Source: a virus (lineage: Duplodnaviria; Heunggongvirae; Uroviricota; Caudoviricetes). Taken from it: a stretch of 43,940 nt of DNA. A program made the position numbers and the translations under genes. This document shows positions 1-43,940 of this stretch, piece by piece; the first letter of the stretch is position 1; every line of letters begins with the position of its first letter. Where the stretch lies: IMG/VR virus record IMGVR_UViG_3300009826_000019, positions 1 to 43,940 of that record. One strand, written 5' to 3'. Under the pieces are notes generated by a model that did not search any database, had not been told where the DNA came from, and worked only from the letters and a program-made list of their open reading frames with translations.

Positions 1-438
1 AAAAATAAGAAGGAAGAGGAAAAGAAAAAAAATGCGGAAGTAGAACAACAAGTAATAGAAGAAGGAGAAGGTGGTGATGGAAACGCCACAAACATTAAAA
101 CCAATAGTGTTAATATCAATTCCGATAATGTAACAACAGCAAAGTCTGATAGTGCGCTTTCTCAACTTATACTTAAAACAGCGGAAGCGAAATCTCTACG
201 AGAATCCAATGCTAATAACAACCTCTCTCATTCCGGTAAGATAGATATTAATTTAGGGGGCACAATTCAATTACAAGACCCCAATGGTAATGTATATAAT
301 TGGGATAAGATTACCAATAACCAACAATTCATTTCACAATTGACTGATAAAATTTCAATGGAAATAACAAAAAAACAGAACTTCTCTTCTGCTGGTGACG
401 GAAGGATAATGTACGGTGGTGCGTTACAAATGGGATAA
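1..438 (+). CDS. 3' end of a gene truncated by the window edge (possibly tape-measure/structural protein C-terminus)
   Basis: Frame 1 is open from base 1 to TAA at 436-438 (KNKKEEEKKK...GGALQMG*). Function is inferred only from position next to the tail module. Confidence 0.6.
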   Translation, partial: KNKKEEEKKKNAEVEQQVIEEGEGGDGNATNIKTNSVNINSDNVTTAKSDSALSQLILKTAEAKSLRESNANNNLSHSGKIDINLGGTIQLQDPNGNVYNWDKITNNQQFISQLTDKISMEITKKQNFSSAGDGRIMYGGALQMG

Positions 439-444
439 AAACAC

Positions 445-452
445 TATTTATA
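445..452 (+). promoter_or_regulatory. TATTTATA, candidate late-promoter box
   Basis: The same octamer lies on the sense strand shortly upstream of starts 469(+), 12092(-) and 31606(-). The AT-rich background weakens this. Confidence 0.3.
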
Positions 453-468
453 ATAAAATGAAAATATC

Positions 469-831
469 ATGAAAATAACATTTAAGGGTGTAATTCATAT
501 TATAATTTATATTATTTTGATAGTATTGTTGGTTATACAGTTCAGGAAACCTGCAACGGTGATTGATAATTCACATATATATCAAAATAGGATAGATAGT
601 ATTATGAATACTATTGGGGATACGCAGCATGTTATAGATTCGTTGGAGAATGTGATTGTTGTGAATGATTTACAGATTGATATTCTTGTTAAGAGTATTG
701 AAAGATTAATAAGAGAAAGAAATGAAAACAAGTTTACACAAAGTGAAAGGGATAAAGAGATTGCAAGTATGTCTAATGACTCTCTTGTTTTGTTTGTTCG
801 CGAACAACTTAAGTTATGGTCAGCAGAGTAA
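469..831 (+). CDS. N-terminally membrane-anchored coiled-coil protein, inner-membrane spanin (Rz)-like
   Basis: Hydrophobic N-terminus (VIHIIIYIILIVLLVI) followed by a helical, heptad-like region; overlaps the next gene. Confidence 0.5.
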   Translation: MKITFKGVIHIIIYIILIVLLVIQFRKPATVIDNSHIYQNRIDSIMNTIGDTQHVIDSLENVIVVNDLQIDILVKSIERLIRERNENKFTQSERDKEIASMSNDSLVLFVREQLKLWSAE

Positions 832-1168
832 GGGTGATTCTGTGTTAATGTCCATTGATGAGGTTCGCATTGTTGGTAGAATTATTAATGAAAACCAACA
901 CTTAAAGAATGAAATTGAAATATTAGATTCTATGATTGTTGTTAAAGACAAACATGTTTTCTTACTTCAAGAAAATGTAACTGCGTGTCGGTCTATAATG
1001 GAACAACAGATTTCGGTTATTTCAAGTTTTGAAGAAATTGATAGGTTGAGGGTTCAACAGATTAATGATATTCATAAATTTCATAAGAAAGATAAGCGCA
1101 AAACTGCGTTAAGATTTGGCGGGGGGGGTGTCGCACTTGGAATACTCCTAATGCTCATATTTAACTAA
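722..1168 (+). CDS. Exported coiled-coil protein with C-terminal TM, second spanin-like subunit
   Basis: Signal-peptide-like MTLLFCLFANNLSYG|QQ (start may be ATG 776), a coiled coil, and C-terminal GGGGVALGILLMLIF. Confidence 0.5.
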   Translation: MKTSLHKVKGIKRLQVCLMTLLFCLFANNLSYGQQSKGDSVLMSIDEVRIVGRIINENQHLKNEIEILDSMIVVKDKHVFLLQENVTACRSIMEQQISVISSFEEIDRLRVQQINDIHKFHKKDKRKTALRFGGGGVALGILLMLIFN

Positions 1169-1183
1169 TGTTTCAGAAAAATA

Positions 1184-1216
1184 TTTGTCCCGAATATTAC
1201 AAATATTTGGGACAAA
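1184..1216. terminator. Hairpin between convergent genes
   Basis: TTTGTCCC(1184-1191) pairs with GGGACAAA(1209-1216), with inner AATATT/AATATT pairing. Confidence 0.4.
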
Positions 1217-1240
1217 ATTGTCCGAAATATACCGAATATT

Positions 1241-1363
1241 TCAGACATTATTAAAGTACTTCCACTTCGATTTACGACGAATACTTTTACTTTCTTGGTA
1301 TAAATCCTCAATCATTATATCGAATGGGTCTTTTTCCTTAACTTTTTTGGTTTTTGTTTTCAT
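1241..1363 (-). CDS. Small basic hypothetical protein, 40 aa (MKTKTKKVKEKDPFDIMIEDLYQESK...)
   Basis: ATG 3 nt after the stop of the 1854-aa gene, same strand; below the track's length cutoff. Confidence 0.35.
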   Translation of the reverse strand: MKTKTKKVKEKDPFDIMIEDLYQESKSIRRKSKWKYFNNV

Positions 1364-1366
1364 ATA

Positions 1367-4300
1367 TTAACCTTTTTTCGGATATTTACTTGTTTCGTTT
1401 CTACCGGGATCGCACCGCCAACCACCACCGTCTGTTAATCCCATACAAGCACATATATCATATTTAGTGAATTTTTTGGTGTATGCGTAGTGAACGGTAT
1501 TTAAACATGACTTATCAGTGCCCTTATATTCCAAATATAATTCAGTAATAAAAGGATTCATATGCTGTGCGATAAACGCATAAAGGGTTTTATAATGAAA
1601 TTCCATATCTTTATTTCCACGAACATCTACCATTTGTTTTCCCTTTGCTTTATGTCGAAGTCTTAAATCTATACCCGAACCGTGTCCGTGATACGATGTT
1701 TTAGATTGACTGTTACTATGATGTCGCCACATAGACCCAACCATTATATCAAATTCACTATCCTCACTAAACCCATTCATACCACCAACACCATCAGTTG
1801 CCCCCGCACCCATATTACGTATCCATTGATTTAGTCCATTTTTATCTTTTACCCAATCAATAATTTTATCAACTTGAATTAGAAAATCAGCAAGGTTTTC
1901 AAAACACTCTATCGGCATTTGGAAACCCGCTGCTTGTGGACCGGTTAATCCTGAACCGGGTATGTTACCACTATTTGAACCTCTTTCAACACACTCATGA
2001 AGTTTAAAATGTTTAGAAATATTTTTATCTCTTAATTGCATATATTGTTCACCCAATATTTTATCGTCAGTGATTATACCACCAGGTCCATATTTTTTTG
2101 TTCCACCGCCGTTATTATAACCAACCTGATTTAATTTAATTTCACCACCATACCCTTGTTTATTATGATCTATTTGATAATCGGTTTTTATCACATTATC
2201 CATTTTCAAATCACCCACTATTGATGTAACAAGTGGTATTTTGACAATTGGTCTTTTAGTGAAATCTTGTTTAACACCCTCAAATACTGTTCTCATATAA
2301 TTATCCTCAATGGTGTGTACAACCTTAAATATCATATATCCACCTGTAAAAAGATAAGTGTTATTTAATTGGTAGTACATTAATGGAAATATTGGTGCTG
2401 ACCCACCCTCCAAAGTAATTTTGGTATTATATGCCATTTTAGAATATTGAGAATATAAGTTTTCACCAACAAAAACCTGATTACCACTTGAATAATCCTT
2501 TGCTGATTCCAATATTCTTACCATTGACTTGAAATATTGTTCGGTTTTCTTTGGTTCAGACATTGTCAAATTTTCTATTTTAAAAAAGTTTTCGTTGTGT
2601 CTTCCGTATGATATACCAAATGAACGTAACGGTATTTTTGAGTCACCCACCAAATGTTTACCTTTATTTAATGCAAGCATATCCTCATCACGTGTTAATT
2701 GGAGTGCGGTGTTTTCAAAATCTGATTCTTCATTATCAAGGTCTGTTGGGGTTTCAGCGGGATTACCCATTAACATAAAGATTAATCCATAATCTTCATC
2801 CTGTGTCCCACTAAAATCAATTTCGTTATATATTTGTGGTTTGAATAAGTAATCTAATAGAGATTGAGCATCAGTTGCCTTTCTACCCTCAAAAAAACCT
2901 AATGTTGGGGAAGCCATCATAAAAAGGTTGTGTTCTTGTGCAATATTAGCCAAAAGATCATACATATTCCATGCGGTTTCACCTGTAAATACACCTGTTA
3001 AAATATGTTTTATATATTCTAAATTAACATAAACCTTATCACTAATATCACAAAAATATTGATCAACAATCATTATTTTACTCATAATGTGTTCTAATCT
3101 GTTTGTTATATCCGGTTCTGTTACACCGACAAACCAAGAATCGTGTAATAACTTAAATTGAAAATATAATTTATCTAATTGTGTGTTTTCTTCCGTGTTA
3201 AGTACATCTTCTTCCAAACTATTTCCAACAATTATTGGACCCGTCATTAGTTTTAATAGTTCTTCATTTAATACTTTAAGATAACTTACAATTTCTTCTT
3301 TTGGGATATTTATTCTTGACTTTCTTTCGGTTTTCAATATACCCGACCTTGAATTAATTATTAAAACACTGTCTTTATATAACCCCATTAGTTTTTTCGC
3401 TGCATTTGACGAAGGATCAAGTATGAGTTGGAGTATAGGAAAACCAGCTATATGATATTTTACATCACCTATTTTAGGGTGTATAAACATTGCGCTATTA
3501 TATGCGGGCATACCTTTTAATTTTTCTGTTGCAATTTCACGTCGCAATGGTGAAGTAACGTTATTATATGCACTAAATACTTGTCTATTATCATTTAAAA
3601 AAGAAACGGGGTTATCATAGACACCATATTCCATATCTTTTATTATATCCTTACCTTCCTTCTCGACCCAATCCTCAAAGTGTGAAATAAATACTTTTTT
3701 CACATCAAAACCCATATTCATTCCAAAATCATACATTACTTTCTTAAAAAGAAAGGTGTTTTCAAGGGGTTGAATAATTTCTCTAAATAAAAAGGGGTAT
3801 TGACTACTTGTTATTACTTTACTTCTAACGTTATCATATAACCACAATATGGAACCAATTTGTAGTGCAAAACATTTGGGTATTCTTTTAATTCCCCAAT
3901 TAGTTTTTTCTATGTATTGGTATAATTTATCAGGTAACAAACCAAGTGAGTGTAATAGTAATGCTGCCCTACACCTGTTTTTTACATCTATGTTTGTTAT
4001 AGTACAGTTATAATAATCGGGGGTAGCAAATATAGAAAAAACATGTTTATCAAGACGTGGTATTGCAATACAAATATCGGGTTTAGTTTCACTTAATTTC
4101 ATAAATAATTGATTTTCACTAACACCTTGTTTTTGACTCATTACAACTTCTTTGAAATTTTCTACTGTGATACCTTGACTTACGCTACCCAATACCAAAT
4201 TAGCAAAATGTTGTGGGGTGCTCATACTAATACTCTGAATATCATCTGAAAAACATTCCACTTCTTCTTTTGTAAAACCACTTATATTAACCCAAACGTC

Positions 4301-6931
4301 ATCAACTATCTCCTTATTATTGGTGTGAAAATGATTGTATAACAATCTAAGATTATCCAACGTGGTTTCAGTTAAATCAACAATGTTGAAAGAACCTTTG
4401 ACCATATTCATACTACTAAATCGGGAATAACTATTTTCTAACAACACCATATTACCAAAACTAAACAACCAAACATTAGTATCATCTATTATATAACTAC
4501 CATAATCAGAAAATTTTCCCTTCAACATATCAACGTATGTAATAGTTGAAAGTGGTGTGGCGTTCATTATATTATTCTGCCCGTTTTGTTGATAATTAAC
4601 TGACCATAGCGCAGAACTAAATTTATTTGTAGAACTATCAAGTGCCCCCATTTTTCGGGGTTCACCACCCCTTGTAAAGTTAATTGCTGTTTTGACAAAA
4701 TTATATGTGGTTGGTTTTTTATAATCTTCCCCCCAATCTTCATTAGAATCAATCAACGATAACAAGAAATTAACAAAATCATTTCCTTGTAAATCCAATA
4801 ATAAACTCTCACATATTTTACTTTCTACTTTAACAGCATCAAAAATATTATTAGCATCTGCTTCGGCATAAGATTCCAAATCTTCGATATCTTCTCTTGT
4901 TCCTATTGAAGCAAACATTCGAGTAATAATTTGAATACCCAAATTACCTATTCCTTCATACACACTCTCATAGTTTTCTAACACTTTTTTATATGGATTA
5001 ATTTCGTCTACTCCTGTGTGCATTAATTTACATGAAATATCATAGGGAAATATTGGTATCCATAAATAGGGACTATTGCGTATATCGGGTGGGTCTCCTT
5101 CACCCGCCGCTGCGGCTGCCGCGGCAGCCTCCGCTGCTAATCTTGAAACCATGTATGCAATTTCGTCATACATTGATTTTGTGTATTGTATTTCAGGTAA
5201 ACCAAATGCTTCATGTGGTGCTCTTTTTATAAGACCCTCTTTTGTATCTGAATATTCTCTTACTACAAACCAAGGTAATGTAGTGCCACCTGGTGTAACA
5301 TCACCATCTTCTTCATTCCACTTCTCTAACAATTGTAAACGTTTATCTAATGAACTCGCTAATTGAAATGCAGGGAGTTTATCACGCAACTCATTTTTCT
5401 TACCTACAACCAAGAAACTTTCCAAGAAGTGAACATAATGTGCAAATACCCACTTAATAACATTGTATAATGTTGGGACAAATGGTAATTGATTAACAAC
5501 ATTTAATGCTTGTTCATAAATTTGATTCATTATTTCAACATCACGTTTTTTTGATTGTGTGTTGATTTTAATTTGATTGTTTTGAAGTAAAGTTATTAAT
5601 TCGGTTAAATGAAGTAATATTTTTGTCTTTTTTCCTTCGGGGTTTTGATCATAGTAATAATAAAACCGCATAGGAAAAGATATTATACTTAAATCTTCAA
5701 AATTATTTTCTTCTAATATTTTTATTTCGTCATTATATTTATTAACAACTTCATATAAAGCGTTTCTTATGTTATTACAAGTTTCTTCATATTGTTCTGA
5801 CGACACGTCTATCCAACCATTAGATTCCCAAATAACAACGTTGGGTACTTTACTTTCTATTTCATAATGTAAACCATAAATAGACCAAAGTTCTTCGGTT
5901 TTATTTCCTGTAAGAACTTCTAACTTTGGAAGACCCATAAATGGGTTATTAACCACAGTTTTTTGCACCACGGTCATTATTTCGGTTGATAATACCAATA
6001 TATCGTTTATCATCATTTTGGTTTTACCCATACTTGAAGATTGTGGTAATTTTCCAATACTCTCTATTGCTGAATTAATATGTGTACGCAACTCCTCATA
6101 TTTGGGTATGGGTTTTCCGTCTTCACAAAGATAATTTCTTTCTTCCCATAAGACACCCATATCGGTCGGTGCTTGAAGATATGGTGAAATAAGTATCCAC
6201 CTCGCCATAATATCCCGATACCTTTTCACTCTAAACCCCTCAAGAGTTGATGTTATATTAATGTTTCCCGACTGTGTATCAACCTCACTAACTATATTAG
6301 TGGCTAATAAGGAATGTGTTACAGGATAACCGTAAAAACCTTTAACCGTCAAAAGAAATCTTGGATAAGGCATAGTATATAACGCCTTAAATAAACTAGC
6401 AACTGCTATTTTTTTATTATTTTCATCTCTTTCTTCACCCCTTTGCATTGGTGAAAAAGTTGCTTGTCCCATTATATCAACAAGACTTACTGTAATTCGT
6501 GGTACATGCCAATTTGTGTAATCTATATTAATACTTCGGATTCCCAATGTTTCGGGTTGTCCTGCATTTGCCATATCCGTAGAAGTATCCCAACCATAAT
6601 CCAAATAGTCGGTTGTTAAATACCTCACCTTTGCACCCATATATTCTTTACCACTTGGTATTGATTGTTTGGGTAATTCAAATGATATTTCAATGTTTCT
6701 GTTATCACCACCCCATTCAGTTCCCCTATGAGGTAAAACGATCAAACTAACATATATTGATAAATCTTCGGGTGGTATCATTAACTTCCCACTATCACCA
6801 CCAGCAGGTACAAACTCACCAGCCCGCGGTCCATAAAGTTGTAAATCTGTATTTGGGTCTACATAACAACTTATAATATTCTTCGGTTTACCATTGTTTT
6901 CACTATCTTTTAACGATACAACTTCACTCAT
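1367..6931 (-). CDS. Large virion/baseplate-hub-like protein with C-terminal peptidase M15 (Hedgehog/DD-peptidase fold) domain
   Basis: 1854-aa ORF. C-terminus has ISKHFKLHEC, SYHGHGSGID (H...D zinc ligands) and TVHY (third ligand), as in M15A endopeptidases. Follows a LysM-like gene. Confidence 0.7.
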   Translation of the reverse strand: MSEVVSLKDSENNGKPKNIISCYVDPNTDLQLYGPRAGEFVPAGGDSGKLMIPPEDLSIYVSLIVLPHRGTEWGGDNRNIEISFELPKQSIPSGKEYMGAKVRYLTTDYLDYGWDTSTDMANAGQPETLGIRSINIDYTNWHVPRITVSLVDIMGQATFSPMQRGEERDENNKKIAVASLFKALYTMPYPRFLLTVKGFYGYPVTHSLLATNIVSEVDTQSGNINITSTLEGFRVKRYRDIMARWILISPYLQAPTDMGVLWEERNYLCEDGKPIPKYEELRTHINSAIESIGKLPQSSSMGKTKMMINDILVLSTEIMTVVQKTVVNNPFMGLPKLEVLTGNKTEELWSIYGLHYEIESKVPNVVIWESNGWIDVSSEQYEETCNNIRNALYEVVNKYNDEIKILEENNFEDLSIISFPMRFYYYYDQNPEGKKTKILLHLTELITLLQNNQIKINTQSKKRDVEIMNQIYEQALNVVNQLPFVPTLYNVIKWVFAHYVHFLESFLVVGKKNELRDKLPAFQLASSLDKRLQLLEKWNEEDGDVTPGGTTLPWFVVREYSDTKEGLIKRAPHEAFGLPEIQYTKSMYDEIAYMVSRLAAEAAAAAAAAGEGDPPDIRNSPYLWIPIFPYDISCKLMHTGVDEINPYKKVLENYESVYEGIGNLGIQIITRMFASIGTREDIEDLESYAEADANNIFDAVKVESKICESLLLDLQGNDFVNFLLSLIDSNEDWGEDYKKPTTYNFVKTAINFTRGGEPRKMGALDSSTNKFSSALWSVNYQQNGQNNIMNATPLSTITYVDMLKGKFSDYGSYIIDDTNVWLFSFGNMVLLENSYSRFSSMNMVKGSFNIVDLTETTLDNLRLLYNHFHTNNKEIVDDVWVNISGFTKEEVECFSDDIQSISMSTPQHFANLVLGSVSQGITVENFKEVVMSQKQGVSENQLFMKLSETKPDICIAIPRLDKHVFSIFATPDYYNCTITNIDVKNRCRAALLLHSLGLLPDKLYQYIEKTNWGIKRIPKCFALQIGSILWLYDNVRSKVITSSQYPFLFREIIQPLENTFLFKKVMYDFGMNMGFDVKKVFISHFEDWVEKEGKDIIKDMEYGVYDNPVSFLNDNRQVFSAYNNVTSPLRREIATEKLKGMPAYNSAMFIHPKIGDVKYHIAGFPILQLILDPSSNAAKKLMGLYKDSVLIINSRSGILKTERKSRINIPKEEIVSYLKVLNEELLKLMTGPIIVGNSLEEDVLNTEENTQLDKLYFQFKLLHDSWFVGVTEPDITNRLEHIMSKIMIVDQYFCDISDKVYVNLEYIKHILTGVFTGETAWNMYDLLANIAQEHNLFMMASPTLGFFEGRKATDAQSLLDYLFKPQIYNEIDFSGTQDEDYGLIFMLMGNPAETPTDLDNEESDFENTALQLTRDEDMLALNKGKHLVGDSKIPLRSFGISYGRHNENFFKIENLTMSEPKKTEQYFKSMVRILESAKDYSSGNQVFVGENLYSQYSKMAYNTKITLEGGSAPIFPLMYYQLNNTYLFTGGYMIFKVVHTIEDNYMRTVFEGVKQDFTKRPIVKIPLVTSIVGDLKMDNVIKTDYQIDHNKQGYGGEIKLNQVGYNNGGGTKKYGPGGIITDDKILGEQYMQLRDKNISKHFKLHECVERGSNSGNIPGSGLTGPQAAGFQMPIECFENLADFLIQVDKIIDWVKDKNGLNQWIRNMGAGATDGVGGMNGFSEDSEFDIMVGSMWRHHSNSQSKTSYHGHGSGIDLRLRHKAKGKQMVDVRGNKDMEFHYKTLYAFIAQHMNPFITELYLEYKGTDKSCLNTVHYAYTKKFTKYDICACMGLTDGGGWRCDPGRNETSKYPKKG

Positions 6932-6933
6932 AT

Positions 6934-7254
6934 TTAATCAATATAATATAATTGTTTATATGTTTCAATACCCTGCTTATATTGTGCTAACGCATCATCT
7001 AATGGAAATGGTATTGTAATATAAGTGTTATCTGGTATTTCAAATTCTATTTTTGGTAATAAATAATTTGCCCATAATATCAACCAATCATAGTTGGGGT
7101 TATCATAGTATTTATCCGATATTAAATCCATTCGGGAAACATTCGCTTTCCACAACTCTTCTTTATCCGAAGGCATTGGTATATATCTTGTCACCGGCGG
7201 AAAACCAACCACCCCCTCTCTACTTACTTGCAAATATCTATTATATGTGTTCAT
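6934..7254 (-). CDS. LysM-like baseplate wedge protein (T4 gp53 / P2 gpX-like)
   Basis: RMDLISDKYYDNPNYDWLILWAN...IPDNTYITIP matches the LysM-like R-x-D-x-I-S-x-x-Y-Y...W-x-I-x-x-A-N pattern. Confidence 0.75.
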   Translation of the reverse strand: MNTYNRYLQVSREGVVGFPPVTRYIPMPSDKEELWKANVSRMDLISDKYYDNPNYDWLILWANYLLPKIEFEIPDNTYITIPFPLDDALAQYKQGIETYKQLYYID

Positions 7255-7274
7255 TTCTTAAATATACAATAAAA

Positions 7275-10200
7275 TTAATGATTATCATTAGGATTTTGTT
7301 CGGGTGAGGGGTTACTCAATGAAAAATTAAATTCGGGTGTAAAAACCGGGTGTGTAATTAAATCTTCCTGTGGTAATATTCGCCTATTCGGTAACACCTC
7401 ATGTTCTTCTGTTGTGGAGTCTAATTTTATGGAGTCTAGGTTTGTATCAGATGGGCAATCCGCTTCACCGTTTTTATATGTAAACACATTAAATAAACCA
7501 CCCCCGTTCAAATTGTTTATTTCTTCTTCACCAATATCATTTTGTGTTGACCCACCATACATTGACATTGTCTCCAATTGTCGTGTTTTTGTGGTGGTTC
7601 TTTTACCATTTTCATAATGTAATCCTCTTTTTCTTGACATATCAGGTACTATATCACCTTTATCATCAATTGTGTTACCATCTGCTCTATCATCATATAC
7701 GCTGGTATTGGCATAATAGTTGAATGATACAGCGTTTTGTAGTCTTGCAATTGCGCCGGTAATATCTTGACCACCCATATATTTAATGTTCAGGGTTACA
7801 TCTACATACATTGGTTGTATTCCAATTCCTTCGGGGTTTAAATCCCATTTAATTCCCTCTTTATCATAATTAAAACTAATGTTATCAATAAAAACTTTAG
7901 ATTGAATGAAATCACCTATTTTCAATATACAAACGGGTGGGCGACCAAACGCCAAGTTTGATATGTTATTAACACCACCACTATTTTCACCTCTAACATT
8001 GGTTGGTCCACTTCTCAAACATTGGTGTAGAAATGTTAAACGACCGTTGAACCCCTCCGGTGTACATGACCATAGTGCGGGGATATATTTATTATATCTA
8101 TCCCTAAAATTTGTCCAAGTTACATCGGTTGCGGTTTCACTCATATCACCAACATATTCGTAGAAATCCATTTCCTCATCATATCTCCCCTTTCTACTTA
8201 ACGTATATTCACTCACATTTGTTTCCGTATCTACTGTTGTTTGTGTTTGTTTTGGATGTAATTCTTCACCACCGGTTTGTTTTGTTTTTATTATTACGTG
8301 TGCATGTCTAAATTTTTTGGAATTTTCGGAAGATGCTATTCCAAGTTCATTCGTTGCCTGATCGGTCAACACCTCATCTTTTATTTCCCATACAGGCGCA
8401 CCTTCGCCGTGTATATTTAAACCACCCTCACCAACACCCAATGTTTCAATAATAAACAATGCTAATGAAACCGCCCTATATCTCCCCAACTTTTTATTAT
8501 CACTGGCTGTACCATCCTTACTAGCATTACCCAATATTTGAATTGTTTCTGCGCTGTTAAATAACTTTATTAAATTTTCTTTTGTTTTATAATCTTCCTC
8601 TATTTCGGAGTTATCGTGAGCTGGACTTGTATGAACCGCTTGTCCTTGACCAATACATATTTCATAAAAAGCACCAAAACTCAACCTATCTTTTTGACTT
8701 TTTGTGGCATTTAATTGAAAATTTCCAATATCCCAATTTGTCATACAATTACCATATCTAATTCGCGGTAAAACAGTCGTTTTGGTACTTGGTGTTAATT
8801 TTGTTCCACCTTTTTTATCATAAAATTCGATTTTATCAGTTACATGCATATTAGTAATAAAATCACTAATTAAATTTGTTAAATTATAATCCTTATTTTG
8901 CCAATTTTTTGGTGCTACCGTAAAACTATCAACACCATGTTTATGTTTATAACTTAATCCTTTAGCTGATTTCCCCCCACTAAATTCTCTCCACTCTCTC
9001 ATTGTATAAGTACCACCATCATTTACAGGTATTTCAACATTTGATAATGTTCTACGTAAAGCATCTGTTCCAACCCTACCCATTTCATAACCATTTCCAT
9101 AAACACTCCCATCTATTCCGGCAGGGTCTTCACCACTTGGCAATGAACCACCACCCACGTATAGATAATCCATTGTTTTTTTACCACCACTATTTGCTAA
9201 TTGTACCAATGCTTTTATGTCGGGGGTTTCATTAGTATATACATGCCAATTAACACCGGAAAAATCATTTGGGAAATACACTGTAACCAAATCAATTGTT
9301 TTAGGTGGTTCAATATCTCTATTTACAGGGGGTACAATATCAACCATTGTACTTATTGTATCTTGTGTCATTATTTGAACACAACCCTTACTTTCTTTTC
9401 TTTCAAAAGGAAATTCACAACCAGCATCAAATCTCAACACTGATTGACGAAATTCTTCTTCAACACTATTATTGTTTTTAGCAGTTCTACCCTCCATAAA
9501 TTCATGGAAGGAAGAATGGTCAACAATCATAGAAAAGGATAACTGCCCCTCTCTAGTTGTGTTTCCTCTAAAACTATAAAGCGGTTCCCCTCTACCTATA
9601 AAACTAACACCTTCTACTCTGGCGGTTGATTTTTCATCAAATTTCAAATTTAATGGTGAAAACCAATATATTCTCCCACCATTAGGACCAATTTGTGATT
9701 TACATAGAAGATTTTCCAATTCGAGTCCCTTCCATGCCAAATTTTCAATAGAAAACATATATTTTCTATTATATTTATATCTATCTTTTTTTTCCCCTTC
9801 CCACTTATCATTATAAGTACCATCAAAATCCCCTCTGTACGGTGCAATTTTAGGTAATCCATTATTTTGTAATGAGGTGTATTTGGCAAATTGTTTATAA
9901 AATGGGCGAATAAAATCCATTGTTCCATGTATTTCTTCCATTGTCATAACACAACCAACATTACCGGGATCATTATTATCAAATGTTAAAAATGGTCTAA
10001 TAGCATTAAGTACTGTTCTATGTTGTGTTTCTGCTGTCCAAACTCGACACCAAGGATCGGTATACACCTCTTCTGTTGTTCTTATATACCCATTTTTATT
10101 AGCAAGTGGTCTTCCTTTTGACATACCAAATACGGGGTGTACACCTGTTTGAATAAATGAAGGTTTTTCTTCGCTTTTATGAAACCTACTAACCATTGTA

Positions 10201-12092
10201 CCTATTTTATTCATAGCAAACAATGCAGCGGTTTTTCCCATTAGTGTATCTGTTTCACCCAAATCTCTAATTAAAAGTGGAATTGCGGTTTTAGTTGGGG
10301 AATCATCTGTTTCCGCGTCAGGATTAAAATGCAATCTATTTCGATAATCCTCACGAAACGCACCTATGTTTCTCATTCCATCTTCTCGTCTTTCTTTCCG
10401 TGTAGTACGTTTTCGATAATCCTTCCACATTTGTTTTTCAGTTCTCTCCTGTGCTCTTTCATCATCCCTTTCTCTTTTTCGATTATCTCTATCTCTTTTT
10501 CGATTATCTCTTCTATCTCGCCTTTTTTGTCTTCTTGTTTTACCGTCAGGTTCTACAACATCTAATTCAGCATCTATCCCCTCATTATTTTTATTAGACT
10601 CACCCCACGTTATTGTATTGTATTTATACGCAATATCATCAACAAGAACAAAATTATTTAGTTTATTATCTATATCAAAACTCTCTTCAGCAACCGTGGG
10701 TAATCCCAAATTTCCTTTATGATTAAGATATGGGTTGTTCGGAAATAACATGGTATAACCCTTGTTTTCCAACTCTATACCACGCCTATTTTCCCTTCTT
10801 GCGCTTTTCTTTGTATATCCCGGCGAATATTTGTTCATTTCAAGAAGAGCAAATATCATCCTGGCGTTCATTGCACCTGTCCAATCTAAAAGATTATCTT
10901 GTTGCAAACGCCTATACTCCCACTCATTAACAACTTCGCGTTTTCTACCCTCTTTACCAGCAAATATTCTTTGAAATAAATTTTTTTCCTTACCGTCAGC
11001 ATATTGTCTCCCAGACATTCCTTTGGGATCAAGAAACATTTCAAAATCAGGACCACTATTACTTGTAGTATCTGCCAATAAATCATTATCAAGTTGAACA
11101 TATTTTCCATCATTTCCCGTAGTCGCCGTCTGTGACCAATTATTTCCTTGTAATAGAAAATCTAACCCCAAACCACCGGCAGCCATATTTAATCCACGAT
11201 TTAATCCGGTAGCATTTAGAATATCATCCATAACTCCGGGTGGGTTTGTAATTCGTGAAGCACCAAATGCGTTCAAATCAAATTCAGACCCCTCGCCACC
11301 AAATAATCTTCCGACCGTGTTATTAACAATCCACCTACTTGTTTCTTGAATTGCCCCCGACACAAACCGACCTGTTTTTGCCATCATTTGGTTTGCCATT
11401 GAAACAGCCGCCGCACGTAAACCGAAATGACCAAGTGGAGTTTCCATTCCACTTGCTTGTGAAAAAATTCTTCCGGCTAATGTTTGTTGTATATCAAAAT
11501 CCGTAACAACCCTAACACCATTTTCATAAGGGTTTATTGCTAAACCAACCCCATCACCGCGAACAATTGCCGCCATTACATTAGTTGGTGAAGAACTTCG
11601 GTTTGAAGGATCGCCAATAGAAGTTGGTGTGTTTTTACCAAATATTCTGTTAGTATAAGAAATATAATTGTCAAATTGACTTCGTAATCTGTAAGGACTG
11701 TTTTCAGTTTCCCCACGCAAAATTCTTAAATCATCAGAAGGTTTATCTATTTGTGAATAAATATCGGGTGTTCTTTCAGATTCAACAGTAGAACTACGTG
11801 GTCTATCCCATTGTCTCCAATAACTTTCATTCCTTCTAATATAACCACTATATCCGTCTGTTAATTCAAATCTTGCTGCTTTATCTAATTTTTGTAAACG
11901 ATCAAAAGTTTCCCCCTTTGTATATTCAAGAATTTCGGGGCGATATTCCGTCAATCGTGGCTCTTCGTCAATAGGTGTATTAAAAGAATACTGAATAGGG
12001 GTTTCCCCACTATCATAATTACTATTTATTTTCATTGATAAAATAGTGTTTCTGATAATTGGAGATACAATATGAAGTTTTAATCCTGCCAT
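7275..12092 (-). CDS. Large structural (tail-tube-initiator/baseplate-like) protein with internal OmpA-like domain
   Basis: The track ORF starts at 12167; the likely start is ATG 12092 (MAGLKLH). OmpA_C-like IQILGNASKDG...NKKLGRYRAVSL...FRHAHVII at ~8290-8560. Tube-protein-like segments (FIGRGEPLYSF; PPVCILKIGDF...PMYVDVTL). Confidence 0.6.
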   Translation of the reverse strand: MAGLKLHIVSPIIRNTILSMKINSNYDSGETPIQYSFNTPIDEEPRLTEYRPEILEYTKGETFDRLQKLDKAARFELTDGYSGYIRRNESYWRQWDRPRSSTVESERTPDIYSQIDKPSDDLRILRGETENSPYRLRSQFDNYISYTNRIFGKNTPTSIGDPSNRSSSPTNVMAAIVRGDGVGLAINPYENGVRVVTDFDIQQTLAGRIFSQASGMETPLGHFGLRAAAVSMANQMMAKTGRFVSGAIQETSRWIVNNTVGRLFGGEGSEFDLNAFGASRITNPPGVMDDILNATGLNRGLNMAAGGLGLDFLLQGNNWSQTATTGNDGKYVQLDNDLLADTTSNSGPDFEMFLDPKGMSGRQYADGKEKNLFQRIFAGKEGRKREVVNEWEYRRLQQDNLLDWTGAMNARMIFALLEMNKYSPGYTKKSARRENRRGIELENKGYTMLFPNNPYLNHKGNLGLPTVAEESFDIDNKLNNFVLVDDIAYKYNTITWGESNKNNEGIDAELDVVEPDGKTRRQKRRDRRDNRKRDRDNRKRERDDERAQERTEKQMWKDYRKRTTRKERREDGMRNIGAFREDYRNRLHFNPDAETDDSPTKTAIPLLIRDLGETDTLMGKTAALFAMNKIGTMVSRFHKSEEKPSFIQTGVHPVFGMSKGRPLANKNGYIRTTEEVYTDPWCRVWTAETQHRTVLNAIRPFLTFDNNDPGNVGCVMTMEEIHGTMDFIRPFYKQFAKYTSLQNNGLPKIAPYRGDFDGTYNDKWEGEKKDRYKYNRKYMFSIENLAWKGLELENLLCKSQIGPNGGRIYWFSPLNLKFDEKSTARVEGVSFIGRGEPLYSFRGNTTREGQLSFSMIVDHSSFHEFMEGRTAKNNNSVEEEFRQSVLRFDAGCEFPFERKESKGCVQIMTQDTISTMVDIVPPVNRDIEPPKTIDLVTVYFPNDFSGVNWHVYTNETPDIKALVQLANSGGKKTMDYLYVGGGSLPSGEDPAGIDGSVYGNGYEMGRVGTDALRRTLSNVEIPVNDGGTYTMREWREFSGGKSAKGLSYKHKHGVDSFTVAPKNWQNKDYNLTNLISDFITNMHVTDKIEFYDKKGGTKLTPSTKTTVLPRIRYGNCMTNWDIGNFQLNATKSQKDRLSFGAFYEICIGQGQAVHTSPAHDNSEIEEDYKTKENLIKLFNSAETIQILGNASKDGTASDNKKLGRYRAVSLALFIIETLGVGEGGLNIHGEGAPVWEIKDEVLTDQATNELGIASSENSKKFRHAHVIIKTKQTGGEELHPKQTQTTVDTETNVSEYTLSRKGRYDEEMDFYEYVGDMSETATDVTWTNFRDRYNKYIPALWSCTPEGFNGRLTFLHQCLRSGPTNVRGENSGGVNNISNLAFGRPPVCILKIGDFIQSKVFIDNISFNYDKEGIKWDLNPEGIGIQPMYVDVTLNIKYMGGQDITGAIARLQNAVSFNYYANTSVYDDRADGNTIDDKGDIVPDMSRKRGLHYENGKRTTTKTRQLETMSMYGGSTQNDIGEEEINNLNGGGLFNVFTYKNGEADCPSDTNLDSIKLDSTTEEHEVLPNRRILPQEDLITHPVFTPEFNFSLSNPSPEQNPNDNH

Positions 12093-12110
12093 TATTTTCT
12101 TTTTATATTC

Positions 12111-12118
12111 TATAAATA
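12111..12118 (-). promoter_or_regulatory. TATTTATA, candidate late-promoter box
   Basis: Plus-strand TATAAATA about 19 nt upstream of ATG 12092 on the minus strand. Confidence 0.3.
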
Positions 12119-12154
12119 TAAAAAAAATCAATTTATTTTCAATGAAAAGGATAT

Positions 12155-12186
12155 AAAAAACCCACACCTGTTTTAGATGTGGGTTT
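12155..12186 (-). terminator. Intrinsic terminator
   Basis: AAACCCACA/TGTGGGTTT stem followed by a U-run on the minus strand, just downstream of the lipoprotein gene. Confidence 0.7.
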
Positions 12187-12200
12187 AGTAATTTTGTGGG

Positions 12201-13166
12201 TTATCTTTTACACCCCAACAAAGGTGTTGTAATATCATTCGGATCATTTATATTACCACCAAATTGTTTTGGACCAGCAAAGTAATAGTTTTGACCTTGA
12301 TTAACATTATTTCTGTTTTCAATAACTGTTCTTCCGTCTTCTGCAAAATATTGATATGGTGCTGTTATATCATCCCAATCCAATATCTCGAATATTAGTG
12401 AGGTTTGTTTTCTCAACCACGCTGTTGGGAGAAATGGGTCTGCAATTCCGTAGTACACCCAAGTATCGAAACGCCTTTCATATAAGTTGTTAGCAATTCT
12501 TACCAACGTTTTACCGTCTCTTGTGAAAAGGTGATAATCCACACCCTCTTTACCTTCACGTGTAATGCGCTCAACTTCTGAACCCCGAAGTGGTAATGTA
12601 GCATTTCCTGCACCTTGTAAATACTGCGCCGGCATACTTGCTATCAAAAGCCCGTCACGAATTTCAAACTCAAATAGGTGGTCTGTGCCATTACCTGTTA
12701 TAAAATACATTGTACCTCTGTATGTGTGAGAACCCGCGTCTTGTAATACTGTTCTTTCGTCAGTGTGAACTCTTATTGTGTTACGTGTACAATTAACAAA
12801 CACCGGATTATATGTCATAGAAATACCTGACGTTTGTAGGTGTGTTTTCCCATTCGCAATTGTAATAACGTCATTGTTATTAACTATTAGAATATCAGCA
12901 ATGTTCAATGTTATATCAGAAAAGAATTGATATGTTGTGCCACCATCCATAATGTTCTCCGCAGAACCCAATACACCCACGAAACGCATATTCCAACCAC
13001 GACCAATAAAATATTTATATCTTACATTTGTGCTTTTTTGTACTTCTTTTTCTTGTTCGGTAAGTCCACCACCATCCCACGCCCAAAGGTCATTCAACTT
13101 ATCACAACCGGTTGTAATCAAAAATGTTATTCCCAATAACATTCCAACTAATATTTTCTTAATCAT
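12201..13166 (-). CDS. Lipoprotein of unknown function
   Basis: MIKK + hydrophobic stretch + lipobox ITTG|C, followed by acidic DKLND. Confidence 0.75.
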   Translation of the reverse strand: MIKKILVGMLLGITFLITTGCDKLNDLWAWDGGGLTEQEKEVQKSTNVRYKYFIGRGWNMRFVGVLGSAENIMDGGTTYQFFSDITLNIADILIVNNNDVITIANGKTHLQTSGISMTYNPVFVNCTRNTIRVHTDERTVLQDAGSHTYRGTMYFITGNGTDHLFEFEIRDGLLIASMPAQYLQGAGNATLPLRGSEVERITREGKEGVDYHLFTRDGKTLVRIANNLYERRFDTWVYYGIADPFLPTAWLRKQTSLIFEILDWDDITAPYQYFAEDGRTVIENRNNVNQGQNYYFAGPKQFGGNINDPNDITTPLLGCKR

Positions 13167-13205
13167 ATTCTTTAAAATTTATTATGTTTGTACTAATTTT
13201 TATAT

Positions 13206-13245
13206 TTATACTTCCTAATATAAATACAACAAATTAATCCGATGT
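13206..13245 (-). promoter_or_regulatory. ATCG-N17-TATATT element (outlier copy)
   Basis: Minus strand reads ACATCG GATTAATTTGTTGTATT TATATT AGGAAG TATAA. Confidence 0.75.
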
Positions 13246-13565
13246 TATTTGTCTTTGGGTTTTAAAAACTTCTTCTTTCTATTTTTCAAATAGAATTTCA
13301 GATCAACTTCATCAAGCACGGGTTCGGGGGCATATCCGTCTTCAATATATTGAAGGGAAGTACACTCTCTTGCGGCGTTTGCACCACATTCCAATAACAT
13401 GTTTGCAACAGCCAAATCATTAACAAAATCACTGTCATTGAAAACTATTTTGTCACAATTTGTTGCTCTATGGGTGTTTGCGGTGGCAAGTTCCGCACCT
13501 ATTTTCAACAACTGTTTCACCATTTTAGGTGTGAAACGTTTTTTAGATAATACTTTCATTAACAT
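13245..13565 (-). CDS. Hypothetical protein
   Basis: ORF starts 1 nt after the upstream gene's stop on the same strand. Confidence 0.7.
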   Translation of the reverse strand: MLMKVLSKKRFTPKMVKQLLKIGAELATANTHRATNCDKIVFNDSDFVNDLAVANMLLECGANAARECTSLQYIEDGYAPEPVLDEVDLKFYLKNRKKKFLKPKDK

Positions 13566-13566
13566 T

Positions 13567-14259
13567 TTATTCCGGTTTTAGTTTTTTATAAATTACAACA
13601 TTTCTCTGATGGGAAGAGATTCCCAAATCCAATTTATTGACAATCTCAATAATATTATTCTCCCTCATATGTTTCTTTGTGAAAATTTGGGTTTGTGGCA
13701 TACAACAGGGGTTGGTGTACAAAAATTTCCAATTCGGAAATTGTTTATCCACCTCATCGAGTTTGACGTGGGCGTGAACCAATGCAATATTATATGGTTT
13801 ATTCTGAAAATTACCCTTAACATCGTTTCGGTGAACACTTGTTTCGTTTATAAAGCGTAACAAGTTCTCTTCGGTAAGGTTTTCAAACTTACACTGCTCA
13901 ATCATTATGTTCTTCACATCATATGTGGTACTCCAATCGAAAAACTTATTAACGTTTATCATTGGGTCAATCGAAATGTTCAACGTCTTACTGAAAAACG
14001 CAAACACCGCCGCTGTTCTTGTGTAACCACCGTCTCCAATGTGTAACCAATTAAAGTTGTTTATAATACACACCTTTTTCATATTGGAAAACACAGCGTA
14101 ACTCTCGGAAATCTCCTTTGAAGGATAATCCGCATCCTTAAATCGCCACCACAATTCCTCGAAGGAATCTGAACGCAAAACCTTGTCAATATATCTACTG
14201 TGAGGTAGATTTACAATAGCGGTTTGACTATTGTAACATACATTATTATTCTTTGTCAT
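13567..14259 (-). CDS. Putative class I SAM-dependent methyltransferase-like protein
   Basis: Motif-I-like WLHIGDGG, acidic SIDP after the next strand, VHAHV, and a PCC motif. Confidence 0.5.
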   Translation of the reverse strand: MTKNNNVCYNSQTAIVNLPHSRYIDKVLRSDSFEELWWRFKDADYPSKEISESYAVFSNMKKVCIINNFNWLHIGDGGYTRTAAVFAFFSKTLNISIDPMINVNKFFDWSTTYDVKNIMIEQCKFENLTEENLLRFINETSVHRNDVKGNFQNKPYNIALVHAHVKLDEVDKQFPNWKFLYTNPCCMPQTQIFTKKHMRENNIIEIVNKLDLGISSHQRNVVIYKKLKPE

Positions 14260-14266
14260 ATTCTTA

Positions 14267-14295
14267 AATATATCTTAATGTTATTTATCCGATGC
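14267..14295 (-). promoter_or_regulatory. ATCG-N17-TATATT element (outlier copy)
   Basis: Minus strand reads GCATCG GATAAATAACATTAAGA TATATT, ending 7 nt before ATG 14259. Confidence 0.7.
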
Positions 14296-14305
14296 TGATA
14301 CAACA

Positions 14306-14337
14306 TTTGGTTATGTTCTTACTATGTTGTATATTTG
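14306..14337 (+). promoter_or_regulatory. Bacteroidota housekeeping-type promoter (-33 TTTG / -7 TAnnTTTG)
   Basis: TTTG(14306-09)-N20-TATATTTG(14330-37), 29 nt upstream of ATG 14367 at the strand switch. Confidence 0.6.
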
Positions 14338-14366
14338 ACTTAAATTAACAATTAAATTTTTATAAA

Positions 14367-14690
14367 ATGAAGAATTTCAGTAATTATATTAAATTAGCGG
14401 TAATTGTAATATTTGTTAGTGGACTTGTAGCGGCGGTTAGTGTTAGTCAAGAAAATAAATCCAAAACACCGAAGCAAGAAATAACTGATAAGTGGGAGTA
14501 CTCAACACACCAAATAACGGGTGTGTTCAATTGCAGCAATTATGCTTCACATGTGTATGAGAACTTTATCGAAGACCTCAATAGAAAACTCAAAACTTGG
14601 GGTGAAGAAGGTTGGGAGTTGGTATCGTTTACCAAAACAGGTGAAGATAAATATTATTTAGTAATCTTAAAACGAAAGAAAAATGAGTGA
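14367..14690 (+). CDS. DUF4177-like protein with N-terminal signal/TM
   Basis: WEY...LKTWGEEGWELVSF...LKRKK signature. Confidence 0.7.
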   Translation: MKNFSNYIKLAVIVIFVSGLVAAVSVSQENKSKTPKQEITDKWEYSTHQITGVFNCSNYASHVYENFIEDLNRKLKTWGEEGWELVSFTKTGEDKYYLVILKRKKNE

Positions 14691-15660
14691 ACCAAAAACA
14701 ATGCTTGAACGTTTGACGTTTGACGAACTAACAAAACTTACGTTGGGAGAACGTATGAAGTGGTACGAATACCAAACACGCACATCAATCGATCCTACAC
14801 ATTATATCATAATAAGGGTTGACGGAAAGGCGTTCCACACATATACCAAAAATATGCAAAAACCGTGGGATCAAGGTATCATAAATAATATGATTGATAC
14901 TACCAAGTATTTGTGTGAACATGTTCCGGGTTGTGTTTTTGGATATACACAGTCTGACGAAATATCTTTATTATTAGCACCATCAAACACACCTGGTTGG
15001 CAACCATATTTTAATGGGCAAGTACAAAAGATTGTATCAGTAGTTGCAAGTATGGCGGCAGCGAAGTTTTTTCAGTGTCGTCTATTCACCGAATATAACG
15101 AAATGAAAAACAAAGAGGTGTTTTTCAACGAAACATTTGAATATTTTGAAAAACCTGAACTTGCCCACTTTGACGCACGTGTGTTCAGTATGGATTGTAA
15201 AGACGAAGTCGTAAGATATTTTATGTGGCGACAAAGAGACGCTATACGAAACAGTGTTCAAGCATTAGCACAACACATGTTTAAGAAACAAGGTCAAAAG
15301 TTTATTAACAAGAAAAACACAGACGAACTTAAACAAATGTTGAAAGAAGCGTATGTAAATGAACTAAGCCAACTCGGCGATTGGGACACCGTTGAAATTT
15401 ACAAACAACGAGGAACCGGTATTCGCAAACGAATTGGGTTGTGGAGACGCAAACAAGACGTTGAAGTTGACGCTATGGGTTGTAAATTCCACATGGATTA
15501 TGTTGGTACTTTTATCGAAGATGTTACTGATTTTGGTGGTGAAAGTTATTGCGATAAAATAATGAAAGCAAATGGTTTTTATGTGCGCAAAAAGTGGAAA
15601 CCCGATTTTGAAATTCCAATATTTGAAGATAATTGGGATTATATTCAAAAATTACTATGA
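14683..15660 (+). CDS. thg1: tRNA(His) guanylyltransferase Thg1-like 3'-5' polymerase
   Basis: IIRVDGKAFH, GYTQSDEISL, FDARV, WRQRDAIRNS motifs. Confidence 0.93.
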   Translation: MSEPKTMLERLTFDELTKLTLGERMKWYEYQTRTSIDPTHYIIIRVDGKAFHTYTKNMQKPWDQGIINNMIDTTKYLCEHVPGCVFGYTQSDEISLLLAPSNTPGWQPYFNGQVQKIVSVVASMAAAKFFQCRLFTEYNEMKNKEVFFNETFEYFEKPELAHFDARVFSMDCKDEVVRYFMWRQRDAIRNSVQALAQHMFKKQGQKFINKKNTDELKQMLKEAYVNELSQLGDWDTVEIYKQRGTGIRKRIGLWRRKQDVEVDAMGCKFHMDYVGTFIEDVTDFGGESYCDKIMKANGFYVRKKWKPDFEIPIFEDNWDYIQKLL

Positions 15661-15706
15661 AACAAATAATACACAGAAACAATAAAAATTTTAATATTAA
15701 TAAGTT

Positions 15707-16372
15707 ATGACACCTAAAATGAATAAAACAAAAAACTTGGAACAACATGTAGTTGACAAAATAACGGAAGTTATCAATGTAGATACTATTGATAATGTTA
15801 TTCAGAATTACATTGTTGAACCACACCTCGAAAACAGAAAGATGTTGGATTTTCACGAATATTACTTCAAAATACTTGAAAATGATAAATATTGTCTCAA
15901 AAAAAGTGGTTTTTTCAAAGAATTTGTGACAAAATATGGTCTAAAAGGTCTTGATAAACAATATCTAAAAGAACTTGAAAGTGACAAACACGTAACATTA
16001 CAGTACTTTATGATTAGTAATCTTGATATTCTATTCAGAATATATTTTGTCAAATTCAACGGCAGTATATTAGAAAACATTCTATTCACCAAAATACTCC
16101 ACACATTCAGACCCGACGAATATACCATATTAGATAACAATATCAGATGCTATTTTAATCTCGAAAATTACGATATATTAACAGCATCTACTATTGTTAC
16201 ACACGGATATAATATATGGGGAACAACCAACCACAATCTTATATTAAAGATTTTTGAGACAATCCAAGCACACGAAAACGGTAAAGTGTTCCCAATAGAA
16301 AAAATAACATATCCCAAATTGCTCGATATGATATTTTATAGTCTGACAAAAAAGGAAAGATCGGATAAATAA
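15707..16372 (+). CDS. Hypothetical protein
   Basis: 221-aa ORF on the operon strand. Confidence 0.7.
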   Translation: MTPKMNKTKNLEQHVVDKITEVINVDTIDNVIQNYIVEPHLENRKMLDFHEYYFKILENDKYCLKKSGFFKEFVTKYGLKGLDKQYLKELESDKHVTLQYFMISNLDILFRIYFVKFNGSILENILFTKILHTFRPDEYTILDNNIRCYFNLENYDILTASTIVTHGYNIWGTTNHNLILKIFETIQAHENGKVFPIEKITYPKLLDMIFYSLTKKERSDK

Positions 16373-16386
16373 AGTATCTTTATACT
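16358..16386 (+). promoter_or_regulatory. ATCG-N17-TATACT element (outlier copy)
   Basis: AGATCG GATAAATAAAGTATCTT TATACT; overlaps the stop of the 15707 gene. Confidence 0.55.
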
Positions 16387-16403
16387 ACCAACCAAAAACA
16401 AAA

Positions 16404-16592
16404 ATGATAATGGTAACAAAGGAAAATATAGTAAAATTGCTTCAATTAGGGGCGGAAATACAACGGACATATCAATACATTGGATATTATGGTCCCGCTA
16501 GTGAATGTATTTTTTCTGACGACGCTGAAATTGATAAACAAATCGAAAAAGAAGCCGAAGAATGGTTAGTATCTTTCAATAAAAATTTGTAA
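16404..16592 (+). CDS. Hypothetical protein
   Basis: ORF on the operon strand with an A-rich leader. Confidence 0.65.
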   Translation: MIMVTKENIVKLLQLGAEIQRTYQYIGYYGPASECIFSDDAEIDKQIEKEAEEWLVSFNKNL

Positions 16593-16603
16593 ATTAGTGG
16601 AAT

Positions 16604-17359
16604 ATGTTTAATATCATTAAAAATAAAATTGTAAATGCTATGGGAAATTATTCACAGGTAATTGTAAATAATAAAAGCGTAATTTCACAAGTTAATATCG
16701 GTGGTAACGTAGTTATTGGTAATAATTTGGTGGTGAGTGGTGATCTTATCGGCAGCGGCGGTATTTCCAATAACTTTATAAAAGGTAATGGGAATGTTAT
16801 TACAGACCAATTCTTTGAAAGAATCCCCTTTAATAAAGTTGATATTATCAGCGGCGCAGATGTTTATTATAGTAAGGGCGAAGACTACAAAGTTACCGCT
16901 CAAACAGATTCCAATCTTATGGAATTTCTTGATATACGAATAAATGGTGACAAAATAATCGTTAAACTCAAAGACGGTTCATACTCTTTCACCACATTGA
17001 AAGTGTATATCACCGCACCATATATTACAAATATCATGATAAAGGGTAGTGGAGATTTTATTGGTGAAAACCTTGACCACCCAAACCTCGATGTAAATAT
17101 ATTTGGTTCAGGTGATACAACACTTACCGGCACAGCAAGTAACCTCAATGTTAAAATAAAGGGTAGTGGAAATTTCAACGGAAAAGAATTTTTGGTTAGT
17201 AGAGCAAATGTTGACGTATTCGGTTCAGGAAATGTAAAAATACGTGTTACAGACGATTTACAAGCAAAAATAAATGGGTCGGGTGACTTGAAGTATTGGG
17301 GAAACCCAACAAATGTAAATACAAATGTATTCGGTTCAGGAAAAGTTAAAAAGAAATAA
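16604..17359 (+). CDS. GIN-domain (DUF2807, autotransporter-adhesin-like beta-helix) protein
   Basis: Repeated [IV]xGSG[DN] beta-helix turns and the C-terminal GSGDLKYWGNP motif typical of Bacteroidota head-GIN proteins. Confidence 0.85.
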   Translation: MFNIIKNKIVNAMGNYSQVIVNNKSVISQVNIGGNVVIGNNLVVSGDLIGSGGISNNFIKGNGNVITDQFFERIPFNKVDIISGADVYYSKGEDYKVTAQTDSNLMEFLDIRINGDKIIVKLKDGSYSFTTLKVYITAPYITNIMIKGSGDFIGENLDHPNLDVNIFGSGDTTLTGTASNLNVKIKGSGNFNGKEFLVSRANVDVFGSGNVKIRVTDDLQAKINGSGDLKYWGNPTNVNTNVFGSGKVKKK

Positions 17360-17383
17360 TAATCTTGTAAAAAAATTAAACTT

Positions 17384-17575
17384 ATGTTTATAACAGATGC
17401 TACCTTTATGGGACAAGACGGGTCCATGGGATACCGTAATAGTCGAAACTATCGAATTATAGTGGATAGAAATACAATATATTGTATGACACCCGAACAA
17501 TTTAATATACCGGGTACAGGTAAATGTGTGTACCAATCAGTTGAATCATTCTTAAAAAATTGGAAAGTATGTTAG
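17384..17575 (+). CDS. Hypothetical protein
   Basis: ORF on the operon strand. Confidence 0.65.
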   Translation: MFITDATFMGQDGSMGYRNSRNYRIIVDRNTIYCMTPEQFNIPGTGKCVYQSVESFLKNWKVC

Positions 17576-17934
17576 ATATAGTAAAAAAAATAAACAACAA
17601 TTATAGAATTGTTAAAAGAGATTTTCGTTCTATCGCACACGAAACAAATACAGATAGAGACGATGTGTTAAAAACATTGGGCAACGGTCTTTGTATAGCA
17701 GATATTGGGTCAATGTATTTCATACAAAGACGGGTATATTGCCTTAAGAATCTTTTTAAATCCATAAAATCGTTTTTTATTCCTGTTTGGGAGGATATAT
17801 CATATTATGACTACGGTTTTGATAAATACGAAGACGCACAAAGATGTTTTTTCAAAGTTGTTAATATGGATATGAACCTGAGTGTAGATATCGTTGTTCC
17901 CTACAACTTGATAGAGGAAGAAGCAGATAAATAA
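17560..17934 (+). CDS. Hypothetical protein
   Basis: ORF on the operon strand. Confidence 0.65.
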   Translation: MESMLDIVKKINNNYRIVKRDFRSIAHETNTDRDDVLKTLGNGLCIADIGSMYFIQRRVYCLKNLFKSIKSFFIPVWEDISYYDYGFDKYEDAQRCFFKVVNMDMNLSVDIVVPYNLIEEEADK

Positions 17935-17962
17935 CATCGGAATAATATCTTACCCTTATATT
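17934..17962 (+). promoter_or_regulatory. ATCG-N17-TATATT element (outlier copy)
   Basis: ACATCG GAATAATATCTTACCCT TATATT; its first A is the last base of the upstream TAA. Confidence 0.75.
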
Positions 17963-17981
17963 GTAAGAAAAATTAAACAAA

Positions 17982-18797
17982 ATGATTTACAAAGAAAGTC
18001 AAGTAAGATTAATTGAGGATTTACCAATGCGGGAAAATCGTGCCGCATATCTCGCCGAAAATGCCGGAGGTATGTGGAACACAAAGATTTCTCGCAGAGA
18101 TTGGCACACCTGTCCTGAACGTAATCCATGGTCATTGGCAAAATTTTTACTCAAAAAATATACGGGTAAAAGTTATGACAAAATGTTTTCCGAATGGAGT
18201 AGCAGAGTTCGCCATAACGACCTACTTAGGGAATATAAGTGGATTCTTGTAAAAGGTAATATCCAAAAATATCATAACTCATATTATGTAAATGATATGG
18301 GGATTGTTAAAAAGGAAAAAAAGAAAAAATCCAAATACAAAAGAACAGGATTTCCCAAAACCTTTTACAGTGACGATTACAAATGTGCTCATAGAGTTAA
18401 ACCGGAGTTCAAACACCTAATCGGGAAAATTAGTACAATCAGAAAGTTCTACTCTCCCCAAACAGGTAAAATGTGGGAAGAACCCGTATATTTAGAACCT
18501 GAATACGGAAGTAATTGGTGGATTATACCCGAACCTTTCAAACAATATGTTGAAAAGGTTACAGTCGAAGGTTTCTCACAAACGTTTGAAAGATCGTGTC
18601 CCGAATATCAAAAACTTTGGTATGAAAGAGATTACGAAAGACGTAGAAGTAAGAAAGAAAAGAAAAAAGCACAAAAAGAAAAGGTGTATGTGTTCAAACA
18701 CAAAAAACCCGAAGAGGTTGTAAAACCACTATACGATAAAAGTATATTAGAAGCAATGAAAGGATTAAATGAAGTAATGACAAACCAACAAAGTTAA
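17982..18797 (+). CDS. Basic hypothetical protein
   Basis: 271-aa K/R-rich ORF directly downstream of the element. Confidence 0.75.
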   Translation: MIYKESQVRLIEDLPMRENRAAYLAENAGGMWNTKISRRDWHTCPERNPWSLAKFLLKKYTGKSYDKMFSEWSSRVRHNDLLREYKWILVKGNIQKYHNSYYVNDMGIVKKEKKKKSKYKRTGFPKTFYSDDYKCAHRVKPEFKHLIGKISTIRKFYSPQTGKMWEEPVYLEPEYGSNWWIIPEPFKQYVEKVTVEGFSQTFERSCPEYQKLWYERDYERRRSKKEKKKAQKEKVYVFKHKKPEEVVKPLYDKSILEAMKGLNEVMTNQQS

Positions 18798-18802
18798 TAG
18801 TT

Positions 18803-19120
18803 ATGGTAAATAAAAATTACTATTATTCACATGAAATGGATACACCCCATCTACACGGATTTGATGAGGAAAAAATTCTAACCCTTCAAGTGGATAGACA
18901 TAAGACCATACCAAATTATTATATGGCAACACTGAAAAATCCGTTCATTGACGACGTTAGAATCACACAACCAAATCCGGGTGATATTTCAACCTCAAAG
19001 GATACAACACGGTTTTATTTATCCGTAGATGCAATAAATGCGGGTATATCTCTATACATTAAACATTTCAAGGTATTAGGTTATACATTGTCAATTCACA
19101 ATAAAAAATTAGAAATATGA
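18803..19120 (+). CDS. Hypothetical protein
   Basis: Closely spaced operon ORF. Confidence 0.7.
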   Translation: MVNKNYYYSHEMDTPHLHGFDEEKILTLQVDRHKTIPNYYMATLKNPFIDDVRITQPNPGDISTSKDTTRFYLSVDAINAGISLYIKHFKVLGYTLSIHNKKLEI

Positions 19121-19467
19121 GAAAGTTTTTAAGAGAGTTTGGTAAATTCATCAGTGGTGAATTTAAAAGCGCAAGTTATGTTCTTTCAGATAGCGTATCG
19201 CACCCGATACCAATGATTTCACATAACTCAAATGATAGATTTTTTACCTTTACCGTAACAAAAATGAAAGACGGTAAATCCTACACAGGTCTTCTTCAAA
19301 ACGATAATGTTGTTGACGTGTTTATCGCCCACAACGGTAACAAAAGATACACCTCAAAAGAAGAAGTAATACGACATGGGTTGGTGTTCTATAAAAAATT
19401 CCTTCAACCATCAGGTTGGGATATTCTACCGGAAATTGTAATTTTAAATCACGCATATACTAAATAA
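19117..19467 (+). CDS. Hypothetical protein
   Basis: ATGA overlap with the upstream ORF. Confidence 0.7.
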   Translation: MRKFLREFGKFISGEFKSASYVLSDSVSHPIPMISHNSNDRFFTFTVTKMKDGKSYTGLLQNDNVVDVFIAHNGNKRYTSKEEVIRHGLVFYKKFLQPSGWDILPEIVILNHAYTK

Positions 19468-19468
19468 A

Positions 19469-19837
19469 ATGGAGTTGGATTTATATACATATGATCCCTG
19501 TGTTTTAGACCGCACACGAAGAGATAAAAACATATTTAAGAATAGAAATATGGTAAACTCAATATTTGAAAGAGCAAAAGTATATAACAAAACAAAAGCA
19601 GATAGTAAATTTGCATTTGATAACTTATGTAAAGAATTGCAAAAACACACAGACAGGGAAATATTGTTAAACGATTTTCAAGCTGATGGTGTATGTGTGG
19701 GGTTTGTTTGTGACGAAGAAACAGATAGCGTAACCATAGTTCCAACATATTATCCAATGATATATGTCGTAACACAAATAGCAAAAAACGGACACTTCAA
19801 TTACGATAGTTTGGACACCGATTATAAATGTTATTAA
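19469..19837 (+). CDS. Hypothetical protein
   Basis: Starts 1 nt after the upstream stop. Confidence 0.7.
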   Translation: MELDLYTYDPCVLDRTRRDKNIFKNRNMVNSIFERAKVYNKTKADSKFAFDNLCKELQKHTDREILLNDFQADGVCVGFVCDEETDSVTIVPTYYPMIYVVTQIAKNGHFNYDSLDTDYKCY

Positions 19838-19862
19838 TCATAAAATTAAAAATGATATTGAA

Positions 19863-20741
19863 ATGGAAGATAACCAAAAAATGATTACCGAAGTATTATC
19901 GGTTTCATCAATCGTTGAAAGAGTTGCAAATGACATTTTTCATTTTATTAAACAAAATCATAATATTAATAAAGTTAGAGATGTGAGTTTTATTGGTTCA
20001 GCAGATATAACACTTAAAACACATGATTTTGATAATGAAGAGGATGTTAATGATTTTAACGAAGAGTGTGAATATGAGAGATATGAAGAAGCATATATTG
20101 ATAAATCTCAAAAAATTCACGGAATAAAATTCCACATGGAATGTGCTACTCTAAATGGAAATATTGTCAATGATAAACTATTAGATGTTTTATACCATGA
20201 GGTGGAACACGCTTATCAAGATTATTGTAAATTGGTGAGAGGTGTAGATGTATCTAAAACACCAAGATATAAATTATATAAATTCGCAATAGAACATATG
20301 AATAATACTAATTATTGTTTATTTGTTTTTTGTTATATAGTGTATATGTCGGATTGGAATGAGCAAGATTCGTTTGTAAATCAATTATACTCTATGTTAA
20401 ATCAAAACAATAAAGTGATAAATAAATATAATTTAAACACATATTATCACGAAAGCGATGCATATTCACATTTAAAAAGATTGTTGAAATTTCAAAAAGA
20501 GTTACCAAAATGGGATGAAAACGATATTCGTTATTCTGATATGAAGTTTATCTTAAATATGAATAATATAAATTTTGATAAGAATCAAATTATAGAATTA
20601 CTTAATAAGACTATTGGGCGTTTTAGTACAAAAATTGGTAAGATATTAGCAAAAATAATGTTAGAAAAAAACTTAACAGAACATGTTGCTTATTACCGAA
20701 AACCAATTCCTAAAAGTGTACTTAAAAGACTAAACCTTTAA
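19863..20741 (+). CDS. Hypothetical protein with HExxH (zincin-like) motif
   Basis: LYHEVEHAYQD, followed downstream by NEQDSF. Confidence 0.6.
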   Translation: MEDNQKMITEVLSVSSIVERVANDIFHFIKQNHNINKVRDVSFIGSADITLKTHDFDNEEDVNDFNEECEYERYEEAYIDKSQKIHGIKFHMECATLNGNIVNDKLLDVLYHEVEHAYQDYCKLVRGVDVSKTPRYKLYKFAIEHMNNTNYCLFVFCYIVYMSDWNEQDSFVNQLYSMLNQNNKVINKYNLNTYYHESDAYSHLKRLLKFQKELPKWDENDIRYSDMKFILNMNNINFDKNQIIELLNKTIGRFSTKIGKILAKIMLEKNLTEHVAYYRKPIPKSVLKRLNL

Positions 20742-20753
20742 AAAAAATAAAAT

Positions 20754-21200
20754 ATGTACGATAGTAAAGAAGAAACATTAAAACACATACGCACAGTAGA
20801 AGCGTATATTGATATTCTGAAAAAAGAATTGACCGTAAGACAAGTGCAACACGACGTGAGCAAACTTGTTTCACCCGAAAAGGAAATCTTTGACGAAATG
20901 ACACCTAGACTTAAAGCATCAACCTATGGGTCTGAGGAATATCAAGGATTTCTAATGCAAATGCAAGTGGCACTCGACCACCACTATAAGAAAAATAGAC
21001 ACCACCCGGAACATTTTCCAAACGGTGTAAGCGGTATGACCCTTATAGATGTTATTGAAATGTTATGTGATTGGAAGGCGGCAACCCTCCGACACGCTGA
21101 CGGCGATATTAGAAAAAGTATCGAAATCAACCAAAAACGTTTCGGTTATTCAGACGAACTAAAACAAATCTTTTTAAACACAATTGAAATATTTGATTGA
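20754..21200 (+). CDS. DUF5662-like His-rich protein
   Basis: HDVSKL...EK..F, LDHHYKKNRHHPEHF, DVIEMLCDW. Confidence 0.65.
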   Translation: MYDSKEETLKHIRTVEAYIDILKKELTVRQVQHDVSKLVSPEKEIFDEMTPRLKASTYGSEEYQGFLMQMQVALDHHYKKNRHHPEHFPNGVSGMTLIDVIEMLCDWKAATLRHADGDIRKSIEINQKRFGYSDELKQIFLNTIEIFD

Positions 21201-21201
21201 T

Positions 21202-21699
21202 ATGCCAAGTAAAGCAGTAAAACACGCCGTAGAAAAACGAGAAAAAGAAATCTTGGAGGGATTAGGAATAAATTATTATAACCTCTTCAATGGGCGAACA
21301 ATCGCCTTCGACTTTGACGGCACTATAACAACCCGAAATATATATCCCCACATAGGAGATATTAGACCCGGTGTAGCCGATTGTATCAACTTAATACACG
21401 GATACGGCGCAGAGGTGATAATATGGACATGTCGAGCACACCACGATCAAATGGAAGCGGTTCATAACAGAGCATACGAAGAAATGCTTGTGTTCCTCGA
21501 TTTCTATGGTATCAAATATCACCAAATAAACCGAAACACCGAACCAATGGGAAGAAAACCGGGACCAAAAATATACGCCTGTTGCTACATAGACGATAAA
21601 GGTCTTGGTTGGAATCCAAACCACACAGGCGAAACACTGTTCACCGCAATAGTGGAACACCTTCAAGGAAACAACCGCTTCTTTTTGGAAAACCATTAA
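21202..21699 (+). CDS. HAD-superfamily hydrolase
   Basis: IAFDFDGTI (motif I), IIWTCR (II), YIDDK (IV). The track start 21184 is TTG; ATG 21202 is in frame. Confidence 0.8.
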   Translation: MPSKAVKHAVEKREKEILEGLGINYYNLFNGRTIAFDFDGTITTRNIYPHIGDIRPGVADCINLIHGYGAEVIIWTCRAHHDQMEAVHNRAYEEMLVFLDFYGIKYHQINRNTEPMGRKPGPKIYACCYIDDKGLGWNPNHTGETLFTAIVEHLQGNNRFFLENH

Positions 21700-21719
21700 T
21701 AATATGTAATTTTATTATA

Positions 21720-21947
21720 ATGAGATTATCAATTATAATTTTTTCAGTAATAGTGTTTCTGTTTATGATGATCGCTCTTATCAACATAAATCCTGAACCT
21801 TGGGGTACATTAGAACACCTGGGAGCATTAGCAATACTTGGGTTTATAGTGGTGTGTGCAAATAATGCAATATCCACCCTAAAAAAAGAGTTGGGAGAAA
21901 AACAAATAGAACGCGAATTAAATAAATTTAAAAAAGAAATACCATGA
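21720..21947 (+). CDS. Small two-TM membrane protein
   Basis: In-frame ATG 21720 of the track ORF 21609; two hydrophobic segments. Confidence 0.6.
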   Translation: MRLSIIIFSVIVFLFMMIALININPEPWGTLEHLGALAILGFIVVCANNAISTLKKELGEKQIERELNKFKKEIP

Positions 21948-22207
21948 GCATATATGATATTGAAAAAACATATAACAAAAAGGTTGAAAGATTTAACCGA
22001 TTTGTTGATTGGAAAAATAGATTAATTTGGTTTCTAATCACCACACTAATCATATACGGTGTAGCATACTATATAGCACCCTCAATGGATATAACCCTGT
22101 CATGCACATGGTCATTATGGTTCTTCGGAATTATAGGAAGCATAGCATTTATTTGGTCAGTTATTTTAGTAATTTATAAACATAAAAACTTTTTTTATCA
22201 TGGATAA
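21944..22207 (+). CDS. Small membrane protein
   Basis: ATGA overlap; two hydrophobic segments. Confidence 0.65.
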   Translation: MSIYDIEKTYNKKVERFNRFVDWKNRLIWFLITTLIIYGVAYYIAPSMDITLSCTWSLWFFGIIGSIAFIWSVILVIYKHKNFFYHG

Positions 22208-22526
22208 TACAATGAATACCATTATCAATGTGCTTACAATAGCATTTTTCATAGCATTGGTGATAGCAGTGATATATTTAAGTGTCTTTTTTCTACACTA
22301 CCTTGGTTTTAGGGGTCGAACACTCAACAAACTATATTGGTGGTTTAATTTAGAGAAACCCAAATCCGAAAAAGAACGGATTGTGGAGGAACTATTGGAA
22401 GAAATGAAAAACACAGCAACCAAACTTGAAGAACATGTTCAATACAACAAATCACTAATGAAACCATATACCAAGTTGGTGAATAACATTTGTAAGTTAC
22501 AAAAAATTCAACATAAAATATCATGA
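22200..22526 (+). CDS. Membrane-anchored coiled-coil protein
   Basis: N-terminal TM; overlaps the upstream stop. Confidence 0.65.
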   Translation: MDNTMNTIINVLTIAFFIALVIAVIYLSVFFLHYLGFRGRTLNKLYWWFNLEKPKSEKERIVEELLEEMKNTATKLEEHVQYNKSLMKPYTKLVNNICKLQKIQHKIS

Positions 22527-22690
22527 TAACAAGCCCACACTTTATTAGAATTGGTCGCAAACACAAATTCAACCAAATGTTAGCAGAAGCATACGCCGAG
22601 TGTGTAGAAGACGGGTCGATCAAAGAAACCCCCGAATGTGTAAATGAACTTTATACCGAAATAAGAAATAATAAAACAAAAAAGAAATGA
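22523..22690 (+). CDS. Small hypothetical protein, 55 aa (MITSPHFIRIGRKHKF...)
   Basis: ATGA-coupled at both ends; not in the track. Confidence 0.6.
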   Translation: MITSPHFIRIGRKHKFNQMLAEAYAECVEDGSIKETPECVNELYTEIRNNKTKKK

Positions 22691-22782
22691 TGTATTTTTT
22701 CATAGGAGTTGGAATAGGAACAGTAGCATGTTTTGCCGCTATGTATCTAAAAGATTATCTCGATAAAAAAGGAATATTATGA
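22687..22782 (+). CDS. Small TM peptide, 31 aa (MMYFFIGVGIGTVACFAAMYLK...)
   Basis: ATGA-coupled at both ends; not in the track. Confidence 0.55.
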   Translation: MMYFFIGVGIGTVACFAAMYLKDYLDKKGIL

Positions 22783-23105
22783 AGACAATGTGTTTAGAGG
22801 AACAAACAGCAGTTGATATTATCTCTTCGGTTGAAAAACTAAAACAATACCGCGGTGATTATCGCTTCCTGAAATTAGCGTTGGGAGAAGAATCCATAAA
22901 AGATATGGAAAGGAAAATGTATATTATTCCCATATACGATAAAGAAAATATCACCGAAGATGATATTCCAACAGGATACAACGTAACAGCAAAATATTAC
23001 GAAACACGTAATCACATAAGACGTGAACGTAGATGGTATAATTGGTATCCACCAATAGTTTGGTACAGACTAAAAGTGTGGTTATTCGGTGATTTATTTG
23101 TTTAA
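22779..23105 (+). CDS. Hypothetical protein
   Basis: ATGA overlap. Confidence 0.65.
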   Translation: MKTMCLEEQTAVDIISSVEKLKQYRGDYRFLKLALGEESIKDMERKMYIIPIYDKENITEDDIPTGYNVTAKYYETRNHIRRERRWYNWYPPIVWYRLKVWLFGDLFV

Positions 23106-23124
23106 CTAAAAAAAAAGAAATAAA

Positions 23125-23310
23125 ATGATATGTAAATACGAACAGGCAAAACAATACGCCAAAGAAAATTATACCGGAATACCGGCACACATAGTAGAAG
23201 AAATTTTTCTCTCCGGCTACGACTGCGCCATTACCATCAACGATTTAGACGACGAAGATGAAGGTGAAGACGAAGCGTATGTATTACTCAAAAACAATTA
23301 TGTAGCATGA
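23125..23310 (+). CDS. Hypothetical protein
   Basis: Operon ORF. Confidence 0.6.
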   Translation: MICKYEQAKQYAKENYTGIPAHIVEEIFLSGYDCAITINDLDDEDEGEDEAYVLLKNNYVA

Positions 23311-23540
23311 TATACAAAAGAAAATCAAGAAGCGCAATGTTCTACGTAATATTCTTCGCAATAACATTGATAATGATATTTAGTCGGTACATGATAACCG
23401 AAAATACCCTAGAATGTATTTGGTACACAGCAAGCATAATATCACCAATAGTATTCTGTATATTATTGTTTGTACACCTGAAATCAAATAGCGAAAAAAT
23501 AACCGAAATATTAAATGACCTCCATGAACTTGAAGATTGA
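23307..23540 (+). CDS. Small two-TM membrane protein
   Basis: ATGA overlap; hydrophobic. Confidence 0.6.
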   Translation: MIYKRKSRSAMFYVIFFAITLIMIFSRYMITENTLECIWYTASIISPIVFCILLFVHLKSNSEKITEILNDLHELED

Positions 23541-24597
23541 AGAACGTGTCGCACAAGCAGTGCTTCCCAATATTAACCTTATCAAACCCCATATTCTCAC
23601 CGAAAAAGTGAAAGAATATGTGATAGGTAATGATAATGCTATTGAGATATTATCAACGGCAATCTATAACCACTATAAACGGATTGTATATAACAACTCC
23701 GAAGTGGAATTGGATAAATCAAATATCCTTCTATTAGGTGGAACGGGTTCAGGAAAATCATATATTGCAAAAACAATGTGCAAATGCCTGAACATTCCAT
23801 ACTATATAGCAGACGCTTCCGTATTGACGGCATCGGGATACGTGGGTTCAGACGTGGAAACAATACTATCCGGTCTATATACAGCAGCAGACGGCGACAT
23901 AAACAAAGCACAACAAGGTATTCTAATCATTGACGAAATTGATAAGATTACCAACAAAGAAGAAAATATCTCAATAACAAGAGACGTGAGCGGAATAGAC
24001 GTACAATACGAACTCCTGAAAATAATGGAAGGTACAGTGCGACAAATCCAACCGGGTGAAAAAAGAAAACACCCCGAAAAACCCTCAATACCATTTGATA
24101 CAACAAACGTGTTGTTCATTTGCATGGGCGCATTTGAAGGTATCGAAAAGATAATCGAAAAAAGATTAAACATAAGAAAAATCGGTTATACCGCCGATAA
24201 ATCAAAAAAATCGTATGATCCAAATCAAATCTATACATACACAAACCAAGATGATATAAGGGCATACGGACTGATAAGAGAAATGATCGGTAGATTACCC
24301 ATCATAACCTCAACCGACATTCTTTGTAGAGACACCCTGAAAGATATTCTAACAAAACCAAAAAATAATATCATTAAGCAATACCAAGAACTCTTTGCAA
24401 TGGATAACTGTGAACTCACATTTGACGAAGAAGCATTGGAAACAATCGCCGACTTCTCCATAAAGAACAAATCCGGCGCAAGAAGTCTAAGAGCAACTCT
24501 CGAAAAAATTCTTCAAAAATTCATGTTCAGAATACCAAAAACCGGAGAGGAAAGTATAAACATAACAAATGATATAGTAAAAGAAAAATTAAAATAA
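23515..24597 (+). CDS. clpX: ClpX-like AAA+ unfoldase lacking the N-terminal zinc-binding domain
   Basis: Walker A GGTGSGKS, pore-1 GYVG, Walker B IIDEIDK, pore-2 RDVSG, RKH loop, IGY loop, sensor-2 GARSLR. Confidence 0.93.
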   Translation: MTSMNLKIEERVAQAVLPNINLIKPHILTEKVKEYVIGNDNAIEILSTAIYNHYKRIVYNNSEVELDKSNILLLGGTGSGKSYIAKTMCKCLNIPYYIADASVLTASGYVGSDVETILSGLYTAADGDINKAQQGILIIDEIDKITNKEENISITRDVSGIDVQYELLKIMEGTVRQIQPGEKRKHPEKPSIPFDTTNVLFICMGAFEGIEKIIEKRLNIRKIGYTADKSKKSYDPNQIYTYTNQDDIRAYGLIREMIGRLPIITSTDILCRDTLKDILTKPKNNIIKQYQELFAMDNCELTFDEEALETIADFSIKNKSGARSLRATLEKILQKFMFRIPKTGEESINITNDIVKEKLK

Positions 24598-24598
24598 T

Positions 24599-24940
24599 AT
24601 GAATATAGAAAAGTCATTAAAATTAGCAAAAGAATGGGCACAAAAATACGTAGACCCATTCCACAATTCTGTGGCAACAATAAGTTTCGCAGCAGGTTGG
24701 GAAGCACGTAAAAAAGAATATCCCGAAGCATTAACCGAAGCAATGAAAAAGTGGATAACAAACCACACCGAAGAGGAACAAAATGAACCATACCTCGTTT
24801 TTGACTGTAAAACATATACCCTCAAAGACCTGTTGTACGAAATAGATAATAATAGCGAAGTCGTACAAAAATTATATAAAAACCTAATAAATCTAACAGT
24901 GGATTTGTTATCACGTGGAAAAATTTCAAATAATTTATAG
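24599..24940 (+). CDS. Hypothetical protein
   Basis: Operon ORF. Confidence 0.7.
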   Translation: MNIEKSLKLAKEWAQKYVDPFHNSVATISFAAGWEARKKEYPEALTEAMKKWITNHTEEEQNEPYLVFDCKTYTLKDLLYEIDNNSEVVQKLYKNLINLTVDLLSRGKISNNL

Positions 24941-25000
24941 ATAAGAGCGGATAATCATTAAAAAAAATGTAAATTAATAACAAATAAAAAATAAAACATT

Positions 25001-25303
25001 ATGTTAACAGTAGTAATAATATTAGCAGTATTAATGGTGGCGGGGTTCATATACCTTGGAATGGAAGTTGATAAAACAAATAACCGCCTCGATGAATTGA
25101 TAAAACAATTCAAACCAACCGAAACACCGGTAGTAGAAGAAACAACCGAAAAGGAAGAAGTACCCCTTAGGGAATATAGAAACTATACCAAAGAAGAATT
25201 GGTGTCAATCCTAACACCCGAAGGTATAGAAAATATTCTAAACCTAATGAAAAGACTTGAGGAATTAGACCAAAACCCCACAAAAAGAAAAATTGGAATA
25301 TGA
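25001..25303 (+). CDS. Membrane-anchored hypothetical protein
   Basis: N-terminal TM. Confidence 0.65.
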   Translation: MLTVVIILAVLMVAGFIYLGMEVDKTNNRLDELIKQFKPTETPVVEETTEKEEVPLREYRNYTKEELVSILTPEGIENILNLMKRLEELDQNPTKRKIGI

Positions 25304-25578
25304 AAAACGAAAGAGTTTTAGAATTAAGAGATTTATTTGAAGAATATCTACCCCAAGAAGTAGAATATGAAGGCGATATGTTTTTCGGCGAAAGCGGAAG
25401 TTTTAAAGGTGCATTTGTCGAAATGAACTTCCCGGAAGTCATGGAAAGATTTGTATATGACCTGTGCAAGAAACAAAGAGAAATCTGTGTAAAAGCATAT
25501 CTCAATTCCATTGACCACGACGACGTGGAAGATAATATCCTCAACGCCGAACAACCAAAAATATCCGACCTGATATGA
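25300..25578 (+). CDS. Hypothetical protein
   Basis: ATGA overlap. Confidence 0.65.
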   Translation: MKNERVLELRDLFEEYLPQEVEYEGDMFFGESGSFKGAFVEMNFPEVMERFVYDLCKKQREICVKAYLNSIDHDDVEDNILNAEQPKISDLI

Positions 25579-25904
25579 AAACAAAATTGTTAAAGTTAGT
25601 AAGAAAGAACGCACAGTTCAAACACGAAACTTATCAAAATATTTCGAGCCCCTCAAACCCATTCTCACAATTCAACAGGTGGGAAACAATTTGGTACATG
25701 AAACTCAATGACGAATATTATGAAAATAAAAGTCTAATGAAATTACTCGAAATCGCCGTTGAATCCCTTTTCTCTACGGAAATGGCAATAAAGATAATCG
25801 AAAATAATAAAGATAAGAGAAATAAAAGAGTTGAATATACCAAATGGTTAGCAAACCAAGAATACCTTAAAAAGAAATTCAATAGTATTAACCCTCATTT
25901 CTAA
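25575..25904 (+). CDS. Hypothetical protein
   Basis: ATGA overlap. Confidence 0.65.
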   Translation: MKTKLLKLVRKNAQFKHETYQNISSPSNPFSQFNRWETIWYMKLNDEYYENKSLMKLLEIAVESLFSTEMAIKIIENNKDKRNKRVEYTKWLANQEYLKKKFNSINPHF

Positions 25905-25909
25905 ATATC

Positions 25910-26425
25910 ATGCAAGAAGTAATCGGCGGCATACAAGCCCACCTTAAATTGGATTGGGAAGGAAATTTTATAACAACAAAATTACTTTTCTCAAAAATAA
26001 AACAAACACACATTCCCGAAGCAAATGTGTGGAAAATCGAATTGAGCGGAAGTTCCCCATTCGATAATAGTCTTACATTCTTCCGCGATACTCAACTCCA
26101 TAACCTACCCGAAGGTGTAACCGAAATAACAGATAAAAACGGTGACTTCTATGAAGAAGCAAGAAAGAGAATAAAAGATGCGGTTGATAAAGCAACTATC
26201 CAAAACCAAATAATTGATAGTGATAGCGAAAACCAAATAAACAATGGTGATACCGAATTTAACAACAGAATAGTATATACCCTACATAGTAACGGTTGGG
26301 TTGGTCATTATAAAACCAAAAGCGCAGCATATCGTGACTACCGCTCACAAGACTATATAGAAGAAAAAGTAGTAACCAAAGAAGAATACGCTTCATTTTG
26401 GTTTGAAGAAGATAAACCATTCTAA
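25910..26425 (+). CDS. Hypothetical protein
   Basis: Operon ORF. Confidence 0.7.
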   Translation: MQEVIGGIQAHLKLDWEGNFITTKLLFSKIKQTHIPEANVWKIELSGSSPFDNSLTFFRDTQLHNLPEGVTEITDKNGDFYEEARKRIKDAVDKATIQNQIIDSDSENQINNGDTEFNNRIVYTLHSNGWVGHYKTKSAAYRDYRSQDYIEEKVVTKEEYASFWFEEDKPF

Positions 26426-26434
26426 AAAAAAGAT

Positions 26435-26671
26435 ATGAAAACAATTAATGATATCGAAGTTGAAGTAACATTCAGAGTAAAACTCTCTGACGTAAAAGTC
26501 CCCGATAACGTGTACAAAGGATTCATTGAACTCGAAAATGAATACTTCGGAGAAATCGCAAGCTCAGACGTTATCAAAGATAAAAATATCATGGCAGCAT
26601 ACGATTGGCTCGGCGAAAATATTAAATACGAAGACGGATTAGATTACATATACCAAATCGAAATAACATGA
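26435..26671 (+). CDS. Hypothetical protein
   Basis: Operon ORF. Confidence 0.65.
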   Translation: MKTINDIEVEVTFRVKLSDVKVPDNVYKGFIELENEYFGEIASSDVIKDKNIMAAYDWLGENIKYEDGLDYIYQIEIT

Positions 26672-26976
26672 AAATATACAGAGATAGACAAAAGTTAAAC
26701 TATTTTTCAGCAGCATGTAATCTCAAAAGATTAATACCCGAACTGAAAGATATGAGCGCAGAAGATATAGAATACCACCTCAAAGGGTCAAACATCGTAT
26801 TCCATAAAGAAAACGTAAAACACGTTACACTCCTAAGGAGATTAACACTCCCATTCGCAATACTAACCCTAATAATAGGATTCATATTCATGCCAATAGC
26901 ATTTATGATAACAGGAAAATGGGGTTATGATAAAAATTGGATATATAATTGGTTCAAATCACTTAATTTACATTAA
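26668..26976 (+). CDS. Hypothetical membrane protein
   Basis: ATGA overlap; C-terminal TM. Confidence 0.65.
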   Translation: MKIYRDRQKLNYFSAACNLKRLIPELKDMSAEDIEYHLKGSNIVFHKENVKHVTLLRRLTLPFAILTLIIGFIFMPIAFMITGKWGYDKNWIYNWFKSLNLH

Positions 26977-26978
26977 TA

Positions 26979-27224
26979 ATGATAAGACGACACACATTAA
27001 CACCACCACCACCACTCCCCCCAAAATCAATACTGTGTTTCAAAGAGGAACCAATAATGGGTAAAGCAATGGAAACCGCAAACCACGCCTTTATTGCAAA
27101 AATAAGAGCCGCCGGTATAACAGCAGAAGATATAATAAACTTCTTCGAGAACCTACAAGAAGCAGGCAAACTTTGGAGAGAACACCGAGAAAAATACGAA
27201 ACACTAAAAACCGAAACACCATGA
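26979..27224 (+). CDS. Hypothetical protein
   Basis: Operon ORF. Confidence 0.6.
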   Translation: MIRRHTLTPPPPLPPKSILCFKEEPIMGKAMETANHAFIAKIRAAGITAEDIINFFENLQEAGKLWREHREKYETLKTETP

Positions 27225-27619
27225 TATATATGAGCGAAAATATGTTTCAAGAAAAGTTAAAAGAAACAGCCGAAGCATTTACCAAAAGGTGGAAAGAAAA
27301 AAATATAGACCACGACTATAAAAAAATAAACGATACCACCTTCAAACAATTATTCGATAACTTCTATGAAGAATATTGGAACAACCATAACGAAATAAAA
27401 GTTATCAAAAACGATATAGGTACATTTGACGATACATACATAGACGACTTTGTATCCGATATGAAACTTAAACTCGAACTGTTCAAAACAGACTTCCATA
27501 ACGAAATCAAAAAACCCGGCGGACCAGCAGGAACACAAGCATACATAACACTCATGCAAAACTTCGTGGAATACTGTGCAGCATACACCGATAGAAGATT
27601 CGAAATAATATGGGAATAA
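27221..27619 (+). CDS. Hypothetical protein
   Basis: ATGA-coupled in-frame start of the track ORF 27173. Confidence 0.65.
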   Translation: MIYMSENMFQEKLKETAEAFTKRWKEKNIDHDYKKINDTTFKQLFDNFYEEYWNNHNEIKVIKNDIGTFDDTYIDDFVSDMKLKLELFKTDFHNEIKKPGGPAGTQAYITLMQNFVEYCAAYTDRRFEIIWE

Positions 27620-27620
27620 C

Positions 27621-27649
27621 AGATCGGAATAATATTAAACCTATATATT
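27621..27649 (+). promoter_or_regulatory. ATCG-N17-TATATT element (outlier copy)
   Basis: AGATCG GAATAATATTAAACCTA TATATT, ending 7 nt before ATG 27657. Confidence 0.7.
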
Positions 27650-27656
27650 AAGCGAT

Positions 27657-28184
27657 ATGATAAACATAAATAAAGTTAATACAACAATGTTGGAACGTAG
27701 TGACGCAGATAATGAAGAAATTAATGCAACACTATTTAAACGCAGTGACCTGGATTGGGAAAATTGGTTTCCACTCGAAGCAGAAGAAACCGGTCTCCCA
27801 TTCAGAATTTGGGTACGCGCCGGTAACGCAATAGAAAACCCAAACGAAATTCCAACAATGCGCTGTGAAAAAGTCCAAGACACGTTTTTCATAGTAACAT
27901 TGGAAGATAACCCAAGAGTTCTCGGACATAACCTGGAAACACTCGAAGAAGAAGTGAATAATAATGATATTCAAATAAACGAGGAAATATCATTTGAAGA
28001 TTGGGGTAGCGATATGGAAAGTTACCTAATGTCATTTATCGGTTGGTACAGAAGAAACCACGAAACAACACCGCAACACCCAAACTTCCCATTCCCAAAA
28101 GATAAACAATGGGTAGAATGGATGCAACTGTTCATGGAATTTCTATCCCAAGATACCGATAAACGAATGGAAATAAATTACTAA
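27657..28184 (+). CDS. Hypothetical protein
   Basis: 175-aa acidic ORF. Confidence 0.7.
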   Translation: MININKVNTTMLERSDADNEEINATLFKRSDLDWENWFPLEAEETGLPFRIWVRAGNAIENPNEIPTMRCEKVQDTFFIVTLEDNPRVLGHNLETLEEEVNNNDIQINEEISFEDWGSDMESYLMSFIGWYRRNHETTPQHPNFPFPKDKQWVEWMQLFMEFLSQDTDKRMEINY

Positions 28185-28197
28185 ATATGGTTTTAAC

Positions 28198-28425
28198 ATG
28201 ATAGTAAAACAAAAATACCAAATCTGCGAAAACTGCGCCCACGCACTGTACGATAATGACGGTGACGTTTATTGTGAATACCAACAAGAATACGTAGACG
28301 AAGTAGATACCGAAGACGGATGCGAAGAAGGGGGTTTCCAACCACACCCAATGTTAGATTTGGATTTTTATTTATTTCAAACAGACAATTGGAACAACGT
28401 GGATTTGGGATATATAAAAAATTAG
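28198..28425 (+). CDS. Small Cys-rich acidic protein
   Basis: CENC...C...C pattern. Confidence 0.6.
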   Translation: MIVKQKYQICENCAHALYDNDGDVYCEYQQEYVDEVDTEDGCEEGGFQPHPMLDLDFYLFQTDNWNNVDLGYIKN

Positions 28426-28429
28426 AAAT

Positions 28430-29200
28430 ATGATATGGAGTATAGAAAATAGAAAAGGTCAAGACCACCTCGTGGTAAAATATTGGTCAACTAATGATCT
28501 CATTAGAGACCAAATAATACCATTGGAATTTGATATTAATGGTAAAGGAATAATATCAGGAATGGTTGGAGATAAATTGGTAACATTCCAAATATCAATT
28601 GTACCCGTACCCGGCGGAAGTATTGAAGATCAATTAATGTTTTACAAAGACGGAGATTGTTTCGATATGGTACACCATAATAAATTCCAATCAAGAACAC
28701 ATATCAAAGAAACTATACTAAATGTTCTCTTTGAACACGGATACGTTGACAGACAACCAATAATCGTAGCAAAAAGAAAACAATTCGGCGTAGCATCCGA
28801 CCACGCAGGATGTAGATACAAAAACCTAATCCTATCATATCTACAAGATAAACATTATAACATAACAGACTACGGTACATTCACAGAAGACTCCTGCGAC
28901 TATCCCGACTTCGCTAAACCATTAGTAGAAGACATACTAATAAAAAAAATAGACGTAGGATTCACAGTATGTACAACCGGAAACGGTATGAACATGGTAG
29001 CAAATAGACACAAAAATATACGTAGTGCAATATGTTGGAACGTAGAAACAGCACACCTCGCAAGAGCACATAATAACGCAAACGTATGCTCAATACCCGC
29101 AAAATTCGTAAATATAGACGAACTATATACCATAATAAATACATTCCTCAATACAGAATTTGAAGGTGGAAGACACCTAAATAGAATAAATAAATTTTAA
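28430..29200 (+). CDS. rpiB: Ribose-5-phosphate isomerase B fused to an unknown N-terminal domain
   Basis: C-terminal ~140 aa: VASDHAG, DSCDYPDF, CTTGNG, ARAHNNAN, FEGGRHLNR. Confidence 0.88.
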   Translation: MIWSIENRKGQDHLVVKYWSTNDLIRDQIIPLEFDINGKGIISGMVGDKLVTFQISIVPVPGGSIEDQLMFYKDGDCFDMVHHNKFQSRTHIKETILNVLFEHGYVDRQPIIVAKRKQFGVASDHAGCRYKNLILSYLQDKHYNITDYGTFTEDSCDYPDFAKPLVEDILIKKIDVGFTVCTTGNGMNMVANRHKNIRSAICWNVETAHLARAHNNANVCSIPAKFVNIDELYTIINTFLNTEFEGGRHLNRINKF

Positions 29201-29205
29201 AAAAC

Positions 29206-29439
29206 ATGAAACCAATAGAAAAATATAAAGAACACCAATTAGAAAAATACTGTGGCGGAGGTCCAAAAGAACTCCAAGAACTCAAAACACAAGCGTTCTT
29301 AAACGGCTGGGAAGCAAGAAAAATTGAAGTAATATACCTCGTTTCATACCTGAAACTAATGTACGCCGCAAACCCACACCCCGATATAATGCAAACTGTT
29401 AGTGATATAATAGATAAATATGATAGCGAAATACTCTAA
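29206..29439 (+). CDS. Hypothetical protein
   Basis: Operon ORF. Confidence 0.6.
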   Translation: MKPIEKYKEHQLEKYCGGGPKELQELKTQAFLNGWEARKIEVIYLVSYLKLMYAANPHPDIMQTVSDIIDKYDSEIL

Positions 29440-29440
29440 A

Positions 29441-30001
29441 ATGACAGATAACGATATAGCACAAGAAATAATCGCAGGTAATACATACCTGAGAAATGTT
29501 CTCGTGAAACGCCACCAAAATAAGGTGTACGCTTATATCAATTCTATCGTGTATAACAAAGAAGACGCACAAGACCTAACACAAGAAACATTCGTCAAAG
29601 TCTTCCAAAATATACACATGTTCTCACAATCATATAAACTGACAACCTGGATATATACCATAGCAAGAAACCACGCTATCGACTTTAGACGATCAGCAAA
29701 AACACCAACAATATCAGTGGAAGACGCTCGAATTAACCTAGACGTATATATGACAGAATCACCCGAACATACACTAATAAGAGACGAAAGAAATAAAAAC
29801 CTTTGGGAAACAATAACAAAACTTCGTGACGTATACCAAACAATAATAGAATTAAGATATTATAAAGGATATACTTACAAAGAAATCGCACAAGAAATGA
29901 ATATCCCCGAAGGTACTGCTAAAGCATACGTGCACCAAGCACATAAAGCAATAAGAAAACTGTGGTTCCAAAGAAATAACCTAATACAACCAAAAAAATG
30001 A
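29441..30001 (+). CDS. ECF-type RNA polymerase sigma-70 factor
   Basis: Region 2 DAQDLTQETFVKVF...TWIYTIARNHAIDFRR; region 4 YKEIAQEMNIPEGTAKAYVHQA. Likely start ATG 29441 (track: 29420). Confidence 0.9.
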   Translation: MTDNDIAQEIIAGNTYLRNVLVKRHQNKVYAYINSIVYNKEDAQDLTQETFVKVFQNIHMFSQSYKLTTWIYTIARNHAIDFRRSAKTPTISVEDARINLDVYMTESPEHTLIRDERNKNLWETITKLRDVYQTIIELRYYKGYTYKEIAQEMNIPEGTAKAYVHQAHKAIRKLWFQRNNLIQPKK

Positions 30002-30150
30002 CCGAAACAGTATCACCAATATTTCTTGTTTGGTTCACACTAACCATTGCGTGGAATATCTATACAATAGTAAAAAATATAAACGAAATGGAAAATTTGG
30101 AAAAACAAAATAGAGAATGTAAATTTAAAAAATATAATGTTTATCCTTAA
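29998..30150 (+). CDS. Small membrane peptide, 50 aa (MTETVSPIFLVWFTLTIAW...)
   Basis: ATGA-coupled to the sigma gene; not in the track. Confidence 0.5.
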   Translation: MTETVSPIFLVWFTLTIAWNIYTIVKNINEMENLEKQNRECKFKKYNVYP

Positions 30151-30161
30151 ATAAAAATAAT

Positions 30162-30569
30162 ATGTCAGATTTAACAAAAAGACACCTAGAAACAATATCA
30201 CTCGTAGTAATACTATTTGGAACAGGTCTCTTCCTCACAAGTTGCTGCGGCGAAACCGAACCAACCCAAATAAACTTTTGGACAGGTTGGACAAGTTTCG
30301 TAGGTCTACTCCTTACATGGACAGCATTTAGATTCAAATCCAAATGTAGAAAACACTACCGAGACATTAATACAATGGGAATGAAAGTACATCATATCAT
30401 TTGGATAGCATGTGGATATGTATGGGTATTCGGAATGATATTCGGTGCTATAATGTGGATTGTAATTGGAATTAATCTACTTGACGATTGGGAACTCGAT
30501 GAAAAAGCATACCCACGTACAAAAAAATTCTTCCGCTGGTTAGGAAATATCCTCAATAAAAAAATCTAA
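30162..30569 (+). CDS. Three-TM membrane protein
   Basis: Three hydrophobic segments. Confidence 0.65.
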   Translation: MSDLTKRHLETISLVVILFGTGLFLTSCCGETEPTQINFWTGWTSFVGLLLTWTAFRFKSKCRKHYRDINTMGMKVHHIIWIACGYVWVFGMIFGAIMWIVIGINLLDDWELDEKAYPRTKKFFRWLGNILNKKI

Positions 30570-30575
30570 AATAAA

Positions 30576-31151
30576 ATGACAAAAAAACAATTTGGGCAAA
30601 AGAAATTTTATACTATCGTCTCATGGGGCGGCGAAACATACGACTTCGGACTACAATCCGTAGACATGGTAAATGCACGTATCGGTAGATTTGCAAAAGA
30701 AAAAGCAAATATCAAAATGTGGAAATCAACCAACAAAAAAGGATATCTCCACGAACTTGAATATCTACACAAAGAAGGTATTATGACCAAAATGTACCCC
30801 TCATTCCCCCAAATTGATAAATATATATACGGTCCCCTGGCGCAATGGTCAGCGCAGGTCACTCATAATGACAAGGTTTCAGGTTCGAGTCCTGAGGGGA
30901 CCACAATCGAACTTACTATTGGTCAAGAACTCATGAACGAATTTTATGATAGTGGGAATAATGGACTCATACCGAATATACACAAATTTGCTGAATTTTA
31001 TGATAATAAAATCTTGAATACTGACTACGTTCTCGAATTAGTACGATACTATATGAAAAAAAAATACCACCCGCATTGTACACTAATAGCAAACCAAAAC
31101 GTGGTGGAAATCCTTGAAGGTATAAAAACCAATGTGAAAAAAGAAGATTAA
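30576..31151 (+). CDS. Hypothetical protein whose reading frame runs through a tRNA gene
   Basis: 191-aa ORF; codons 86-110 coincide with the tRNA. Confidence 0.55.
   Translation: MTKKQFGQKKFYTIVSWGGETYDFGLQSVDMVNARIGRFAKEKANIKMWKSTNKKGYLHELEYLHKEGIMTKMYPSFPQIDKYIYGPLAQWSAQVTHNDKVSGSSPEGTTIELTIGQELMNEFYDSGNNGLIPNIHKFAEFYDNKILNTDYVLELVRYYMKKKYHPHCTLIANQNVVEILEGIKTNVKKED
30831..30903 (+). tRNA. tRNA with CAT anticodon, Ile2(lysidine)-like; elongator Met not excluded
   Basis: GGTCCCC/GGGGACC acceptor stem, GCGC/GCGC D stem, GTCA-CTCATAA-TGAC anticodon arm (G27.A43 mismatch), TCAGG-TTCGAGT-CCTGA T arm, A73, no encoded CCA. G1:C72 rules out initiator; C4:G69 and C5:G68 as in TilS substrates. Confidence 0.9.
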
Positions 31152-31606
31152 CCCTTCAACTTTTCCTTGAAAGAAATACCAACAGCAATAACCTCTTTTA
31201 TCAAAGTCTCAACGTCAGAAGCCTCAACAATCTTGTTGAATATCTCCGTGTCGTCAGCCAACGCCAAATCCTGATTGCGACTGTACTTGTAAGCAATACC
31301 ACCTATCAATGTGACACGAGCACTATAAGTTATAATACTATCATCAATGTCATTCTGAATATTCTCTTCCTTCGTGACAACAATCCTTAAACTCCGAACA
31401 ACCGCCTTAAACTCCGCCCTACCAAAACCGGAATCAAATAACCCAACATGATAACTGTTAATTGTAACGGGTGTCAATAATTCTCTGAAAAACAACATGT
31501 TATTCATACCGTCAATGGTATATTCGTCATAATTTCCTTTCTTAATGATATTGAGGATATTATGTTTATCGTCTTGGGTTAATGGTATGTTTTTTCTTAT
31601 TTTCAT
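31148..31606 (-). CDS. Hypothetical protein
   Basis: 152-aa ORF converging on the plus operon; the two stops share TTAA. Confidence 0.7.
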   Translation of the reverse strand: MKIRKNIPLTQDDKHNILNIIKKGNYDEYTIDGMNNMLFFRELLTPVTINSYHVGLFDSGFGRAEFKAVVRSLRIVVTKEENIQNDIDDSIITYSARVTLIGGIAYKYSRNQDLALADDTEIFNKIVEASDVETLIKEVIAVGISFKEKLKG

Positions 31607-31621
31607 GATATTTAATTTATA

Positions 31622-31629
31622 TATAAATA
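31622..31629 (-). promoter_or_regulatory. TATTTATA, candidate late-promoter box
   Basis: 15 nt upstream of ATG 31606 on the minus strand. Confidence 0.3.
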
Positions 31630-31720
31630 TAATGGGGGATTGTTTTTTGGAAAATAGTCAAAATTTTTTTCCGGAATTTTTTTGAGGCGGCATACATGGT
31701 AATGCGTTTGCCCTATGAAA

Positions 31721-31790
31721 CCCCCCCTCACCCCCTACCCCCTCCCTACGGGGTCCGTGGTGGGTGGGTACTCTCTCCCCTCCTCCCCAT
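31721..31790. other. C-tract / G-quadruplex-forming sequence
   Basis: C7-TCA-C5-TA-C5-T-C3 (31721-31746); the minus strand reads G3-A-G5-TA-G5-TGA-G7. Further G/C tracts run to 31790. Confidence 0.65.
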
Positions 31791-31886
31791 ATTGTTAAAA
31801 TATGTTAAAAAAGGGGAGGGTTTTTAACCCTCCAAATCCATTATGAAGTCTACAATGTCTCTGTACTTTTTGGGTGGGTACTCTCT
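31761..31886. repeat. 16-bp exact direct repeat TGGGTGGGTACTCTCT
   Basis: Copies at 31761-31776 (intergenic) and 31871-31886 (inside the 57-aa gene). Confidence 0.85.
31807..31833 (-). terminator. Intrinsic terminator overlapping the stop codon
   Basis: GGAGGGTT/AACCCTCC stem plus a U-run on the minus strand. Confidence 0.65.
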
Positions 31887-31997
31887 GAAAAAGGCTACCC
31901 TTGTGTCCCTACATTGCAACGCTCTGTAAAGTCTACCATAACTACCTTTTGAGGAGGCTAAACTTTTTATACCATTCATTATTTGCTCTTGTGTCAT
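31824..31997 (-). CDS. Small hypothetical protein, 57 aa (MTQEQIMNGIKSLASSKGSYGRLYRAL...DIVDFIMDLEG)
   Basis: Has its own promoter element upstream and terminator downstream; below the track cutoff. Confidence 0.75.
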   Translation of the reverse strand: MTQEQIMNGIKSLASSKGSYGRLYRALQCRDTRVAFFREYPPKKYRDIVDFIMDLEG

Positions 31998-32070
31998 TGT
32001 ATTATTATTTTATTGTTATACTATTTAATATAATATTTTCATGTTAATCCGATCTAGTTCATATATGGAT

Positions 32071-32092
32071 AAAAAAAAGGGGCTTTTGCCCC
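32071..32092 (-). terminator. Intrinsic terminator
   Basis: GGGGC-TTTT-GCCCC with an A8 tract on plus (U-run on minus). Confidence 0.75.
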
Positions 32093-32097
32093 GTTTT

Positions 32098-32313
32098 TTA
32101 TTCGTCTTCGCTTTCGTTGATAATTCCCATATCTGTTAATACAGACCTTAACGCTTCGCTATAAATATCGCTCTCTGCAATGTAGTCAATTAGACCTTGG
32201 GCGATATTTGCCACTGTGCTTTCGTCTATTGTTGTGGTTGCTTCGAGTTCGTTGTCTTCAATCCAACCCTCAACGTCGTTTTGGTTAATGCTTAATATTT
32301 CGTAAGTATTCAT
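32098..32313 (-). CDS. Very acidic small protein
   Basis: 18 D/E vs 1 R in 71 aa; has its own promoter element. Confidence 0.8.
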   Translation of the reverse strand: MNTYEILSINQNDVEGWIEDNELEATTTIDESTVANIAQGLIDYIAESDIYSEALRSVLTDMGIINESEDE

Positions 32314-32361
32314 TTTGTTTTAATTTTTTGATTCTTATACTTTTAATATAATATTTTCATA

Positions 32362-32631
32362 CTATTCCGATGTTATTCTCAAATCCATTATCAAACCGAT
32401 TTCCGCTTCTAATTCAGTTTCCAAAACTCCCATTTCGTCACCCAAATTTTTAAATACTTTTTTCAGTTCTCCGTATATTAGATATTTTTCGTCATAGTTG
32501 AAAAAATCAATTTCTTTGTGTTGCGAGTCATAAATACCCATATTTGATTTAAACAACTTATCTACAATCATTTTTTGATATTCAAGCACTATTAAATTTA
32601 ATGCTACTGTTTTGGCTACTTTGTTTGTCAT
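32362..32631 (-). CDS. Hypothetical protein
   Basis: Its last codons (TSE*) are encoded by the next promoter element. Confidence 0.7.
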   Translation of the reverse strand: MTNKVAKTVALNLIVLEYQKMIVDKLFKSNMGIYDSQHKEIDFFNYDEKYLIYGELKKVFKNLGDEMGVLETELEAEIGLIMDLRITSE

Positions 32632-32635
32632 GGTT

Positions 32636-32761
32636 TTATATTTTTTTATATAGTTTAAATTTGATTATTAAAAAGAGAAAAATAATGCTGAATAAAAGAA
32701 GTTTGTTGAAAAAGATTACTCCCAAACCTACCGCTAAACCTACTAATAATATTGTTTTCAT
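32636..32761 (-). CDS. Hydrophobic peptide, 41 aa (MKTILLVGLAVGLGVIFFNKLLLFSIIFLFLIIK...)
   Basis: First ORF after element 32817; not in the track. Confidence 0.55.
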   Translation of the reverse strand: MKTILLVGLAVGLGVIFFNKLLLFSIIFLFLIIKFKLYKKI

Positions 32762-32967
32762 ATTGATTGATTTTATTGATTATAATATTAAATATAATAT
32801 TTGTATGGTATTCCGATGCTTGTATACTCTTGTATGTTATTAAATGTTAAAATATGTTAAAATGTATTTTTGTACTATTTTAACATTTTATAGAAATACC
32901 ATGTTGCATCGGATTAGAATAATATTTTTATATTAGATAGTATAATAATCATTAAAAATATAAAGAC

Positions 32968-33186
32968 ATGGCAAAGCGCAAATTAAAAAGGGGTAGTGAG
33001 TTGAACGGTAGGTATAATCTACGAGGTAACGGTGACTATATGTTGGTACAGTATTACGAGGGGATTGACAGTTACTATTGCATAATCAATAGTGAGGCGG
33101 GGTTACAAGTGGGATTGAGTTTAGCACAACTTCGCAGACTTATCAAAGAACACTGCACCGACCCCCAAGCATTAAACCTCTTTTAA
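32968..33186 (+). CDS. Hypothetical cassette protein
   Basis: Element 32908 upstream, terminator downstream. Confidence 0.75.
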   Translation: MAKRKLKRGSELNGRYNLRGNGDYMLVQYYEGIDSYYCIINSEAGLQVGLSLAQLRRLIKEHCTDPQALNLF

Positions 33187-33198
33187 GAGGTTTTTTTT
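33174..33198 (+). terminator. Intrinsic terminator
   Basis: AAACCTCTT/AAGAGGTTT plus T-run. Confidence 0.7.
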
Positions 33199-33285
33199 CA
33201 AGTTTAAGACGAGATCGGATTAACATGGTAGGTTTATATTAAAAGTAAATAAAGGTTTAACAATAACAATTAAAAAGATAATATT

Positions 33286-33447
33286 ATGGCAAAGCGAATT
33301 TTTAAAAACGCCAACATAAGTATTATTGGTTGGCAAACAACGGAGGGATTTTTCCTCAGGGCATACGAAGACGCTACTTTCAAGGAAATGAGCGTTTGCG
33401 ACCCAAACATAACAGAGCGTGGTAACTTTTTTCAGAGGTGGTTTTAG
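33286..33447 (+). CDS. Small cassette protein, 53 aa (MAKRIFKNANISIIGWQTTEG...)
   Basis: Element 33214 upstream, terminator downstream; not in the track. Confidence 0.65.
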   Translation: MAKRIFKNANISIIGWQTTEGFFLRAYEDATFKEMSVCDPNITERGNFFQRWF

Positions 33448-33462
33448 TACCACCTTTTTTTT
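33436..33462 (+). terminator. Intrinsic terminator
   Basis: AGGTGGT/ACCACCT plus T-run. Confidence 0.75.
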
Positions 33463-33468
33463 ATATAA

Positions 33469-33482
33469 TACTCAAATGAGTA
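33469..33482. repeat. Palindrome TACTCAAATGAGTA, copy 1
   Basis: 1 nt before the GCATCGG element. Confidence 0.9.
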
Positions 33483-33553
33483 AGCATCGGATTAACACAC
33501 AAAGTTTATATTAGAGGTATAATCAAAAGTAATAATCTAAAAATAATAAAAAG

Positions 33554-33808
33554 ATGCACGTAGTAGAATTTAAAAGAACCATTAACATAGTTAATGCCGA
33601 CACAAAAGAAAACGATATGGACATTGAAAAATGGACAGCAAACGAAAACAATATCTACGGATATGTTGCAAAGGACAAAAAAGGAAACATTGTCGGCACG
33701 AAGTTCTTTATGGAACACGTAAAAATTAACGAAGTTGCAATGCACTTTCGCAGAGACATTCGACAAGGCAAAGTCAAAGGCACAACATTCAATCGTTGGG
33801 CAGCGTAA
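33554..33808 (+). CDS. Hypothetical cassette protein
   Basis: Element 33486 upstream. Confidence 0.75.
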   Translation: MHVVEFKRTINIVNADTKENDMDIEKWTANENNIYGYVAKDKKGNIVGTKFFMEHVKINEVAMHFRRDIRQGKVKGTTFNRWAA

Positions 33809-33815
33809 CAAAAAC

Positions 33816-33845
33816 AAAGGGGTCTAAAAAGACCCTTTTTTTTTT
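33816..33845 (+). terminator. Intrinsic terminator
   Basis: GGGTCT/AGACCC plus T10. Confidence 0.75.
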
Positions 33846-33929
33846 CTTTAATATTATTTGCATAGCATCGGAATAACATATAAATATTATATTTAAAGTA
33901 TAATCAATAATCTTTAAAACAATAATAAA

Positions 33930-34373
33930 ATGAATATGTTAAATACGGATGGATTTTACGGACACTTGCTTTTGGGTGTACAAACACGACACAGTATTGA
34001 GGTACAAAAAAATGTACGTGATATAGTTAATCTTGCAATAGAAAGCAACGAAAGACGTTACAAAAGTGTAGAAGAGTATCTTCAACAATTTGAAGACATA
34101 TACGAATATTTGAACGTGGAAAATATACAAGCGTTCAGAAACAACCTAAACAATTTTCACTTTTGCGTGGTTGAAAACAAAATTATTGTAATAACAAGTG
34201 AAAGCGTGGAATTTGAGGAAGACGGCGACTATATTGTATCCTTTGAGTTTATCATTGAGAGAGATATTTTAGACGGTACATTTACAGTAACAGCAGGAAC
34301 GGTACACAATCCACTGTTTGACGAAAAATGTGAAACTTTGATGCCTTGTATCCTTTGCCACATGAATATTTAA
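33930..34373 (+). CDS. Hypothetical cassette protein
   Basis: Element 33867 upstream. Confidence 0.75.
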   Translation: MNMLNTDGFYGHLLLGVQTRHSIEVQKNVRDIVNLAIESNERRYKSVEEYLQQFEDIYEYLNVENIQAFRNNLNNFHFCVVENKIIVITSESVEFEEDGDYIVSFEFIIERDILDGTFTVTAGTVHNPLFDEKCETLMPCILCHMNI

Positions 34374-34446
34374 AATTGGATTGATTGAAAGTAAAATAGC
34401 ACAAAAACGGTCTGTTGAGAAACACGCCGTTTTTCCTTTTTATATA

Positions 34447-34460
34447 TACTCAAATGAGTA
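34447..34460. repeat. Palindrome TACTCAAATGAGTA, copy 2
   Basis: 4 nt before the GCATCGG element. Confidence 0.9.
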
Positions 34461-34527
34461 CACTGCATCGGATAATGATATTAGAACTATATTAAGAGTA
34501 TATAATAACAATAATATTTTACTTACA

Positions 34528-34812
34528 ATGACAAAGAAGGAATATAAAACGTTGTATAACGCAATAGTTAATAAAATAGCACAAATTGACAAAGACATTG
34601 TTGAAGCCGCAGAACATAACCGTAGATGGAATAACAGTAGTTCGTTCCCTATGAACGCCTGTACAATAATGATTGATAGAGTGACAGTAACACACTATCG
34701 TAAAGTTTTTGAGTTGTTGGGATATACTGATATACCCGAACTTGATGCCGAAATTGAGGCACAAAAGGAAAGACTCGACTATTATCAAAGGTGGGGCAAA
34801 CTAATGGAGTAA
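34528..34812 (+). CDS. Hypothetical cassette protein (MTKKEYKTLYNAIV...)
   Basis: True start is likely ATG 34528, after element 34467. The track's TTG start at 34381 would read through the palindrome and promoter. Confidence 0.75.
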   Translation: MTKKEYKTLYNAIVNKIAQIDKDIVEAAEHNRRWNNSSSFPMNACTIMIDRVTVTHYRKVFELLGYTDIPELDAEIEAQKERLDYYQRWGKLME

Positions 34813-34866
34813 GCATCGGATAATGATATAAAAATTATATTTAGAATATAATTAAAATTAAATAAA

Positions 34867-35049
34867 ATGGTTAAGAAAAATTATCGTGTGATGTTAGATT
34901 GCAAAGACAAGGAACACGCAGAAGACCTTTTCAGAATATTTTCCGAATGTGTAACAAGGTGCATGGCGGTATATCTTTTGGAACAAACAGAAGTTTGCAC
35001 AGAGTGTGGAAACGAATTTACAGTAGTAAAAAATCATTATAAAAGTTAA
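34867..35049 (+). CDS. Small Cys-containing cassette protein
   Basis: Element 34815 upstream; CTEC motif. Confidence 0.65.
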   Translation: MVKKNYRVMLDCKDKEHAEDLFRIFSECVTRCMAVYLLEQTEVCTECGNEFTVVKNHYKS

Positions 35050-35053
35050 TAAA

Positions 35054-35182
35054 ATGGCAAAGACAATAAGACGTGAACGTGGTGAAAGTGAAAGGGATTT
35101 TTTGAGCAAAAAAAGACTTGTAATGAGTAAAAAAGGGGGCAAATATACCTTTTCATATACAGACGGTTCAGAATGGGAATGA
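35054..35182 (+). CDS. Small basic peptide, 42 aa (MAKTIRRERGESERDFLSKK...)
   Basis: 4 nt after the upstream stop, terminator downstream; not in the track. Confidence 0.5.
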   Translation: MAKTIRRERGESERDFLSKKRLVMSKKGGKYTFSYTDGSEWE

Positions 35183-35205
35183 TAGGGGTAAAACCCTATT
35201 TTTTT
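35182..35205 (+). terminator. Intrinsic terminator
   Basis: ATAGGG/CCCTAT plus T-run. Confidence 0.65.
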
Positions 35206-35276
35206 CTATCTACGAATTACATCGGAATAACATAAAAATATTATATTAACTAACATAACAATAAACATACAATAAA

Positions 35277-35483
35277 ATGGATATAGAGGAAATTTTAGAT
35301 GAGGTAAGAGACACGAAATATGTTTGTGAATATTGTCAAGGGGTAAATGTAATGCAACGCGGTTGGTTCGACCCCAACACTGGCGAGATATTTAGTAACG
35401 GACAAAACGACCGCCGAAGCGAAGGTTGGTGTAATGATTGTCAAAAAAATGTTTTCATAATTGAGAACTGTGCATCGGAATAA
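35277..35483 (+). CDS. Zinc-ribbon-like protein (CxxC...WCxxC)
   Basis: CEYC...WCNDC; its last codons (ASE*) lie inside element 35474. Confidence 0.75.
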   Translation: MDIEEILDEVRDTKYVCEYCQGVNVMQRGWFDPNTGEIFSNGQNDRRSEGWCNDCQKNVFIIENCASE

Positions 35484-35505
35484 CATATAAATATTATATT
35501 TAAAG

Positions 35506-35670
35506 CATAAGTAACAAGGTAAGGTTCGGACAATAGTTTGACCGTTTGAGTTGAATAATAAAACTTTCAAAGTAAGGGACTTTTAGACTAATAAAACTTT
35601 TTAAGTAAGGTTTAACACAAAAGCGAAAACGAGTTGTATTAAATTGAATAATAAAACCTTGTTACTTTTT
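35506..35670 (+). ncRNA. Candidate structured small RNA in an ORF-less cassette
   Basis: No ATG between 35501 and 35686. 12-bp terminal stem AAGTAACAAGGT(35509-20)/ACCTTGTTACTT(35656-67) followed by a T-run; internal 22-nt repeat pair. Confidence 0.5.
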
Positions 35671-35742
35671 CATAAAACTTTGCTGTGCATCGGATTAACA
35701 TTCTAAAATTATATTTAGAATATAATCAATAATATCAGTAAA

Positions 35743-36084
35743 ATGAAAATAAGTAACAATATAGAGTTTAACCCGATAAGACAAACAATTTTAGTCAATG
35801 GGGAAAAAATGAGTTGGGTGCGCCGCCAGAATGGTAGGGATAGACTTTGCAACCAATTAAGCACAAAGGAAAGTCAATTATTAGAGTTTCTTTTGCAAAA
35901 CAAAAACAATGTGGTTAGCGTTGAAAATACCTTACAAACATTATGGGTAGACGTTAATTTTAACAACAAGCGAAGCGCAGACGTTTATATAAACTTTCTC
36001 CGCAACTTGTTAGGCAAGTGGATAAAGATAGAAACAGTTTATGGTGGGGGCTGGAAACTAACCACCATAACGACAAAAATATAA
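35743..36084 (+). CDS. Stand-alone OmpR/PhoB-type winged-helix DNA-binding domain (Trans_reg_C; RprY-like)
   Basis: LSTKESQLLEFLLQNKNNVVS...LW...RSADVYINFLRNLL...IETVYGGGWKL; no receiver domain. Confidence 0.85.
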   Translation: MKISNNIEFNPIRQTILVNGEKMSWVRRQNGRDRLCNQLSTKESQLLEFLLQNKNNVVSVENTLQTLWVDVNFNNKRSADVYINFLRNLLGKWIKIETVYGGGWKLTTITTKI

Positions 36085-36113
36085 GGTTTATTGATTTTTG
36101 ATTATTATGATTG

Positions 36114-36147
36114 AAAAACGCCTACCCGCAGTTGGTAGGTGTTTTTT
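36114..36147 (+). terminator. Intrinsic terminator
   Basis: AAAACGCCTACC/GGTAGGTGTTTT plus T-run. Confidence 0.75.
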
Positions 36148-36231
36148 CTTTTTTGAAAATTGGTATAGCATCGGAATAGCATGAAAATATTATATTTAAG
36201 GTATAATAATAATCATAAAATACATAATACA

Positions 36232-36573
36232 ATGGCACGTAAAATTAAAAATAGAAATTTAGTAATTGACGGCACGACCCCAAAATACATTCGTTGTTAT
36301 TCAAACGAGGGGCGCAAAGACGAAACTTTGGACTGCATTACAGTAGTTTTCACAAAGAAAAAAATGAACGGTCAGTTTTTCTACATTAGTGCAAGCAAAA
36401 CAGGTAGCGGAGTTTATACCTACGGGCACTCCGACGTACAAATTGACAGACCCAGCTACGGTCATTTGGGTAGAAAAATAGAGTTTTCGGAACTCACAAA
36501 GGAACTGCAAAGACAGATTTTACCCGACTACTGTTTATTTTGGAATTGCCACAACGAGGTTTGGGGAGTTTAA
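36232..36573 (+). CDS. Hypothetical cassette protein (MARKIKNRNL...)
   Basis: The track start 36181 lies inside the promoter spacer; ATG 36232 is in frame. Confidence 0.75.
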   Translation: MARKIKNRNLVIDGTTPKYIRCYSNEGRKDETLDCITVVFTKKKMNGQFFYISASKTGSGVYTYGHSDVQIDRPSYGHLGRKIEFSELTKELQRQILPDYCLFWNCHNEVWGV

Positions 36574-36586
36574 CTCCCCCTTTTTT
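36563..36586 (+). terminator. Intrinsic terminator
   Basis: GGGGAGTT/AACTCCCC plus T6. Confidence 0.75.
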
Positions 36587-36609
36587 AACAACAAATAAAA
36601 ATTACAGAT

Positions 36610-36786
36610 ATGGTATACGTATTATTTATGACAGACCAATGGCAGAGCCGACAGTCAAGAGTATTTTGCGGAGTTTTTGACTCTTATGAACGAGCCGAAG
36701 CGGCGGCTATTCGCAACGAAAATGAGTTGTGGAAACAAACCTATGTAATCGTTCCCACTGAATTAAATAAATTTAACGAAATATAA
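36610..36786 (+). CDS. Small protein, 58 aa (MVYVLFMTDQWQSRQSRVFCGVFDSYERAE...)
   Basis: A-rich leader; not in the track. Confidence 0.7.
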   Translation: MVYVLFMTDQWQSRQSRVFCGVFDSYERAEAAAIRNENELWKQTYVIVPTELNKFNEI

Positions 36787-36788
36787 TA

Positions 36789-36802
36789 TACTCAAATGAG
36801 TA
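36789..36802. repeat. Palindrome TACTCAAATGAGTA, copy 3
   Basis: Contains the ATG (36796) of the next ORF. Confidence 0.9.
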
Positions 36803-37137
36803 ACATAATAACATTTTTTTTACAGGACTTTGAGGCACTTACTTATAAGACCCTATTTGATTTTTTTGAATGGGGTAACGCCGACAAAAATAAAGAGATT
36901 TACAGAAAAACCTTTGAAGAAAATCATAGGTTAGCCAAGGAACGAGTCAACCTCAAAGTAGGGGATAAAATCCGTTTAAACTACCCTCCAGGCACTTCTT
37001 TTAGTTGGACAAATGGAGAGTATTACATACGTGAAATTGACGGTAGTACGTTGAAAATATCCATATCATTAGACGAGGATATCACAGATTGTTATAGTTG
37101 CATTGGGATATTAAATAGTTATATGGAAATAGTCTGA
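36796..37137 (+). CDS. Hypothetical protein
   Basis: 113-aa ORF starting within the palindrome. Confidence 0.65.
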   Translation: MSNIITFFLQDFEALTYKTLFDFFEWGNADKNKEIYRKTFEENHRLAKERVNLKVGDKIRLNYPPGTSFSWTNGEYYIREIDGSTLKISISLDEDITDCYSCIGILNSYMEIV

Positions 37138-37205
37138 CAAGCATCGGAATAACATCAAAAGATTATATTGAATAGTATAACAATAACATAATAAAAAGTA
37201 ATAAA

Positions 37206-37448
37206 ATGACGACTTACGAATTAACCCCGACAAACGGGCGCAAAAGTTTCTACGGAAAAGCAATAGTATTAACAGACGAGGCGGGAAACCGTACACTGTT
37301 ATCCTACGGGACACGAATAATGCGAATTAACGCAGACAGTTCAATGGTACGAATTTGGAACGATTGGACAACAACAACAGGAAACCATGTCGCAAGTTTT
37401 AGCGGACTGAACAAAAAAGGTTTTATGGCACTACCATTAGCCGAATAA
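37206..37448 (+). CDS. Cassette protein, paralog of 38895-39161
   Basis: Shared EL.PTNGRKSFYGKA, LLSYGT.IM, W..TTGNH.ASF..LNKK.F. Confidence 0.8.
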   Translation: MTTYELTPTNGRKSFYGKAIVLTDEAGNRTLLSYGTRIMRINADSSMVRIWNDWTTTTGNHVASFSGLNKKGFMALPLAE

Positions 37449-37454
37449 AAAATT

Positions 37455-37478
37455 AACTCCCAAAAGGGAGTTTTTTTT
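37455..37478 (+). terminator. Intrinsic terminator
   Basis: AACTCCC/GGGAGTT plus T-run. Confidence 0.75.
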
Positions 37479-37655
37479 GTGCCATTTATTAAATGTTAAA
37501 ATAGTATAAAAAATTTTATTAACCTATTTTAACAATTTAATTTATACTATTTTAACACTCTATTTTTGTTACAAATATATACTATTTTTGTAACAAGCAT
37601 CGGAATAATATGTTAAAATTATATTTAATATTATAATCAATAAAACAATAACACA

Positions 37656-37919
37656 ATGGATAAAATAAAAATGGAACGCTATATTGATAGCGAAATTGCA
37701 GAATACCAAGCGGCAAAGGGTGACTTCAAAAGGGCATTAGAAAACCTTGAAAAGTTTAAAAGTCAATACGCAAAAATGTACAACCTACTCAATCAGTTGT
37801 TAGTAACTACTGAAACAGACGACCTTATTGACGCAAATATAAAGTTGTTACAACGTTTGGCGTATGACAAAGAGTTTAATGAGTTGCACGAAATATCAAA
37901 AAAAGTACACAGGTTTTAA
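37656..37919 (+). CDS. Helical/coiled-coil cassette protein
   Basis: Element 37599 upstream. Confidence 0.75.
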   Translation: MDKIKMERYIDSEIAEYQAAKGDFKRALENLEKFKSQYAKMYNLLNQLLVTTETDDLIDANIKLLQRLAYDKEFNELHEISKKVHRF

Positions 37920-37920
37920 A

Positions 37921-37943
37921 AAAGGGGCGTAAGCCCTTTTTTT
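37921..37943 (+). terminator. Intrinsic terminator
   Basis: AAGGGGC/GCCCTTT plus T-run. Confidence 0.7.
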
Positions 37944-38016
37944 ATATTCCAATATATACATCGGAATAACATTAAAATCTTATATTTAATATTATAATAA
38001 TCAAATAATTAAAGAC

Positions 38017-38250
38017 ATGACAAGGAATATATATGTAATTTATGTGAATGGCGAAGCCATGTACGCTTTATACGATTACGGTCGAATTACAAATTGGATA
38101 AACGTTTTTCAACGCCACAGAAGTAATTGCCCACGTTTGTACAAAGGAAACAGTTATCATGTTGAAGTTTCAACCGACGCTTACAATAATGAGAGCGGAG
38201 ACTTTGTTGGAACGGTAAAACGTGAAACAGTTGCAAGTTTCACAGTATAA
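38017..38250 (+). CDS. Hypothetical cassette protein
   Basis: Element 37960 upstream. Confidence 0.75.
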   Translation: MTRNIYVIYVNGEAMYALYDYGRITNWINVFQRHRSNCPRLYKGNSYHVEVSTDAYNNESGDFVGTVKRETVASFTV

Positions 38251-38264
38251 TACTCAAATGAGTA
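38251..38264. repeat. Palindrome TACTCAAATGAGTA, copy 4
   Basis: Starts directly after the TAA; 2 nt before GCATCGG. Confidence 0.9.
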
Positions 38265-38325
38265 TAGCATCGGAATAACATTAAGATATTATATTTGATA
38301 GTATAACAATAATAAAAATAATACA

Positions 38326-38562
38326 ATGAATCCATATAATTCATATAGCGTTGTTTATAGTAAAAATGGTGGGGAATTAAAATATCAAACCACAGTTAAT
38401 TTCGCCACAAAAAAGGAGGCGAGAGCGCGGTTAGAAATATTAAAGTTGGACTGTAGGGCAAATAGAATGTGTGTTGATGTGGTGAACATGAAAAACCGTT
38501 TTATTGCATACTACGCAAATGGTGTAACATGGGACTGTCGTATTATTGAAGGTTGGTTATAA
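38326..38562 (+). CDS. Hypothetical cassette protein
   Basis: Element 38269 upstream. Confidence 0.75.
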   Translation: MNPYNSYSVVYSKNGGELKYQTTVNFATKKEARARLEILKLDCRANRMCVDVVNMKNRFIAYYANGVTWDCRIIEGWL

Positions 38563-38600
38563 TCTATATTGAATAACATAACAATAATAAATATTTCAAA

Positions 38601-38831
38601 ATGAGAGCATTTAAAACAGAAAAAAGTGATTTTACGTTTCGTTTCAGCGGATACGGACACTATGAAGTTACATACACAAGCCCCGTTACGGGCAAGCGTT
38701 GGACTACGGTTACAAATGATATGCCGTTAATTGACGAAACCAAAAACACAGACGAACCGAAGCGCAAAGATTTGAATCGCTTGAAACATATCTGCAAATG
38801 CAAACCACCTTGTGTAAGGTGGTTGAGCTAA
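38601..38831 (+). CDS. Hypothetical cassette protein (SDFTFRFSGYGHYEVTYTSPVTGK...)
   Basis: Preceded by only the TATATT half of the element (38565-70). Confidence 0.8.
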   Translation: MRAFKTEKSDFTFRFSGYGHYEVTYTSPVTGKRWTTVTNDMPLIDETKNTDEPKRKDLNRLKHICKCKPPCVRWLS

Positions 38832-38894
38832 CATCGGAATAATATCTGAATGTTATATTGGATAGTATAGTAATAATCATAAAAATATAATAAA

Positions 38895-39161
38895 ATGGTA
38901 CTTGAAAGAATTGAATTGAAGCCAACAAACGGGCGCAAAAGTTTCTACGGAAAAGCCCAAGTTGAATACCACGACAATAACACAGGCGAAATTGGTTTGT
39001 CGGACAGAGTTTTGTTGTCTTATGGCACAAAGATAATGACGATAAAATACGGTGGCAAAATGGTACGGCATTGGAACGGTTGGACTAAAACAACGGGAAA
39101 CCATATTGCAAGTTTTGCCGACCTCAACAAAAAAGCGTTTTTGGAATTGGAATTAGTATAA
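38895..39161 (+). CDS. Cassette protein, paralog of 37206-37448
   Basis: See paralog; element 38833 upstream. Confidence 0.8.
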   Translation: MVLERIELKPTNGRKSFYGKAQVEYHDNNTGEIGLSDRVLLSYGTKIMTIKYGGKMVRHWNGWTKTTGNHIASFADLNKKAFLELELV

Positions 39162-39181
39162 ACAATAAAATACAAACAAAA

Positions 39182-39349
39182 ATGAATTGTGCAAATTGCA
39201 AAAGTGCTATACGCACCATAAAAGTAAAACGGATAAACAGATATGCTGTATGTAGCAAATGTTATAAAGCATTTGTTAAAATACAACAAGGCATAACATT
39301 TGACGGGTTACAAGTTCCAAAAGACAAACAATGGTGGAACTTTGAATAA
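39182..39349 (+). CDS. Small zinc-finger-like protein, 55 aa (MNCANCK...CSKCYK...WWNFE)
   Basis: Two CxxC pairs; terminator downstream; not in the track. Confidence 0.65.
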   Translation: MNCANCKSAIRTIKVKRINRYAVCSKCYKAFVKIQQGITFDGLQVPKDKQWWNFE

Positions 39350-39356
39350 TAAAATG

Positions 39357-39382
39357 AGCGGCAAATAAGCCGCTTTTTTTTT
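39357..39382 (+). terminator. Intrinsic terminator
   Basis: AGCGGC/GCCGCT plus T-run. Confidence 0.75.
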
Positions 39383-39794
39383 GTTTACGGCTATTTATAT
39401 TCAGTAATAACATTTGGCATATCATTTGAATAACATTGTGAATTTCGCCAAGCCCCACGAAACACAGACCAACGGAGTCACCGTTTCAAATGTGGATACG
39501 CGCTTACAGAAAAACACAAATAAGACCTCAAATAAACGTTAAAATGATATAACTCAATTTAATAGGACAAAAACCTATATATTTTTTTTTGCTTCGTTAT
39601 AATGTAAATATGACGAATATTTTTTGTTTCTATTAAATGTTAAAATAGGTTAAATTGGTTTCTCAATTATAAAATGTTAAAATAGTTTAAATAATATTTT
39701 TATACTATTTTAACATTTAAAGATTATCCCCCATAGCATCGGAATAACATTTTACTTTTATATTAGATAGTATAATCAATTAAAATTAAATAAT

Positions 39795-39950
39795 ATGTTA
39801 GTATGTAAAAAATGTAACTCCGAAAAAGTTTTACAGAAGTTTTGGGTCAACCCGAATGATATGGAAATTGACAGTATTGTTATCAATGATAACAAAGGTA
39901 ATTGGTGCGATGAGTGCGAAGACTATACTGAATTGGTAGAACAGAAATAG
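39795..39950 (+). CDS. Zinc-ribbon-like protein, 51 aa (MLVCKKCNSEKVLQKFWVNPN...WCDECEDY)
   Basis: Same CxxC...W..PN...WCxxC layout as 35277-35483; not in the track. Confidence 0.75.
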   Translation: MLVCKKCNSEKVLQKFWVNPNDMEIDSIVINDNKGNWCDECEDYTELVEQK

Positions 39951-40012
39951 CATCGGAATAATATTTAAAAATTATATTTAATAGTATAATAATCAATTAA
40001 ATATCATTAAAC

Positions 40013-40345
40013 ATGGAATGGAAATATAATAATTTGACGATTACTCAGGAAGAGCTTGAGAGCGTGGCAGAATTTTATGCAGAAAATTATCTGTATGATA
40101 CGGCTAATGGAACCCGACCCGAAAGACCTTTACAAGCGTTTGAAGACGATTTTGGTTCCACTGATGATGCGGAGGCATACTTGGATTTGTACGCAGAGTT
40201 TTTTGCTCTATGTGAGAAATACAAAAACGACCCCGAACTTATCGCAAAGTACACGAAAAACGAAGATGACGAGGAAGATGAGTTTGACGAAGATGACGAA
40301 CTAGCGGAATACGGTCGCACAAAGTTGTGGCGTTGGGCTTATTAA
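40013..40345 (+). CDS. Very acidic, aromatic-rich protein (DNA-mimic candidate)
   Basis: 32 D/E vs 10 K/R in 110 aa; element 39952 upstream. Confidence 0.8.
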   Translation: MEWKYNNLTITQEELESVAEFYAENYLYDTANGTRPERPLQAFEDDFGSTDDAEAYLDLYAEFFALCEKYKNDPELIAKYTKNEDDEEDEFDEDDELAEYGRTKLWRWAY

Positions 40346-40374
40346 GATAAAATATTATTTATTGAATTATCCTT

Positions 40375-40406
40375 GGGGGATTAGGGAAACCTAAATCCCC
40401 TTTTTT
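40375..40406 (+). terminator. Intrinsic terminator with GAAA loop
   Basis: GGGGATTAGG-GAAA-CCTAAATCCCC plus T6. Confidence 0.75.
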
Positions 40407-40557
40407 GTGGTTGTATTAAATGTTAAAATAGGTTAAAATAATAGCATCCCATAAAATGTTAAAATAGTATAAATAATATTATTAAACTATTTTAACATTA
40501 TATTATAACGAACATCCGAAATGATATTAAAATGATATTCGGAATAATATTATAATG

Positions 40558-40571
40558 TACTCAAATGAGTA
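40558..40571. repeat. Palindrome TACTCAAATGAGTA, copy 5
   Basis: Located in the ORF-less 40346-40760 island. Confidence 0.9.
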
Positions 40572-40821
40572 TGCAGAATAAAATTTTAAATGCTATTTTT
40601 ATTAAATGTTAAAATAGTAAAAAATTTTATACCCTCAACACATCACAATCATATTTTCCTATCATTTGCCGATAATTCTAATGATATTTTGTATATATAT
40701 CATTATCATTATATTAAAATGATATTCAAAAAATAATTAGATACACAAAAATCTCAGATTTGCATCGGAATAACATTTTCATATTATATTTAATATTATA
40801 ATCAATAATAATTTAAAAGAT

Positions 40822-41157
40822 ATGAACTATAGATTTCAAAGATTTCCAGGTCACCCGCAGGGTTTGGGTTGTTTTTCAATTTTTAATGAGGTGGGGGATT
40901 TTATTCATAGTTTTGGCAACCCCGTAGCAATTTTGGATATGCCGAGTCCGTTGGATATACAGCAGGCGTTGGAGGCGAAATTTCCAGGTTGTGAGTTGTT
41001 GGAATGTATGCGCGAGGGTCGTTATGGTTCGACAATTACGATAACGGATATGAAGATTCCAACGGCGGATGGTATGATTTCCGTTCCTGTTTCTTACCTT
41101 GAAGAGCCGCACGATGGGGACTACGAAAATGGTTGGTACACAGCCATAATAATATAA
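40822..41157 (+). CDS. Hypothetical cassette protein
   Basis: Element 40764 upstream. Confidence 0.75.
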   Translation: MNYRFQRFPGHPQGLGCFSIFNEVGDFIHSFGNPVAILDMPSPLDIQQALEAKFPGCELLECMREGRYGSTITITDMKIPTADGMISVPVSYLEEPHDGDYENGWYTAIII

Positions 41158-41159
41158 AC

Positions 41160-41182
41160 AAGGGGGTTAACCCCCTTTTTTT
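41160..41182 (+). terminator. Intrinsic terminator
   Basis: AAGGGGG-TTAA-CCCCCTT plus T-run. Confidence 0.75.
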
Positions 41183-41259
41183 ATATTTGGGTAGTTTGCA
41201 TCGGATTAGTATATTAAAATTATATTTAGGTATATAATAACAATAAAATTTTAATCAAA

Positions 41260-41364
41260 ATGGGAGTATTAGGTTTATTCGTAGGTAAGTTTATTTTATG
41301 GGCGTTGTTGAGTGCTTTCTGCATTTGGGTTTTAGTAAAGTGTGATGATGTTTTGAGCCGATAG
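41260..41364 (+). CDS. Single-TM peptide, 34 aa (MGVLGLFVGKFILWALLSAFCIWVLVK...)
   Basis: Lies between elements 41200 and 41366; not in the track. Confidence 0.6.
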   Translation: MGVLGLFVGKFILWALLSAFCIWVLVKCDDVLSR

Positions 41365-41429
41365 CATCGGAATAACATTAAGATATTATATTTGATAGTA
41401 TATAACAATAACAAATAAAATTTTAAACA

Positions 41430-41867
41430 ATGGTAAATTTAGGTCGTGTAACAGATGCGCAGAAGCCCGTATTTTATTACGTGTTTCAACTGACAAAAAA
41501 GATTGTTTTTGAGGTACAGTATTACTACTGCGGTGGTAATAGATACCCACACTTTAGCACACAAGCCAACGTTTTTAATCAGCCAAAAAGTGATTGGGAA
41601 CGTTGCGGGCAGGGGCAAAAGGAGGTTTTTGTTGGATTTGAGGCGGCTATGGAGTTTTACAAAAAGTGGGATTATTGTCACTGCAAAGACTTATCCAGGG
41701 AGCAATACAGTGAGATGGTTTGGGATTTGGAATGTTTGACGGTCTATTATAATCACTTATTTTCAAACGAGAGAGAGTTTTCGTTTTGGGATAAGGCGGA
41801 GTTCACGAAACGGAGACCGAAGGGAATAAGGGCGATAAAAAGGGATAAAATGGCTTTGGGTATTTAA
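41430..41867 (+). CDS. Hypothetical cassette protein
   Basis: Element 41366 upstream. Confidence 0.8.
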   Translation: MVNLGRVTDAQKPVFYYVFQLTKKIVFEVQYYYCGGNRYPHFSTQANVFNQPKSDWERCGQGQKEVFVGFEAAMEFYKKWDYCHCKDLSREQYSEMVWDLECLTVYYNHLFSNEREFSFWDKAEFTKRRPKGIRAIKRDKMALGI

Positions 41868-41884
41868 TACCCAAGCCTTTTTTT
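41852..41884 (+). terminator. Intrinsic terminator
   Basis: GGCTTTGGGTATT/AATACCCAAGCC plus T-run. Confidence 0.75.
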
Positions 41885-41963
41885 ATATTATATGTTTGTT
41901 GCATCGGAATAATATTTTACTTTTATATTTAGGGTATAATAATAATCATAAAAATTAAAGATA

Positions 41964-42254
41964 ATGAGACAAAAGGTATATGGTTTTTTGTGGATACAGT
42001 CTACGGGTATGCGTTTTAGGAATGGCGAGATGCGGTTTGATGGCGAAAAGAAACCTATCCCAGCGTGTGGTAGTGATGCGGTTATATGGTTGGATGGTCG
42101 TTGGAGTTTGGAAAATATGGAAAGTTTTATACGTTCTATTATTGCCCAGCGCGATACGTATAAGAGGGTTGTTGGTTATTCCATAGGTTATTTGGATTGC
42201 TATGACCCAGAGGACAAAAAGATACAGAAAATTTTAAAATACACAGCGATATGA
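41964..42254 (+). CDS. Hypothetical cassette protein
   Basis: Element 41903 upstream. Confidence 0.75.
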   Translation: MRQKVYGFLWIQSTGMRFRNGEMRFDGEKKPIPACGSDAVIWLDGRWSLENMESFIRSIIAQRDTYKRVVGYSIGYLDCYDPEDKKIQKILKYTAI

Positions 42255-42553
42255 TAAATAAAAATATGTATGGGATATCCATGGGTCGTGGTGCTGCGGG
42301 TATCTATGTAAAAAACTTTTATGTTGATGGTCGTGTTGACAATCAATTTGCTTTTAAGCGTTGGTATATTGAGTGCATTATGGATAAATTTTTTCCTTTT
42401 TTTGAACGTGGTTTAACGTTTCATATTAAGGGTAAAAAGTCGGAACGTGTTACACGTTTGGAGTTGGAAAGTTATTTGTCGGGGTATTGCAAAAGGTATC
42501 CAAACCAGCGTGAGAATTGCGACAAATTATTGTCGGGTTTGGTTTGGGATTGA
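42251..42553 (+). CDS. Hypothetical protein
   Basis: ATGA-coupled to the upstream ORF. Confidence 0.7.
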   Translation: MINKNMYGISMGRGAAGIYVKNFYVDGRVDNQFAFKRWYIECIMDKFFPFFERGLTFHIKGKKSERVTRLELESYLSGYCKRYPNQRENCDKLLSGLVWD

Positions 42554-42558
42554 TATAA

Positions 42559-42572
42559 TACTCAAATGAGTA
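42559..42572. repeat. Palindrome TACTCAAATGAGTA, copy 6
   Basis: 5 nt after the TGA of the upstream ORF. Confidence 0.9.
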
Positions 42573-42696
42573 TATAATAAGGTTTAAAGTATGGCGGAGT
42601 TATATAATTTCGCTATGCTTTTTTCATGGCATCGGAATAATATGTAAATATTATATTGAGAGCATAACAATAACAATAATCAAAAACTTAATAAAA

Positions 42697-43152
42697 ATGA
42701 CAGCATACGAAAAAAGTAACAATATTGAGAGTGTAGAATTTAGTGTTTCGGCGGCGGCAAAAAAGGCGTACAAGGATTTATTAAACAGTGGTGATGCTTC
42801 GGCGAAGGAACGGCAGGTATTATCGAATAAATTAGTTTTGGAGTTGTGCAGGTGTTTCAAAATACGTAATGTTAGTGAGGTTCGAGTTTGCAATGTGGCA
42901 CAGGATAGTAAGACGGTAAATGGGCGTTGTGTGCGTAAAACAATGGGTAAATATATGGTTTCACAAAACATGATAATTGTGTTTAATAAAACGGCGATAC
43001 GAAAAAACACAGTTGCAATAAAAAGTTTTACGGATACTTTGTTACATGAATTTTGCCACGCTTTAGATTACTTACATTACAAATTGGGTGACAGTTTGCA
43101 TACGGCGGGTTTTTACAAGCGTATAACGAGTTTAAAGATAAAATTGGGATAA
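42697..43152 (+). CDS. SprT-like zinc metallopeptidase-domain protein
   Basis: TLLHEFCHALD...SLHTAGFYKR (HExxH plus a downstream His). Confidence 0.65.
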   Translation: MTAYEKSNNIESVEFSVSAAAKKAYKDLLNSGDASAKERQVLSNKLVLELCRCFKIRNVSEVRVCNVAQDSKTVNGRCVRKTMGKYMVSQNMIIVFNKTAIRKNTVAIKSFTDTLLHEFCHALDYLHYKLGDSLHTAGFYKRITSLKIKLG

Positions 43153-43170
43153 CATATAGGAAAATAAAGA

Positions 43171-43205
43171 AAATGGTTTATATGGCAAATATGAACCATT
43201 TTTTT
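43171..43205 (+). terminator. Intrinsic terminator
   Basis: AAATGGTTTATAT/ATATGAACCATTT plus T-run. Confidence 0.65.
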
Positions 43206-43238
43206 ACAGTATTAGCAATATAATAAAGATTTGAATAA

Positions 43239-43493
43239 ATGAGAAACGAGCAAATAATATATTCACAGGATTTTCAATATCAATATGATTATTGGGGGCG
43301 GCGTTTGTCGCAGTGGTCTAAAAAACAGTGTGCATGGGTACGTTTTAGGCAATACAAAAACGATTGGTTTATTGTTAATGACTCTCGCTTTCCGATACCG
43401 TATGAAAGTAAAACTGCGGCGGCTTTGGCGAATCATGAGGGGACAAACGGTCATTATGGGACAAACACTATAATTGTAGTTACATCGGAATAA
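43239..43493 (+). CDS. Hypothetical protein
   Basis: Its last codons (TSE*) lie inside element 43484. Confidence 0.65.
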   Translation: MRNEQIIYSQDFQYQYDYWGRRLSQWSKKQCAWVRFRQYKNDWFIVNDSRFPIPYESKTAAALANHEGTNGHYGTNTIIVVTSE

Positions 43494-43542
43494 CATTTTA
43501 CTTTTATATTTGATAGTATAACAATATAAATAATAAAACAAT

Positions 43543-43863
43543 ATGAATGAATTGGTAGAGGCGGCTTTTGTTAGACACGCGCAACAAATTAGTGTTTTAC
43601 GTTGGCATGAGCGTTTTGTAAGTCGTGAAACGGTTTTAGATTTTAGGAATAGGGTTGTTTCGGATTACATAAATAACCCCGATGGTACGATTGAAGTTTT
43701 ACGTGTTAAGGGTGGTTTTATCAGTTCCGAAATAGGTTGTTTTGACTATGAGGATGACCAACTATTATCTTTTGAATGGGATAAAAGTGGGGAGTTGGTA
43801 AGGGTACATGACCCTTTAAATAGTGAGTGCGATGCAAATTGTTTTCTTTGTAATTTTCAATAA
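43543..43863 (+). CDS. Hypothetical cassette protein
   Basis: Element 43484 upstream. Confidence 0.75.
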   Translation: MNELVEAAFVRHAQQISVLRWHERFVSRETVLDFRNRVVSDYINNPDGTIEVLRVKGGFISSEIGCFDYEDDQLLSFEWDKSGELVRVHDPLNSECDANCFLCNFQ

Positions 43864-43940
43864 GGTTTGAAATGGTAAGAGCAGGAAAAAGGGATTACGG
43901 TTTTTTGTGGGGTATGGCTTCGGCTAACCCCTCGAAGTTA

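Follow-up and report, generated by a model that had tools for sequence, protein, structure and literature searches.

In bacteria, the only published nesting of a tRNA gene within a protein-coding open reading frame (ORF) is that of selC, which encodes tRNA-Sec, in the selB ORF of Alphaproteobacteria, and it is a bioinformatic prediction (Mukai 2021, Int J Mol Sci 22:4605, PMC8124441). For this arrangement it was proposed that processing of the tRNA leaves a stop-less upstream mRNA, such that the tRNA and the full protein are alternative products (PMC8124441). Phage tRNA genes are known in a more ordinary layout, in which separate small genes lie close to the tRNA on either side. In Acinetobacter phage AbTZA1 (T4-like, Straboviridae), for example, an 80-aa ORF ends 4 nt before a tRNA-Met and the next ORF follows 20 nt after it.

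Here we analyse a phage locus at which a tRNA gene with a CAU anticodon lies in the middle of a 191-codon ORF, on the same strand. We put at somewhat better than even the chance that this is a real tRNA inside a real 191-codon gene, placed at the end of a transcription unit in a phage of ~367 kb, and that the transcript yields either the tRNA or the full protein. The window, that is, the whole stretch of DNA that was analysed, covers the first 43.9 kb of an IMG/VR virus record of 107,940 bp with an estimated completeness of 29%; the GC content of the genome is 35%. The 72-aa protein encoded by the 3' part of the ORF is also present on a 367-kb contig, and the source is therefore a jumbo phage. 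The stretch is present in six termite-gut metagenome runs from four studies. Termite-gut contigs from four runs show no differences over positions 29400-31700, with a depth of ~54x in two runs, and thus the nesting is not an assembly error.

The tRNA and the reading frame around it

A preliminary description of this DNA had proposed a complete tRNA on the sense strand of the ORF, with ARAGORN as a means of checking it. ARAGORN finds a single tRNA in the window, at 30831-30904 (+) with anticodon CAT, and Rfam family RF00005 matches positions 30831-30903 (+) over its full length with 63.7 bits, compared with a gathering score of 29. Both programs thus confirm the tRNA, which we take as the 73 nt at 30831-30903 (+). 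It has the pairs G1-C72, U3-A70, C4-G69, C5-G68 and C11-G24 together with A73, and U8, A14, the D-loop GG and the T-loop TTCGA are all preserved. All seven acceptor pairs are Watson-Crick, and the one non-standard pair is at 27:43 (G27-A43). The GC content is 58%, and CCA is not encoded. The minimum-energy fold of a 194-nt mRNA context retains the cloverleaf. No direct repeats that might mark an insertion flank the tRNA.

A search pattern made up of the CAU anticodon loop, a TTCRA T loop and the acceptor strand GGGGACC-A, whose acceptor-stem-plus-CAU combination was confirmed to match the window's own tRNA, has no exact match in 185,579 species genomes. From these comparisons, the acceptor stem of the nested tRNA seems to be specific to the phage. 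The same absence would also suit an inactive relic or captured sequence that serves only as a linker and gives no mature tRNA, as would the G27-A43 pair and the lack of an encoded CCA. We regard this explanation as improbable, because the Rfam score, the fully Watson-Crick acceptor stem and the intact U8, A14, GG and TTCGA elements speak against it, because decay in a genome of 35% GC should erode both a GC content of 58% and the pairing, and because the demand for ATA decoding is high.

That demand bears on the isotype. ATA accounts for 42% of isoleucine codons and occurs at 33.1 per 1000 codons, more often than ATG, which upholds the earlier remark that ATA codons are conspicuous in the surrounding genes. 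Criteria that separate the initiator from Ile2 and Met among CAU tRNAs have been set out by Silva et al. 2006 (PMC1635315). With G1-C72 and C11-G24, and with neither a C1-A72 mismatch nor A11-U24, the nested tRNA is not an initiator. The pairs C4-G69 and C5-G68 are determinants for TilS in E. coli and are frequent in tRNA-Ile(CAU) (PMC1635315; PMC11947777). Among phage CAT tRNAs sorted by rule, they are found together in 34 of 80 Ile2-type, 1 of 13 Met-type and 0 of 20 fMet-type sequences. A G3 or A3, or a C70 or U70, excludes Met and fMet (Silva 2006, PMC1635315); the nested tRNA has U3-A70 and so carries neither this mark of Ile2 nor C3-G70, the pair usually found in Met and fMet.

The mean differences lean only slightly towards Ile2, at 29.9 from Ile2-type tRNAs as against 33.2 from Met and 36.5 from fMet. 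The nearest tRNAs that share the D arm, L124 and L126, are identical to it at 62-63 of 73 positions, and they start with GGGCCC and are of the Ile2 type. In a translated search with the tRNA segment, the matches among CAT tRNAs include trnI of phages P1 and P7, which are annotated as tRNA-Ile. No match to the TilS family (PF01171) was found in the 108-kb record, which covers ~29% of the genome. Judged by its sequence, the nested tRNA is probably a tRNA-Ile2, which would read ATA. The Ile2-like character that had been assigned to it is thus supported by C4-G69/C5-G68, by the non-initiator pairs and by the Ile2 type of its nearest tRNAs, with the qualification that U3-A70 lacks the Ile2 mark.

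The enclosing ORF runs from the ATG at 30576 to the TAA that ends at 31151 (+) and encodes 191 aa. As had been described, translation of 30576-31148 is open, with no stop before, within or after the tRNA, and the cloverleaf begins exactly at codon 86 (30831 = 30576 + 85x3). The tRNA starts on the first base of that codon and takes up codons 86-109, and its last base is the first of codon 110. We divide the rest of the ORF into an N part of 85 codons (30576-30830, +), which ends in ...KYIY with no stop codon before the tRNA; a spacer of ten codons that is not A-rich (30903-30932, +; TIELTIGQEL); and a C part of 72 codons (30933-31151, +), which begins at an in-frame ATG. Residues 86-109, encoded by the tRNA, read GPLAQWSAQVTHNDKVSGSSPEGT. 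Codons 84, 132, 135, 171 and 183 of the ORF are ATA, the first of them one codon ahead of the RNase P site.

Coding potential was scored as a log-likelihood of codon usage, for which the long ORFs of the phage itself served as the training set. The N part and the C part each score 0.28 bits per codon, the same as the neighbouring sigma-factor gene. Scores of 409 open stretches of at least 70 codons are clearly bimodal; both flanks fall within the coding mode, and an 84-aa shadow ORF antisense to the N part, with a score of -0.14, falls in the non-coding mode. The tRNA segment scores 0.08, as expected if tRNA function, and not codon choice, shapes it. When shuffled, the 85 codons of the N part remain open in 0.18% of cases and the 82 codons of the spacer plus C part in 0.09%, and the open frame is therefore more than chance. 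The earlier impression that both flanks look coding is thus sustained; the N part would be open by accident with a probability of ~0.002, and the C part with one of 0.001. On the statistical evidence of codon usage, shuffles and start context, the N part is genuinely protein-coding.

One gene or two

Start contexts were scored with a matrix for positions -30 to -1 that was built from the putative genes of the genome, in which the signal is A-rich and free of Shine-Dalgarno sequences. On this matrix, for which the first ATG of every ORF was used in training and which thereby favours AT-rich upstream DNA, ATG 30576 scores +10.7 to +11.1, a value that is typical of true starts and is reached by only 0.2% of internal ATGs. 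The preliminary description had noted an in-frame ATG after the tRNA, at MNEFY, and had raised the alternative of two genes joined by chance. The ATG is indeed there, at 30933 (codon 120), but the alternative is weakened, since the context of this ATG (-8.8 to -11.1) is the worst of 180 scored starts. It is lower than all 114 and all 179 putative starts; at -11.1, it is exceeded even by the 42 of the 179 with coupling to the gene before them (their minimum is -9.25). Genes that follow the tRNA-Cys and the tRNA-Leu of the same genome have starts with a normal A-rich context (+7.5 and +6.5, respectively).

A fuller form of that alternative is that the locus holds three separate genes in the ordinary layout: the N gene would have lost its stop, the tRNA would be cut out, the C gene would be translated from ATG 30933 on the processed RNA, and any 191-aa product would be an unselected by-product of an accidental in-frame run. 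We consider this unlikely, though far from negligible. The layout itself certainly exists, with the spacings of 4 nt and 20 nt in AbTZA1 and with a tRNA-Trp in the same phage that abuts an upstream stop codon. As the 5'-proximal ATG, ten codons after the tRNA, ATG 30933 might be used on processed RNA despite its context, but that context is the poorest of all those scored. The IMG pipeline also called the 72-aa C piece alone, as a gene of its own, and left 30570-30932 without a gene. In our reading, however, this call reflects masking of the tRNA before gene calling and not a separate start, and it is then no evidence of a start. The spacer scores +3.9 bits in the frame of the ORF compared with -2.8 and -1.7 in the other two frames, a signal that runs against a separate C gene but is weak, as it comes from 10 codons only.

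The frequency of accidental continuity can be gauged from other tRNAs. The tRNA at 30831 is open in two of its three frames, and in this phage 15 of 36 same-strand tRNA frames are open, which counts in favour of separate genes. Outside the window, a 263-codon open frame at 101266-102057 (-) crosses a tRNA-Pro and a tRNA-Leu into the gene that follows a nine-tRNA cluster, and chance in-frame continuity into a downstream gene thus does occur in this genome, as separate genes would require here. The gene behind the cluster probably starts at ATG 101742, which has a normal A-rich context. The joint chance is nevertheless low: given a stop-less N gene, we estimate the probability of accidental continuity at about 2-7%, from an open tRNA frame (11-42%), an open spacer (~0.5, at a stop rate of 0.07 per codon) and the correct frame (1/3).

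The tRNA-Trp(CCA) mentioned above, in the region 72258-72515 outside the window, directly follows, with 0 nt between, the TAG stop of a 60-aa ORF that scores as coding (0.42 bits per codon), and RNase P cleavage there would leave the mRNA of that ORF ending exactly at its stop codon. Because this tRNA abuts a coding ORF, tRNAs in this phage sit inside protein-coding gene runs. The nested locus looks like such a layout of small ORF, tRNA and small ORF minus the stop; TAC, the last codon of the N part, is one substitution away from TAA or TAG.

With the poorest context at ATG 30933 and a typical one at ATG 30576, the balance therefore favours a single read-through ORF. Taken together, the evidence favours this ORF over two genes joined by chance, although it does not amount to proof.

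Relatives, neighbouring genes and rarity

Neither the N part nor the C part has a homologue in a word-index search at near and shorter lengths or in an exhaustive phmmer search over 1.84 billion representative proteins. The only piece of the ORF that is present in protein databases is the C part, as the 72-aa piece itself. Four other weak matches (P0004-P0007), all of which overlap the tRNA-coded stretch, were rejected: P0005 and P0007 read as translated tRNA arrays, with repeated copies of a motif like the tRNA-coded peptide, and P0004 and P0006 are repetitive proteins. A Pfam search with the ORF returned nothing. In PHROGs, phrog_23857, of unknown function, matches with an E value of 3.8e-6 only the tRNA-coded residues 81-113 (30816-30914); the C part has non-significant matches only, to phrog_36218 (E 0.03) and to an endonuclease phrog (E 0.19). 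Judging from phrog_23857, P0005 and P0007, some protein families or clusters may derive from translated tRNA genes.

Searches of IMG/VR with the N part, the C part, the neighbouring 135-aa and 152-aa proteins and the sigma factor gave no related loci. The N part has no match in metagenome contigs, and the ORF has no paralogue within the 108-kb record. An AlphaFold single-sequence model of the ORF has a mean pLDDT of 45, and the ESM Atlas gave no usable match. An untranslated ORF, in which the tRNA would have long non-coding flanks that are open by chance, would account for the lack of homologues and family matches for either flank and for the low confidence of the single-sequence structure prediction. 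Most small neighbour genes are likewise without a family match, however, and the chances of open frames (~0.002 and 0.001), the position of both flanks in the coding mode and the strong start context at 30576 make this explanation very improbable.

The nested ORF is the final gene in a tightly packed run on the + strand. The stop of the 135-aa gene immediately upstream (+) is 6 nt before ATG 30576. An ECF-type sigma factor encoded by the phage, with Sigma70_r2 and r4_2 domains (29420-30001, +), belongs to the same array and precedes the nested ORF by two genes. Further upstream, residues 121-255 of a 256-aa protein (28430-29200, +) form an RpiB/LacAB ribose-5-phosphate isomerase domain (E 4.6e-48), and the 120 residues before it are without a family match. 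The neighbour genes other than these two have no family match. On the other side, a convergent 152-aa gene (31148-31606, -; 0.33 bits per codon) has a stop that overlaps that of the nested ORF by 4 nt, with the TTAA at 31148-31151 forming the overlapping stop codons of both genes. There is no terminator-like site between the convergent genes at 31148-31151, and transcription from both sides would collide.

A copy of the promoter-like box CATCGGAATAAT, which is repeated in this phage, is located, with 1 mismatch, at 27622-27633 (+) and is the nearest upstream copy to the tRNA on the + strand, with no further copy between 27633 and the tRNA. No terminator-like sites are found on either strand over 29492-32078. 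We infer that the transcription unit that ends with the nested ORF likely starts at this box, and that the tRNA is likely co-transcribed with the mRNA.

The rarity of the layout was assessed with 108 other phage tRNA(CAU) genes, which were drawn from IMG/VR by a generic pattern. Across this set, 12% of same-strand frames are open, and a single tRNA (1/108, L066) is spanned by a frame on its own strand that is open for 40 codons or more on either side. Read by eye, this spanning frame is due to chance, as L066 is GC-rich and has a TAA just before the tRNA and an ATG just after it, and it was rejected. Two other candidates were also dismissed: L082 (367-kb contig) was set aside as a different phage, and L003 was a spurious word match with no tRNA present. 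In L124 (2549-2709), from a GC-rich IMG/VR phage, an Ile2-type tRNA(CAU) that follows a tRNA-Arg is open from tRNA position 1. Its frame runs on for 186 codons into the next gene, but no coding ORF precedes the tRNA, which is therefore not nested.

Proposed mechanism and comparison with known systems

In the mechanism that we propose, the unit would be transcribed from an upstream phage promoter without a separate promoter for the tRNA. On an uncut transcript, ribosomes that start at ATG 30576 would read through the tRNA to the TAA at 31151 and make a two-part protein of 191 aa, in which the 24 tRNA-coded residues could act as a hydrophilic linker rich in Gly, Ser and Pro. If the tRNA were to fold first, RNase P would cut after codon 85, and 3' processing and CCA addition would then release the tRNA. 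The 5' fragment would be left as a stop-less mRNA that requires ribosome rescue, and the only ATG on the 3' fragment would be the one with the very poor start context. Because excision of the tRNA would cut the mRNA, any one transcript would serve for the tRNA or for the full protein, not for both. Production of the tRNA, production of the 191-aa protein and the mutual exclusion of the two are expectations drawn from knowledge of RNase P and RNase Z processing. A scheme in which the tRNA is excised from the RNA and the flanks are re-ligated was rejected, as it has no support.

The arrangement likely arose from a layout of small ORF, tRNA and small ORF minus its separating stop, or from insertion of a tRNA at a gene junction. 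When the 73-nt tRNA is removed in silico, the frame of the N part enters ten codons, QSNLLLVKNS, and then a TGA that overlaps ATG 30933 as ATGA, the common form of junction between coupled genes. An insertion of 3n+1 length at a point where two genes overlapped could have had this result; the junction is not evidence for one, because an A after ATG is expected ~37% of the time.

It is doubtful that the nesting has been kept by selection as a switch in which every transcript is contested between ribosomes translating the ORF and tRNA maturation. If it has, the phage would tie its supply of an ATA-reading tRNA to ribosome traffic, and the ORF's own ATA codons, read by the same tRNA, would make a feedback loop possible. 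Switch or not, a tRNA in the middle of a phage gene would show that the selenocysteine system is not alone in having one stretch of DNA encode tRNA and protein at once, and the tRNA and protein outputs of a single transcript would trade off. The locus also bears on annotation: where tRNAs are masked before genes are called, the 72-aa tail alone is reported and the whole N part is lost, and such genes would be systematically mis-annotated and absent from protein databases. As a singleton without relatives, the nested locus adds a candidate to the described cases, not a proof.

Several known systems share parts of this arrangement. The trnI genes of phages P1 and P7 are, like the nested gene, CAT tRNAs, and a role in ATA supply fits the ATA-rich phage described here; they differ in that the records shown list only a tRNA under the match, with no CDS. 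AbTZA1 is alike in that small same-strand ORFs closely flank a tRNA(CAU), as in the tRNA regions of large phages. Its ORFs have their own stops and starts, whereas the nested locus has neither of these two features of the ordinary layout: the upstream stop is absent, and the downstream ATG is without a normal context.

The comparison with selC/selB is of another kind. There, selC extends the protein at its C-terminus and either stops at the start of the following ORF or overlaps it, whereas the phage tRNA is in mid-ORF and is followed by 82 further codons. The function of selB is known and is tied to its tRNA, and its layout is conserved across many genera; the phage ORF is without relatives or known function and is a singleton. 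The carrier is here a phage, and the tRNA is Ile2-like instead of tRNA-Sec. Nevertheless, in both cases a whole sense-strand tRNA is located inside a protein ORF, position 1 of the tRNA coincides with position 1 of a codon, and the insert begins with Gly. The either/or logic proposed for selC and selB is the same as that which we propose for the phage locus.

Follow-up and report, generated by a model that had tools for sequence, protein, structure and literature searches.

Which factor reads the element ATCG-N17-TATATT, repeated dozens of times in this phage genome, and at what stage of infection would it be read? The source is a giant (jumbo), uncultivated phage from termite gut, with a phage contig of 367,985 bp. 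The record analysed comprises 107,940 bp (~108 kb, 29% of the phage), and its first 43,940 nt constitute the window, the whole stretch of DNA from which the question arose.

Layout and content of the cassette array

Exact ATCG-N17-TATATT matches number 30 in the window against 0.33 expected, with a shuffle maximum of 2. Twenty-six of them lie inside 31824-43940, three facing left and 23 facing right, and this recount reproduces the divergent layout reported in an earlier sequence-only reading. The minus-strand copies have their first bases at 32053, 32371 and 32817, plus-strand copies start at 32908, and the divergence point lies at ~32.86 kb. That reading had confined the array to 31824-43940. 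Instead, the window cuts it, and the rightward part runs from 32.9 to 69.7 kb, where 59 copies (median copy-to-copy spacing 592 nt) stand ahead of ~101 small ORFs (median 88 aa). The full record holds 67 copies in total. The near-invariant 17-nt spacing is borne out by 66 N17 copies versus one N16 and one N18, and element scores are sharply split into 67 exact copies and three near-misses, with nothing between.

An ORF of at least 30 aa with an ATG start lies downstream of 64 of the 67 copies, as the claim of a short ORF after each element had anticipated; a tRNA cluster and an RNA cassette are also preceded by copies. The description as single-gene cassettes holds as far as promoter cassettes are concerned, but among the window's 23 rightward intervals only 13 contain one ORF, with two in seven, three in one and none in two. 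The features of the array, together with three isolated copies, are listed below, where "copy" denotes a copy of the probable promoter.

31824-43940: window part of the cassette array, 26 promoter copies and ~38 small ORFs
32027-32053, minus: copy, ATCGGA-N15-TATATT, leftward, then ORF 31824-31997
32345-32371, minus: copy, leftward, then ORF 32098-32313
32791-32817, minus: copy, leftward, innermost in the divergent pair
32908-32934, plus: copy, first rightward, then ORF 32968-33186
33214-33240, plus: copy
33486-33512, plus: copy, 3 nt downstream of palindrome TACTCAAATGAGTA
33867-33893, plus: copy
34467-34493, plus: copy
34815-34841, plus: copy
35221-35247, plus: copy
35474-35500, plus: copy, ORF-less cassette
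35507-35675, plus: candidate RNA, ~165 nt, 12-bp terminal stem, U-run at end
35689-35715, plus: copy before the winged-helix gene
35743-36084, plus: stand-alone OmpR/PhoB-type winged-helix DNA-binding protein, 113 aa (Trans_reg_C, 51 bits)
36170-36196, plus: copy
37143-37169, plus: copy
37599-37625, plus: copy
37960-37986, plus: copy
38269-38295, plus: copy, same 27-mer at 41366 and 44770
38833-38859, plus: copy
39738-39764, plus: copy
39952-39978, plus: copy
40764-40790, plus: copy
41200-41226, plus: copy
41366-41392, plus: copy
41903-41929, plus: copy
42631-42657, plus: copy
43484-43510, plus: copy
13217-13243, minus: isolated copy, before 12201-13166
14267-14293, minus: isolated copy, leaderless gene 13567-14259 with ATG 7 nt past TATATT
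17936-17962, plus: isolated copy, before 17982-18797

The start of gene 13567-14259 is confirmed by its sister-phage orthologue. The terminal stem of the candidate RNA begins 1-2 nt past the predicted start, with an overall z-score of only -1.46. When 20 cassette ORFs were scanned against Pfam, only three gave any hint, namely to an OmpR-type winged helix, to an SprT-like domain and, below cut-off, to DUF4363. The array may serve as a host-takeover or anti-defence library.

Terminator-like hairpins number 38 between 24.0 and 43.9 kb versus 12.2 expected. Among the 26 window array copies, 13 have such a hairpin within the 75 nt before them, as do 20 of the 67 copies overall, in agreement with the earlier remark that the element is often paired with a terminator. 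Those located in the window array are:

31815-31833, minus: terminator-like hairpin
32079-32092, minus: terminator-like hairpin
33174-33193, plus: terminator-like hairpin
33434-33457, plus: terminator-like hairpin
33816-33839, plus: terminator-like hairpin
35181-35200, plus: terminator-like hairpin
36113-36147, plus: terminator-like hairpin
36563-36579, plus: terminator-like hairpin
37455-37472, plus: terminator-like hairpin
39356-39375, plus: terminator-like hairpin
41160-41177, plus: terminator-like hairpin
41855-41875, plus: terminator-like hairpin

Identical 27-mers are found far apart, and the repeats are places where assemblies break. Hence, the repeats are surely also recombination substrates.

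Anatomy of the element and three promoter classes

The two boxes described earlier are both present, but the conserved element is longer, with nine further conserved positions (G-1, C0, T8, A9, A10, A12, T13, A17 and T21). Mean pairwise difference is 0.09 in the boxes versus 0.58 in the spacer, and the 67 copies contain 51 distinct spacers; the spacer is free, and the boxes are near-invariant. Taking TATATT as -12 to -7, the upstream block GCATCGGAWTAAyAT covers 15 bp from -35 to -21, and a free 7-nt spacer lies between it and T-13 plus the invariant TATATT. T-13 occurs in 63 of 67 copies, while host-type boxes of the same genome carry G at -13.

Three leaderless genes have their ATG 7-8 nt past TATATT (copies at 14293 minus, 27623 plus and 86893 minus). 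Together with the stem of the ORF-less RNA, they place the start 7-8 nt past TATATT, which identifies TATATT as the -10. The motif reported as a second TATAA box does exist (TATAA, CATAA or TATAG, 5-6 nt past TATATT, at 55 of 67 sites), but this start position makes it better read as the start-site region, ~ -1 to +4, than as a second -10. The distance from element to ATG is usually 25-39 nt. The claim of an A-rich leader lacking a Shine-Dalgarno sequence is confirmed by 62 leaders, which contain 66% A and 2% G and among which no Shine-Dalgarno core was found. Such leaders with A-3 are common to the element's genes and Bacteroidota (PMC6847099), and these, 20-30 nt long, appear adapted to Bacteroidota ribosomes.

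The Bacteroidota sigmaA promoter is defined by TTTG at -33 and a -7 box, TAnnTTTG, at -12 to -5 (PMC9723704). The element shares with it TA at -12/-11, TT at -8/-7 and the start-site register. Unlike the sigmaA consensus, it has no -33 TTTG and carries G-5, the last position of the -7 box, at only 13 of 67 sites; the invariant T-13 and the GC-containing 15-bp upstream block are its own. The sequence-only reading was thus right to separate the upstream box from the -33 TTTG, and the likeness it saw between TATATTT(G/A) and the -7 box extends to the final G at those 13 sites only.

Genuine sigmaA promoters in this genome and in the sister phage differ from the element, which upholds the claim that it is unlike the host housekeeping promoter. 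Host-type boxes GTATATTTG occur elsewhere in the genome 8 times versus 2.65 expected, and one promoter of this type heads a block that includes an ECF-type sigma gene:

14306-14337, plus: Bacteroidota sigmaA-type promoter TTTG-N20-TATATTTG, heading the rightward block 14.4-31.2 kb

A separate late box, CTATTTATA, is found 14 times versus 5.7 expected and stands before the portal, head protease and tail tube genes. The genome therefore displays three promoter classes, namely the ATCGGA element, the host sigmaA type and the late box. Rigid bipartite spacing, invariant boxes and sharply split scores are the signature of sigma-70-family recognition, and the ATCGGA elements are very probably transcription promoters of a phage-private class. 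Across 285 bacterial genomes, a sample that probably does not cover the host order, the bipartite pattern was not enriched (no genome exceeded five exact matches, and no match had the extended consensus).

Comparison with the complete sister phage (G001, 360 kb) reveals a promoter swap. Cassette layout and late box are the same, and in 6/6 cases a late gene has its late box in this phage and in the sister alike. The ATCGGA element has no copy in the sister, whose array promoters read TTATTAACA-TTTG-N19-TAyCTTTG, with canonical TTTG and TAnnTTTG boxes. Ten ATCGGA-driven genes have homologues in the sister array, and a sigmaA box immediately precedes four or five of these homologues. The 11-nt register between the -10 and the start-site box is unchanged from one phage to the other; hence, only the sigma-contacted half differs between them.

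A candidate reader and its rivals

The sequence-only reading looked to a virion-borne or host reader, which is not supported; it had overlooked a phage sigma gene 2.9 kb from the array.

27623-27649, plus: promoter copy of the sigma operon, leaderless, first-gene ATG 7 nt past TATATT
27657-31151, plus: tightly packed operon containing the sigma gene
29420-30001, plus: phage ECF-type sigma factor, 193 aa, sigma2 and sigma4, candidate reader

Judged by its sequence, the product is a clear ECF-superfamily member (TIGR02937 108 bits versus a cut-off of 42.9; Sigma70_r2 and r4_2). Region 2 is intact (W77, N84, D88, R91). The recognition helix of sigma4, which reads the -35, is atypical (R173Q, R/K175H, V167A); homologues carry R at 173 in 126/149 and R/K at 175 in 140/149. 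The protein is a sequence singleton among 1.84 billion representatives, its next best match being 38-39% identical. No ECF sigma was found in the complete sister, which encodes two group-3-like sigmas (sigma-70 family). The first four operon genes encode a 175-aa acidic protein, a 75-aa Cys-rich protein, an RpiB fusion and a 77-aa protein; the sigma gene is followed by 50-aa and 135-aa membrane proteins and a 191-aa ORF with a nested tRNA. Between 24.0 and 31.8 kb, terminator prediction returned none on the plus strand. Rpb1, Rpb2 and T7-type polymerase domains were not found in the complete sister or in 108 kb of this phage, and group 2 (T4-capsid-type) jumbo phages encode sigmas while their own polymerase is absent (PMC7824862).

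We tentatively favour, with somewhat less than even confidence, a phage-sigma regulon that would be delayed-early instead of "first expressed". Host sigmaA holoenzyme would transcribe the few host-type promoters, among them the promoter at 14306, at the head of the sigma block. The phage sigma would then join host core RNA polymerase and read the 67+ ATCGGA promoters, that of its own operon included, which would create positive feedback; ECF sigmas are typically autoregulated (Staron 2009, as presented in PMC9723704). The ~100 small accessory genes at 32-70 kb would thereby be switched on as a delayed-early regulon insulated from host sigmaA. Reader and timing are what we infer, and the putative link between sigma and promoter is based on their co-occurrence in a single genome versus one sister. 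The position of the sigma gene, in a host-type-promoter block and within an element-headed operon, makes delayed-early expression at least as likely as immediate-early. A point against the proposed cascade is the distance of 15 kb that separates the gene from the sole host-type promoter upstream in its block. In canonical ECF promoters the -35 contains AAC and the -10 contains CGT (PMC9723704), and the absence of CGT, and of AAC at its usual position, counts against the ECF reading.

An unlikely but substantial alternative is that host sigmaA reads TATATT as a weakened -7 while a phage activator bound at -35 to -21 substitutes for the missing -33 contact, which would be functionally akin to T4 middle promoters (MotA box with AsiA-remodelled sigma70) or to activation of the PhoB type. 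The host-type box TATATTTG begins with the same six bases, TATATT, and the 15-bp block, centred at ~-28, exceeds a usual -35 hexamer in length and lies closer to the start, so the element resembles an activator-dependent sigmaA promoter equally well. The start-site register equals that of the sister's sigmaA promoters, G-5 and the -33 TTTG are lost as such a promoter would predict, and the array's stand-alone OmpR/PhoB winged-helix protein offers another candidate reader of the upstream box. That protein, however, is shared with the sister, where its homologue sits behind a sigmaA box and the element is absent. The MotA C-terminal domain and the AsiA family gave no match in 108 kb and the complete sister, T-13 hints at a different -10 reader, and the phage-specific ECF sigma would be left with no visible regulon. 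It is improbable that the reader is another sigma of the phage or a phage RNA polymerase that escaped recognition. The remaining ~260 kb may encode other sigmas or factors, the two sigma-70-family proteins of the sister indicate a clade with several sigmas, and Pfam models miss highly diverged phage polymerases. Yet extra sigmas, if orthologous, predict promoters shared with the sister, which has no ATCGGA copy; no polymerase domain was found in that complete genome, the two giant ORFs of the window lack a DxDxD-type motif and have conserved counterparts there, and the bipartite -35/-10 geometry suits a sigma on host core.

The immediate-early expression proposed earlier, through a host alternative sigma or factor or a virion-delivered factor, appears distinctly improbable; a delivered factor could be the ECF sigma itself. 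Small orphan genes punctuated by terminators recall the T4 hyperplastic early regions (PMC2839356), and the sister's homologous cassettes, driven by host sigmaA, are presumably immediate-early; a shift to phage-sigma dependence would alter that timing. Host ECF sigmas, on the other hand, are normally sequestered and would be unreliable for 67 promoters, the 285 bacterial genomes (probably not of the host order) show no enrichment, and sigma packaging is not known for T4-type phages. Very improbable indeed is a role as recombination or mobility sites, or as operators only. Distant identical 27-mers and assembly breaks would fit it, but orientation strictly follows the downstream genes, 64/67 copies stand at a fixed short distance from an ORF, and the -10-like box lies at leaderless distance from three ATGs. 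Moreover, the tRNA cluster and RNA cassette also follow copies, and the element replaces bona fide sigmaA promoters of the sister.

Comparison with known promoter systems

The promoter-early stem-loop (PeSL) cassettes of T4-type phages (Arbiol et al. 2010, PMC2839356) were one analogue proposed earlier, and the analogy holds for architecture. In both systems, dozens of near-identical strong promoter units, often with stem-loop terminators, break up a hyperplastic region whose genes are small orphans, and the repeats are long enough that they could mediate modular shuffling, to judge here by the 27-mers and assembly breaks. It fails for the promoters, which are host sigma70-type in PeSL and not host sigmaA-type here; furthermore, a hairpin adjoins only 20 of 67 copies.

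T4 middle promoters, with a MotA box at -30, a sigma70 -10 and sigma appropriation by MotA/AsiA, likewise combine a host-like -10 with a box that replaces the -35 (centre ~-30), in many copies within the early regions of a T4-capsid-type phage. AsiA occurs in group 2 jumbo phages (PMC7824862). The box sequence is nevertheless unrelated, and MotA/AsiA homologues were not found in 108 kb and the complete sister. Canonical ECF promoters share the bipartite structure, the rigid spacing and a motif before the sigma's own operon, but the element's -10 is AT-only, and neither CGT nor AAC stands at the usual position.

Phage-sigma-dependent classes include the SPO1 gp28 middle promoters. Others are those of phiEco32 gp36 (tAATGTAtA) and Salmonella phage 7-11 gp47 (GTAAtg-N16-aCTA), where promoter positions were kept and promoter sequence was swapped along with the sigma (PMC8948821). 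As with these ECF-like sigmas, a candidate phage sigma-70-family protein would redirect host core to a private promoter. Those phages have 6-10 mapped promoters at middle or late genes, whereas here 67+ copies serve ~100 small accessory genes that are host-sigmaA driven in the sister.

Extent and anatomy of the cassette-array promoter

The sequence-only reading described a divergent array of single-gene cassettes, most of them behind an ATCG-N17-TATATT promoter, and both the abundance of the motif and its divergent arrangement hold. The 43,940-bp window contains 30 copies against 0.33 expected, and 26 of these lie within 31824-43940. Leftward copies number three (32053, 32371 and 32817) and rightward copies 23, starting at 32908; the two arms diverge at about 32.86 kb, in agreement with the earlier description. 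The analysis covered a 107,940-bp record that begins with the window (43.9 kb) and itself forms the initial 29% of a contig of 367,985 bp. On this record, ATCGGA-N15-TATAWT occurs 67 times, with one copy each at N14 and N16. A PWM scan is bimodal, with 67 exact sites, three near-misses and none intermediate. One near-miss (102522-102548, minus strand; TATTTT for TATATT) precedes a minus-strand tRNA cluster, about 22 nt ahead of its first tRNA.

The rightward array extends from 32,908 to 69,664 and comprises 59 copies at a median spacing of 592 nt, with about 101 ORFs of median length 88 aa; the window therefore covers only its first third. An ATG-ORF lies downstream of 64 of the 67 copies, usually 25-39 nt past TATATT. 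Terminator-like hairpins occur within 75 nt upstream of 13 of the 26 window copies (20 of 67 overall). Domain hints among the cassette ORFs are limited to a winged helix, a SprT-like domain and a below-cut-off DUF4363; the SprT-like metalloprotease domain, in 42697-43152 (+), scores 28 bits, barely over its cut-off. Because most cassette genes carry no functional assignment, the earlier label of a host-takeover or anti-defence library is an assumption.

The search expression fixes 12 element positions. Conservation beyond it (n = 67) includes G-1 (46), C0 (56), T8 (61), A9 (67), A10 (55), A12 (64), T13 (61), A17 (55) and T21 (63), and the upstream block spans 15 bp with its centre near -28. 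The 7-nt spacer is essentially free, with 51 distinct versions and a mean pairwise difference of 0.58 vs 0.09 for the boxes. Since the spacer varies and the boxes stay constant, selection on the boxes, and not recent copying alone, explains the pattern. Identical 27-mers recur among promoter copies.

Array pieces are found at 100% identity in termite-gut metagenomes from at least three studies; the matched public runs are DNA contigs identical to the window and carry no variant information. Among the runs listed for the array, and for a 1.9-kb stretch of it, none is RNA. Assembly breakpoints in these metagenomes coincide exactly with promoter repeats. Other copies of the repeat explain the joints seen there. 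The palindrome TACTCAAATGAGTA has 17 copies between 32 and 70 kb, all on the plus strand, and nine of them are followed by a promoter copy at a distance of 3-58 nt. Among the IMG/VR matches listed, it occurs mostly as chance singles. Example copies are:

33469-33482 (+), TACTCAAATGAGTA palindrome
34447-34460 (+), TACTCAAATGAGTA palindrome
38251-38264 (+), TACTCAAATGAGTA palindrome

Placement of the transcription start relies on leaderless genes and on one RNA candidate. At three copies (14293-, 27623+ and 86893-), the ATG of a long ORF lies exactly 7-8 nt past TATATT, and one of these starts is backed by a sister-phage orthologue of the same length (53% identity). An ORF-less cassette at 35474-35686 (+) consists of a promoter copy followed by a candidate RNA of about 165 nt. 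Its 12-bp terminal stem begins 1-2 nt beyond the predicted start and runs end-to-end to the U-run, although folding of the RNA as a whole has a z-score of just -1.46. The ATG distances and the stem onset thus identify TATATT as the -10 box (-12 to -7). The TATAA sequence 5-6 nt further on, previously taken for a second promoter box, does not keep that role; by its predicted register, it marks the start-site region (-1 to +4). TATAA as the true -10 was rejected on account of the leaderless genes and of the register shared with the sigmaA promoters of the sister.

The leaders match their earlier description as A-rich and SD-less: a Shine-Dalgarno core is present in 0 of 62, and A content reaches 66%. 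Adenine occupies -3 in 52, -6 in 50 and -12 in 58 of these 62 leaders. Translation in Bacteroidota is SD-less and favours A at -3 (PMC6847099), and the leader composition fits this mode.

Promoter classes and the sister phage

Two further promoter types occur in the same genome. The sequence GTATATTTG is found eight times vs 2.65 expected, 13-51 nt before several genes, and perfectly matches the Bacteroidota -7 box TAnnTTTG, which occupies -12 to -5 (PMC9723704). The presence of such sigmaA-type boxes in a phage genome points to a host of the Bacteroidota promoter type. One example is:

14306-14337, host-type promoter, GTATATTTG with TTTG 20 nt upstream; heads the rightward block of 14.4-31.2 kb

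The second type, CTATTTATA, has 14 occurrences vs 5.7 expected, 11 of them 20-40 nt before genes in the 72-108 kb region. Because it precedes the portal, head protease and tail tube genes, it is assigned to the late class. Judged by its boxes, the ATCGGA element is a third putative class, distinct from both.

The proposal that this class is not of the housekeeping type is supported at both Bacteroidota sigmaA boxes. At the -7 box TAnnTTTG, only 33 of 67 copies of the element have T at position 28, and 13 have G at position 29. At the -33 position, 19-21 nt upstream of -7, the consensus reads T-A-G-C-A in place of TTTG; the cassettes of the sister have TTTG there. The element contains no match to a TTGACA/TATAAT-type or a Bacteroidota-type promoter.

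The exact element has 0 matches in IMG/VR, and among the matches listed in a metagenome scan, only single chance-level occurrences appear, lacking the extended consensus. The bipartite pattern is not enriched in 285 bacterial genomes, a sample drawn from the phylum of an Ignavibacteria MAG and probably not from the host order. Deposited phages gave no match by megablast or by tblastn with the giant ORFs. The elements are very probably promoters of a phage-private class.

A portal search identified a sister phage, IMGVR_UViG_3300009784_000001, from the same termite-gut sample (359,943 bp, terminal repeats, rated complete; portal identity 50-51%). This complete genome contains 0 copies of ATCGGA-N15-TATATT. 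Its upstream regions mostly carry TATCTTTG and TACCTTTG, plus the late box TATTTATA as in the phage under study. When about 50 of its cassettes (39-105 kb) are aligned, TTATTAACA, TTTG, N19 and TAyCTTTG appear in that order. The predicted sister cassette promoter is therefore a canonical sigmaA promoter with an additional upstream element. This UP-element-like TTATTAACA precedes the -33 TTTG by about 20 nt; both it and the ATCGGA block contain TAACAT, at different distances from -10.

Ten ATCGGA-driven genes have homologues in the sister array, and a sigmaA box immediately precedes four to five of these. The late box stands before late genes in both phages (6/6). In each genome, the first T of the -10 and the start-site box are 11 nt apart. 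The two phages have in common the layout of the cassettes, the start site, the leader and the late promoters. The exchange affects only the promoter part contacted by a sigma or an activator.

Candidate readers of the element

The gene at 29420-30001, overlooked in the sequence-only reading, encodes a sigma-70-family protein with regions 2 and 4 only (PF04542, 66 bits; PF08281, 53 bits; TIGR02937, 108 bits against a cut-off of 42.9). NCBIfam places it in the ECF superfamily, within no equivalog, and its top PDB matches are ECF sigmas of the AlgU/SigH, SigW and SigE type. The gene is 2.9 kb away from the array and forms part of a tightly packed operon. The host-type promoter at 14306 stands at the head of the entire block.

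Features in and around the sigma operon
27623 (+), ATCGGA copy, followed by the leaderless first gene of the operon
28430-29200 (+), RpiB ribose-5-phosphate isomerase domain fused with a 120-aa N-terminal extension
29420-30001 (+), ECF-type sigma, 193 aa
29998-30150 (+), 50-aa protein with one hydrophobic helix; start overlaps the sigma stop (ATGA)
30162-30569 (+), 135-aa multi-pass membrane protein, following the 50-aa gene
30576-31151, 191-aa ORF at the operon end, containing an Rfam tRNA match (63.7 bits) at 30831-30903 (+)

ECF sigmas usually have their anti-sigma encoded directly after the sigma gene. The 50-aa and 135-aa proteins at this place have no family match, and an ESM Atlas search with two sigma-operon neighbours gave no lead. 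The closest bacterial relatives of the RpiB domain come from Ignavibacteria and Zixibacteria MAGs. Elsewhere in the window, 14683-15660 (+) encodes a Thg1-like tRNA-His guanylyltransferase (PHROG 4717, 1.7e-64).

Host core polymerase carrying this ECF sigma may read the elements, which would then form a delayed-early regulon that reinforces itself by positive feedback; this is the favoured reading, though we rate it somewhat below even. The element resembles an ECF target in being bipartite with a fixed spacer. A copy also stands upstream of the sigma's own operon, an autoregulation pattern for which chance expectation is about 7% by our rough estimate; no plus-strand terminator is predicted between the 27623 copy and the sigma gene. 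In usual ECF promoters the -35 contains AAC and the -10 contains CGT (PMC9723704); the element has neither. The protein itself is a singleton: among 1.84 billion representatives, it alone falls below 1e-30, and the next match is 38-39% identical. Region 2 retains the conserved W77, N84, D88 and R91. The sigma4 recognition helix has Q in place of the nearly universal R173 (126/149 homologues), H in place of R/K175 (140/149) and A in place of V167, so a non-canonical -35 is expected. The best phage match to the sigma (37%) comes from the crAss-like phage cr10_1, which shows no comparable motif in its first 50 kb, and contigs of the closest sigma homologues lack the motif or are too short. The sister encodes two sigma-70-family proteins, both longer and group-3-like, and no counterpart of the ECF sigma. 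The evidence for a link between sigma and element is a comparison of one genome with one sister.

The upstream block would fit an activator-dependent sigmaA promoter, PhoB-like and with T4 MotA-box geometry, about as well. The phage's own host-type box begins with the same six bases, TATATT, the geometry of the 15-bp block centred near -28 is compatible with a T4 middle promoter, and the array encodes a stand-alone OmpR/PhoB winged-helix protein. That protein is, however, present in the sister too, and the block sequence is unrelated to the MotA box; MotA (PF09158) and AsiA (PF09010) have no match in the 108 kb available or in the complete sister. Two points tilt the balance towards the sigma: position -13 is T in nearly every copy but G in host-type boxes, and the sigma would otherwise be left an orphan.

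Neither the 108 kb nor the complete sister contains a cellular-type or T7-type polymerase domain; for the phage under study, such negatives on readers cover these 108 kb, with about 260 kb lying beyond the record. According to Iyer et al., phages of exactly this group have sigmas but no polymerase (PMC7824862). The giant ORFs at 1367-6931 (-) and 7275-12167 (-), of 1854 and 1630 aa, have sister homologues with 27% and 36% identity, and the latter ORF follows a late-type box in both phages. As hidden polymerases they were rejected: they lack Pfam or PHROG matches and a DxDxD motif, and they are conserved in the motif-less sister. It is very unlikely that, in this T4-capsid-type jumbo phage, a virion-carried ECF sigma, or another carried reader, starts a private programme at once, with the host-sigmaA promoters of the whole accessory-gene array of more than 100 genes exchanged for the private one. 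If true, this programme would be independent of, and invisible to, the host housekeeping sigma and its attackers.

Significance and relation to known systems

To our knowledge, transcription programmes of Bacteroidota phages are almost unstudied, and we know of the use of own sigmas in group 2 jumbo phages only by inference. The sister pair offers a natural experiment in which architecture, late promoters and leaders are common, one phage using textbook host promoters and the other a sharply defined private promoter, together with an additional ECF sigma of unusual sequence. The proposed pairing is directly testable with three components: core polymerase, the 193-aa protein and 45 bp of DNA carrying the element. 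If confirmed, it would supply Bacteroides engineering with an orthogonal promoter/sigma part and represent an early or hyperplastic region rewired wholesale to a phage sigma. Such a relation has a parallel in phiEco32 and 7-11, where promoter positions are constant and sequence varies with the sigma (PMC8948821).

PeSL cassettes of T4-type phages have an adjacent stem-loop terminator and mediate modular shuffling in hyperplastic regions whose small ORFs are non-essential (PMC2839356). The array resembles them in architecture, as a putative hyperplastic region of small orphan ORFs, but their defining host-type promoter, strong, early and sigma70-like, is missing here. The closest mechanistic likeness is to phage-sigma regulons (SPO1 gp28, phiEco32 gp36 and 7-11 gp47). 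The present system differs from these in scale, since a third of the genome already holds at least 67 copies, and in its targets, which are small accessory genes that the sister leaves to host sigmaA.

Follow-up and report, generated by a model that had tools for sequence, protein, structure and literature searches.

One unit in the promoter-punctuated gene array of this phage contains no open reading frame, and we tentatively propose that it is a transcription unit giving a functional non-coding RNA of about 164 nt, possibly one that acts as a single-stranded bait. The promoter box of the unit (35472-35508; all features of the region lie on the + strand) is organized as GCATCGGAATAACAT, 7 nt, TTATATT and then a weakly conserved (G)yATAA block. 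It is an undegraded box of the type used by the neighbouring genes and represents a predicted promoter. Of the 60 boxes of this type, the box at 35474 is the sole one that lacks an ATG at +34 to +79 followed by an ORF.

The window, meaning the whole stretch of 43,940 nucleotides that was analyzed, is the first 43.9 kb of a virus record of 107,940 bases, and counts for the whole record cover 108 kb. The run search showed that the sequencing runs holding the region are all termite-gut metagenomes, and the host lineage is probably Bacteroidota. The genome-wide GC content is about 33%, and ARAGORN detected a single tRNA, at 30831. Between about 32.9 kb and 70 kb, small genes form an array on the + strand, in which a box precedes each gene or each group of up to four genes. 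The consensus of this box is GCATCGGAATAAyAT, followed by seven variable bases, TTATATT and (G)TATAA, the last of these being a weaker block. Across the 60 copies present in 108 kb, the information profile has two strong blocks (0 to +12 and +19 to +26) with weak conservation beyond them. In 59 of the 60 cases an ATG at +34 to +79 opens a plausible ORF, three apparent exceptions having been inspected by eye. Groups of identical boxes occur elsewhere in the array and indicate frequent exchange. Other non-coding gaps of 150-450 nt occur in the genome, and clusters of a repeat family (TGTTAAAATAG) are found in other gaps.

The box of the ORF-less unit is complete up to the end of TTATATT (35472-35500), with zero mismatches in its 15-nt core, and its leave-one-out weight-matrix score ranks 28th of 60, which is about the median. 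The full promoter element described in an earlier note on this DNA is thus present and normal. The same note had also reported that no ATG follows for about 185 nt. The absence of an ATG was confirmed but the gap is longer, as 269 nt separate the box from the next + strand ATG, at 35743, with which the gene of the next unit begins. All six frames of 35500-35690 are broken by stops, and each of the + frames contains 7-14 stops between 35484 and 35745. Since nearly all of these are TAA, recoding of TAG or TGA cannot open the frames; stop-codon recoding was rejected for this reason together with the lack of an ATG. The longest open stretch in the unit comprises 33 codons, with TTG or ATT as the only possible starts.

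The composition of the unit is also non-coding. Its body has a GC content of 27%, compared with 37.5 ± 4.3% for the coding windows of the array (1.4% of which have a GC content as low as the body) and 14.5% for the leaders. At nearly every position from +38 to +57, the other leaders of the 60 boxes show 0-2 G per position, while the ORF-less unit has six G within this stretch and another one at +37, and so departs from the leader pattern. Gene callers applied to independent assemblies leave the same 259-nt gap and call no gene in it. The unit is therefore ORF-less, as had been claimed, without a coding frame even when rare starts or recoded TAG/TGA are allowed.

The unit is flanked by two genes. 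The upstream gene (35277-35483 in the ORF list) encodes a cysteine-rich orphan protein of 68 aa, and its stop codon falls within the next promoter box, that of the ORF-less unit. This protein matched only itself in a collection of 5.8 billion proteins and no Pfam family was found for it. No terminator was found behind the gene. On the other side, a promoter box with an A-rich leader (35687-35742) opens the next unit, whose gene (35743-36084) encodes a protein of 113 aa, which is a receiver-less winged-helix DNA-binding protein of the OmpR/PhoB type (Pfam Trans_reg_C, E 1.3e-13, 51.2 bits versus a cut-off of 26.2). It likewise matched only itself among the 5.8 billion proteins, and no PADLOC family was assigned to it. 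This winged-helix protein is a possible candidate for reading the repeats of the unit, described below, at the DNA level.

From the geometry of the box, and from the ATGs located at +34 and +46 in two other units, we infer a transcription start near 35507 (+33). Given these two units, a start much later than +33 is unlikely. Bacteroidota promoters have a -7 element, TAnnTTTG, and an upstream element at a position that corresponds to -33 to -21. The second block of the box, TAnnTT(T), resembles the -7 element, and a start about 6-7 nt past this block (+33) would put the first block at -33 to -21. The geometry resembles that of T4 middle promoters, where a site for a phage activator stands in for the -35 element (PMC3016281).

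The ends of the predicted RNA are joined by a helix, here called the clamp. Its 5' arm (35509-35520, AAGTAACAAGGT) is the perfect complement of 35656-35667. The 3' arm (ACCTTGTTACTT, 35656-35667) forms, together with a run of five T, a putative long-range terminator (35656-35670). The perfect 12-bp stem between 35509-20 and 35656-67 had been noticed before, and its position and pairing are correct. The T-run described behind it is present as well but is shorter than implied, since it comprises five T (35666-35670) of which two lie inside the stem; three U would remain beyond the helix and CAT comes next. The duplex energy of the clamp is -17.7 to -18.4 kcal/mol. RNA made from the unit's own promoter would form the clamp only with a start at about 35509 or upstream of it. 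A start after the weak TATAA block (about +44) would cut the 5' arm, and the clamp would then arise only from read-through of the upstream gene.

To place this pairing among the other units, the first 32 transcribed bases of each unit were paired with the 45 bases that precede the next box. The ORF-less unit reached -18.4 kcal/mol and the next best unit -9.2, while 2652 mismatched pairs that served as controls had a mean of -5.3 (sd 2.3) with none at -17. The clamp is thus a 5.7-sd outlier. Among 1000 dinucleotide shuffles of 35501-35686, 13 contained a perfect inverted repeat of at least 12. The 44-kb window has about three perfect inverted repeats of 12 bp within 250 nt. A blind scan would therefore not single out the stem by itself; it is remarkable given that it frames the ORF-less unit. 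The T-run ends 18 nt ahead of the next box, and the T-runs of the hairpin terminators of neighbouring units end 15-23 nt ahead of theirs. There is no local terminator hairpin in the unit, which has the 12-bp long-range helix followed by five T instead. A loop of 135 nt is atypical of an intrinsic terminator.

The arm sequences themselves were also compared with known sequences. The 5' arm copies 12 bases of the universally conserved 16S rRNA strand by the decoding site (E. coli 1497-1508), and the 3' arm is antisense to it; a search for 16S rRNA in three MAGs found none. An 18-mer of the 5' arm matched three IMG/VR loci, at one of which the match extends to 24 identical bases, located in an unrelated 5' UTR. 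Pairing of the 3' arm with the downstream start codon was considered and rejected, as the 16 of 17 bases that pair (-13.7) are unexceptional among 447 start regions (best -17.4).

The loop closed by the clamp contains repeat units. Unit 1 (35553-35577, 25 nt) consists of an A-rich, leader-like head (AATAATAAAAC) and a tail (AAGTAAGG), and unit 2 (35586-35610, 25 nt) is 88% identical to it, with matches at 22 of 25 positions and a spacing of 33 nt. The 8-nt spacers that follow the two units match at 0 of 8 positions. Units that are so alike next to spacers that are not argue for modules with spacers rather than for a decayed tandem duplication. The two 22-nt units at a 33-nt period that had been proposed are therefore real and confined to this spot, and they extend to 25 nt. 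A third, partial unit (35639-35660) has the same head as unit 1, with 19/22 matches, and continues into the 3' arm of the clamp with its tail. A fourth copy of the 10-nt core (ATAAAACTTT, 35672-35681) lies beyond the predicted RNA, just 5' of the next box. The core motif ATAAAAC[CT]TT is found at 35558, 35591, 35651 and 35672, including the two last positions at which its recurrence had been reported, and five more times on both strands of the 108 kb. Four of the nine ATAAAACYTT copies of the 108 kb thus fall within 124 nt. A direct repeat of at least 14, the length of the observed 14-mer, appeared in one of 1000 dinucleotide shuffles of 35501-35686. The head AATAATAAAAC recurs in the leaders of three other units (43529, 56794 and 59886), and the repeat units thus resemble leaders without a start codon.

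Apart from the clamp, the RNA is predicted to have little structure. A small 7-bp hairpin (35523-35543) is the sole interior element kept in the centroid structure. For the 135-nt interior, no structure beyond that of shuffles was found (z +0.35, empty centroid). Two 11-bp palindromes are located inside units 1 and 2, and self-pairing of a unit amounts to at most a 4-bp A-U stem. The whole RNA folds with a z of -2.1, which is due to the clamp only. The previous description of the region as specifying an RNA of about 160 nt that is paired at its ends and contains repeats thus stands for the missing ORF, the promoter, the closing stem and the repeats, but the interior is unstructured and the closing stem is the only significant structure.

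Relatives of the unit were searched for in several collections. In IMG/VR, no relatives of the neighbour proteins were found and the pattern of the promoter box is absent. In metagenome contigs, the box pattern was found at 35 loci with one match each, mostly in one unrelated human-gut sequence, and these matches are therefore attributed to chance. Among 50,697 phage records, BLASTn with 1.4 kb as query found no match at E 1e-5, and the element alone gave only three short chance matches against the same records at E 1. With the palindrome TACTCAAATGAGTA as bait for relatives, 108 mostly single chance matches were obtained, and nhmmer with the element over 151 fetched loci returned nothing below E 3. 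Rfam at gathering thresholds revealed nothing beyond the tRNA in the window, and Rfam 15 gave no match for the region at E≤10. Two run searches listed no RNA runs that carry the sequence, only DNA runs. Contigs from four termite-gut runs, like two short assemblies, carry the window sequence unchanged; there are thus no strain variants to read, and the evidence base is one sequence.

Within the 108 kb, blastn and tblastx detected no copies of the body of the unit. A mobile element was rejected, as there is no other copy of the body in the 108 kb. A decayed copy of a neighbouring gene was rejected as well, since 208 of 300 shuffles aligned as well to the upstream 68-aa gene and 174 of 500 to the downstream gene. 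An 11-mer common to the body and the downstream gene is accordingly at chance level (174/500 shuffles score as well).

We consider it likely that the unit yields an RNA. In the reading that we tentatively prefer, the standard promoter box (35472-35508) would drive an A/U-rich non-coding RNA of about 164 nt, extending from about 35507 to 35670. A 12-bp helix would join the first and last bases of this RNA, with a short U-run after it. This long-range helix most likely would serve as the terminator of the unit and as a shield for both RNA ends, and it would also stop read-through from the upstream 68-aa gene. That gene lacks a terminator, and its first termination signal would be the clamp, wherever transcription of the unit itself starts. 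The clamp would close a 135-nt loop without stable structure, in which two full 25-nt units and one partial unit would be displayed. The heads of these units (AAUAAUAAAAC) resemble the A-rich leaders of the phage's own mRNAs, minus the start codon. Made alongside the other units, the RNA may titrate a factor with affinity for sequences of this kind, which would be either an RNA-binding protein, of the host or of the phage, or a nuclease. An unstructured, repeat-bearing loop under a protective clamp makes a single-stranded bait the best-fitting mechanism. That the promoter is active, where transcription starts, that it ends at the U-run and what the RNA does are all inferred from the DNA. A more specific version, in which an abundant clamped RNA would be a leader-mimicking bait for a host defence nuclease or translational repressor and hence a new class of decoy RNA in Bacteroidota phages, seems rather improbable to us. 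In a weaker reading, the clamp could act as a mimic of the 16S rRNA segment near the decoding site.

Several other explanations were weighed against a functional RNA. The unit may be an empty relic of promoter-mediated recombination or of a local duplication, perhaps transcribed but giving an RNA without a selected role, and we consider this possible, though on balance doubtful. The boxes at 35472 and 33865 agree at 38 of 39 positions, the variable spacer included, and the identity stops at +37. Moreover, the 35 nt that precede each of the two boxes at 35474 and 35689 share TTTTCATAA, 7 nt and CTGTGCATCGG at an equal spacing of 215 nt, where the upstream tail of other boxes is ATAGCATCGG instead. 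This box identity and shared upstream tail, which point to recent recombination through the promoters, would also fit an accidental empty unit. The groups of identical boxes point to frequent exchange in the array, mapping in T4-type phages has placed the crossovers of PeSLs in the interval from the -10 element to the ATG (PMC2839356), and the other non-coding gaps indicate that the genome tolerates such stretches. However, the body holds no gene residue (blastn, tblastx and shuffle-calibrated alignments were all empty) and the box shows no decay, and neither the perfect 12-bp clamp with its 5.7-sd deviation nor 25-nt modules at 88% identity beside unrelated spacers are expected from a relic. 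Alternatively, the region could regulate the next promoter at the DNA level, with the cores and palindromes bound by the candidate downstream winged-helix protein in an autoregulatory manner, which we regard as unlikely. The downstream gene has a confident Trans_reg_C domain without a receiver, and the motif cluster is located directly 5' of the box of that gene. The last core, 8-17 nt before this box and past the RNA end, suggests a DNA-level role, which it fits better than a role in the RNA. The confinement of the motif to this spot is as for an autoregulatory site, and the spacings of 21 and 33 bp are near whole helical turns. Proteins of the OmpR/PhoB family typically have tandem half-sites phased at 10-11 bp, whereas the spacings here are 33, 60 and 21 bp, no 10-11-bp sub-repeat is seen and 60 bp is out of phase. 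In addition, an operator would leave the extra complete promoter box and the end clamp unexplained, and the TGTTAAAATAG clusters in other gaps are an equally good candidate target.

Two further explanations are, in our view, highly improbable. One is a micro-protein with a non-ATG start, namely a hydrophobic peptide of 15-22 residues encoded from ATT 35641, TTG 35644 or TTG 35659 to TAA 35704. Its frame is open for 33 codons and TTG 35659 comes after the leader-like AATAATAAAAC motif, but every other unit starts with ATG, the frame crosses the core of the next promoter box, the composition is non-coding and no gene was called in any assembly. Such a peptide would also account for no more than the last 60 nt, with no explanation for the rest of the unit. 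We give equally little weight to a transcription-primed replication origin of the T4 oriF/oriG kind, in which the promoter would direct transcription into an A+T-rich stretch prone to unwinding, and the transcript, kept as an R-loop, would prime DNA synthesis. A gene-less promoter does face a stretch of 27% GC with direct and inverted repeats here, but this richness in A+T is modest against about 33% GC for the genome, the site has no GC-skew feature, and a clamped RNA with a U-run points to release of the transcript and not to a persistent hybrid.

The functional RNA that we tentatively favour can be compared with known systems. Jumbo phage 201phi2-1 has 11 sRNAs that were mapped as short ORF-less promoter-to-terminator units, and three of these are intergenic (PMC11512511). 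Experiments have detected the intergenic sRNAs of the jumbo phages 201phi2-1 and phiKZ, and for one of them both the RNA and its fold are conserved between genera (PMC11512511, PMC8244752). The unit described here resembles them in the many near-identical promoters, in being an ORF-less unit of less than 250 nt between coding units, and in the putative termination signal that comes next. It differs from them as an orphan known from DNA alone, with an unstructured interior, another promoter type and a host that is probably Bacteroidota instead of Pseudomonas. Since the 201phi2-1 sRNA units are on record, the kind of element is already known. The member described here is an orphan with an unusual clamp that spans the whole unit, in place of a local terminator hairpin. 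In T4-type phages, a PeSL cassette combines a sigma-70 promoter and a local stem-loop (PMC2839356). Like PeSLs, the boxes of this phage are dozens of repeated promoter/terminator signals among small orphan genes that act as recombination points, and signs of exchange are seen at this box. Unlike in PeSLs, a non-canonical box is combined here with a stem that extends over the entire unit, without a local hairpin.

The earlier note had interpreted the RNA as an anti-defence decoy or sponge, which found no support: Rfam is empty at E≤10, no arrays of the unit were found and the downstream gene is not ToxN-like. A sponge role is at most compatible with an unstructured, repeat-bearing loop. RNA anti-CRISPRs (Racrs) are solitary CRISPR-repeat mimics of phages (PMC10651486). 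The unit shares with Racrs that it would be a small phage ncRNA with its own predicted promoter and a proposed decoy role. However, its units of 22-25 nt are shorter than CRISPR repeats and form an A-U hairpin of at most 4 bp, while Racrs copy the CRISPR repeat of the host. An exact-pattern scan of 185,579 species genomes for the 22-nt unit found it three times, each time as a single match, and never in an array.

ToxI-type RNA repeats are the antitoxins of type III toxin-antitoxin systems, and pseudo-ToxI is known from phages. The order of predicted promoter, short RNA repeats, putative terminator and downstream gene is like that of ToxI, as is a period near 33-36 nt. In contrast to ToxI, no more than two full repeats of 25 nt are present and their 8-nt spacers are unrelated, Rfam 15 is empty at E≤10, and the downstream gene encodes a winged-helix regulator and not an endoribonuclease of the ToxN/AbiQ type. 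CsrB and RsmZ are protein-sponge RNAs that present GGA-in-loop motifs. The likeness to them concerns only the way of working, with several copies of a short motif in an accessible single-stranded ncRNA; the unit has no GGA-in-loop motifs, far fewer sites and no sequence relation to these RNAs.

The mapping of small ncRNAs in lytic and jumbo phages has just begun. To our knowledge, almost none of them has a known function, and we know of no small ncRNA described for the giant phages of gut Bacteroidota. The array amounts to a natural experiment, in which exactly one of about 60 near-identical promoter units has a predicted RNA in place of a gene. If the unit is a relic, it documents promoter-mediated shuffling that leaves empty units behind. 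If the RNA is real and functional, such gene arrays would deliver RNA effectors as well, and the unit would provide a short, easily synthesized element for host-factor tests.

In the record of the termite-gut jumbo phage (107,940 bases), the conserved promoter box occurs in 60 copies. With the transcription start placed at +33, counted from the box start, the strong blocks of the boxes fall at -33 to -21 and -13 to -7 (e.g., 33865-33903 and 35472-35510 in the window). The second block, TAnnTT(T), is similar to the Bacteroidota -7 element, and together with the block positions this suggests that the phage boxes are read by a host sigma factor together with a phage activator bound at its own site, a layout resembling that of T4 MotA-dependent promoters. 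The leaders of the units are poor in G and rich in A between +38 and +57 (G in 0-2 of the 60 copies at nearly every position; A ~60%), a composition that fits Shine-Dalgarno-independent initiation as found in Bacteroidota. One weak box (27623-27660) is followed by an ATG at +34; if its start site is also +33, the mRNA that encodes the 175-aa protein there would be leaderless.

The ORF-less unit at 35472-35686 (plus strand) is predicted to encode an RNA of ~164 nt whose ends are clamped by a perfect 12-bp stem. A stretch overlapping the 5' arm of this stem, GTAACAAGGTAA (35511-35522), is identical to positions 1497-1508 of E. coli 16S rRNA (alignment with rrsH), the strand that joins helices 44 and 45 and adjoins the decoding site, and the 3' arm is, at 35656-35665, antisense to 16S positions 1497-1506. 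Since ~3% of such windows are expected to share a 12-mer with a 1.5-kb rRNA, the match is probably due to chance. The 5' arm also lies within a segment of 24 nt, AAGCATAAGTAACAAGGTAAGGTT (35503-35526), that recurs exactly in L001, an unrelated IMG/VR contig (703-726, minus strand), where it directly follows a terminator, ~70 nt 5' of an ATG. The chance expectation for this match is ~1e-3; no similarity beyond the 24 nt was found. On the minus strand, the element folds with a z of -3.8 owing to a perfect 10-bp hairpin at 35611-35643 (including one G-U pair), the plus-strand version of which carries a C.A mismatch. No promoter box was found nearby on the minus strand.

Other non-coding gaps of the small-gene array contain clusters of TGTTAAAATAG in both orientations (37494-37557, 39638-39715, 40421-40607, and 32885), which make up long inverted repeats with imperfect pairing. 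They are another candidate family of operators, and the 113-aa winged-helix protein encoded at 35743-36084 is a possible ligand.

The 35-nt stretches upstream of two adjacent boxes (35452-35486 and 35667-35701) have TTTTCATAA and CTGTGCATCGG in common, with an identical spacing of 215 nt and in the frame closed by the TAA of the box. This likeness points to a local duplication in which the end of the upstream 68-aa gene (35277-35483) was copied as well. Elsewhere in the phage record, the boxes at 38269, 41366, and 44770 form one identical group and those at 49169, 49530, and 51681 another. Because this identity extends even to the variable spacers, it indicates that the units have often undergone gene conversion or been duplicated.
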